From Paragordius varius (lineage: Eukaryota > Animalia > Nematomorpha): DNA of 64,000 bases. Shown here piece by piece: positions 1-64,000 of the stretch. Positions within the stretch are counted from its first letter, which is position 1; each line of letters opens with the position of its first letter. The notes under the pieces were generated by a model. It was given only the letters and a program-made list of their open reading frames with translations, did no database searches and had not been told where the DNA came from. A program made the position numbers and the translations under genes. The DNA is taken from positions 8,680,001-8,744,000 of the forward strand of contig OZ176056.1 of NCBI GenBank assembly GCA_964247055.1, in the 5' to 3' direction.

Positions 1-420
1 ATAATAAAACAACTGAATAATAAAACAACTGAATAATAAAAACAACTGAATAATAAAAACAACTGAATAATAAAAACAACTGAATAATAAAAACAACTGA
101 ATAATAAAAACAACTGAATAATAAAAACAACTAAATAATAAAAACAACTGATTAATAAAAACAACTGATTATCTAAACAACTGATTATTTAAACAACTGA
201 TTAATTAAAACAACTGATTAATTAAAACAACTGGTTGAATAAAAACAAATGATTAATTAAAACAACTGGTTGAATTAAAACAACTGGTTGAATTAAAACA
301 ACTGGTTGAATTAAAACAAATGATTAATTACAACAAATGATTAATAAAAACAACTGATTTATATAAACAACTGATTGATAAAAACAACTGATTGATAAAA
401 ACAAATAATTAATAATGACA
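1..420 (+). repeat. ~17-bp tandem satellite (AATAATAAAAACAACTG; 16-bp variant with one fewer A), array I, cut by window start
   Basis: Monomer read directly; it drifts to ATTAATTAAAACAACTG and GTTGAATTAAAACAACTG variants toward the right edge. Confidence 0.97.
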
Positions 421-580
421 ACTGATAAATAAAAAAAACTGCTTAATAAAAATAACTGATAAATTAAAAAACCTGAAATATCAAAACAACTCAAATTAAA
501 AAACAAATATTTTAAAAAATTTTAAAACATTTAATATAACTATAATATTAATCAAGAATTTGAATTATTAAACTGTAAAA

Positions 581-672
581 AATTACCAATTCAAAAATAT
601 CAAGCCAAAATCTTTTGCTTTACGATTTGTTTCAGTTTTTGCGCAAATAATTGATTGAGGCAACACATTCTA
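581..672 (+). repeat. ~90-bp spacer motif (TTACGATT..TTTCAGTTTTTGCGCAAATAA..GGCAAC) preceding the 32-bp satellite
   Basis: Near-identical at 23596-23687 and 44067-44159; diverged paralogues precede the 17-bp satellite at 21893-21985 and 43302-43387. Confidence 0.85.
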
Positions 673-910
673 AAAAAATAATGAAAATATATAAATTGAA
701 TATAAACGATTAATTACAATATAATAATTCAAAAAAACGCTATTTAAGAATGAATGATATGTTTTGTGTTTAATTATCTAAAAAACCAATTTGCTGGCAT
801 TCAAGTAATTTTGCCGAATTGAGCGAATTAATATTTAAATGAAAGCATTTTTTTAAACTTTCTGATTTTTAGAATTATTATTAGTACAACATTTGGGTTT
901 ATAGGCATAT

Positions 911-3290
911 TTTTAACCGATTAGCAAATTTTAAGGAAACTTTAACCGATTATTAGCAAATTTTAAGGAAACTTTAACCAATTTTTAGCCTATTATAAGA
1001 AAACTTTAACCGATTTTTAGCAAACTTTAAGAAAACTTTAACCGATTTTTAGCCTATTATAAGGAAACTTTAACCGATTTTTAGCAAATTTTAAGAAAAC
1101 TTTAACCGATTTTTAGCAAATTTTAAGAAAACTTTAACCGATTTTTAGCCTATTTTAAGAAAACTTTAACCGATTTTTAGCAAACTTTAACCGAAATTTT
1201 AAGAAAAACTTTAACCGAATTAGCAAATTTCAAGGGCACTTTAACCGATTTTTAGCAAATTTCAAGAAAACTTTGTACGATTTTTAGCCTATTATAAGGA
1301 AACTTTAAATAATTTTAGCAAATTAAAGGAAACTTTAACAGATTATTAACAAATTTAAAGAAAACTTTAACCAATTTTTAGCCTATTATAAGAAAACTTT
1401 AACCGATTTTTAGCCTATTATAAGGAAACTTTAACCGACTTTAGCAAATTTTAAAGAAACTTTAACCGATTTTTAGCAAACTTTAAGAAAACTTTAACCG
1501 ATTTTTAGCAAATTTTAAGAAAACTTTAACCGATTTTTAGCAAATTTTAAGAAAACTTTAACCGATTTTTAGCCTATTATAAGGAAACTTTAACCGATTT
1601 TCAGAAAATTTTAAGGAAACTTTAACCAATTTTTAGCCTATTATAAGAAAACATTAACCGATTTTTAGCCTATTATAAGGAAACTTTAACCGATTTTCAG
1701 AAAATTTTAAAGAAACTTTAACCGATTTTTAGCAAATTTTAAAGAAATTTTAAGAAAAACTTTAACCGAATTAGCAAATTTCAAGGGCACTTTAACCGAT
1801 TTTTAGCAAATTTTAGCAAATTTTAAGAAAACTTTAACCGATTTTTAGCAAATTTCAAGAAAACTTTGTACGATTTTTAGCAAATTTTAACTTTAACCGA
1901 TTAGCAAATTTTAAGATAATTTTAATCGATTTTTAGCCTATTATAAGGAAACTTTAACCGATTATTAGCAAATTTTAAGAAACCTTTAACCGATTATTAG
2001 CAAATTTTAAGAAAACTTTAACCGATTTTCAGCAAACTTTAACCGAAATTTAAGAAAACTTTAACCGATTTTTAGCAAATTTTAAGGAAACTTTAATCGA
2101 TTTTTAGCCTATTATAGGGAAACTTTAACCGATTTTAGCAAATTTTAAGAAACCTTTAACCGATTATTAGCAAATTTTAAGAAAACTTTAACCGATTTTT
2201 AGCCTATTATAAGGAAACTTTAACCGATTTTAGCAAATTTTAAGGAAACTTTAACCGATTTTTAGCCTATTATAAGCAAACTTTAACCGATTTTTAGCCT
2301 ATTATAAGGAAATAACCGATTTTTAGCAAATTTTAAGGTAACTTTAACCTAATTTTAGGCAAATTAGTAAAAAACTTTAACGCATTTTTAGCATATTTTA
2401 ACCGATTTTTAGCAAATTTTAAGAAAATTTTAACCGATTATTAGCAAATTTTAAGAAAACTTTAACCGATTATTAGCAAATTTTAAGAAAACCTCAACCG
2501 ATTATTAGCAAAACTTTAACCTAATTTTAGCATATTTTAAGGAAAAATTAACAGATTTTTAACAAATTATAAGGAAACTTTAACCGATTATTAGCCAATT
2601 TTAAAAAAACTTTAATCGATTTTCAGAAAATTTTAAGGAAACTTTAACAGATTATTAGCAAATTTTAAGGAAACTTTAACCGATTTTTAGCCTATTATAA
2701 GGAAACTTTAACCGATTTTAGCAAATTTTAAGGAAACTAACCGATTTTTAGAAAATTTTAAAAATTTAATCGATTTTTAGCAAACTTTAACCGAAATTTT
2801 AAGAAAAACTTTAACCGAATTAGCAAATTTCAAGGGCACTTTAACCGATTTTTAGCAAATTTTAAGAAAACTTTAACCGATTTTTAGCAAATTTTAAGAA
2901 AACTTTAACCGATTATTAGCAAATTTTAAGGAAACTTTAACCGATTTTTAGCCTATTATAAGGAAACTTTAACCGATTTTAGCAAATTTTAAGGAAACTT
3001 TAACCGATTTTTAGCCTATTATAAGAAAACTTTAACCGATTTTTAGCCTATTATAAGAAAACTTTAACCGATTTTTAGCCTATTATAAGGAAACTTTAAC
3101 CGATTTTTAGCAAATTTTAAGGTAACTTTAACCTAATTTTAGGCAAATTAGTAAAAAACTTTAACGCATTTTTAGCATATTTTAACCGATTTTTAGCAAA
3201 TTTTAAGAAAATTTTAACCGATTATTAGCAAATTTTAAGGAAACTTTAACCGATTTTTAGCCTATTATAAGGAAACTTTAACCGATTTTT
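911..3290 (+). repeat. ~32-bp tandem satellite (consensus ACTTTAACCGATTTTTAGCAAATTTTAAGGAA), array I, ~75 monomers
   Basis: Invariant core TTAACCGATT recurs every ~31-33 bp with a small set of variant halves. Confidence 0.97.
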
Positions 3291-6208
3291 AAATTGATTT
3301 TTATTTAATTTCTCATTTTTTTAACAAACTTTAAACAATTTTAAATAATTTTAGTGTATTTTTAAGAAACTTTAATACCATTTTTTTACTTTTTTTGAAC
3401 CACCTTAAGTCATTTTATGTAATAAAAAATAAAAGACACGAAAAGAAGGCGTTATATTAATTATACGCCCGAAAACCCAAAACCAATTTGTTGTACATAA
3501 TTTATATACTAGGAATTTTTTAGAGGAGGGGTGGTCAACAAGCGGCTCCTTAAATATTGAGGATGCCGCGAGAAATTTATATACAAGTTTTTAAAAAATT
3601 TAAGGAAAATTGATTATCTTAAACATATTTTCTGAATAAATTTTTCCGGAATTTTGGCAATTTCCTAAAAAAATGATAACAAAATAGTGGTTTTTACAGT
3701 ATCATTTATAATATCTAATAAAATGTTAGCTAATGCCCATATATTTAGCCAATTTGGACCGCGAAGCCATAGAATATGAAATTATTTTTTAAGAAATTAA
3801 ATTTTATAGGACGAGCATGCACCTAAAAAATAATAACTTAAGTTCACCTTTATATGTTAACACTTCCTCTCCATTATCAAAAAAATTTTACAAAATTTTA
3901 GAGAAAGAAATTCAATACTAAAATATTTTACCAAGTGCTATAATTTATGTAAAATTATTTTAAATTGGAAGGATATTTTAGATTTCAAAACAAGCAAGCA
4001 TCTAAATAATTATAACATATGTTCACCTTTCTATTTCATCTTCCTCAAACAAATGAAAAAAAAAATTTTAAAAGATCAAGAAACGCACTTGTTAGCAATA
4101 TAGTATCATAATTAGACATCTATTTAGTTTTTTTTTAAAAATGGATAATAATAAAATATTACTAGGTTTGTGTTAAAATTTGCCAGATAGAATTGCCAAG
4201 TAAATGGCTAATAGCAAGAAAAGATTCTTGTTGAATTCAATAAATGTTCTTTACTATCAATCGTATCTGACAATATTTTAATGCAAACCCAGCAATGCAT
4301 TTGTAATTATACTGTATATATATAAAACATGGAAAACTTACATATATTGTTTGAGCAGAATTGTATTAAAACGTATTTTCCCATTTCAGTCGTATAATAT
4401 CAACCATGTTTCCAATACTTTGTCGTTTTATTGTGGTCGATTGTTTCCAAGATTTGGTTGGACAGCTTCCTTTTTTCAATTAACAATGGTATTCTAATGA
4501 TTAAGTATAAACAATTTACCTTATTATATAGTAATGGCAATACATTGTATAGCTGGAGAGATCAAGACATGACAAGGGAAGTTGCATATGCACCCAATCT
4601 ATCCACCCATTTCAGAAAATGTGCGAGGAAAAAAAAATTGTATAAATGAAAAAAATAAAATTTTCGCCCTTTATATAGGGCATAATGTATATGTTATCTT
4701 TTTATCCAATCAAATTAATGTGTGCATTTGCGCCTTTTTCCCCCTTCTGGAAAAATGTTTCACATTCTTTTCCCTCTCTTTATTGCGCAACATTGTTTGG
4801 GCGCCTCTATTTTATTATTATTCCCCCTCCCCCCCATGTGCACATTCCAATAAAACATATAATATTATATATGATTCATCATATCTAAAAATAATCCTTT
4901 TTATTACAATAATGTTATTTGGCTGGCGCCTATAAAGAAATGTAAATAAAATTTGGAGAAAAATATGTTAAAAAAATATGGCAATAATATTTTAACAATC
5001 TTTATTAATAATAAATGAAAAATTTGAATTTATTTTCTTACTTAAATGTTTGATTACACAAATGGCTAATATCAAAATTTATTAATTAATTAATCTAATT
5101 TGTTTCAATATTAAAAAAAATAATTTTTCATAGAGGTATTTAAGTTTTTACCGGTGTAATTTGATTAATATATTGGTTTATAATTAAGTGATCTTAGAAT
5201 TTTTTTTCTAAAATAAAGCAGAATGTTTTTTAAAAAGTTTATAGATTATTATCTAAAGATTTATAATTATTTTAATTTTATGCTTTGTGCAATCATCTAA
5301 TATCAAATTAATGTTAAAATCAAATACATCATATAATAAGCTTTCAACAACAAAAGCTCTGATTTTTTTGGATTTCCAATTCATTAAAATCCATCATCAC
5401 AGATAGTTTATTTAGGTAAAAGATATTCAAAGTGTGCTTACGATAATTACCAATATATAATGATTCTCTCTTAATTCATACTAATATATATATTAATTTT
5501 AAAATAGGAATCAACAAATAAGTTATTATTCTGTTTTAATTCAATTAAAAAATATGTAAATAAAATCGAAAATAAGTTATGTCCTGTGGGGATAAGGGTT
5601 AAAGTAAAAAGTTTGGTTTCAGTTTTTTAAACAGAAAGCTGAAAATCTGTTTTTCATTAAGAGTTATCTGAAACAAAATTTAAACTTTTTTATATCATAG
5701 AACGATACAGAATATCTGGGAATTGCTAACTTAACATTTAATAACCTTTAAAAGTGTAATAATTCTCAATTGAGAAATGGTTAAATCCTAACAATTTTAT
5801 TAAAAATTATAATGGATTATTTATCCCAAAACTTTCTAAGCTTGCAATGTTAAATTCCCATCGTTCATGCGAAAATGTCTTTAGAATTAAGCAGTAATCA
5901 ACAGTTTAATTTAAATATTAACTAATCTTTTAAAAATCAATCAAAAGAGTTTCTTCATTTAATAATTATGTATAACCACACGACAATAACATGAGAAAAG
6001 TAAAAGATATCAATGTTGGATAAAAATATCATTAAATTCTTCAACTTTTTTAATAATTAGTTCCCGTTTTGAAAAAGCTGAATAAAAATCTTTTTCAAAA
6101 CAATAGCATTTCATTACTTTACTACAGTTTGGAAAACCAATAAAAATATTTGGTTATATGGTGAAAAATGTAAATTTTTTTAATCTTAAATTTATAGTAT
6201 GATACTGT

Positions 6209-6321
6209 AAGGTTTCGACTTTGTGGGCTAGGGTTAGGGTGAGGGATTGGAGTTGGTTCATTTTCTAAAAGAAGTCCGCAGGACTTCCTCGGGCTGCGAA
6301 GCAGGCCGAGACCCACGCATT
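6209..6321 (+). mobile_element. ~113-bp G4 + double GNA-hairpin cassette (candidate non-autonomous rolling-circle, Helitron/Helentron-like terminus); G-rich strand on +
   Basis: GGGCTAGGGTTAGGGTGAGGG, then hairpins GAAGTCC-GCA-GGACTTC and CTCGGGCTGC-GAA-GCAGGCCGAG, ending ACCCACGCATT. Five full and three partial copies in the window, both orientations. The repeat is certain; the TE class is inferred. Confidence 0.55.
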
Positions 6322-7070
6322 ATCTTACTATTTATACCTTATATTTATAATTAATTTTTTACTTAAATACAAAGATCCCAATAAAAAATTATTAATAATA
6401 CAGAGTTAGGTATTGAATTTTATTGGGAAATAATTGGAGATCCGTTCTAGTATTAGTAAATAAGAACAATGGATTAAACATTTTTTTTAGCTGTACTGCA
6501 AACATTACATAACATGTTTACATTAATTTTTATTACCCAAATCCTTAATATATATCATATAGTTTAGGAATCCTTATTTTTAACTTCTTAATAAAAATTT
6601 TGTGTTAGGTACAAATTGTCATTCTATATTCTGCTTATTGATTTAATCAGCTTTAGTTTGTACTTCATCTTAATTTAATCTATTTAAATTTTATATAAAT
6701 TATAAAAAGATGTCTTTATTTGTATTTAAAAATTAAATCTTTGAAAAATAGGGCCTTATCCAAACTAGACCACCTATATTTAAAAATAAAAATTTAATTC
6801 AAAACATAGTTAAATTTAAAACTTATTTCGTTTTTAATTATATATTAATAGCATTTTAAGTTTGATTCATTACTAATTTTAAAATTGATTAAGGTCCTAG
6901 AATTGAATTTAGGTATCTGTAGGAAAAATTGTGCATTGCTCTAGGTTACATGGTTTGAAGAATAAAATGTCAAGTAAACGAATTATATATTTATTTCTAT
7001 ATGTGTAAGACTCATTTCATATGTTTTTGGGATGAAATAACCCTAACCAACTATTATTTGGATAAACTTT

Positions 7071-7135
7071 AAGGCTTTCAACTTTGTGGACTAGGGTTAG
7101 GGTGAGGGATTGGAGTTGGTTCATTTTCTTAAAGA
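7071..7135 (+). repeat. Truncated cassette copy (telomere-like half only, hairpins missing)
   Basis: CTAGGGTTAGGGTGAGGGATTGGAGTTGGTTCATTTTCTTAAAGA, then unrelated sequence; equivalents at 34021-34089 and 52956-53034. Confidence 0.85.
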
Positions 7136-8343
7136 CACCCTTCATCCAATTTAAAGAGGTTCATGAATATTATTTGCTAAATCTGTGTTTTACTATTATA
7201 AATTTAATTAAACTCACTATGACATCGCTTATATGTAAATATAAAAAAATATTTTTATCAAACCTGGATACTATCTCAACAAAACCATTTATGAATTTAA
7301 ATCGAAGAATTGTTTATAATATAGTATTTTCATCATAAATTCTTAATTCAAAATGGTGTTTTATACAAAAATAAATTTCCAAATTACGCAAATTAGTAGT
7401 AGAGGAAAATCAATGTTATAAGCGTTCAGTCCGATATAAGGGATTACAATTGTTTTAGGGTAAAAGAAGACTTGTAAGCAATAAAGTGCTTATAAAATTT
7501 AATTTTAAATTTTTCTAATAGATTTGATCAAAATAATTGTAAATATCGAAGTTAATACTCTAATATATATATAAAATTACTAATGATGGATAAGAGGATT
7601 TTATTTGTCAAATTACCTATGAATGTAAAATAGTTAGTTTAAAACCGAATAATATTAGTGAGCAAATCCTAAAATGATAAAATATGTTTATTGGAGAATG
7701 AATATAAGTTAAAGTTTAATTAATTATAGTTATACTTACCCAAGGTATAATATTCAAGAGGCATCAATACAATTTAAATATTAAATAGCCATATTATAAA
7801 AATTTATTTATATTCTCATCTTTATCGGAGACAAAAATATTTTTTCATGTCACACCACATAAATAATTATATTAAAAAATCAACATTAACGATATAAGTT
7901 AATTTTATTTAACTAATTCCAAATTTTTTAATCCAAATTCATTTCTCTTTTGCTAGGTGGTATTCATACATACATAAATTCAAAAATTTGCTTCACAATA
8001 CTAAATTCGGACAGGATGGTTCATTATATGTCTACTTTGTTTCGGAAAAGTTATGGCTTTTTGAATGCGTTTAGTTGAAAATATTTTACATTTTTCAATG
8101 GATATCACAGAATTATGACAAACTAAAAACTTTAATTTGTTGTGGAAAGCAAATGTGAGCCTGATTCCGTATTAAATTTGGAAATTAACTCAAATTGTAT
8201 GGATCTTGCAGTGAGTAGCAAATATAATTGTTTATTTATTTTTTCGTTCTATTTTGGACTTTATATAAGGATTATTTTCTTTAAAAAACTTAAAATATAT
8301 ACGCAAATTTTTATATATTTTTTTGTTTTGAGTATTATTTTAG

Positions 8344-8507
<164 letters not shown>

Positions 8508-8970
8508 TAACACATAATTCACATACACATAACATCATTTTTAAATATCTTTAACTGTTTTCTATCAGGTTTTTTTTAATTAAGCTTCAAATATTATATA
8601 ATTAATCATACACACAATGCACACAATATTCTATTGGATAATAAAATAGGTCAAAAATTAATAGGTTGCTTTTAATTTCGGGACGAATCATCTCAAAATT
8701 CCAAATTATCCCCATTTTTTTATAATATTTTTAGGATAACAAAAACTCTTTATATATAATATATATATATATATATAGGATAAACTTGAAAAGAATTGAT
8801 TAAGTTTAATTGGGACTTTCGTAGATATTAAGTTTTTATACCACTGAATAGGTCATGTAATGGTAACAAAGTGATAAGAAGCACTATATGAAATTATATG
8901 TGATTAGAATTTCAAAATAGGTTATTTTAGATATATTTTGGTCAAATTTTAAACGAAACATATGGTATTA

Positions 8971-9515
8971 ATGTCCACAGGGCATATTCTTGGGTTCTGC
9001 GCCAACAGTAGTCGATTAATTAACTTGCGACATCATAATATAGTGGGTCACATCAAACAAAACCTCCCATCCAATGCACGACTAATATCCGAAAATCAAG
9101 CGCTGGACTCGTCAGGATTACGACCCGATCTCGTGGTGGCCCAACAAGTGCCTTATCATCGATCCAACTGTCACCCACGAGAACGGGCCCAACGCCCTAG
9201 ATGAAGCACACAATATTAAGATAGAGAAGTATCGTCACCTCACAGTCTCACTTTCCGGCCAATTTGACGAGGTTTATATCATTTCAATCGTCGTGGGCGT
9301 ACTTGGATCATGGCACCCCAAAAACAAAAGATTATTCGAAAACATTAATATGAAAAATAAGGCTGAGATGAGAAAGGATATAGTCATCGACACCATTAAA
9401 TTTTCCTGATATATTCTTTGAATTTACCAGTGGTAGAAACTAAATCCCCTCCCTCCCGGAAACATCAACCTCCAACCTCATCCCACAGTCCCACTGCGCA
9501 TCCGTAACACAATAA
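8971..9515 (+). mobile_element. 5'-truncated RLE-type non-LTR retrotransposon (R2 superfamily, NeSL/Utopia-like) 3' end, copy I
   Basis: GHILGFC..LRHH..SEN..LRPDLVV, a frameshift near 9147, then CLIIDPTVTHENG..KIEKY..IVVGVLGSW..DTIKFS*. This fits the CCHC tail plus PD-D restriction-like endonuclease motifs. C-rich 3' UTR ends in AATAA. Confidence 0.88.
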
Positions 9516-10569
9516 GGCTCAATTTGTATCAATATATCAATTCTGTCCATATGATCACCTATATTTCTTTTTAACAATGTTTTTTATATTCCTTATATTT
9601 TTATTTTTATGAAAATAAATACATAAATCAAATTAAATACCTAAATAGTTAGAATTGAAAAGTCAAAGGTTAAATATATTGTTCTGCTTTCGAAAAATAT
9701 TTTATGTTATAGTTTTAGGTTTTGTCATGTATATTTTCAATCTTTATAAATAAGGTTCGAAATATAGAGATAAAAATTCCTTTGTGCAATATATTAGGAG
9801 GATTAATAAATTTGAAAAATCAACATCCCAAGATATTAACATGAATATATTGAATATTACTCTAATGGTATTTTAAAGAATGCCTTATCCCATAGCAATC
9901 TTATCATCTATAAACCCCGGGGAGAACAGTAACAAACGCAAAAGATAAAAAGATCCAAGTGACCCTATTGGTGACATTTAAAGCGCATGAATTACTAATT
10001 GCAAAAATATTAAGGATTAAACATTCTCGGCTAAAGCCGCTTTAAACTAATCATATCAAATAACAAAGAATTAACATTTAAAATCAAACAGAAGTAGGTT
10101 GGCGATGAATTCCTACATTTGGTTCACAAATACTTAAAAGACGTTGGGAATTAAAACAACTGGTGATTTTACTATGTAAATAATACATATAAAAATAAAT
10201 GAATACCAACAATATAATATTTTTTACTACTTATACATTACTTTCGGCAATTTTGAATTAATAATGATATTGATATCTAAATTACATCAAAATACATACG
10301 TTTAAAACATAAGTATAATAAAAAAATGAAAGCTTATTTAAACTGTATTACATGCAATTATTAAAGAATATACAGTAGTTCTTTATAATTTTGCTTTGCA
10401 GGAATGTATCCATCTTGCTAAAATGTAGTTATGAATATTTTCAACGGACATTATTATAAATTGCAAATATTTATTTAATTTTTTCTTTTTTTAAACATCA
10501 TTTGATAAAATTATTAAAGCCCAACACTAAATTAATAACCAGAAATAATTAAAACATATTATTTATCAA

Positions 10570-10751
10570 TTAGATTGGATAAGCATTTTCAAAAAAAGTA
10601 ATGTTTTTCCACTGTTTGGCACATTCCTTTATCAAGGTATCACCGATCTTATACGATGCCAAAGTTGTGCCAGATATTTTGAACTGATATTGATTATCAC
10701 TGCGGTTAAGAGCGGTCAATTGGTTGCAGGCATCATTAAAGTATTCATTGT
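10570..10751 (-). pseudogene. Exon-like remnant of an unidentified protein, copy I
   Basis: AG acceptor, then open frame DNEYFNDACNQLTALNRSDNQYQFKISGTTLASYKIGDTLIKECAKQW..AYPI*; open in all three copies (37541-37722, 56511-56692); GC higher than flanks. Confidence 0.35.
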
Positions 10752-11637
10752 CTTGTATATTATATATATATATATATTTAACCTCGCTCTCATAATCAAA
10801 TGCTCAATTCCTTAAAAAAATCCTATATTTTGTCTTAACTATCAGAATTATTTGAATAATACAAAATTAATTAGTTTGCTTATATGAAGGTATACAATTC
10901 AAACTAGCATATATCTTAAAACTATTCTTATGAACCTTAAATTATAAGATAAGAAAGACAACGCGTAAAAAAAATTATTTTCCACATAAATTGCTTTTAC
11001 AAGATCTATATAACATATAATATGTTAATATTGTAATTGATAAACGAGTGTAAATAAAGTAATAATGATAAAAAAATTGACACAGCTCGACAACTTAACA
11101 ATTAAATGGTATAGAAGTTTAAAATTTAAAATATATAATTTAGTGCAGGTGAACCAAAGAGTCGCAAGCCTTTTTTAAACGTTTTAAACTTAAAAATCCA
11201 AAATTAGAGACCAACCGTTTCAGGAGGCCATAACATTTAGGAAAGAAAAGTTTTTATAACTTTGGGGGAAAATTATCAACTTCTAAAAAAGATTAAGAAG
11301 CACTGCAGCGAAAAATGAAACGGTCCAGCAAAATGGTCGGTTTCAGAATTTAATAAAGGAGCACTAAATGACCAACGTGCATTTAATGATTATTTTAAAA
11401 TCTTACTAATAGAGGAAGAAACAAATATTAGCATCCTAGAAGTTATACTATAAAATGTCATTGGTATATATCATTTACCTTAAATTCACCCTTAAACAAT
11501 TCAAATTTACCCTATAAATATTCAAAAATTTAATATTACCTATATTTTTTTATATTTTTAAAAAATAAAATTTTTGTTTTAAATTAAAATAATGCTGAAA
11601 AAATAATATAGACATAAAGATATATTTCATATGATTA

Positions 11638-14600
11638 TTTTTCACGCATGTAAACACATGCTTTTAATCGAGTGGGAAAGGTATGGTATACCTACCCATC
11701 TCTTATCGATCTTTTTACCAAAAACATTGATTTTTACCTTCTCCGAATATTAGAAATAGTTAGATCCTATTCCTTACATATCCATAACATATTTCCTATT
11801 CACATTCTTTCATTCGAAGGACATTCTGCTAATGTTGAAATCACGCAATCTCAGCATCCGCATCGCCACATGGAATTTACGCGGATCCTACAAAAACCAC
11901 AAACTAGATATTGTCGTTAACGAGATGACTAAGCATAAAATTGACATACTAGGAATTTCAGAATCACACATCCCCTCTACCGGAACCTTAGAATTCGACA
12001 ATCATATTTTATATTATTCCGGCCACGACTCATCAAAATACAACGGTGTCGGCATAATAATGAACAAAAAACTAGCTAACTTATCGGACATTTTTAATCC
12101 AATCAATGATCGTATTATCGCAATCCGCATACAAACAACCCCTCAACCCATTACTATCCTCCAAATTTATGCACCTACCTCCTCTTACAGCGATGACGAC
12201 TGTGAAAAATTTTATAGCGATCTCGACTTGGCGATTTCCCAAATTTCAAAAAAGGATATCATATTTATCTTAGGCGATTTTAATTCAATCATCGGAACAG
12301 ACAAAACACCTCCTATGACGGGCGGCATGGGCTTGGGCATAAAAAACGAGAGAGGAGACAGATTGATTGAATTTTGTGCTAACCATCGTTTCTTCGTCGC
12401 AAACAGCTTTTTTAAACAGCCCAAACGACGTCTATACACATGGCGTTCCCCGTGTCAAAGATACCGTAACCAGATTGACTTCATATTAGCTATGGTAAAA
12501 TACAAAAGTTCATTTCAAAATTTCAAATGCCTACCAGGATCGGATGCTACAGCGACCACAACCTATTGATCGCCAAACTCCGAATTAAATTACAACTTCC
12601 TAAAACATCCAAACCCACAAGAACAAGATTAGATTATGATACAATCGACGACAAGTTTAGCACCGCTTTATCAAATCGTTTCGATTGTCTTGATCATAAT
12701 TCCGAAAACTATCAGGATATAAACTTCTTTTGGAACGATATATATACAATCTGCCGAGACACAGCCGACGAATTCATTCGGCCTCTCAAACGCAATAAAA
12801 ATAAAATAAAATTGTCAGCCAAAAGTCTCGAGATCGCAGAAAAGCGTAGAGACTCAAAAACCAAATGCAAATGGGATAAATACAAACAACTAAACAGTGA
12901 ATTTCAGAAGAGTGCAAGAGAGGACACAAATAAGTATTATGACCAACTATGTGAAAAATTAGAAACAGACGCCAAAAATAACCAAAACCTCTTTGCCCAT
13001 GCAAACAATATATTCCACACAAAAAAGTTTTTTATAAGGGACCTATGAGAAACGACAACAACTCAATCGTCACTGAAAAAGACGAAATTCGCAAACTATG
13101 GCACAAACATATAAACAAACTATACAATGTAATTAATCCCCCAACTATTAACGAACTTACTAAACAAAAAGAACCACCTATTATGAAAGAAGAAGTGGAA
13201 CTCGCCATAAAACACTCTAGCACCGGTAAATCAGAGGGCCACAAAGACATCCCTACTGAAATAATAAAATACATTCCAATCGATATACTCAAACTTTTTC
13301 AAATCATATTTGAGATGGAAAAAATTCCTGAGGATTGGTGTACATCCATTATGATTCCGATTTTAAAAAAAGGGTAACCCAGAACTGTGTGACAACTATC
13401 GCACCATAGCGCTCATAAACCAGGTGTCCAAAGTTTTTCTAAAAATAAAACAATTTCGTCTAAATTCCATTCTTGACCCCGAAATATCCACGATTCAGGC
13501 TGGTTTTCGAAAAGGTAGAGGATGCCGAGATATGATATGTAACATGAGGTGGATAATCGAGAAACACATCGAATTTAACAAAGAATTGCATATGTGCTTT
13601 GTCGATTTTTCCAAAGCATTTGATTCCATCCAGCACAATAAACTACGGAAAGCTCTAAAACAACTCGGAGTATCAACACATTTAATCAACATAGTATTTT
13701 CAATTTATTCAAATTTCATGGCTGTAGTATCTACACCATACGGTATATCTGACCCATGTAGGGTACAAGTCGGCCTCCATCAAGGATGCGTTTTATCACC
13801 AATTCTTTTTAACGCATACCTGGCATTATAAGAAATATCCCACAAACTTACGGCATCAACGTAGGTGGGAACCTACTTACATCCGTTCACTACGCGGATG
13901 ATACAGTCTTATTCGCAGACAGTCTAGACACATTATCGCAAGCTTTGCAAGTGTTTACAACTGAATGCAATAAATTTGGATTAAATATCAATTTAAAAAA
14001 AACAAAAGTCATGCAAATAAATCCGGCTCAAACCAATCCAATAATCCTCAGCGGCAACCAGATCGAAACAGTTAGCAGCTACACGTACTTAGGTAGCATT
14101 ATTAATAATGAGAACAACTCTACGCCTGAAATAAAGCGAAGAATTGCTATTGCTAAAGCAGTAACTTTTAAATACAACAGGATTTGGATGTCACATGACA
14201 TTAAACTACAAACCAAAATCAGATTAATCAAAGCTACAGTTTTCCCCACATTCATGTATGGGGGGGGGGGGGGGGGAAAGCTGGACACTGAAAAAATATG
14301 ATGAACGTCTAATAAATTCTTTCGAATTATGGGTTTGGAGAAAACTTCTTCAAACAAAATGGACAGACAAAGTTTCAAACACCACCATTCTAAATAAAAT
14401 AAACCCAGAAATGTCACTTCTTGGCAGCTTAACACGGCAAAAACTCTCCTTCTTCGGGCACATCATGAGATTCAGCTCACTCGAAAAATCACTGATGCTG
14501 GGGAAAGTGAGTGGTGCCCGAAAAAGAGGGAGTAGACGAACTCGTTGGATGGATAACATCCTTAAAGAAACCAACCTATCCTTATCCGACCTAAACACCA

Positions 14601-14686
14601 AAACCGGAAATCGCAATGAATGGAGAAGCTATATTTTCAATGTTGCAATTAGTCGGAATCCACTTTAGCAAACAACAACAACAACA
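11638..14686 (+). mobile_element. Near full-length RTE-clade LINE (~3.05 kb) with AP endonuclease and reverse transcriptase, disrupted by frameshifts and stops
   Basis: EN motifs IATWNLRGS, GISESH, GDFNS, NQIDFI. RT motifs QAGFRKGRGCRD, FVDFSKAFDS, QGCVLSP and YADD (13891-13902). C-terminal FFGHIMR..G.R.RG..RTRWMD. (CAA)n tail at 14669-14686. Absent at the equivalent site 57560/57561. Confidence 0.95.
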
Positions 14687-14894
14687 ATGATTTATATTAG
14701 CCCAAAAACACCTAATTTATTTGTAGGATGAATTTGAATTGTTCAAGGGTGAATTTTATCTTAATGGTATAAAAAATATCATTCTTTAATGTATATATCT
14801 TGATTGAAAAATGTATAAGGCAGGGTTTTTTTATTTTTAAGGCATATAATAAAAAATTTATTTGCATTTATTATGGTAATTGGTGGATATCTTA

Positions 14895-15173
14895 CAGTAA
14901 AAACTGAAATTATACGAAAAAAAAGTAAAAATATAAAGACAAATATTTTTTTCTAAAAGACAACTATACTTTTGAAATCTTATTTTATATAAATCATTGG
15001 AATTGTAAAATATGATATAGAGATATAAGGTAATACTATCCATTATATATTTTTTGATTATAATTAAATAATTTATTTAGAAAAGTCTAAGGTTTAAAAA
15101 AGTATGATTGTCTTTTGAAAAGAATAATTATCTTTATGTATTTACGTTGAGTCCGTATAATTCAATTTTACTG
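14895..15173. mobile_element. Tc1/mariner-like MITE, ~80-bp imperfect TIRs starting CAGTAAAA, TA on both sides
   Basis: TA|CAGTAAAAACTGAAATTATACG..AAAAGACAACTATACTTTT pairs with AAAAGTATGATTGTCTTTT..CGTATAATTCAATTTTACTG|TA. Family members at 57958-58237 and 63584-63849. Confidence 0.72.
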
Positions 15174-15509
15174 TAAAAAATTGCGATTGAGCAAGTATGG
15201 TTGATTCTTAAAAAAATATTTATCTTTATATTTTACATCCGTATAATTTCAATTACTGTAAAATCGTGGAAGTAGCGCACATTATGTTTTGTAAAATATT
15301 TTCAGTAAAAATTAATGCCCAAAATAAAATATATTGTAACTATATCTGATCAAAATAACCCTTGTAAAAAATTTCATTTTTAATTGTACATTTTAATTTT
15401 TGCCCTACTAAAAAGGACTAGTTATCCTGAATTAAACGATGCCGAGATTTAGCAATCAAATTGAAAAACAATTTAGATCGAAAGTTCGGACAAATATTCG
15501 GGGCAAACC

Positions 15510-15818
15510 TATAAATATCTATAGTTTCGGGAAAAATGAAATTAAAAATTATACCATTTGCAAGTTGGTCATTTAACACTTCAAATTGGTTTTAACATTA
15601 AGTTTTAAAATACTTTTGGAAAACAACATTTCTAACAAAAAAATATTTTTAGATTATGATTTTGAATGCAAAAATATGTAATAAAAAACAGATTATAAGA
15701 TAAATCAGTATGTAAATTATGGTAAGCAAAAAATGTTTAATCAATTTTAATTGTTAAATGACCAACTTGAGCAAATGGTATTAACTTTTTTATTTCATGC
15801 GAAACTATAGAATTTATA
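15510..15818. mobile_element. Degenerate foldback/MITE-like element, ~80-bp inverted arms
   Basis: 15510-15591 (CTATAGTTTCG..CATTTGCAAGTTGGTCATTTAACA) is the inverse of ~15741-15818 (TGTTAAATGACCAACTTGAGCAAATG..CGAAACTATAG); same at 58574-58881. Confidence 0.6.
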
Positions 15819-16552
15819 AATTTAAATACTAATGTGAACCATTGATCTCAATTGTTAAAATAAAAAAATTTATGCAAAATTTTCTTAAAAATATTTTTTC
15901 CACAAATATCTAAAAACCATAAAACTCATCCAGTTAATAAAATAAAACTGTTGAATAATAAATTATTAATGATTGTGTAGCATCAAAAAATTGTCATTCG
16001 ATTGTTTGTAAATATAATCCTAATTAGTGAAACGTAAATAAATGATAACTACTATATAAAGGTTAAAAAAATTTGAGATGTGTTGGTTAAAAACTTGGTA
16101 AATTATGATAATTAAAATTGAAAACCCATACCACAATTATTTAATTATTTGATGGTAAAGTGCGTCGGTTTAAATCGTGTAGCTCCGAGAACTCTATGAA
16201 AAATTTCAGAATTTGTTAAGTTTTACATTTGCAACTCGTTGCATTTTAAAAAAAATAATCAAATTTAAACTGTTATATGACCTTTAAATGGGTCATTTTT
16301 TGTATTTTTAAAATATTAATTATTAAATGCCTATTTTTGAATTAATTTTTTAAAAAACCAGCGCCCCTTCAACTATGGGGCCAGGTGCTTCAGCCCCCTT
16401 TCTCCCCGATCTAGCTACAACATTTTTCCAAGTATTTCCGCATGAAACTTTTAGCTATCGAATGATATATGATTCTTAAAGAAATTTTTGATTGCCATTT
16501 TCGGCAAAGAAAGTTAAAAAACATTAACATTTATATATATTATATGACATAC

Positions 16553-17403
16553 CTCCCAAGTCAATGAGCAGTGTTTTAGTCCGGTTTTTGGAAAGATTTT
16601 CCCAGCCTGTTATATTTTTAAGTCCCGAATGGTAGGCTGAGAAGTAATGTAATGCTGGTAAATTCGACAACTCTGAAATATTTAAGGAATCAAATCGATT
16701 GTAATTCAAAATTATTTGTTCAATTGATTCATTATATGCAACGTTTGTAAAGTCAACGGAGGTGATATTACTTCTGATATAAAGGGTTTTTAAATGGGGC
16801 CATTTTACAATCAGTTTCAAGTCTCGCAACCCCAAAACATATAAATCTAAAAATTCAATATTATTTGATTTCATAAATAAGTCGGGAGTAACCGTAAAAT
16901 AGATGAGGGTCAAAGATTTTAGGGTTTTAGGGAAATATTGTGCAGAGTTTATTATGTTTGTATCACGACGACTCATAGTTCTGCCTTTTATGGTTAAGGA
17001 GCGAATCATAGGGAATTTTTGCAATATGTCAGATAAATCATAATGATCTTCCGACGCGTACAAAATCACTTATTTCGCGTTTAAATTTTTAGCACCAAAA
17101 GTTTTTGTGTATGTAATCACCTCAAGAGTTTCCAATCTAGGCAAATAAGCTTGCATGGCACTATCATTTGTTGCGTATAGAGTTAATCTCTTTATGCTTG
17201 AGTGATTAATATGACCTACCAAACTAACTTTTTCAAGGTATAAAGTTACGTTTTGCAACATTGGAAAGAGATGTAAAATGGTCCAATTGAAATCTTTCCC
17301 AAAACCTAATATTTTAAGATCAATCGATTCAACCATTTTATGTGTCGAAGACAATACCTTTAACAACTCATATGTATGATTAATATTTGCATCGTAATCT
17401 CGA
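16553..17403 (-). pseudogene. 5'-truncated duplicate of LRR gene exon 3 with a nonsense codon
   Basis: Near-identical to 59630-60480; GAA>TAA at 17070-17072 (NAK*VIL versus NAKEVIL); upstream part replaced at 17404 by block D. Confidence 0.92.
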
Positions 17404-17844
17404 TTGGATATTTTAATATTCCGTAAAGTGAATCCCTCATTCAAAATGTATTGCGTTGGTGGATAGCACTTGAATGTACTGGTCATTTAGAACAAAAAGA
17501 TTTATAATTTTAAACATCATGTAAATGGTTCATCTGATTTATATGAAGTTGTGAGTCACATGTGTTAATTTTAATTCTTCGACTGTGCATAGCAAAATAG
17601 ATAATAAACAGAGCAAAATATTTATATATGCTAAGCAATTTGGCTGTTTTAAAATATAAAGATTGCATCTAATTTTAACATAACGTAAATAGTATAGTCT
17701 AAATTCTTTAAATATAAGGCTTAAAATGCGGCCTCCGTTTTATAAAGTTGCGACCGTAAATATAGGCCCGTCAGCAGACAGAACCGTCAATAATTCAAAT
17801 ATAATTGATTGAAAGCAACTATGATCGCAATCAGAAAAATATTT

Positions 17845-18470
17845 ATAAGTAAAGGGTGGTGAGAAACTCATATTCGAAGGCTTGAGGCCTTCTTCTCAAA
17901 TGGCAACAAGGGATGGGGACATGAATGAAACCAAGCAGCAAGGATTGCCGGATTGAAGGATTACGAGGTAAATATATTGTTTAGGTGTATTGGGAGAAAC
18001 TTTATTGGGGAGGCGTTCACGACGGAGCTGTGCAAAGGAGCTACCCAACCAGAAGCCCTGAATCGAGGTCCTGGACTTGGGAATGGCCTATCAATGGGAT
18101 GACATATGGAAAAGAGGTAAACCTAATGTTTAGGTGGGATGGATGGCCTTTTGGGGATTCATCAGTTGGGACGGAGCTTGTCAAGCCAGCACTACCCCTG
18201 ATGATCAAAACAAGGCACATGCTACTCGGGAGCAGGCTTGGTTGTTGGATGGCGACTTGCTCGGATCAAACAACACTGCTACTTGGAGGATGGCATTCTG
18301 TTGAATGCACAACTCTCATTTTACTTGTGGAGAGTTTTTGGGCCAAATGACTCTCTAGTGGGAGAATATTTCCTCCTTTGGGGAAATCAACTCTTGTTAT
18401 TTTGAGAGAGTTGTTTTCTCCAAACGTGTGAAGGAGGAGGATTTATTTCTCCCATTAGAGAATGAGTCTG
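17845..18470. other. GC-rich island of probable decayed retroelement origin, unresolved
   Basis: Composition jumps to roughly 45% GC; the minus strand is C/A-rich like the RLE fragment; no recognisable domain in six frames; second copy ~39385-40000. Confidence 0.3.
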
Positions 18471-18474
18471 GTCC

Positions 18475-18540
18475 CTAAGTCCAAAATTTTATTTTGTGCA
18501 CTCCTACTCCCGGACGCTCAAAATAAAATTTTGGACTTAG
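18475..18540. repeat. Perfect 22-bp inverted repeat with 22-nt spacer, followed by G19 (18572-18590)
   Basis: CTAAGTCCAAAATTTTATTTTG ... CAAAATAAAATTTTGGACTTAG read directly. Confidence 0.92.
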
Positions 18541-19498
18541 AATATTTTTTAATTTTTTTTTCTCGCCCTTTGGGGGGGGGGGGGGGGGGGTTATATATAT
18601 TTATTTATATTTTTTAATTTTTTTTCAAAAAATATAAGATAAAGTAAACATTATTTATTGACAATAATTATATATATTCATTTTTCTGTTTATTTTCATT
18701 CTTGTCTTGTTGGTTTATTCATGATTAACGTTTTGAGATGGTTTCATTGCATTATTCATGTATTTTCTGAATCTATAAAAATTAATAAACATTAGTTTTA
18801 GAGATTAAATTTTCAATGTTATCATAACCTAATTTTAACTAGTAAATCAAATTTTAAATAATTTTTACAATTATTGTCAATTAATTAGCATCTAGAAATT
18901 ATTAGGAGGTTTAGAACACTTATTTTTTATAAATTTATACGTATGAGCCATTGATTTATAAAATAAAATCTTTATTTTTTAGAGATATTAGCTGTAAAGT
19001 ATAATTTTAGCGGTTAATATTCAATATTAATTCTAAAATCACAATGATTAAAAATTTATTCAAGATGATAAACCGATCCTTAATCTAAGACATAAACCGA
19101 CTTTAACCCTTAATCTAAGCCTAACCCACAAGTTTGGAAGCCTTTAATTGTTAACCTAAACCGCAATAAAATGAGTTTCAAAAAAATATTTTTATTCTTT
19201 TGAATAAAATAATATCAGATATTTACAAAAAAATAACTGTTTATAAATATGATCTTCTATTAATTTTGTGGTTTTTAAATAATATTGAGGCATATGAGGA
19301 CTTTTTTACTTAGATATAAAAAATGGTAAACAAATCATAAAACAAACAGTGTTAGGGTCAAAACAAATTTAGGAAGGCAATAATATCCTACCTATTATAA
19401 AATTATTTATTCAATGATTAAAAAACAAGTATTTCATTCAATAATTAACTACAATGGGATCATTTTAAATAATTCCTCTTATCAATTAATTAAAAAGA

Positions 19499-19611
19499 AA
19501 TGCGTGGGTCTCGGCCTGCTTCGCAGCCCGAGGAAGTCCTGCGGACTTCTTTAAGGAAATGAACCAACTCCAATCCCTCACCCTAACCCTAGCCCACAAA
19601 CTCGAAATCCT
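19499..19611 (-). mobile_element. G4 + double-hairpin cassette, inverted copy
   Basis: AATGCGTGGGTCTCGGCCTGCTTCGCAGCCCGAGGAAGTCCTGCGGACTTC..CCCTCACCCTAACCCTAGCCCAC is the reverse complement of 6209-6321. Confidence 0.55.
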
Positions 19612-22169
19612 AAAAGTTTTTTACCCCTTATTGTAAAATAAATTTTTGCTAAATACCTTAAAATCCCTACCATTAAAAAGCCATTGATCATGTGTTTAGT
19701 ATGTTTATTACATGTAAACCATAAAATAAAACAGTTTAATTAGCAATGTTTACTAGAAATCAAGAGAAAAGGCCATTCATTAAAAGCAAAAATATTTTAA
19801 GAATAAATGATCAAGAACTATTACATGAAAACGAACATAATAGAAAGCATTTTCAATTACAATATCCATTTAAATGGTTGTTTATTTCATACCATAGTAG
19901 GGCAATTCTCAACACAGTAGTGTATGGAAAAACCATACAAAGACTTTAATAAACCATTATTTTCTTCCTTTTTTCCATACAGTACTATTGTGTTGCAATT
20001 TGCCTTACTATTATAGAAATAAGCAACCATTAAAACATATATTGTAATATAAATTTAAATTAACTGAACACGTTTGAAAAACATCGCCATAGAGATAAAA
20101 GTATTTATCGACAATAATTAAAGAAAATTCTTAAAGAGATATAAATTAAAATGACAAATAAGACCATTGTTCAAAGTTATTTGAAAAAATGTAATTTATT
20201 CAAAAAATTCATTAAAAAACTATAATAAAGGTATATTAAATATTATTTAAATTATGGTATAAATTTATCACCTAATCAATAAAAGTGAATCAAAATATTA
20301 TTCAATAAACTTGGGATTTATAAGAAAATAAAAATAAAAACATTTTACAATAATTTAAATTAATGAATTATTAGTGATAAAAAGGTAAGTATTCTAATAT
20401 ATTCATTAAAATTAGTTATTTAAAATATAATTATTTATAAAAATTACTAAACTAAAAAGAGGTATATTATCTATTTTCTTAATAAAAAACAGCTGAAAAA
20501 ACTAGTTACCAAAATTTTAATATTAAACTTAAAATTAATGAAATTTTAAATATACAAAAAATCATTAGTTAAAAAGTCTTTAATTTAAATTTGTTTATAA
20601 TTGGTGATAAAAAATTTAATTTATATTAATTTTATTTTTACGTTTGACAAATATTACTTGTAGTAATCAAAAATTTTTATAGTTATCAAAAATATAATTA
20701 TCTAAACAGCTGACCATGAAAATTGGTTATTTAATACACTGTAAGACAGAAAAACAGATAAATACAATATTTTAAGTTGATAAAAAAGAGATTCTTATCA
20801 ATAGATTACTATAGAAATATTCTAAATTAGTTGTTTGTTGTTCTTATATCTTAGCAAAAATTCTTTAAGAGCCAAAATTTTGAAAAACTCAGGTAACTTT
20901 ATAAAAAAATATTTAAATAATGGTTAAGATATACCATAATAACTTTTGAGATTTTGACTTTTCCGCGCACACAATGTTCAGAAACCACATCATTCTAATT
21001 GAATATAAAATAATGTTTAATAATTAAATGCATATTTTTTCTTTAACAGAAATGCTGGTTGTTATATAGTTTTTTCAATCATAGTTAACGGTTTATTAAT
21101 GATATTTAGCGTTGTTTTAAAAAAATGTGTTCACAAAAACATTATAGCGGTTATTTCTTATTTATTACTAATTAACAAAAAATAAATAAATTGATTAATA
21201 TTTAGCTTTTATAGGAAAAAAACAAATTAACTATTTATTTCTAATAAAATTTAGCGTTTTTTGATGAAAATTAGGTTAAATGTAATCATTTATATAAGAA
21301 TGAAAAACATAGTTTTGAAAATATCAAAAACAAACAGCTGTTACGGCTAATTCAATTAAATTGAAAAAAACATATATATTTAGCTAAAATTCTGCTAAAA
21401 AAATTTTTTTTATACTGCCCTGTAGTTTTTCAAAATTATCTTACAGTAATTTATATCAGCTGATTTTTAATAAATATTGGAGAATAATTATTAAATTTGG
21501 CTGTTTTAATAAAAAAATAGTAATTGCATAATTTGGCTGTAGTTAAAAAAATTTATAAAAAAATATCAGTTTTTAATTATAATTGAACTGTATTATAAAG
21601 GATATCAACATAACTCTCCTATTAGAAATAGCTAGGGGTTTATTGGTATATAACTATATTATTAAAATCCAACTGTTTCTTAGCGATTAAATAACTTATA
21701 AGACCAGGATTTTAATTAGGTTATTTATATGCAAATTCAAATTTTTAAAAGGAGCTCTGTAGTTTTTTTAAAAAATATAAGCTAATTAACGGGTATAAAA
21801 ATTTAAGCTTTTTACAAAAAATTTACTCTTTAAAAACCTAATTAATCAACTTTTTTTATAAATGTGGCATTTGGATAATTAAAGTAAAAATAAATACCAA
21901 ATTCCGAAATATTCAAGGCTTACATTTTTTATTACGATTCGTTTCAGTTTTTGCGCAAATAATCGATTAAGGCAACGCATTTCTATATTAATATAAGGTA
22001 AAAATTATAAATTGTTATATAAAAATATATTATTAAACAGTATTTTTAATAAATCAACTGTATAAATTAATCATCAGTTAAAAGAAACCATAAATAATCA
22101 ACTGTACAAATAAATAAACTGTTTTAAATATTATGAACTATTTAGATAAATTAAATAAATCAGCTGATA

Positions 22170-23440
22170 TATAAACAACTGAATAATAAAACAACTGAAT
22201 AATAAAACAACTGAATAATAAAACAACTGAATAATAAAACAACTGAATAATAAAACAACTGAATAATAAAACAACTGAATAATAAAACAACTGAATAATA
22301 AAACAACTGAATAATAAAAACAACTGAATAATAAAAACAACTGAATAATAAAAACAACTGAATAATAAAAACAACTGAATAATAAAAACAACTGAATAAT
22401 AAAAACAACTGAATAATAAAAACAACTGAATAATAAAAACAACTGAATAATAAAAACAAATGAATAATAAAAACAACTGAATAATAAAAACAACTGAATA
22501 ATAAAAACAACTGAATAATAAAAACAACTGAATAATAAAAACAACTGAATAATAAAAACAACTGAATAATAAAAACAACTGAATAATAAAAACAACTGAA
22601 TAATAAAAACAACTGAATAATAAAAACAAATGAATAATAAAAACAAATGAATAATAAAAACAACTGAATAATAAAACAACTGAATAATAAAACAACTGAA
22701 TAATAAAACAACTGAATAATAAAACAACTGAATAATAAAACAACTGAATAATAAAACAACTGAATAATAAAACAACTGAATAATAAAACAACTGAATAAT
22801 AAAAACAACTGAATAATAAAAACAACTGAATAATAAAAACAAATGAATAATAAAAACAAATGAATAATAAAAACAAATGAATAATAAAAACAAATGAATA
22901 ATAAAAACAACTGAATAATAAAAACAACTGAATAATAAAAACAACTGAAGAATAAAAACAACTGAATAATAAAAACAACTGAATAATAAAAACAACTGAA
23001 TAATAAAAACAACTGAATAATAAAAACAACTGAATAATAAAAACAACTGAATAATAAAAACAACTGATTAATAAAAACAACTGATTAATAAAAACAACTG
23101 ATTAATAAAAACACCTGATTAATAAAAACAACTGAATAATAAAAACAACTGAATAATAAAAACAACTGAATAATAAAAACAACTGAATAATAAAAACAAC
23201 TGATTATCTAAACAACTCATTATTTAAACAACTGATTAATTAAAACAACTGATTAATTAAAACAGGTTGAATAAAAACAAATGATTAATTAAAACAACTG
23301 GTTGAAAATCAAAACAAATGATTAATTACAACAAATGATTAATTACAACAAATGATTAATTACAACAACTGATTGATAAAAACAACTGATTGATAAAAAC
23401 AACTGATTGATAAAAACAAATAATTAATAATGACAACTGA
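22170..23440 (+). repeat. ~17-bp satellite, array II (~1.27 kb)
   Basis: Long pure runs of 16- and 17-bp monomers; these account for the three overlapping minus-strand ORFs in the track. Confidence 0.98.
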
Positions 23441-23924
23441 TAAATTAAAAAAACTGCTTAATAAAAATAACTGATAAATTAAAAAACCTGAAATATCAAA
23501 ACAACTCAAATTAAAAAACAAATATTTTAAAAAATTTTAAAACATTTAATATAACTATAATATTAATCAAGAATTTGAATTATTAAACTGTAAAAAATTA
23601 CCAATTCAAAAATATCAAGCCAAAATCTTTTGCTTTACGATTTGTTTGAGTTTTTGCGCAAATAATTGATTGAGGCAACACATTCTAAAAAAATAATGAA
23701 AATATATAAATTGAATATAAACGATTAATTACATTATAATAATTCAAAAAAACGCTATTTAAGAATGAATGATATGTTTTGTGTTTAATTATCTAAAAAA
23801 CCAATTTGCTGGCATTCAAGTAATTTTGCCGAATTGAGCGAATTAATATTTATAATGGAAGCATTTTTTTAAACTTTCCGATTTGTAGAATTATTATAAG
23901 TACAAAATTTGGGTTTATAGGCAT

Positions 23925-26900
23925 ATTTTTAACCGATTACCAAATTTTAAGAAAATTTTAACCGATTTTAGCAAATCTTAAGAAAACTTTAACCGATTTT
24001 TAGCAAATTTCAGGGAAACTTTAACCGATTTTTAACAAAACTTAAGGAAACTTTAACCGATTTTTAGCAAATTTTAGGGAAACTTTAACCGATTTTTAGC
24101 AAAACTTAAGGAAACTTTAACCGATTTTTAGCAAATTTTAGGGAAACTTTAACCGATTTTTAGCAAATTTTAGGGAAACTTTAACCGATTTTTAACATTA
24201 AGGAAACTTTAACCGATTTTTAGCAAATTTCAGGGAAACTTTAACCGATTTTTAACAAAACTGAAGGAAACTTTAACCGATTTTTAGCAAATTTCAGGGA
24301 AACTTTAACCGATTTTTAACAAAACTGAAGGAAACTTTAACCGATTTTTAACAAAACTGAAGGAAACTTTAACCGATTTTTAGCAAATTTTAGGGTAACT
24401 TTAACCGATTTTTAACAAAACTGAAGGAAACTTTAACCAATTTTTAGCAAATTTTAAGGAATCTTTAACCGATTTTTAGCCTATTATAAGGAAACTTTAA
24501 CTGATTATTAGCAAATTTTAAGGAAACTTTAACCGATTTTTAGCCTATTATAAGGAAACTTTAACCGATTTTAGCAAATTTTAGGGAAACTTTAACCGAT
24601 TTGTAGCAAATTTTAAGGAAATTTTAACCGATTTTTAACAAAACTGAAGGAAACTTTAACCAATTTTTAGCAAATTTTAAGGAAACTTTAACCGATTTTT
24701 AGCAAATTTCAGGGAATCTTTAACCGATTTTTAACAAAACTGAAGGAAACTTTAATCGATTTTTAACAAAACTTAAGGAAACTTTAACCGATTTTTAGCA
24801 AATTTTAAGGAATCTTTAACCGATTTTTAGCAAATTTTAAGGAAATTTTAACCGATTTTTAGCCTATTATAAGGAAACTTTAACCGATTATTAGAAAATA
24901 TTAAGAAAACTTTAACCGATTATTAGCCTATTATAAGGAAACTTTAACCGATTTTAGCAAATTTTAGGGAAACTTTAACCGATTTTTAGCAAATTTTAAG
25001 GAAACTTTAATCGATTTTTAACAAAACTTAAGGAAACTTTAACCGATTTTTAGCAAATTTCAGGGAAACTTTAACCGATTTTTAACAAAACTGAAGGAAA
25101 CTTTAACCGATTTTTAGCAAATTTTAAGGAATCTTTAACCGATTTTTAGCAAATTTTAAGGAAATTTTAACCGATTTTTAGCCTATTATAAGGAAACTTT
25201 AACCGATTATTAGAAAATATTAAGAAAACTTTAACCGATTATTAGCCTATTATAAGGAAACTTTAACCGATTTTAGCAAATTTTAGGGAAACTTTAACCG
25301 ATTTTTAGCAAATTTTAAGGAAACTTTAATCGATTTTTAACAAAACTTTAGGAAACTTTAACCGATTTTTAGCAAATTTCAGGGAAACTTTAACCGATTT
25401 TTAACAAAACTGAAGGAAACTTTAACCGATTTTTAGCAAATTTTAAGGAATCTTTAACCGATTTTTAGCAAATTTTAAGGAAATTTTAACCGATTTTTAG
25501 CCTATTATAAGGAAACTTTAACCGATTATTAGAAAATATTAAGAAAACTTTAACCGATTATTAGCCTATTATAAGGAAACTTTAACCGATTTTAGCAAAT
25601 TTTAGGGAAACTTTAACCGATTTTTAGCAAATTTTAAGGAAACTTTAATCGATTTTTAACAAAACTTAAGGAAACTTTAACCGATTTTTAGTAAATTTTA
25701 AGGAAATTTTAGCAAATTTTGAAAAATTTTAACCGATTTAACATATTTTAAGAAAACATTAACCGATTTTAGCAAATTTTAAGATAATTTTAACCGATTA
25801 TTAGCAAATTTTAAGAAAATTTTAACTGATTATTAGAAAATATTAAGAAAACTTTAAGCGATTATTAGCAAATTTTAAGATAATTTTAACCGATTTTTAG
25901 CAAATTTTAAGGAAACTTTAATCGATTTTTAACAAAACTTAAGGAAACTTTAACCGATTTTTAGCAAATTTTAAGGAATCTTTAACCGATTTTTAGCAAA
26001 TTTCAGGGAAACTTTAACCAATTTTTAGCAAATTTTAGGGAAACTTTAACCGATTTTTAACATTAAGGAAACTTTAATCGATTTTTAACAAAACTTAAGG
26101 AAACTTTAACCGATTTTTAGCAAATTTCAGGGAAACTTTAACCGATTTTTAACAAAACTGAAGGAAACTTTAACCAATTTTTAGCAAATTTTAAGGAATC
26201 TTTAACCGATTTTTAACAAAACTTAAGGAAACTTTAACCAATTTTTAACAAAACTTAAGGAAACTTTAACCAATTTTTAGCAAATTTTAGGGAAACTTTA
26301 ACCGATTTTTAACAAAACTTAAGGAAACTTTAACCGATTTTTAGCAAATTTCAGGGAAACTTTAACCGATTTTTAACAAAACTTAAGGAAACTTTAACCA
26401 ATTTTTACCAAATTTTAAGAAAATTTTAACCGATTTTAGCAAATCTTAAGAAAACTTTAACCGATTTTTAGCAAATTTTAAGAAAACTTTAATCGATTTT
26501 TAACAAAACCTAAGGAAACTTTAACCGATTTTTAGCAAATTTCAGGGAAACTTTAACCGATTTTTAACAAAACTTAAGGAAACTTTAACCGATTTTTAGC
26601 AAATTTCAGGGAAACTTTAACCGATTTTTAACAAAACTGAAGGAAACTTTAACCGATTTTTAACAAAACTGAAGGAATCTTTAACCGATTTTTACCAAAT
26701 TTTAAGAAAATTTTAACCAATTTTAGCAAATCTTAAGAAAACTTTAACCAATTTTTAGCAAATTTTAGGGAAACTTTAACCGATTTTTAACATTAAGGAA
26801 ACTTTAACCGATTTTTAGCAAATTTTAAGGAAATTTTAACCGATTTTTAACAAAACTTAAGGAAACTTTAACCGATTTTTAGCAAATTTTAGGGAAACTT

Positions 26901-29900
26901 TAACCGATTTTTAACAAAACTGAAGGAAACTTTAACCGATTTTTAACAAAACTGAAGGAAACTTTAACCGATTTTTAGCAAATTTTAAGGAAATTTTAAC
27001 CGATTTTTAACAAAACTTAAGGAAACTTTAACCGATTTTTAGCAAATTTTAGGGAAACTTTAACCGATTTTTAACAAAACTGAAGGAAACTTTAACCGAT
27101 TTTTAACAAAACTGAAGGAAACTTTAACCGATTTTTAACAAAACTGAAGGAATCTTTAACCGATTTTTAACAAAACTTAAGGAAACTTTAACCAATTTTT
27201 AGCCTATTATAAGGAATCTTTAACCGATTTTTAGCCTATTATAAGGAAACTTTAACCGATTTTAGCAAATTTTAGGGAAACTTTAACCGATTTTTAGCAA
27301 ATTTTAAGGAAACTTTAATCGATTTTTAACAAAACTTTAGGAAACTTTAACCGATTTTTAGCAAATTTCAGGGAAACTTTAACCGATTTTTAACAAAACT
27401 TAAGGAAACTTTAACCGATTTTTAGTAAATTTTAAGGAAATTTTAGCAAATTTTGAAAAATTTTAACCGATTTTTAGCAAATTTTGGGGAAATTTTAACC
27501 GATTTTTAGCATATTATAAGGAAACTTTAACCGATTTTTAGCAAATTTTAAGGAATCTTTAACCGATTTTTAGCAAATTTTAAGGAAATTTTAACCGATT
27601 TTTAGCCTATTATAAGGAAACTTTAACCGATTATTAGAAAATATTAAGAAAACTTTAACCGATTATTAGCCTATTATAAGGAAACTTTAACCGATTTTAG
27701 CAAATTTTAGGGAAACTTTAACCGATTTTTAGCAAATTTTAAGGAAACTTTAATCGATTTTTAACAAAACTTAAGGAAACTTTAACCGATTTTTAGTAAA
27801 TTTTAAGGAAATTTTAGCAAATTTTGAAAAATTTTAACCGATTTTTAGCAAATTTTGGGGAAATTTTAACCGATTTAACATATTTTAAGAAAACATTAAC
27901 CGATTTTAGCAAATTTTAAGATAATTTTAACCGATTATTAGCAAATTTTAAGAAAATTTTAACTGATTATTAGAAAATATTAAGAAAACTTTAAGCGATT
28001 ATTAGCAAATTTTAAGATAATTTTAACCGATTTTTAGCAAATTTTAAGGAAACTTTAATCGATTTTTAACAAAACTTAAGGAAACTTTAACCGATTTTTA
28101 GCAAATTTTAAGGAATCTTTAACCGATTTTTAGCAAATTTTAAGGAAATTTTAACCGATTTTTAGCAAATTTCAGGGAAACTTTAACCAATTTTTAGCAA
28201 ATTTTAGGGAAACTTTAACCGATTTTTAACATTAAGGAAACTTTAATCGATTTTTAACAAAACTTAAGGAAACTTTAACCGATTTTTAGCAAATTTCAGG
28301 GAAACTTTAACCGATTTTTAACAAAACTGAAGGAAACTTTAACCAATTTTTAGCAAATTTTAAGGAATCTTTAACCGATTTTTAACAAAACTTAAGGAAA
28401 CTTTAACCAATTTTTAACAAAACTTAAGGAAACTTTAACCAATTTTTAGCAAATTTTAGGGAAACTTTAACCGATTTTTAACAAAACTTAAGGAAACTTT
28501 AACCGATTTTTAGCAAATTTCAGGGAAACTTTAACCGATTTTTAACAAAACTTAAGGAAACTTTAACCAATTTTTAGCAAATTTTAAGGAAACTTTAACC
28601 GATTTTTAGCAAATTTCAGGCAAACTTTAACCGATTTTTAACAAAACTGAAGGAAACTTTAACCGATTTTTAACAAAACTGAAGGAATCTTTAACCAATT
28701 TTTACCAAATTTTAAGAAAATTTTAACCGATTTTAGCAAATCTTAAGAAAACTTTAACCGATTTTTAGCAAATTTTAAGAAAACTTTAATCGATTTTTAA
28801 CAAAACCTAAGGAAACTTTAACCGATTTTTAGCAAATTTCAGGGAAACTTTAACCGATTTTTAACAAAACTTAAGGAAACTTTAACCGATTTTTAACAAA
28901 ACTTAAGGAAACTTTAACCGATTTTTAGCAAATTTCAGGGAAACTTTAACCGATTTTTAACAAAACTGAAGGAAACTTTAACCGATTTTTAACAAAACTG
29001 AAGGAATCTTTAACCGATTTTTACCAAATTTTAAGAAAATTTTAACCGATTTTAGCAAATCTTAAGAAAACTTTAACCAATTTTTAGCAAATTTTAGGGA
29101 AACTTTAACCGATTTTTAACATTAAGGAAACTTTAACCGATTTTTAGCAAATTTTAAGGAAATTTTAACCGATTTTTAACAAAACTTAAGGAAACTTTAA
29201 CCGATTTTTAGAAAATTTTAGGGAAACTTTAACCGATTTTTAACAAAACTGAAGGAAACTTTAACCGATTTTTAACAAAACTGAAGGAAACTTTAACCGA
29301 TTTTTAACAAAACTGAAGGAATCTTTAACCGATTTTTAACAAAACTTAAGGAAACTTTAACCAATTTTTAGCCTATTATAAGGAATCTTTAACCGATTTT
29401 TAGCCTATTATAAGGAAACTTTAACCGATTTTAGCAAATTTTAGGGAAACTTTAACCGATTTTTAGCAAATTTTAAGGAAATTTTAACCGATTTTTAACA
29501 AATTTTAAGGAAACTTTAACCGATTTTTAGCAAATTTCAGGGAATCTTTAACCGATTTTTAACAAAACTGAAGGAAACTTTAACCAATTTTTAGCAAATT
29601 TTAAGGAATCTTTAACCGATTTTTAGCAAATTTTAAGGAATCTTTAACCGATTTTTAGCAAATTTTAAGGAAATTTTAACCGATTTTTAGCCTATTATAA
29701 GGAAACTTTAACCGATTATTAGAAAATATTAAGAAAACTTTAACCGATTATTAGCCTATTATAAGGAAACTTTAACCGATTTTAGCAAATTTTAGGGAAA
29801 CTTTAACCGATTTTAGCAAATTTTAGGGAAACTTTAACCGATTTTTAGCAAATTTTAAGGAAACTTTAACCAATTTTTAGCAAATTTTAAGGAATCTTTA

Positions 29901-30246
29901 ACCGATTTTTAGCAAATTTTAAGAAAACTTTAACCTATTATTAGCAAATTTTAAGAAAACTTTAACCGATTATTAGCAAATTTTAAGAAAACTTTAACCG
30001 ATTATTAGCCTATTATAAGAAAACTTTAACCGATTTTTAGCCTATTATAAGGAAACTTTAACCGATTTTAGCAAATTTTAAGGAAATTTTAACCGATTTT
30101 TAGGCAAATTAGTAAAAAACTTTAACGCATTTTTAGCATATTTTAACCGATTTTTAGCTAAATTTAAGAAAATTTTAACCGTTTTTAGGAATTGTTAAGA
30201 AAGAAACTTTAACCGATTTTTTTTAAGGTAACTTTAACCGATTTTT
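23925..30246 (+). repeat. ~32-bp satellite, array II (~6.3 kb, ~195 monomers) with higher-order repeats
   Basis: Same core as array I; marker variants recur at 319-bp and ~2.1-kb periods. Confidence 0.98.
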
Positions 30247-33164
30247 AAATTGATTTTTATTTAATTTCTCATTTTTTTAACAAACTTTAAACAATTTTAA
30301 ATAATTTTAGTGTATTTTTAAGAAACTTTAATACCATTTTTTTACTTTTTTTGAACCACCTTAAGTCATTTTATGTAAGAAAAAATAGAAGACACGAAAA
30401 GAAGGCGTGATATCAATTATACGCCCGAAAACCCAAAACCAATTTGTTGTACATAATTTATATACTAGGAATTTTTTAGAGGAGGGGTGGTCAACAAGCG
30501 GCTCCTTAAATATTGAGGCTGCCGCGAGAAATTTATATACAAGTTTTTAAAAAATTTAAGGAAAATTTATTATCTTAAACAAATTTTCTGAGTAAATTTT
30601 TCCGGAATTTTGGCAATTTCCTAAAAAAAATGATAACAAAATAGTGGTTTTTACAGTATCATTTATAATATCTAATAAAATGTTAGCTAATGCCCATATA
30701 TTTAGCCAATTTGGACCGCGAAGCCATAGAATATGAATTTATTTTTTAAGAAATTAAATTTTATAGGACGAGCATGCACCTAAAAAATAATAACATAAGT
30801 TCACCTTTATATGTTAACACTTCCTCTCCATTATCAAAAAATTTTTACAAAATTTTAGAGAAAGAAATTCAATGCTAAAATATTTTACCAAGAGCTATAA
30901 TTTATGTAAAATTATTTTAAATTGGAAGGATATTTTAGATTTCAAAACAAGCAAGCATCTAAATAATTATAACATATGTTCACCTTTCTATTTCATCTTC
31001 CTCAAACAAATGAAAAAAAAAATTTTAAAAGATCAAGAAACCCACTTGTTAGCAATATAGTATCATAATTAGACATCTATTTAGTTTTTTTTAAAAAAAT
31101 GGATAATAATAAAATATTACTAGGTTTGTGTTAAAATTTGCCAGATAGAATTGCCAAGTAAATGGCTAATAGCAAGAAAAGATTCTTTTTGAAGTTAATA
31201 AATGTTCCTTATCATTCGTATCTGGCAATATTTTAATGCAAACCCAGCAATGCATATGTAATTATACTGTATATATATAAAACATGCAAAACTTACATAT
31301 ATTGTTTGATCAGAATTGTATTAAAACGTATTTTCCCATTTCAGTCGTATAATATCAACCATGTTTCCAATATTTTGTCGTTTTATTGTGGTCGATTGTT
31401 TCCAAGATTTGGTTGGACAGCTTCCTTTTTTCAATTAACAATGGTATTCTAATGATTAAGTATAAACAATTTACCTTATTATATAGTAATGGCAATACAT
31501 TGTATAGCTGGAGAGATCAAGACATGACAAGGGAAGTTGCATATGCACCCAATCTATCCACCCATTTCAGAAAATGTGCGAGGAAAAAAAATTAAGTAAA
31601 TGAAAAAAATGCAAAATTTTCGCCCTTTATATAGGGCATAATGTATATGTTATCTTTTTATCCAATCAAATTAATGTGTGCATTTGCGCCTTTTTCCCCC
31701 TTCTGGAAAAATGTTTCACATTCTTTTCCCTCTCTTTATTGCGCAACATTGTTTGGGCGCTTCTATTTTATTATTATTCCCCCCCCCCCATGTGCACATT
31801 CCAATAAAACATATAATATTATATATGATTCATCATATCTAAAAATAATCCTTTTTATTACAATAATGTTATTTGGCTGGCGCCTATAAAGAAATGTAAA
31901 TAAAATTCGGAGAAAAATATGTTAAAAAAATATGGCAATAATATTTTAACAATCTTTATTAATAATAATAAATGAGAAATTTGAATTTATTTTCTTACTT
32001 ACTAAATGTTTGATTACACAAATGGCTAATATCAAAATTTATTAATTAATTAATCTAATTTGTTTCAATATTAAAAAAAATAATTTTTCATAGAGGTATT
32101 TAAGTTTTTACCGGTGTAATTTGATTAATATATTGGTTTATAATTTAGTGATCTTAGAATTTTTTTTCTAAAATAAAGCAGAATGTTTTTTAAGAAGTTT
32201 ATAGATTATTATCTAAAGATTTATAATTATTTTAATTTTATGCTTTGTGCAATCATCTAATATCAAATTATTGTTAAAATCAAATACATCATATAATAAG
32301 CTTTCAACAACAAGAGCTCTGATTTTTTTGGATTTCCAATTCATTTAAAATCCATCATCACAGATAGTTTATTTAGGTAAAAGATATTCAAAGTGTGCTT
32401 ACGATAATTACCAATATATAATGATTCTCTCTTAATTCATACTAATATATATATTAATTTTAAAATAGGAATCAACAAATAAGTTATTATTCTGTTTTAA
32501 TTCAATTAAAAAATATGTAAATAAAATCGAAAATAAGTTATGTCCTGTGGGGATAAGGGTTAAAGTAAAAAGTTTGGTTTCAGTTTTTTAAACAGAAAGC
32601 TGAAAATCTGTTTTTCATTAAGAGTTATCTGAAACAAAATTTAAACTTTTTTATACCATAGAACGATACAAAATATCTGGGAATTGCTAACTTAACATTT
32701 AATAACCTTTAAAAGTGTAATAATTCTCAATTGAGAAATGGTTAAATCCTAACAATTTTATTAAAAATTATAATGGATTATTTATCCCAAAACTTTCTAA
32801 GCTTGTAATGTTAAATTCCCATCGTTCATGCGAAAATGTCTTTAGAATTAAGCAGTAATCAACAGTTTAATTTAAATATTAACTAATCTTTTAAAAATCA
32901 ATCAAAAGAGTTTCTTCATTTAATAATTATGTATAACCACAAGACAATAACATGAGAAAAGTAAAAGATATCAATGTTGGATAAAAATATCATTAAATTC
33001 TTCAACTTTTTTAATAATTAGTTCCCGTTTTGAAAAAGCTGAATAAAAATCTTTTTCAAAACAATAGCATTTCATTACTTTACTACAGTTTGGAAAACCA
33101 ATAAAAATATTTGGTTGTGAAAAATGTAAATTTTTTTAATCTTAAATTTATAGTATAATACTGT

Positions 33165-33271
33165 AAGGTTTCGACTTTGTGGGCTAGGGTGAGGGATTGG
33201 AGTTGGTTCATTTTCTAAAAGAAGTCCGCAGGACTTCCTCGGGCTGCGAAGCAGGCCGAGACCCACGCATT
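33165..33271 (+). mobile_element. G4 + double-hairpin cassette (one TAGGGT unit shorter)
   Basis: GGGCTAGGGTGAGGGATTGGG still has four GGG tracts; hairpins identical to the other copies. Confidence 0.55.
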
Positions 33272-35299
33272 ATCTTACTATTTATACCTTATATTTATAA
33301 TTAATTTTTTACTTAAATACAAAGATCCCAATAAAAAATTATTAATAATACAGAGTTAGGTATTGAATTTTATTGGGAAATAATTGGAGATCCGTTCTAG
33401 TATTAGTAAATAAGAACAATGGATTAAACATTTTTTTTAGCTGTACTGCAAACATTACATAACATGTTTACATTAATTTTTATTACCCAAATCCTTAATA
33501 TATATCATATAGTTTAGGAATCCTTATTTTTAACTTCTTAATAAAAATTTTGTGTTAGGTACAAATTGTCATTCTATATTCTGCTTATTGATTTAATCAG
33601 CTTTAGTTTGTACTTCATCTTAATTTAATCTATTTAAATTTTATATAAATTATAAAGAGATGTCTTTATTTGTATTTAAAAATTAAATCTTTGAAAAATA
33701 GGGCCTTATCCAAACTAGACCACCTATATTTAAAAATAAAAATTTAATTCGAAACATAGTTAAATTTAAAACTTATTTCGTTTTTAATTATATATTAATA
33801 GCATTTTAAGTTTGATTCATTACTAATTTTAAAATTGATTAAGGTCCTAGAATTGAATTTAGGTATCTGTAGGAAAAATTGTGCATTGCTCTAAGTTACA
33901 TGGTTTGAAGAATAAAATGTCAAGTAAACGAATTATATATTTATTTCTATATGTGTAAGACTCATTTCATATGTTTTTGGGATGAAATAACCCTAACCAA
34001 CTCATATTTGGAAAAACTTTAAGGCTTTCGACTTTGTGGACTAGGGTTAGGGTGAGGGATTGGAGTTGGTTCATTTTCTTAAAGAAGTCACCCTTCATCC
34101 AATTTAAAGAGGTTCATGAATATTATTTGCTAAATCTGTGTTTTCCTATTATAAATTTAATTAAACTCACTATGACATCGCTTATATGTAAATATAAAAA
34201 AATATTTTTATCAAACCTGGATACTATCGCAACAAAACCATTTATGAATTTAAATCGAAGAATTGTTTATAATATAGTATTTTCATCATAAATTCTTAAT
34301 TCAAAATGGTGTTTTATACGAAAATAAATTTCCAGATTACGCAAATTAGTAGTAGAGGAAAATCAATGATATAAGCGTTCAGTCCGATATAAGGGATTGC
34401 AATTGTTTTAGGGTAAAAGAAGACTTGTAAGCAATAAAGTGCTTATAAAATTTAATTTTAAATTTTTCTAATAAATTTGATCAAAATAATTGTAAATATC
34501 GAAGTTAATACTCTAATATATATATATATATAAAATTACTAATGATGGATAAGAGGATTTGATTTGTCAAATTACCTATGAATGTAAAATAGTTAGTTTA
34601 AAACCGAATAATATTAGTGAGCAAATCCTAAAATGATAAAATATGTTTATTGGAGAATGAATATAAGTTAAAGTTTAATTAATTATAGTTATACTTACCC
34701 AAGGTATAATATACAAGAGGCATCAATACAATTTAAATATTAAATAGCCATATTATAAAAATTTATTTATATTCTCATCTTTATCGGAGACAAAAATATT
34801 TTTTCATGTCATACCACATAAATAATTATATTAAAAAATTAACATTAACGATATAAGTTAATTTTTAACTAATTCCAAATTTTTTAATCCAAATTCATTT
34901 CTCTTTTGCTAGGTGGTATTCATACATACATAAATTCAAAAATTTGCTTCACAATACTAAATTCGGACAGGATGGTTCATTATATGTCTACTTTGTTTCG
35001 GAAAAGTTATGGCTTTTTGAATGCGTTTAGTTGAAAATATTTTACATTTTTCAATGGATATCACAGAATTATGACAAACTAAAAACTTTAATTTGTTGTG
35101 GAAAGCAAATGTGAGCCTGATTCCGTATTAAATTTGGAAATTAACTCAAATTGTATGGATCTTGCAGTGAGTAGCAAATATAATTGTTTATTTATTTTTG
35201 CGTTCTATTTTGGACTTTATATAAGGATTATTTTCTTTAAAAAACTTAAAATATATACGCAAATTTTTATATATTTTTTTGTTTTGAGTATTATTTTAG

Positions 35300-35464
<165 letters not shown>

Positions 35465-35913
35465 TAACACATAATTCACATACACATAACATCATTTTTA
35501 AATATCTTTAACTGTTTTCTATCAGGTTTTTTTTAATTAAGCTTCAAATATTATATAATTAATCATACACACAATGCACACAATATTCTATTGGATTATA
35601 TATAATAAAATAGGTCAAAAATTAATAGGTTGCTTTTAATTTCGGGACGAATCATCTCAAAATTCCAAATTATCCCCATTTTTTTATAATATTTTTAGGA
35701 TAACAAAAACTCTTTATGTATAATATATATATATATAGGATAAACTTGAAAAGAATTGATTAAGTTTAATTGGGACTTTCGTAGATATTAAGTTTTTATA
35801 CCACTGAATAGGTCATCTAATGGTAACAAAGTGATAAGAAGCACTATATGAAATTATATGTGATTAGAATTTCAAAATAGGTTATTTTAGATATATTTTG
35901 GTCAAATTTTAAA

Positions 35914-36458
35914 ATGTCCACAGGGCATATTCTTGGGTTCTGCGCCAACAGTAGTCGATTAATTAACTTGCGACATCATAATATAGTGGGTCACATAAAA
36001 CAAAACCTCCCATCCAATGCACGACTAATATCCGAAAATCAAGCGCTGGACTTGTCAAGACTTCGACCCGATCTCGTGGTGGCCCAACAAGTGCCTTATC
36101 ATCGATCCAACTGTCACCCACGAGAACGGGCCCAACGCCCTAGATGAAGCACATAATATTAAGATAGAGAAGTATCGTCACCTCACAGTCTCACTTTCCG
36201 GCCAATTTGACGAGGTTTATATCATTTCAATCGTCGTGGGCGCACTTGGATCATGGCACCCCAAAAACAAAAGATTATTCGAAAACATTAATATGAAAAA
36301 TAAGGCTGAGATGAGAAAGGATATAGTCATCGAAACCATCAAATTTTCCTGATATATTCTTTGAATTTACCAGTGGTAGAAACTAAATCCCCTCCTTCCC
36401 GGAAACATCCACGTCCAACCTCATCCCACAGTCCCACTGCACATCCGTAACACAATAA
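35914..36458 (+). mobile_element. RLE-type retrotransposon 3' fragment, copy II
   Basis: Near-identical to 8971-9515, with the same frameshift and stops. Confidence 0.88.
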
Positions 36459-38946
36459 GGCTCAATTTGTATCAATATATCAATTCTGTCCATATGATCA
36501 CCTATTTATATTCTTTTTAGCACGTTTTTTTAAATTCCTTATATTTTTATTTTTATCAAAATAAATACACAAATCAAATTAAATACCTAAATAGATAGAA
36601 TATGAAAAGTTAAAAGTTAAATATATTGTTCTGCTTTCGAAAAATATTTTGTGTTATAGTTTTAGGTTTTGTCATGTATATTTTCAATCTTTATAAATAG
36701 GGTTTGAAATATAGAGATAAAAATTCCTTTGCGTACAATATATTAGGAGGATTAATAAATTTGAAAAATCAACATCCCCAGAGATTAACATGAATATATT
36801 GAATATTACTCTAATGGTATTTTAAAGAATGCCTTATCCCATAGCAATCTTCAAAATAAAAATGACGCCATCTTATCATCTATAAACCCCGGGGAGAACA
36901 GTAACAAACGCAAAAGATAAAAAGATCCAAGTGACCCTATTGGTGACATTTAAAGCGCATGAATTACTAATTGCAAAAATATTAAGGATTAAACATTCTC
37001 GGCTAAAGCTGCTTTAAACTAATCTTATCAAATAACAAAGAATTAACATTTAAAATCAAACAGAAGTAGGTTGGCGATGAATTCCTACATTTGGTTCACA
37101 AATACTTAAAAGACGTTGGGAATTAAAACAACTGGTGATTTTACTATGTAAATAATACATATAAAAATAAATGAATACCAACAATATAACATTTTTTACT
37201 ACTCATACATTACTTTCGGCAATTTTGACTTAATAATGATATTGATATCTAAATTACAGCAAAATACATACGTTTAAAACTATAAGTATAATAAAAAAAT
37301 AAGCTTATTTAAACTGTATTACATGCAATTATTAAAGAATATACAGTACTTCTTTATAATTTTGCTTTGCAGGAATGTATCCATCTTGCTAAAATGTAGT
37401 TATGAATATTTTTAAGGGACATTATTATAATTTGCAAATATTTATTTAATTTTTTCATTTTTTAAACATCATTTGATAAAATTATTAAAGCCCAACACTA
37501 AATTAATAACCAGAAATAATTAAAACATATTATTTATCAATTAGATTGGATAAGCATTTTCAAAAAAAGTAATGTTTTTCCACTGTTTGGCACATTCCTT
37601 TATCAAGGTATCACCGATCTTATACGATGCCAAAGTTGTGCCAGATATTTTGAACTGATATTGATTAACACTGCGGTTAAGAGCGGTCAATTTGTTGCAG
37701 GCATCATTAAAGTATTCATTGTCTTGTATATTATATATATATATATATATATGTTAACCTCGCTCTCATAATCAAATGCTCAATTCCTTAAAACAATCCT
37801 ATATTTTGTCTTAACTATCAGAAAAATTATTTGAATAATACATTTAAAATTAATTAGTTTGCTTATATGAAGGTATACACTTCAAACTAGCATATATCTT
37901 AAAACTATTCTCATGAACCTTAAATTATAAGATAAGAAAGACAACGCGTAAAAAAAATTATTTTCCACATAAATTGCTTTTACAAGATCTATATAACATA
38001 TAATATGTTAATATAGTAATTGATAAACGAGTGTAAATAAAGTAATAATGATAAAAAAAATTGACACCACCCGACAACTTAACAATTAAATGGTATAGAA
38101 GTTCAAAACTTAAAATATATAATTTAGTGCAGGTGAACCTAAGAGTCGCAATCAGCTCTTTTTGAAACCGTTTTAAACTTAAAAATCCAAAATTAGAGAC
38201 CAACCGTTTCAGGTGGCCATAACATTTAGGAAAAAAAAGTTTTTATAACTTTTGGGGGAAAATTAAAAACTCTAAAAAAGATTGAGATGCACTGCAGCGA
38301 AAAATGAAACGGTCCAGCAAAATGGTCGGTTTCAGAATTTAATAAAGGAGCACTAAATGACCAACCTGCATTTAATGATTATTTTAAAATCTTACTAATA
38401 GAGGAAGAAACAAATATTAGCATCCTAGAAGTTATACTATAAAATGTCATTGGTATATACCATTTACCTTAAATTCACCCTTAAACAATTCAAATTTACC
38501 CTATAAATATTCAAAAATTTAATATTACCTATATTTTTTTATATTTTTAAAAAATAAAATTTTTGTTTTAAATTAAAATAATGCTGAAAAAATAATATAG
38601 TAATTGAAAAACGCTATGAATCAAATTTATTGCTGTAAATGAATTGAAAATATATTATTGCATATAAAATGGTCAAATATTCTAATAACAATATATATAA
38701 AATTAAAGAATTAAAAGCAAGAATCAATTTTTTTATAATTACTTTTTACTATTTCACCAATTCAATATCTTGAGTTAACTATATAATCCGTCACTTTTTT
38801 CCCGTCAATAATCGCATCTTTTCCCTGTATACTGAAATTTCAAGAATTTTGCCCCTGAACATTACTACGTGTTTGGATGAGTTTTTTGGCTCTAGAAAAT
38901 TATTATAATTATCTAAGCGATTATATAAATATTGTTCGGTTAATAG

Positions 38947-41900
38947 TTGGATATTTTAATATTCCGTAAAGTGAATCCCTCATTCAAAATGTATTGCGTT
39001 GGTGGATAGCACTTGAATGTTAGAACAAAAAGATTTATAATTTTAAACATCATGTAAATGGTTCATCTGATTTATATGAAGTTGTGAGTCACATGTGTTA
39101 ATTTTAATTCTTCGACTGTGCATAGCAAAATAGATAAACAGAGCAAAATATTTATATATGCTAAGCAATTTGGCTGTTTTAAAATATAAAGATTGCATCT
39201 AATTTTAACATAATGTAAATAGTATAGTCTAAATTCTTTAAATATAAGGCTTAAAATGTGGCCTCCGTTATATAAAGTTGCGACCGGAAATATTATCCCG
39301 TCAGCAGACAGAACCGTCAATAATTCAAATATAATTGATTGAAAGCAACTATGATCGCAATCAGAAAAATATTTATAAGTAAAGGGTGGTGAGAAACTCA
39401 TATTCGAAGGCTTGAGGCCTTCTTCTCAAATGGCAACAAGGGATGGGGACATGAATGAAACCAAGCAGCAAGGATTGCCGGATTAAAGGATTACGAGGTA
39501 AATATATTGTTTAGGTGTATTGGGAGAAACTTTATTGGGGAGGCGTTCACGACGGCGCTGTGCAAAGGAGCTACCCAACCAGAAGCCCTGAATCGAGGTC
39601 CTGGACTTGGGAATGGCCTATCAATGGGATGACATATGGGAAAGAGGTAAACCTAATGTTTAGGTGGGATGGATGGCCTTTTGGGGATTCTTGAGACGGA
39701 GCTTGTCAAGCCAGCACTACCCCTGATGATCAAAACAAGCTACTTGGGAGCAGGCTTGGTTGTTGGATGGCGACTTGCTCGGATCAAACAACACTGCTAC
39801 TTGGAGGATGGCATTCTGTTGAATGCACAACAAACTCTCATTTTACTTGTGGAGAGTTTTTGGGCCAAATGACTCTCTAGTGGGAGAATATTTCCTCCTT
39901 TGGGGAAATCAACTCTTGTTATTTTGAGAGAGTTGTTTTCTCCAAACGTGTGAAGGAGGAGGATTTATTTCTCCCATTAGAGAGAGTGAGTCAGGCCCCC
40001 AAGTCCAAAATTCGATTTTGTGCACTCTTACTCCCGGACGCTCAAAATAAAATTTTGGACTTAGAATATTTTTTAATTTTTTTTTCTCGCCCTTTGGGGG
40101 GGGGGTTATATATATTTATTTATATTTTTTAATTTTTTTTCAAAAAATATAAGATAAAGTAAACATTATTTATTGACAATAATTATATAAAATATTCATT
40201 TTTCTGTTTGTTTTCATTCTTGTCTTGTTGGTTATTAATGATCAACGTTTTGAGATTATGGTTTAATTGTATTCGTATTTTTGTAAGTATTTTCGTGTCT
40301 TGTTGGTTATTCATGATCAACGTTTTTAGATTATGGTTTTCTTGTATATTCTGATTCTATAAAAATTAATAAACATTAGTTTTAGAAATTAAATTTTCAA
40401 TGTTACCACAAACTAATTCAACCTAGTATATCAATTTTTACTATTTTTTACAATATTGTCAATTAATTATTAAATTTAACCTTTATTTTATGATTGTCAT
40501 TATAGAACTAATATTGGGATCAATATAAACCGCTAAAATTAAAATCAACAAATTTGAAATCATTTAATGTTAACCTAAAACAATAAAATCAGTTTAAAAA
40601 CCAATATTTTTATTCTTTTGAATTTAAATGCTAAAAAAATATGAGTTGGACAAGTTTTTAACAATTTTATTTATATTCAAAATTAGCAGTTTTACAACCA
40701 AATAAACTATTTTTTACCGATTTTGGCTATTAATATGTTTGTAAGAAAAAATAAAAATAATATGAGCTATTTTTAAAAAAAATAAATATATTAATTAAAT
40801 GCTGTCTAGCACATCAAATATCAATTTACCAAGGAATTATTTATTTCAAACCAGTAAATTAAAAAATTGAGGTAGATTTAGGTAATTGAATTTAGATATA
40901 AAAAATGGTAAACAAATCATAAAACAAACAGTGTTAGGGTCAAAACAAATTTAGGAAGGCAATAATATCCTACCTATTATAAAATTATTTATTCAATGAT
41001 TAAAAAACAAGTATTTCAACTATGGGATCATTTTAAACAATTCCTCTTATCAATTAATTAAAAAGAAATGCGTGGGTCTCGGCCTGCTTCGCAGCCCGAG
41101 GAAGTCCTGCGGACTTCTTTAAGGAAATGAACCAACTCCAATCCCTCACCCTAACCCTAGCCCACAAACTCAAAACCCTAAAAGTTTTTTACCCCTTATT
41201 GTAAAATAAATTTTTGCTAAATACCTTAAAATCCTTACCATTTAAAAACCATTGATCATTTGTTTAGTATGTTGTAATTCGCAGAACAGTAGTGTATGGA
41301 AAAACCAACAAACAATGTGTTCATAAACCATTATTTTCTTTCATTTTTCCATACACAACTGTTGTGTTGCAATTTGCCTTACTATAGTGTGAAATAAGCA
41401 ACAATATATTATAATATAAAAATTAATTGAAAACATTTGAAAGACACCGCCATATAGATTGATAAATTAGCAAATTATGACAATAATTAAAGAAAATTAA
41501 ACAGATATGAATTGGTATTATTTACCAAATTTTAGTTAGTTGTCTCAAAATGACATATAAGACCATTGTTAAGTAATCAAAGTTATTTAAAAATTAGGGT
41601 ATAAAATATTTAAAAAAAATAATACCTAATCAATAAAAGTGAATAAAAATATTTTTAAATAACCTTGAGATTTAAGAAAATAAAAAATAAGGATAAAAAC
41701 ATTTTACAATAATTTAAATATATGTATTATATTAGTGATAAAAAGGAAGTATATTTATTTAATATATTCATTAAAATTAGTTATTTAAAATAAAATTTTA
41801 TAAAAAAATTAGTAAACTATATTTAAAAGTAAAGGTAATATAATTATTTATTTTCTAAATAAAAAACAGCTGAAAAAACTAGTTACCAAAATTTTAATAT

Positions 41901-43560
41901 TTAAAATTAATGAAATTTTAAATATACAAAAAATCATTAGTTAAAAAGTCTTTAATTTAAATTTGTTTATAATTGGTGATAAAAAATTTAATTTATATTA
42001 ATTTTATTTTTACGTTTGACAAATATTACTTGTAGTAATCAAAAATTTTTATAGTTATCAAAAATATAATTATCTAAACAGCTGACCATGAAAATTGGTT
42101 ATTTAATACACTGTAAGACAGAAAAACAGATAAATACAATATTTTAAGTTGATAAAAAAGAGATTCTTATCAATAGATTACTATAGAAATATTCTAAATT
42201 AGTTGTTTGTTGTTCTTATATCTTAGCAAAAATTCTTTAAGAGCCAAAATTTTGAAAAACTCAGGTAACTTTATAAAAAAATATTTAAATAATGGTTAAG
42301 ATATACCATAATAACTTTTGAGATTTTGACTTTTCCGCGCACACAATGTTCAGAAACCACATCATTCTAATTGAATATAAAATAATGTTTAATAATTAAA
42401 TGAATATTTTTTCTTTAACAGAAATGCTGGTTGTTATATAGTTTTTTCAATCATAGTTAACGGTTTATTAATGATATTTAGCGTTGTTTTAAAAAAATGC
42501 GTTCACAAAAACATTATAGCGGTTATTTCTTATTTATTACTAATTAACAAAAAATAAATAAATTGATTAATATTTAGCTTTTTTAGGAAAAAAACAAATT
42601 AACTATTTATTTCTAATAAAATTTAGCGTTTTTTGATGAAAATTAGGTTAAATGTAATCATTTATATAAGAATGAAAAACATAGTTTTGAAAATGTCAAA
42701 AACAAACAGCTGTTACGGCTAATTCAATTAAATTGAAAAAAACATATATATTTAGCTAAAATTCTGCTAAAAAATTTTTTTTATACTGCCCTGTAGTTTT
42801 TCAAAATTATCTTACGGTAATTAATATCAGCTGATTTTTAATAAATATTGGAGAATAATTATTAAATTTGGCTGTTTTAATAAAAAAAATAGTAATTGCA
42901 TAATTTGGCTGTAGTTAAAAATTTTTATAAAAAAATATCAGTTTTTAATTATAATTAAACTGTATTATAAAGGATATCAACATAACTCTCCTATTAGAAA
43001 TAGTTAGGGGTTTATTGGTATATAACTATATTATTAAAATCCAACTGTTTCTTAGCGATTAAATAACTTATAAAACCAGGATTTTAATGAGGTTATTTAT
43101 ATGCAAATTCAAATTTTTAAAAGAAGCTCTGTTTTAGAGTTTTTTTCAAAAAATATAAGCTAATTAACGGGTATAAAATTTAAACTGTTTTTAATAAAAT
43201 TAACTTTTAAAGGGCTTTTTACAAAAAATTACCCTTTAAAACCAAAAAATTAATTAACATTTTTATAAATGGCATTGTGATAATTTAATAATGTAAAAAT
43301 AAATACCAAATTTCAATATATATTCAAGCCAAACGTTTTCCATTACGATTCGTTTAAGTTTTTGCGAATTCAGGCAACGCATTTCTAAATTAATATAAGG
43401 CATATATATATTATACATTGCTATATTAAAATGTATTTATTAATAGTATTATAATAAATTAACTGTTTGAATAAATAAACTGTCTAAATCATAAATATTT
43501 CACTTTTAAAATAAATCAACTGTTATAGTTGAATCAGTATAAATAAATCATAAATAGTTC
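38947..43560 (+). repeat. Duplication block D, second copy (preceded by 346 bp seen only once, 38601-38946)
   Basis: Colinear with 17404-22160. Confidence 0.9.
41067..41179 (-). mobile_element. G4 + double-hairpin cassette, inverted copy
   Basis: Same sequence as 19499-19611. Confidence 0.55.
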
Positions 43561-43569
43561 ACTTAAATC

Positions 43570-43910
43570 AATAACAACTGATTAATTAAAACAACTTATT
43601 AATTAAAACAACTTATTAATTAAAACAACTTAATAATTAAAACAACTGATTAATTAAAACAACTGATTAATTAAAACAAGATTAATTAAAAACAACTGAT
43701 TAATTAAACTGGTTAATAAAAACAACTGATTAATTAAACAACTGATTAATTAAACTGGTTAATAAAAACAACTGATTAATAAAAACAACTGATTAATAAA
43801 AACAACTGATTAATAAAAACAACTGATTAATAAAAACAACTGATTAATAAAAACAACTGATTAATAAAAACAACTAATTATTAAAAACAACTAATTAATA
43901 ATGACAACAA
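43570..43910 (+). repeat. ~17-bp satellite, array III (short, ATTAAT-type variants only)
   Basis: ATTAATAAAAACAACTG and ATTAATTAAAACAACTG monomers; the long GAATAATAAAA run of arrays I and II is absent. Confidence 0.93.
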
Positions 43911-44402
43911 TTAAAAAAACTGTTTAATAAAAATAACTGATAAATTAAAAAACCTGAAATATCAAAACTCAAATAAAAAAACAAATATTTTAAAAAATAT
44001 TTTAAAAAATATTTTAAAACATTTAATATAATATTAATCAAGAATTTTAATTATTAAACTGTAAAAAATTACCAAATCCAAAAATATCAAGCCAAAATTT
44101 TTTGCTTTACGATTTGTTTCAGTTTTTGCGCAAATAATTGATTGAGGCAACACATTCTAAAAAAATAATCAAAATAAATAAATTGATAAATATAAACGAT
44201 TAATTACAATATAATAATTCAAAAAAACGCTATTTAAGAATGAATGATATGTTTTGTGTTTAATTATCTAAAAAACCAATTTGCTGGCATTCAAGTAATT
44301 TTGCCGAATTGAGCGAATTAATATATATAATTTAAGCATTTTTTTTTAAACTTTCTGATTTTTAGAATTATTATTAGTACAACATTTGGGTTTATATGCA
44401 TA

Positions 44403-47400
44403 TTTTTAACCGATTAGCAAATTTTTAGAAAATTTTAAGGAAACTTTAACCGATTTTTAGCAAATTTTAAGAAAACTTTAACCGATTATTAGCAGATTTT
44501 AAGGAAACTTTAACCGATTTTTAACAAATTTTAAGAAAACTTTAACCGATTATTAGCAAATTTTAAGAAAACTTTAACCGATTATTAGCCTATTATAAGA
44601 AAACTTTAACCGATTTTTAGCCTATTATAAGGAAACTTTAACCGATTTTAGCAAATTTTAAGGAAATTTTAACCAAATTTTAGCATATTTTAAGAAAACT
44701 TTAACCGATTATTAGCAAATTTTAAGAAATTTTAACCGAATATTAGCAAATTTTAAGTAAACTTTAATCGATTTTTAGTAAATTTTAAGGAAATTTTAGC
44801 AAATTTTAAAAAATTTTTAACCGATTTTTAGCAAATTTTGGGGAAATTTTAACCGATTTAACATATTTTAAGGAAACTTTAACCGATTTTAGCAAATTAT
44901 TAGATAATTTTAACCGATTTTTAGCCTATTATAAGGAAACTTTAACCGAGATTATTAGCAAATTTTAAGGAAACTTTAACCGATTTTAGCAAATTTTAAG
45001 AAAACTTTAACCGATTATTAGCCAATTTTAAGGAAACTTTAACCGATTATTAGCAAATTTTAAGAAATTTTAACCGATTTTTAGCAAATTTTAAGGAAAC
45101 TTTAACCGATTTTAGCAAATTTTAAGAAATTTTAAGAAAACTTTAACCAATTATTAGCAAATTTTAAGAAAACTTTAACCGATTATTAGCAAATTTTAAG
45201 AAAATTTAAACCGATTATTAGCAAATTTTAAGAAAACTTTAACCGATTATTAGCAAATTTAAGGAAACTTTAATCGATTTTTAGCCTATTATAAGGAAAC
45301 TTTAACCGATTATTAGCAAATTTTAAGAAAACTATAACCGATTTTACCAAATTTTAAGATAATTTTAACCGATTATTAGCAAATTTTAAGGAATCTTTAA
45401 CCGATTTTTAGCAAATTTTAAGAAATTTTAACCGATTTTTAGCAAATTTTAAGGAAACTTTAACCGATTTTAGCAAATTTTAAGAAATTTTAAGAAAACT
45501 TTAACCAATTATTAGCAAATTTTAAGAAAACTTTATCCGATTATTAGCAAATTTTAAGAAAACTATAACCGATTTTACCAAATTTTAAGATAATTTTAAC
45601 CGATTTTTAGCAAATTTTAAGAAAACTTTAACCGATTATTAGCAAATTTTAAGAAAACTTTAACCGATTATTAGCAAATTTTAAAAAAATTTTAACCGAT
45701 TTTAGCAAATCTTAAGAAAACTTTAACCGATTTTAGCAAATCTTAAGAAAACTTTAACCGATTTTTAGCAAATTTTAGAAAACTTTAACCGATTTTTAGC
45801 CTATTATAAGAAAACTTTAACCGATTTTTAGCCTATTATAAGGAAACTTTAACCAATTTTTAGCAAATTTTAAGGAATCTTTAACCGATTTTTAGCAAAT
45901 TTTAAGGAAATTTTAACCGATTTTTAACAAAACTTAAGGAAACTTTAACCGATTTTTAGTAAATTTTAAGGAAATTTTAGCAAATTTTGAAAAATTTTAA
46001 CCGATTTTTAGCAAATTTTGGGGAAATTTTAACCGATTTAACATATTTTAAGGAAACTTTAACCGGTTTTAGCAAATTTTAAGATAATTTTAACCGATTA
46101 TTAGCAAATTTTAAGAAAATTTTAACCGATTTTTAACCGATTTTTAGCAAATTTTAAGAAAACTTTAACCGATTATTAGCAAATTTTAAGATAATTTTAA
46201 CCGATTTTTAGCCTATTATAAGGAAACTTTGACCGATTATTAGAAAATTTTAAGAAAACTTTAACCGATTTTAGCAAATTTTAAGATAATTTTAACCGAT
46301 TTTTAGCAAATTTTAAGGAAACTTTAATCGATTTTTAACAAATTTTAAGGAAACTTTAACCGATTTTTAGCAAATTTCAGGGAAACTTTAACCGATTTTT
46401 AACAAAACTGAAGGAAACTTTAACCAATTTTTAGCAAATTTTAAGGAATCTTTAACCGATTTTTAGCAAATTTTAAGGAAATTTTAACCGATTTTTAACA
46501 AAACTTAAGGAAACTTTAACCGATTTTTAGTAAATTTTAAGGATATTTTAGCAAATTTTGAAAAATTTTAACCGATTTTTAGCAAATTTTGGGGAAATTT
46601 TAACCGATTTAACATATTTTAAGATAATTTTAACCGATTTTTAGCAAATTTTTAGCAAATTTTAAGAAAACTTTAACCGATTTTTAGCAAATTTTAAGAA
46701 AACGTTAAGCGATTTTTAGCCTATAAGAAAACTTTAACCGATTTTTAGCCTATTATAAGGAAACTTTAACCGATTTTTAGCCTATTATAAGGAAACTTTA
46801 ACTGATTATTAGCAAATTTTAAGGAAACTTTAATCGATTTTTAACAAAACTTAAGGAAACTTTAACCGATTTTTAGTAAATTTTAAGGATATTTTAGCAA
46901 ATTTTGAAAAATTTTAACCGATTTTTAGCAAATTTTGGGGAAATTTTAACCGATTTAACATATTTTAAGATAATTTTAACCGATTTTTAGCAAATTTTTA
47001 GCAAATTTTAAGAAAACTTTAACCGATTTTTAGCAAATTTTAAGAAAACGTTAAGCGATTTTTAGCCTATAAGAAAACTTTAACCGATTTTTAGCCTATT
47101 ATAAGGAAACTTTAACCGATTTTTAGCCTATTATAAGGAAACTTTAACTGATTATTAGCAAATTTTAAGGAAATTTTAACCGATTTTTAACAAAACTTAA
47201 GGAAACTTTAACCGATTTTTAGCAAATTTTAGGGTAACTTTAACCGATTTTTAACAAAACTGAAGGAAACTTTAACCAATTTTTAGCAAAACTGAAGGAA
47301 TCTTTAACCGATTTTTAGCAAATTTTAAGGAAACTTTAATCGATTTTTAACAAATTTCAGGGAAACTTTAACCGATTTTTAACAAAACTGAAGGAAACTT

Positions 47401-49170
47401 TAACCAATTTTTAGCAAAACTGAAGGAATCTTTAACCGATTTTTAGCAAATTTTAAGGAAACTTTAATCGATTTTTAACAAATTTTAAGGAAACTTTAAC
47501 CGATTTTTAGCAAATTTCAGGGAAACTTTAACCGATTTTTAACAAAACTGAAGGAAACTTTAACCAATTTTTAGCAAATTTTAAGGAATCTTTAACCAAT
47601 TTTTAGCAAATTTTAAGGAATCTTTAACCGATTTTTAGCAAATTTTAAGGAAATTTTAACCGATTTTTAACAAAACTTAAGGAAACTTTAACCGATTTTT
47701 AGCAAATTTTAAGGAATCTTAAACCAATTTTTAGCAAATTTTAAGGAAATTTTAACCGATTTTTAACAAAACTTAAGGAAACTTTAACCGATTTTTAGCA
47801 AATTTTAGGGAAACTTTAACCGATTTTTAACATTAAGGAAACTTTAACCGATTTTTAGCAAATTTTAAGGAAATTTTAACCGATTTTTAACAAAACTTAA
47901 GGAAACTTTAACCGATTTTTAGCAAATTATAAGGAAACTTTAACCGATTTTTAGCAAATTTTAGGGAAACTTTAACCGATTTTTAACATTAAGGAAACTT
48001 TAACCGATTTTTAGCAAATTTTAAGGAAATTTTAACCGATTTTTAACAAAACTTAAGGAAACTTTAACCGATTTTTAGCAAATTTTAGAGTAACTTTAAC
48101 CGATTTTTAACAAAACTGAAGGAAACTTTAACCAATTTTTAGCAAAACTGAAGGAATCTTTAACCGATTTTTAGCAAATTTTAAGGAAACTTTAATCGAT
48201 TTTTAACAAATTTTAAGGAAACTTTAACCGATTTTTAGCAAATTTCAGGGAAACTTTAACCGATTTTTAACAAAACTGAAGGAAACTTTAACCAATTTTT
48301 AGCAAATTTTAAGGAATCTTTAACCAATTTTTAGCAAATTTTAAGGAATCTTTAACCAATTTTTAGCAAAACTTAAGGAAACTTTAACCGATTTTTAACA
48401 AAACTTAAGGAAACTTTAACCGATTTTTAGCAAATTTCAGGGAAACTTTAACCGATTTTTAACAAAACTGAAGGAAACTTTAACCGATTTTTAACAAAAC
48501 TGAAGGAATCTATAACCGATTTTTAGCAAATTTTAAGGAAATTTTAACCGATTTTTAACAAAACTTAAGGAAACTTTAACCGATTTTTAGCAATTAGGGA
48601 AACTTTAACCGATTTTTAGCAAATTTTAAGAAAACTTTAACCGATTTTTAGCAAATTTTAAGAAAACTTTAACCGATTTTTAGCAAATTTTAAGAAAACT
48701 TTAACCGATTTTTAGCAAATTTTAAGAAAACTTTAACCGATTTTTAGCCTATTATAAGGAAACTTTAACCGATTTTTAGCCTATTATAAGAAAACTTTAA
48801 CCGATTTTTAGCCTATTATAAGGAAACTTTAACCGATTTTTAACAAAACTTAAGGAAACTTTAACCGATTTTTAGCAAATTTTAGGGTAAGTTTAACCGA
48901 TTTTTAACAAAAGGAAACTTTAACCGATTTTTAGCAAATTTTAAGGAATCTTTAACCGATTTTTAGCAAATTTTAAGAAAACTTTAACCGATTATTAGCC
49001 TATTATAAGAAAACTTTAACCGATTTTTAGCCTATTATAAGGAAAATTTAACCGATTTTAGCAAATTTTAAGGAAATTTTAACCGATTTTTAGGCAAATT
49101 AGTAAAAAACTTTAACGCATTTTTAGCATATTTTAACCGATTTTTTTTAAGGTAACTTTAACCGATTTTT
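44403..49170 (+). repeat. ~32-bp satellite, array III (~4.8 kb, ~150 monomers)
   Basis: Same core; 346-bp internal duplication (46541/46887). Confidence 0.98.
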
Positions 49171-52094
49171 AAATTGATTTTTATTTAATTTCTCATTTTT
49201 TTAACAAACTTTAAACAATTTTAAATAATTTTAGTGTATTTTTAAGAAACTTTAATACCATTTTTATACTTTTTTTGAACCACCTTAAGTCATTTTATGT
49301 AAGAAAAAATAGAAGACACGAAAAGAAGGCGTGATATCAATTATACGCCCGAAAACCCAAAACCAATTTGTTGTACATAATTTATATACTAGGAATTTTT
49401 TAGAGGAGGGGTGGTCAACAAGCGGCTCCTTAAATATTGAGGCTGCCGCGAGAAATTTATATACAAGTTTTTAAACAATTTAAGGAAAATTGATTATCTT
49501 AAACAAATTTTCTGAATAAATTTTTCCGGAATTTTGGCAATTTCCTAAAAAAAATGATAACAAAATAGTGGTTTTTACAGTATCATTTATAATATCTAAT
49601 AAAATGTTAGCTAATGCCCATATATTTAGCCAATTTGGACCGCGAAGCCATAGAATATGAATTTATTTTTTAAGAAATTAAATTTTATAGGACGAGCATG
49701 CACCTAAAAAATAATAACATAAGTTCACCTTTGTATGTTAACACTTCCTCTCCATTATCAAAAAATTTTTACAAAATTTTAGAGAAAGAAATTCAATGCT
49801 AAAATATTTTACCAAGAGCTATAATTTATGTAAAATTATTTTAAATTGGAAGGATATTTTAGATTTCAAAACAAGCAAGCATCTAAATAATTATAACATA
49901 TGTTCACCTTTCTATTTCATCTTCCTCAAACAAATGAAAAAAAAAATTTTAAAAGATTAAGAAACCCACTTGTTAGCAATATAGTATCATAATTACACAT
50001 CTATTTAGTTTTTTTTAAAAAATGGATAATAATAAAATATTACTAGGTTTGTGTTAAAATTTGCCAGATAGAATTGCCAAGTAAATGGCTAATAGCAAGA
50101 AAAGATTCTTTTTGAAGTTAATAAATGTTCCTTATCATTCGTATCTGGCAATATTTTAATGCAAACCCAGAAATGATTCGTAATTATACTGTATATATAT
50201 AAAACATGCAAAACTTACATACATTGTTTGATCAGAATTGTATTAAAACGTATTTTCCCATTTCAGTCGTATAATATCAACCATGTTTCCAATACTTTGT
50301 CGTTTTATTGTGGTCGATTGTTTCAAAGATTTGGTTGGAGAGTTTCCTTTTTTCAATTAACAATGGTATTCTAATGATTAAGTATAAACAATTTACCTTA
50401 TTATATAGTAATGGCAATACATTGTATAGCTGGAGAGATCAAGACATGACAAGGGAAGTTGCATATGCACCCAATCTATCCACCCATTTCAGAAAATGTG
50501 CGAGGAAAAAAAAATTAAGTAAATGAAAAAAATGCAAAATTTTCGCCCTTTATATAGGGCATAATGTATATGTTATCTTTTTATCCAATCAAATTAATGT
50601 GTGCATTTGCGCCTTTTTCCCCCCCTTCTGGAAAAATGTTTCACATTCTTTTCCCTCTCTTTATTGCGCAACATTGTTTGGGCGCCTCTATTTTATTATT
50701 ATTCCCCCCCCCCCTCATGTGCACATTCCAATAAAACATATAATATTATATATGATTCATCATAACTAAAAATAAATCCTTTTTTATTACAATAATGTTA
50801 TTTGGCTGGCGCCTATAAAGAAATGTAAATAAAATTCGGAGAAAAATATGTTAAAAAAATATGGCAATAATATTTTAACAATCTTTATTAATAATAAATG
50901 AAAAATTTGAATTTATTTTCTTACTTACTAAATGTTTGATTACACAAATGGCTAATATCAAAATTTATTAATTAATTAATCTAATTTGTTTCAATATTAA
51001 AAAAAATAATTTTTCATAGAGGTATTTAAGTTTTTACCGGTGTAATTTGATTAATATATTGGTTTATAATTTAGTGATCATAGAATTTTTTTTCTAAAAT
51101 AAAGCAGAATGTTTTTTAAGAAGTTTATAGATTATTATCTAAAGATTTATAATTATTTTAATTTTATGCTTTGTGCAATCATCTAATATCAAATTAATGT
51201 TAAAATCAAATACATCATATAATAAGCTTTCAACAACAAGAGTTCTGATTTTTTTGGATTTCCAATTCATTAAAATCCATCATCACAGATAGTTTATTTA
51301 GGTAAAAGATATTCAAAGTGTGCTTACGATAATTACCAATATATAATGATTCTCTCTTAATTCATACTAATATATATATTAATTTTAAAATAGGAATCAA
51401 CAAATAAGTTATTATTCTGTTTTAATTCAATTAAAAAATATGTAAATAAAATCGAAAATAAGTTATGTCCTGTGGGGATAAGGGTTAAAGTAAAAAGTTT
51501 GGTTTCAGTTTTTTAAACAGAAAGCTGAAAATCTGTTTTTCATTAAGAGTTATCTGAAACAAAATTTAAACTTTTTTATACCATAGAACGATACAGAATA
51601 TCTGGGAATTGCTAACTTAACATTTAATAACCTTTAAAAGTGTAATAATTCTCAATTGAGAAATGGTTAAATCCTAACAATTTTATTAAAAATTATAATG
51701 GATTATTTATCCCAAAACTTTCTAAGCTTGCAATGTTAAATTCCCATCGTTCATGCGAAAATGTCTTTAGAATTAAGCAGTAATCAACAGTTTAATTTAA
51801 ATATTAACTAATCTTTTAAAAATCAATCAAAAGAGTTTCTGCATTTAATAATTATGTATAACCACACGACAATAACATGAGAAAAGTAAAAGATATCAAT
51901 GTTGGATAAAAATATCATTAAATTCTTCAACTTTTTTAATAATTAGTTCCCGTTTTGAAAAAGCTGAATAAAAATCTTTTTCAAAACAATAGCATTTCAT
52001 TACTTTACTACAGTTTGGAAAACCAATAAAAATATTTGGTTATATGGTGAAAAATGTAATTTTTTTTAATCTTAAATTTATAGTATAATACTGT

Positions 52095-52207
52095 AAGGTT
52101 TCGACTTTGTGGGCTAGGGTTAGGGTGAGGGATTGGAGTTGGTTCATTTTCTAAAAGAAGTCCGCAGGACTTCCTCGGGCTGCGAAGCAGGCCGAGACCC
52201 ACGCATT
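52095..52207 (+). mobile_element. G4 + double-hairpin cassette
   Basis: Same as 6209-6321. Confidence 0.55.
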
Positions 52208-54228
52208 ATCTTACTATTTATACCTTATATTTATAATTAATTTTTTACTTAAATACAAAGATCCCAATAAAAAATTATTAATAATACAGAGTTAGGTATT
52301 GAATTTTATTAGGAAATAATTGGAGATCCGTTCTAGTATTAGTAAATAAGAACAATGGATTAAACATTTTTTTAGCTGTACTGCAAACATTACATAACAT
52401 GTTTACATTAATTTTTATTACCCAAATCCTTAATATATATCATATAGTTTAGGAATCGTTATTTTTAACTTCTTAATAAAAATTTTGTGTTAGGTACAAA
52501 TTGTCATTCTATATTCTGCTTATTGATTTAATCAGCTTTAGTTTGTACTTCATCTTAATTTAATCTATTTAAATTTTATATAAATTATAAAAAGATGTCT
52601 TTATTTGTATTTAAAAATTAAATCTTTGAAAAATAGGGCCTTATCCAAACTAGACCACCTATATTTAAAAATAAAAATTTAATTCGAAACATAGTTAAAT
52701 TTAAAACTTATTTCGTTTTTAATTATATATTAATAGCATTTTAAGTTTGATTCATTACTAATTTTAAAATTGATTAAGGTCCTAGAATTGAATTTAGGTA
52801 TCTGTAGGAAAAATTGTGCATTGCTCTAAGTTACATGGTTTGAAGAATAAAATGTCAAGTAAACGAATTATATATTTATTTCTATATGTGTAAGACTCAT
52901 TTCATATGTGTTTGGGATGAAATAACCCTAACCAACTCATATTTGGATAAACTTTAAGGCTTTCGACTTTGTGGACTAGGGTTAGGGTGAGGGATTGGAG
53001 TTGGTTCATTTTCTTAAAGAAGTCACCCTTCATCCAATTTAAAGAGGTTCATGAATATTATTTGCTAAATCTGTGTTTTCCTATTATAAATTTAATTAAA
53101 CTCACTATGACATCGCTTATATGTAAATATAAAAAAATATTTTTATCAAACCTGGATACTATCGCAACAAAACCATTTATGAATTTAAATCGAAGAATTG
53201 TTTATAATATAGTATTTTCATCATAAATTCTTAATTCAAAATGGTGTTTTATACGAAAATAAATTTCCAGATTACGCAAATTAGTAGTAGAGGAAAATCA
53301 ATGATATAAGCGTTCAGTCCGATATAAGGGATTGCAATTGTTTTAGGGTAAAAGAAGACTTGTAAGCAATAAAGTGCTTATAAAATTTAATTTTAAATTT
53401 TTCTAATAAGTTTGATCAAAATAATTGTAAATATCGAAGTTAATACTCTAATTTATATATAAAATTACTAAATATTGGAGAAGATTTTATTTTCAAATTA
53501 CCTATGAATGTAAAATAGTTAGTTTAAAACCGAATAATATTAGTGAGCAAATCCTAAAATAATAAAATATGTTTATTGGAGAATGAATATAAGTTAAAGT
53601 TTAATTAATTATAGTTATACTTACCCAAGGTATAATATACAAGAGGCATCAATACAATTTAAATATTAAATAGCCATATTATAAAAATTTATTTATATTC
53701 TCATCTTTATCGGAGACAAAAATATTTTTTCATGTCATACCACATAAATAATTATATTAAAAAATCAACATTAACGATATAAGTTAATTTTATTTAACTA
53801 ATTCCAAATTTTTTAATCCAAATTAATTTCTCTTTTGCTAGGTGGTATTCATACATACATAAATTCAAAAATTTGCTTCACAATACTAAATTCGGACAGG
53901 ATGGTTTATTATATGTCTACTTTGTTTGGGAAAAGTTATGGCTTTTTGAATGCGTTTAGTTGAAAATATTTTACATTTTTCAATGGATATCACAGAATTA
54001 TGACAAACTAAAAACTTTAATTTGTTGTGGAAAGCAAATGTGAGCCTGATTCCGTATTAAATTTGGAAATTAACTCAAATTGTATGGATCTTGCAGTGAG
54101 TAGCAAATATAATTGTTTATTTATTTTTGCGTTCTATTTTGGACTTTATATAAGGATTATTTTCTTTAAAAAACTTGAAATATATACGCAAATTTTTATA
54201 TATTTTTTTGTTTTGAGTATTATTTTAG

Positions 54229-54363
54229 ACTTTATAACAAAACTATCAACACATAACATTACAAGAATTTTCCGGGTGTGTTTAAGCTGGTTGATTACCT
54301 CGGACTAAAGATGTCATTTTACTGGCAGATCTTGTGGATTCGTGTAAACCTGGAGATGATATT
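54229..54363 (+). pseudogene. MCM2: Orphan MCM2 exon, copy III
   Basis: 135 nt, AG/GT bounded, same three stops, LPRTKD variant. Confidence 0.92.
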
Positions 54364-54863
54364 GTAACAATTTTTTTTGTTTTCTTATGTAATTAACACA
54401 TAATTCACATACACATAACATCATTTTTAAATATCTTTAACTGTTTTCTATCAGGTTTTTTTTAATTAAGCTTCAAATATTATATAATTAATCATACACA
54501 CAATGCACACAATATTCTATTGGATATATATATATAATAAAATAGGTCAAAAATTAATAGGTTGCTTTTAATTTCGGGACGAATCATCTCAAAATTCCAA
54601 ATTATCCCCATTTTTTTATAATATTTTTAGGATAACAAAAACTCTTTATATATAATATATATATATATAGGATAAACTTGAAAAGAATTGATTAAGTTTA
54701 ATTGGGACTTTTGTAGATATTAAGTTTTTATACCACTGAATAGGTCATCTAATGGTAACAAAGTGATAAGAAGCACTATATGAAATTATATGTGATTAGA
54801 ATTTCAAAATAGGTTATTTTAGATATATTTTGGTCAAATTTTAAACGAAACATATGGTATTTA

Positions 54864-55408
54864 ATGTCCACAGGGCATATTCTTGGGTTCTGCGCCAACA
54901 GTAGTCGATTAATTAACTTGCGACATCATAATATAGTGGGTGACATAAAACAAAACCTCCCATCCAATGCACGACTAATATCCGAAAATCAAGCGCTGGA
55001 CTCGTCAGGATTACGACCCGATCTCGTGGTGGCCCAACAAGTGCCTTATCATCGATCCAACTGTCACCCACGAGAACGGGTCCAACGCCCTAGATGAAGC
55101 ACACAATATTAAGATAGAGAAGTATCGTCACCTCACAGTCTCACTTTCCGGCCAATTTGACGAGGTTTATATCATCCCAATCGTCGTGGGCGCACTTGGA
55201 TCATGGCACCCCAAAAACAAAAGATTATTCGAAAACATTAATATGAAAAATAAGGCTGAGATGAGAAAGGATATAGTCATCGAAACCATCAAATTTTCCT
55301 GATATATTCTTTGAATTTACCAGTGGTAGAAACTAAATCCCCTCCTTCCCGGAAACATCCACGTCCAACCTCATCCCACAGTCCCACTGCACATCCGTAA
55401 CACAATAA
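54864..55408 (+). mobile_element. RLE-type retrotransposon 3' fragment, copy III
   Basis: Near-identical to copies I and II. Confidence 0.88.
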
Positions 55409-57957
55409 GGCTCAATTTGTATCAATATATCAATTCTGTCCATATGATCACCTATTTATATTCTTTTTAGCACGTTTTTTTATATTCCTTATATTTTTAT
55501 TTTTATCAAAATAAATACACAAATCAAATTAAATACCTAAATAGTTAGAATTGAAAAGTTAAAAGTTAAATATATTGTTTTGCTTTCGAAAAATATTTTG
55601 TGTTATAGTTTTAGGTTTTGTCATGTATATTTTCAATCTAAAAATTCCTTTGTGTACAATATATTAGGAGGATTAACAAAATTAAAAAATACACACTCCC
55701 AGAAATCGAGATCGAATACATATTGCCAAACGTGTGTTGAATATATAACCGAATTAAAAAATTATGCCAATACTACTCTAATGGTTTTTTTAGAATGCCT
55801 TAATCCATAGAAATCTTCAAAATAAAAATGACGCCATCTTACCATTTATAAACCCCGGTGAGAACAGTAACAAACGCAAAAGATAAAAAGATCCAAGTGA
55901 CACTATTGGTGACATTTAAAGCGCATGTATTACTAATTGCAAAAATATTAAGGATTAAACATTCTCGGCTAAAGCCGCTTTAAACTAATCTTATCAAATA
56001 ACAAAGAATTAACATTTAAAATCAAACAGAAGTAGGTTGGCGATGAATTCCTACATTTGGTTCACAAATACTTAAAAGACGTTGGGAATTAAAACAACTG
56101 GTGATTTTACTATGTAAATAATACATATAAAAATAAATGAATACCAACAATATAATATTTTTTACTACTCATACATTACTTTCGGCAATTTTGACTTAAT
56201 AATGATATTGATATCTAAATTACATCAAAATACATACGTTTAAAACTATAAGTATAATAAAAAAATGAGAGCTTATTTAAACTGTATTACATGCAATTAT
56301 TAAAGAATATACAGTAGTTCTTTATAATTTTGCTTTGCAGGAATGTATCCATCTTGCTAAAATGTAGTTATGAATATTTTAACGGACATTATTATAATTT
56401 GCAAATATTTATTTAATTTTTTCATTTTTTAACCATCACCTTTTGGAAAAAATATTAAAGCCCAACACTAAATTAATAACCAGAAATAATTGAAACATAT
56501 TATTTATCAATTAGATTGGATAAGCATTTTCAAAAAAAGTAATGTTTTCCCACTGTTTGGCACATTCCTTTATCAAGGTATCACCGATCTTATACGATGC
56601 CAAAGTTGTGCCAGATATTTTGAACTGATATTGATTATCACTGCGGTTAAGAGCGGTCAATTTGTTGCAGGCATCATTAAAGTATTCATTGTCTTGTATA
56701 TTATATGTATATATATATATATATGTTAACCTCGCTCTCATAATCAAATGCTCAATTCCTTAAAAAAATCCTATATTTTGTCTTAACTATCAGAAAAATT
56801 ATTTAGGTATACAATTCAAACTAGCATATATCTTAAAACTATTCTTATGAACCTTAAATTATAAGATAAGAAAGACAACGCGTAAAAAAAATTATTTTCC
56901 ACATAAATTGCTTTTACAAGATCTATATAACATATAATATGTTAATATTGTAATTGATAAACGAGTGTAAATAAAGTAATAATGATAAAAAAAATTGACA
57001 CAGCTCGACAACTTAACAATTGAATGGTTAGAAGTTTAAAACTTAGAGTATACAATTTAGTGCAAACCTAAGAGTCGCAATCAGCTCTTTTTGAAACCGT
57101 TTTAAACATAATAAAAACCCAAAATTAGGGACCAAACGTTTCAGGTGGCCATAACATTTAGGAAAAAAAAGTTTTTATAACTTTTGGGGGAAAATTAAAA
57201 ACTTCTAAAAAAGATTGAGAACTACTGCAGCAAAAATAAATGCACGGTCCAGAAAAATGGTTGGTTTCAGAATTAAATAAAGGAGCACTAAATGACCAAC
57301 GTGCATTTAATGATTATTTTAAAATCTTACTAATAGAGGAAGAAACAAATATTAGCATCCTAGAAGTTGTACTATAAAATGTCATTGGTATATCCCATTT
57401 ACCTTAAATTCACCCTTAAACAATTCAAATTTACCCTATAAATATTCAAAAATTTAATATTACCTATATTTTTTTATATTTTTAAAAAATAAAATTTTTG
57501 TTTTAAATTAAAATAATGCTGAAAAAATAATATAGCCATAAAGATATATTCCATATGATTAATGATTTATATTAGCCCAAAAACACCTAATTTATTTGTA
57601 GGATGAATTTGAATTGTTCAAGGGTGAATTTGATGATCTTAATGGTATAAAAAATATCATTCTTTAATGTATATATCTTTATTAAAAAATGTATTAGGGA
57701 GGGTTCTTTTAGTTTTAAGGCTTTTACTAAAAAATTTATTTGTTTTTATGGTAATTGGTGGATATCAGTAAAAACTGTAATTATAACGTACAAAAAGTAA
57801 AAATATATATAATTTTTTTCCAAGCCACCCTACTTTTGAAAATTTAATTTTTTTCCACATAAATTATATATTTACAATTATAAATATATAATCGATTGTG
57901 CTACTAATGTACATCTCTTTTTCATATTTCACAATATCAAACAATAATTCAAATTTA

Positions 57958-58237
57958 CAGTAAAAACTGAAATTATACGAAAAAAAAGTAAAAATATAAA
58001 GACAAATATTTTTTTCTAAAAGACAACTATACTTTTGAAATCTTATTTTATATAAATCATTGGAATTGTAAAATATGAAATAGAGATATAAGGTAACACT
58101 ATCCATTATATATTTTTTGATTATAATTAAATAATTTATATAGAAAAGTCTAAGGTTTAAAATAGTATGATTGTCTTTTGAAAAAAATAATTATCTTTAT
58201 ATATTTACGTTGAGTCCGTATAATTTCAATTTTACTG
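57958..58237. mobile_element. Tc1/mariner-like MITE (duplicate of 14895-15173)
   Basis: TA|CAGTAAAA...TTTTACTG|TA; an additional left-TIR-like copy lies upstream near 57765-57810. Confidence 0.72.
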
Positions 58238-58573
58238 TAAAAAATTGCGATTGAGCAAGTATGGTTGTCTCTTTAAAAAAATATTTATCTTTATATATTA
58301 CATCCGTATAATTTCAATTACTGTAAAATCGTGGAAGTAGCGCACATTATGTTTTGTAAAATATTTTCAGTAAAAATTATGCCCAAAATAAAATATATTG
58401 TAACTATATCTGATCAAAATAACCCTTGTAAAAAATTTCATTTTTAATTGTACATTTTAATTTTTGCCCTTCTAAAAAGGACTAGTTATCCTGAATTAAA
58501 CGATGCCGAGATTTAGCAATCAAATTGAAAAACAATTTAGATCGAAAGTTTGGACAAATATTCGGGGCGAACC

Positions 58574-58881
58574 TATAAATATCTATAGTTTCGGGAAAAA
58601 TCAAATTAAAAATTATACCATTTGCAAGTTGGTCATTTAACAGTTCAAATTGGTTTTAACATTAAGTTTTAAAATACTTTTGGAAAACAACATTTCTAAC
58701 AAAAAAATATTTTTAGATGATGATTTTGAATGTAAAAATATGTAATAAGAAACAGACTATAAGATAAATCAGTATGTAAATTATGGTAAGCAAAAATGTT
58801 TCACCAATTTGAATTGTTAAATTACCAACTTGAGCAAATGATATTAACTTTTTTATTTCATGCGAAACTATAGAATTTATA
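58574..58881. mobile_element. Degenerate foldback/MITE-like element (duplicate of 15510-15818)
   Basis: Arms 58574-58655 and 58803-58881 are reverse complements. Confidence 0.6.
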
Positions 58882-59629
58882 AATTTAAATACTAATGTGA
58901 ACCATTGATCTCAATTGTTAAAATAAAAAAATTTATGCAAAATTTTCTTAAAAATATTTTTTCTACAAATATCTAAAAACCATAAAACTCATCCAGTTAA
59001 TAAAATAAAACTTTTGAATAATAAATTATTAATGATTGTGTAGCATCAAAAAATTGGCATTCGATTGTTTGTAAATATAATCCTATTTAGTGAAACGTAA
59101 ATAAATGATAACTACTTCCGCTTTGTGCAAATTTGGTAAAAAAATGTTTTTATATAAAGGTTAAAAAAAATTTGAGATGTGTTGGTTAAAAACTTGGTAA
59201 ATTATGATAATTAAAATTGAAAACTTATACCACAATTATTTAATTATTTAATGGTAAAGTGCTTCGGTTTAAATCCTGTAGCTCCAAGAACTCTATGAAA
59301 AATTTCAGAATTTGATAAGTTTTACATTTGCAACTCGTTGCATTTTAAAAAAATAATTAAATTTAAACTGTTATGACCTCTAAGTGAGTCATTTTTTTGT
59401 ATTATTTAATAATTATTAAATGCCTATTTTTGAATTAATTTTTTAAAAAACCAGCGCCCCTTCAACTATGGGGCCCCCGATCTAGCTACAACATTTTTCC
59501 AAGTATTTCCGCATATACCTGAAACTTTTAGCTATCGAATGATATATGATTCTTAAAGAAATTTTTGATTGCCATTTTCGGCAAATAAAGCTAAAAAACA
59601 TAAACATTTATATATATTATATGACATAC

Positions 59630-62327
59630 GTCCCAATTCAATGAGCAGTGTTTTAGTCCGGTTTTTGGAAAGATTTTCCCAGCCTGATATATTTTTAAGT
59701 CCCGAATGGTAGGCTGAGAAGTAATGTAATGCTGGTAAATTCGACAACTCTGAAATATTTAAGGAATCAAATCGATTGTAATTCAAAATTATTTGTTCAA
59801 TTGATTCATTATATGCAACGTTTGTAAAGTCAACGGAGGTGATATTACTTTTGATATAAAGGGTTTTTAAATGGGGCCATTTTACAATCGGTTTCAAGTC
59901 TCGCAACCCCAAAACATATAATTCTAAAAATTGAATATTATTTGATTTCATAAATAAGTCGGGAGTAACCGTAAAATAGGTGAGGGTCAAAGATTTTAGG
60001 GTTTTAGGGAAATATTGTGCGGAGTTTATTATGTTTGTATCACGACGACTCATAGTTCTGCCTTTTATGGTTAAGGAGCGAATCATAGGGAATTTTTGCA
60101 ATATGTCAGATAAATCATAATGATCTTCCGACGCGTACAAAATCACTTCTTTCGCGTTTAAATTTTTAGCACCAAAAGTTTTTGCGTATGATTTCACCTC
60201 AAGAGTTTCCAATCTAGGCAAATAAGCTTGCATGGCACTATCATTTGTTGCGTATAGAGTTAATCTCTTTATGCTTGAGTGATTAATATGACCTACCAAA
60301 CTAACTTTTTCAAGGTATAAAGTTACGTTTTGCAACATTGGAAAGAGATGTAAGATGGTCCAATTGAAATCTTTCCCAAAACCTAATATTTTAAGATCAA
60401 TCGATTCAACCATTGTATGTGTCGAAGACAATACCTTTAACAACTCATATGTATGATTAATATTTGCATCGTAATCTCGAAACCTAAGTTCTGTTGAATC
60501 GAGATGGACTGAAAAACGCGAGTTGAAGATACAATAATATATTTTTGGATTGGATTTGAAAAGCACTCTCGTCATATCACTGATTGATAATATATCCGTA
60601 CATTTACAATCATCTGACCAATATATATGTTGGCATTTAAAATTATTATAATTTTTACAATAGTCAATGTAATCATCATCCAGTAGCGTTATTAACTTTA
60701 ATATGTGCGTTTTATTGGCAAAATCGTAGATTACACCATCTTTGTATTCGCAAGCACCAATTAAATTGCCAATTTTAATAAAATCATTGATCACATCCGC
60801 ACATTTTAGCTTATTTTTCCCGATAACTATATGTGTACAATTAAGAATTAAAATTAATTTTCAAATCTCATTAATGGTTAAAAATGAATTAATCAAAAAA
60901 AGGATAGCAAATTGAAAAATCAATATTACCTATTGAAACATTATTCAATTCCATTGGACCCGTTGGCTGAGAAATTTTCTTTAAATATGGTGAGCTAATA
61001 TCAATTATTTGTAATTTGGGAAATTTTTGTATTCTATGTCAAATGTCTCAATAAAATTGTTTGAAATGTTTAAATATTACAGATTCATGAAATGAGATTG
61101 CCCTTTAAGTGAAACAATATTTGTGCAATCCAAAGAAGGAACTAGATGACTAATGTTATTATAGGCCAGATTTAAATGTGTAAGATTCGAAAGTTGTCGC
61201 CAAACATCCATAGGAATAGCAGATATTTGATTGTTTTCCAAGTTTAAAGAGTGCAAACTAGTCAGGTTAACATACAATAAATGACTAGCATTTATTTGAC
61301 CGTTTAATTTGTTATATCCCAAATTTAGGCTTTCTAACTCAGAACAAAGCCGGTACGTCTCGTTCACTTTCTCCAATCCTATCTGATTGTAACTTAATTT
61401 AAGAGATTTCAAGCTGGGACTACATACATCAGGCCAATTAGTTAATGAATTATTAGATAAATCCAATGTTTCTACATTATGTGCTGCATTGAATCCCCCA
61501 ATGACGACGGTTTTTAAGTTGTTTCCAACTTTCAAATGTTTTAAAGACGGTGGAACATTTTGTAGATTAATTGTCTCCAAATTGTTAGATAATAAAGTAA
61601 GATTTGTCAGTTTCGTTAACTTCCTTAATTTAAAATCCCAAAAATCCGCTAAAGATTGCGATGACAAACATGTATGACCATTCACCTCCAAACGTTTTAG
61701 TGATGATGAAAAATATTTTATTATGCTTAAATCAAACGGTGTTTGCACATTTATGGATAAGAAGGTTAAGTTAGATTGAGAACCCAAATGTATGAATAAT
61801 TGTTTCAATGCGGATTCAGATATTGATTTGTCCACTAGATTAATTTCCAGGCGGTTTAAATTGGGAAAAGTGATATCCCTTGTAGTATTAACCCTTTTAA
61901 TTTGAACATTATACAACTTTAATGCACTTATCCATGTTAGTTTTATATCGTTCAAGTTTAGCATTTCGAAATCGCAATTTATGAAATTTAAAACTAGAAA
62001 GGGTTTATCTAAAATGTTATAATCAAGCAGCTTCTTGTGGTAGCCAGACATTGATCCTGAACCACTATGGAAGATTTTATCTTCATCGTCGATCGGATAA
62101 TAAATATTTCTCTGCGAATCTAGTTTCGATAATTCTTTCAATTTATCTTTTAACATTTCCAGTTGTTTGTCCCCCATGTGGCTGCATTTTATTTCGTTCA
62201 ATTCACATTCGCATGATTTGGTTATATTGACGCACCAATCTCGAATAATTTTGTTCTCAATGAGTTCCTTGTGGGCTTTAATCAACGGACAAGCGAAGAA
62301 AAAAAGTAATATAAGTAAAAAATTCAT
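59630..62327 (-). CDS. Secreted or cell-surface LRR protein, >=~849 aa; proposed exons 62327-61081, 61033-60930, 60826-59630; 3' end unresolved
   Basis: Signal peptide MNFLLILLFFFACPLIKA; LRRNT-like WC..SCECELNEIKC; many LxxLxLxxN repeats; mid-protein Cys clusters (GKNKLKC..GAC, YC..FKC..DCKC); second LRR run. Introns 61080-61034 (47 nt) and 60929-60827 (103 nt) are GT-AG and join the two track ORFs in frame. GTATGT donor at 59629. Confidence 0.85.
60827..60929 (-). other. Spliceosomal intron, 103 nt, phase 1
   Basis: AG|GTAATATTG...CATATAG|TT; the join gives NNVSI-V-IGKNKLKC, in frame with ORF 59553-60794. Confidence 0.8.
61034..61080 (-). other. Candidate 47-nt intron derived from coding sequence
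   Basis: CT|GTAATATTT...GACATAG|A; removal gives FMNL-IQKFPKLQIIDISS in frame. Confidence 0.55.
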
Positions 62328-62371
62328 TTCAAGTTTTTAACGAAAAATAAATTTAAAGCTAAAAGAGGGGC

Positions 62372-62378
62372 TTTTATA
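62372..62378 (-). promoter_or_regulatory. Candidate TATA box of the LRR gene
   Basis: TATAAAA in GC-flanked context (GCAGTCTATAAAAGCCC) 45 bp upstream of the ATG. Weak evidence in AT-rich DNA, and a competing splice donor lies at 62450. Confidence 0.3.
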
Positions 62379-62806
62379 GACTGCGAAATTTTTGTACTCT
62401 AAAAATCAAAATTAAAAATTTTGTAATTCAGCGAATCGTTCTTAACTCACCTTGTACGCAGTTTAAACATAACAAATTTTTGTAATGTATGAAATTATAT
62501 CGAAAATAATGATTTCTGGGAAAATTTTAAATTAGAAATAGGTAAATACAATTTAGGTAAACATCCATAGTGCTTTCTTGTTTCTCTTTTAAATAAATGA
62601 TATCTTTTCGTAGAACAAAATTATTTAACGCACTTTGGAAGTACAACCCATCTTTTTAGCTTTTACGCACCTAATGAAATTTTAAATATAAAATTAAAAA
62701 TGATAATATGTTCTATACATATAAAACGCCCCAATCAATATATGAAGTTGCTGGAAAAGGTTTGATATTAATCCAAACTATTATAAATATAATATGTTTC
62801 ACATCA

Positions 62807-63050
62807 TAGTAAAATTTGAAAATAAAAAATATGACTTTATAATATTTTTTTCAAAAAGACAACCACACTTTTTATAGCTTGATTTTATAATATGAAATAG
62901 ACATATATAATGTTAACACAATCAATTATATATTTTTTAGTTGTAATTAAACAAATTATAATGGAAAAATTAAGGTTTGAAAAAGTATGATTGTTGAAAA
63001 ATGCCTTTATATTTTTAGGTTTAGTCAGTATGATTTCATTTTTAATGTAG
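62807..63050. mobile_element. Degenerate member of the same MITE family
   Basis: Retains AAAAGACAAC..ACTTTT and AAAAAGTATGATTGT arms plus an internal segment resembling 14990-15100. Confidence 0.45.
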
Positions 63051-63583
63051 TTGTTTAAACATTGATTTTTTATCATAAACCATATAGTTATTGTGAAATA
63101 TGTAATTAAGAGTATTACCACCAATTTACAACTTTTTTACGAGCCATATATTTAAATTTCAGTATTGTTAAATTTTATAAATTATATATGAAAAATAAAA
63201 GGTATAACCCCCGATATGTTGTCTGAAAAAATACAACAAATTCAAAATATTTAACATGTTTTTGGAAGTCTGATCTAAATATAACAATAAACTTCCTTTA
63301 ACCAATTTTTATAGACTAATAATTTTAAATTTTATTTGTAAAGTTTAATTTTAATAAATCGAGATATGAATTATAAAGGTTGTATTGACTAAACTTAAAA
63401 ATAACCTTTGTTTTCATTAAAAACAACATTTATATAAAGGTACAGTTACCTTAAAATTAAAATTGGAAGATTTTTAAAATAAAAAAACTAGGCTGGTCAA
63501 ATAGTTTAAAATTAGATTTTTATTAAGAATGAGAAAAAACAAGAGCTCTCAAAATTTTTCTAAATCAAATTAAAATTAAAGTA

Positions 63584-63849
63584 CAGTAAATACTATGATT
63601 ATAAGGACAAAAGCTAAAAATATAAAGACAAATTATTTTTAAAAATATAACCCTTTTAAACTTTAATTAATCCTTTAAAAATCATTTATTAAAAATAATG
63701 TAATTGATTGTGTTATCAATATAAATATCTATTTTATACTTTATTGTTAAACAATGAGTTAAAAATCAAGATCTAAAAAGTATGTTTGTCTTTTGGTAAA
63801 AAACATTTGTCTTTATATTTTAACGGTTTGTCCGTATCAATGTTTACTG
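63584..63849. mobile_element. Tc1/mariner-like MITE, independent insertion
   Basis: TA|CAGTAAATAC..ATAAAGACAAAT ... ATTTGTCTTTAT..GTTTACTG|TA; flanks differ from the block C copies. Confidence 0.68.
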
Positions 63850-64000
63850 TAATCATACATTAAATTTATAAATTACTTATAATACTCTAATTAAGAACAG
63901 TTACGAGATTATTATTATTGATTATTTTGGAATTTCAGTCCATGACTTTTTAAGGAAACCTTATATCCCAGAGCGATGTAAAACTTTTTTAACAATTATG

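Follow-up and report, generated by a model that had tools for sequence, protein, structure and literature searches.

Helitrons of the Helibat/Helraiser type carry a palindrome 11 nt upstream of their CTAG-3' end and insert between A and T. In Helraiser, this palindrome has been shown experimentally to be the terminator of transposition and to act on single-stranded DNA, and bypass of the terminator results in read-through, capture of flanking DNA and the formation of new 3' ends (PMC4778049). A different association has been described for Paramecium, in which the germline chromosomes are capped by Helitrons that possess internal satellites and occur together with telomere repeats in a fixed polarity (Arnaiz et al., 2026, PMC13085455). 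In this case C-strand telomere repeats flank the element after its right end, which is consistent with an insertion into telomeres (PMC13085455).

A cassette of 113 bases in the genome of the nematomorph Paragordius varius shares features with both systems and differs from both. As in Helibat and Helraiser, GC-rich hairpins are positioned just before the end in the homologous termini of the same genome, which display the 11-nt spacing and the junction CTAG|T; these hairpins are also present in the cassette, and non-autonomous copies with heterogeneous internal DNA occur. In contrast to these elements, the cassette contains two abutting hairpins instead of one, lacks a CTRR terminus, is preceded by a telomere-like G tract, and resides inside duplicated host segments, where it looks constrained. 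The likeness to the Paramecium Helitrons consists of a lineage concentrated at chromosome ends that is tied to telomere repeats with a fixed polarity and contains many internal satellites and higher-order repeats. However, the tract of the cassette is short, represents the G strand and lies inside the conserved unit, with the hairpins following 25 bases downstream; in addition, the host is an animal and no intact Rep gene is linked to the cassettes. The loops, GCGAAGC in hairpin 2 and C-GCA-G in hairpin 1, resemble mini-hairpins of the d(GCGAAGC) type in sequence, and the same loops would fold in RNA too. The short, degenerate TTAGGG-like tract away from the chromosome end, which changes in steps of six bases, is reminiscent of interstitial telomeric sequences but, unlike these, belongs to a longer conserved unit with which it is copied.

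The cassette was analyzed in a window of 64 kb, i.e., the whole stretch of DNA under study. The reference copy, which has flank type A, occupies positions 6209-6321 of the plus strand. Its G tract GGG-CTA-GGG-TTA-GGG-TGA-GGG (6225-6245, plus strand), in which other copies show 6-base indels, parses as the degenerate hexamers TGTGGG, CTAGGG, TTAGGG and TGAGGG, the telomere repeat of the genome being TTAGGG. Further downstream on the same strand, hairpin 1 (6271-6287) consists of a perfect 7-bp stem, GAAGTCC/GGACTTC, with a GCA loop, and is directly followed without any spacer (6271-6310 in total) by hairpin 2 (6288-6310), in which 5 bp, a G.G mismatch and 4 bp enclose a GAA loop; both hairpins are common to canonical Helitron 3' ends. 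The layout of four GGG runs, a 7-bp GCA hairpin and an abutting 9-bp GAA hairpin with a G.G mismatch had been described by an earlier sequence-only reading and was confirmed in the sequence. Fold and pairing analysis indicated that GTGGG at 6223-6227 (plus strand) is able to pair with CCCAC at 6312-6316 and thereby to close the cassette by 5-6 bp, and most changes on the 3' side of this pair preserve G.T/G.U pairing. The plus-strand tail ACCCACGCATT (6311-6321) is found in place of ATTCACGCTAG of the canonical Helitron ends, and the CTAG cleavage end is absent.

Four other full cassettes are located within the window: two of flank type A on the plus strand (33165-33271, with a 6-base deletion and only three GGG runs, and 52095-52207) and two of flank type B on the minus strand (19499-19611, with an LRR gene of the same strand about 2 kb further downstream, and 41067-41179). 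A half copy on the plus strand (7071-7135) comprises the G-rich part without hairpins and has evolved like the flanks, and equivalent G-rich half copies devoid of hairpins occur at 34021-34089 and 52956-53024. As had been claimed, the hairpins of the five full copies are identical: the window contains five mismatch-free occurrences of the 37-base hairpin block, compared to 0 expected by chance. Folded as single-stranded DNA, the twin hairpin reached -16.6 kcal/mol (z = -5.5 compared to shuffled sequences). The statement that all five copies keep at least four GGG runs did not withstand inspection, as the copy at 33165 has three and the sequence ATTGGG, supposed to supply the fourth, reads ATTGGAG. 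Thus, four GGG runs are present in four of the five window copies, and the canonical G-quadruplex motif is not kept in all of them. Genome-wide, four different positions of the G tract have undergone 6-base deletions and individual G runs carry mutations in some copies, so that four runs are not strictly kept. Cassettes of types A and B retain their diagnostic differences across the units, and array-specific cassette variants are inherited along with the duplicated units.

A BLAST comparison of the cassette with snRNA and Helitron loci of the same genome returned a match at a Helitron locus and no match to an snRNA. Positions 61-110 of the cassette core are 88-97% identical over 41-50 bases to four loci (L041, L043, L044 and L109), and in the alignment the common block extends from GAAGTCC to CGAGA. 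L041, L043 and L044 are singleton, hairpin-only copies, and L109 represents a canonical end beside Rep relics, about 170 bp from the Rep match. At each of the four ends, a C-rich run is followed by the same two hairpins, by 11 bases ending in CTAG and then by T, with the single mismatch of hairpin 2 being located one position away from that of the cassette. L041 and L044 are 94% identical over 760 bases and diverge directly after CTAG, which identifies them as true element ends. At these two loci (L041:655-700; L044:740-783, minus strand), a poly-C run of 17-21 bases immediately precedes the hairpins, and other ends have CCCCACC-like sequences at this position. A low-complexity tract rich in G or C just upstream of the terminator seems to be a trait of the family. 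The 15-base Helitron terminus CGAGATTCACGCTAG yielded 771 matches in the genome when up to one mismatch was allowed, compared to one match for the reversed control, and the matches are scattered along the chromosomes (e.g., C1:2974609, C3:154514 and C4:3360571). This terminus is the mark of a large Helitron family.

The suggestion that the cassette is related to a Helitron terminus was thus right in substance, given twin hairpins 88-97% identical to 3' ends with 11 bases to CTAG|T, a terminus that is present 771 times in the genome. Judged from this sequence homology, the hairpin half very probably descends from, or is common to, the Helitron right-end signal. The previously proposed search for a Rep-helicase was also carried out and gave a mixed outcome. 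Relics of the Helitron_like_N (Rep) domain were found at about 10 loci, mostly with stops, among them the one close to the canonical end in L109, and the 3'-proximal part of L107 is homologous to the body of L041; however, none of the listed cassettes is near a Rep locus.

The cassette itself differs from the canonical ends. It reads CACGCATT(T) where its relatives read CACGCTAG|T, and it has a degenerate telomere-repeat tract where canonical Helitron ends have a C-rich tract. A CTRR followed by a host T is absent from the cassette, no CTRR common to all contexts occurs downstream, and there was no sign of a target duplication. When the Rep loci were compared, they did not reveal a clear Helitron 5' boundary, and no 5' TC terminus was identified for the cassette within the flanks covered. 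The canonical relatives have a distance of 11 nt between hairpin and end; the cassette has the hairpins, but the element end is not placeable. With regard to Helitron2/Helentron traits, only the inverted GTGGG/CCCAC pair of 5-6 bp flanks the cassette, and its relatives end with CTAG as classical Helitrons do. Homology among the paralogous units passes through the cassette on both sides, indicating that it is not an element boundary in these arrays, and from the sequence its copying appears to be at least partly ordinary segmental duplication. The idea of a Helitron terminus accordingly holds for the hairpin homology, but not for a CTRR end, an identifiable 5' TC end or a position at an element edge instead of inside duplicated segments. 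Likewise, the notion of a single-stranded G-quadruplex-plus-hairpin unit is sound for the hairpin half, since the Helitron right-end signal is read on single-stranded DNA, but the G-rich tract is not part of the canonical ends.

The P. varius assembly comprises 110.6 Mb in 44 contigs with a GC content of about 25%, and (TTAGGG)n telomeres are present at 8 of the 10 contig starts examined. A genome-wide search for copies, as had been proposed, yielded 106 matches for the hairpin block with up to three mismatches allowed, and hence at least 106 full cassettes, and about 157 matches for the G-rich part. The copies form about a dozen clusters, mostly within about 1 Mb of contig ends; those farther away are on C8 (2.0 Mb) and C9 (2.5-3.6 Mb). 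These clusters are arrays of duplicated units of 20-27 kb, which also contain 17-bp and 32-bp satellites, LRR genes and a LINE. The 60 distinct full cassettes fell into 29 flank classes, between which both the upstream and the downstream DNA is unrelated and the core sharply conserved, a pattern typical of Helitron 3' ends. In pairwise alignments, the left end was mostly within a few bases of the core and the right end within about 20 bases, and weaker similarity reaches about 25 bases upstream of the core. Several copies are decayed: identity has fallen to about 74% in L012:2866-2986 and to about 84% in the second copies of L019-L024. The former (C2:15.0257 Mb) is the fourth of four tandem cassettes and has mostly suffered changes from G/C to A/T, whereas its three neighbors match the consensus at 91-97%. 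When metagenome and genome collections were scanned for the exact pattern, only chance matches in GC-rich bacteria resulted, and a full-text literature search for the cassette motif found nothing.

Satellites occur only on the 5' side of the cassettes, at several independent loci and sometimes directly abutting them, i.e., on the side that would be the inside of a Helitron. In the window, the plus-strand cassette at 33165 has a 32-bp satellite (23937-30146) on its 5' side, and the minus-strand cassette at 19499 has a 17-bp satellite (22169-23517) on its 5' side, at a distance of 2.5 kb; at L028/L029, L056, L060 and L079 the 17-bp satellite adjoins or is close to the 5' side of the cassettes. 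Each satellite block is bracketed by cassettes with the G strand directed away from the block. The 17-bp satellite is present three times in the window (22169-23517, 2-491 and 43573-43950), its unit containing CAACTG or CAGCTG flanked by A/T, and is always separated from the 32-bp satellite by a unique spacer of about 420 bp (23518-23936, 492-920 and 43951-44420), which is nearly identical among the three units of the window. Head-to-head Helitron 5' ends were considered for this 420-bp junction, but only AT-rich noise was present there, and a larger terminal inverted repeat around the satellite blocks was dismissed, as the cassette alone is inverted.

Genes encoding LRR proteins are located on the minus strand at 16524-17486, at about 39000-40300 and at 59553-62327, one or two per duplicated unit, each of them preceded at a distance of about 2 kb by a minus-strand cassette; at other loci, no LRR gene was found within 1.5 kb of a cassette. 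One of the three window units also harbors a non-LTR retrotransposon (11672-14700, plus strand), which is broken into several frames and encodes an APE endonuclease domain (Exo_endo_phos, E = 1e-12) and ORF fragments that resemble reverse transcriptase. A SINE or retroposon partner of this LINE was rejected as an identity of the cassette, as there is no tail in common with the RTE-like element at 11.6-14.7 kb.

Constraint on the cassette was determined by comparing 19 type-A paralogs from two chromosomes. Variable columns amounted to 11 of 96 in the core and to 469 of 1251 (37%) in the flanks (p = 5e-8), and the difference persisted when only G/C positions were considered (7 of 55 compared to 155 of 274, p = 8e-10). 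The half copy lacking hairpins was variable at 28 of 68 columns, like the flank. In tandem units that are 73-79% identical, the cassettes are 91-97% identical, and diversity falls sharply at the cassette borders with no gradual rise away from the cassette. These sharp borders, together with the stable type-specific differences, disfavor a general homogenization. Conserved islands across the whole window units could not be discerned, as the three units are too alike. The G-rich half of the full cassettes is as conserved as the hairpins, although canonical Helitron ends are without it.

The hairpins vary in a characteristic manner. Stems displayed fewer minor states per column than loops and the mismatch position (0.60 vs. 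1.12), and hairpin 2 has exactly one internal mismatch in every version. As predicted by the proposal of GNA triloops, loop changes were mostly found at the N of GNA, the middle base being A/T/C in one loop and C/G/T in the other, whereas alterations of the first G were confined to two lineages and the last A was invariant. The recommended stem check therefore supported structure with respect to the lower variability of stems, but not with respect to covariation, which was absent (term 0.03) among copies that are too alike. Taken from the sequence comparisons, the full cassettes look constrained. Possible sources of this constraint are cis selection in repeated rolling-circle copying, co-option by the host (as an RNA gene, a protein-binding or a recombination element) or gene conversion limited to the cassette.

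On balance, we favor the interpretation that the cassette is a terminator module derived from a Helitron lineage at chromosome ends and folding as single-stranded DNA, a reading to which we give somewhat better than even chances. The 3' half of the cassette, i.e., the two abutting GNA-triloop hairpins and about 10 bases, very probably corresponds to the right-terminal stop signal of the dominant Helitron family. In rolling-circle transposition, the Rep-helicase would peel off one strand in 5' to 3' direction; the hairpin would fold in the peeled strand, upon which the enzyme terminates and cuts about 11 bases downstream, as established for Helraiser and assumed by analogy here. The lineage of the cassette lacks the terminal CTAG, and a short degenerate telomere-repeat tract adjoins the signal on the 5' side. 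Elements with the cassette carry satellite arrays on their inner (5') side and are concentrated in duplicated arrays mostly near chromosome ends, and the cassette may serve, or may until recently have served, as a terminator or pause site on the single strand for this lineage. A weakened cut site would favor read-through and the carrying along of neighboring DNA, including LRR genes, and the slow evolution may reflect selection on a cis-acting sequence during repeated copying, or a later co-option by the host. That the cassette is presently active as a terminator is more doubtful than its origin, and we consider this to be a tentative part of the interpretation. In addition, the constraint within immobile host paralogs speaks against the terminator reading, as it is unlike a passive transposon relic and fits a host-level function at least as well as selection at the level of the transposon.

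Such a host-level function may be that of a cis-acting DNA element, co-opted from a Helitron end and an interstitial telomere tract, which acts as a platform for telomere proteins, as a chromatin boundary by the satellites, or as a fragile site of G-quadruplex and hairpins that causes gene arrays close to chromosome ends to recombine ectopically with one another. Within the tract, CTAGGGTTA fits the duplex half-site of vertebrate telomere-repeat-binding proteins, in a genome whose telomere is TTAGGG; most copies are situated within about 1 Mb of contig ends, and the cassette is constrained within host paralogs. The outward-pointing G strands at both sides of each satellite block would also agree with a host element, but the bracketing in the window derives from one unit duplicated several times. 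Mosaic flanks were observed, with the upstream side of L056 being that of L060 and its downstream side that of L014, as crossovers within the cassette would produce; however, unlike in conversion tracts, diversity shows no gradual increase with distance from the cassette, and 113 bases kept nearly base for base are long for a binding site. We therefore regard a co-opted element of this kind as unlikely, although it deserves consideration. A similarly low probability is assigned to a scenario in which the cassette is the animal counterpart of the telomere-associated Helitrons of Paramecium, with a terminator fused to telomere repeats, a lineage specialized for chromosome ends that builds and re-copies satellite and LRR arrays in these regions, and a cassette now maintained by selection in the host, in which it may function as a platform for telomere proteins or as a TERRA-like RNA of short length.

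The cassette may alternatively be a multi-copy gene on the plus strand whose product would be a new structured RNA of small size (about 100 nt), transcribed from an upstream TATA-like box, ending at a T run and having a TERRA-like 5' half of telomere repeats prone to form G-quadruplexes; such a gene may have been co-opted from a Helitron end. The conserved block is sharp, measures about 100-113 bases and has a closing stem of 5-6 bp, its constraint is confined to complete copies, and it lacks codon periodicity and is hence not coding; G.U-compatible changes outnumber A.C changes (12 vs. 6). Counted back from the G of GTGGGC, a TTTATAG/TTTAAAG box begins at about 28-32 bases, the same distance at which the U1, U2, U4, U5 and U6 genes have a TTTATAT box, but TATA-like strings are common in a genome with 75% AT and no snRNA-type PSE-like upstream element is common to all contexts. 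Similarly, 17 of 29 contexts have a run of at least four T in the first 16 bases downstream, compared to 27% in the background (p = 3e-4, the contexts not being fully independent), but type-A copies have no such run. Neither at gathering nor at permissive threshold was an Rfam match obtained, and the stems do not covary (term 0.03). The hairpins are a transposon terminus by homology, so that the structure is explained without any RNA, and the Helitron homology downgrades the small-RNA gene to a weaker rival than the Helitron-derived module, in our view an improbable one. Least probable among the readings is that of an inert relic of a dead Helitron lineage, which would only seem conserved owing to short-tract gene conversion among copies or to recent spread, and would have no function for host or transposon. 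The transposon origin, the decay of several copies (L012:2866-2986 and the second copies in L019-L024) and the inheritance of array-specific variants with duplicated units agree with such a relic. In contrast, type-A and type-B diagnostic differences persist across units, which argues against a general homogenization, diversity declines abruptly at the edges of the cassette, no protection is seen in the GC-rich half copy, and cassettes are 91-97% identical in tandem units otherwise only 73-79% identical.

Other identities of the cassette were rejected. One frame per strand is open in most copies (37 of 52 and 34 of 52, respectively), but variation was evenly distributed over the codon positions (29/27/30) and type-A copies contain an in-frame stop, which speaks against a coding exon. 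Known RNA families (tRNA, snRNA, Y, vault and SL1) were discarded, as there was neither a tRNA call nor an Rfam match: the covariance models of Rfam 15 produced no match at gathering score in the window and only chance-level matches at E values up to 10, and no SL1 spliced-leader RNA was identified among the 50 candidates scored in the genome. Along with these searches, U2 snRNA-like sequences were observed to be amplified (46 matches, among them C1:15223126, C8:6857, C6:8570, C4:7260 and C3:0.26-0.53 Mb). Many of them are located within 10 kb of contig ends or clustered near one end of C3, and in several copies the 5' part is replaced by AT-rich sequence. The snRNA genes at L081-L103 (U1, U2, U4, U5 and U6) have a TTTATAT-like box starting 29-33 bases upstream in all genes found, and an AATTTAG-like box is present 12-25 bases downstream of the U1, U2 and some U5 genes.

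With the Helitron-derived module as the favored reading, a motif of G-quadruplex and hairpins is linked to a concrete mechanism, the terminator of Helitron rolling-circle transposition, and a Helitron family is identified whose 3'-terminal motif has 771 matches in a poorly studied animal genome that is extremely rich in AT. The derived terminator contains telomere-like repeats, is concentrated in duplicated arrays of genes and satellites that mostly lie close to chromosome ends, and has evolved several-fold more slowly than its flanks. If the constraint reflects ongoing use, the arrays would represent a natural case in which Helitrons shape the chromosome-end regions of an animal; if it reflects co-option by the host, the cassette would represent a transposon stop signal that has been domesticated.
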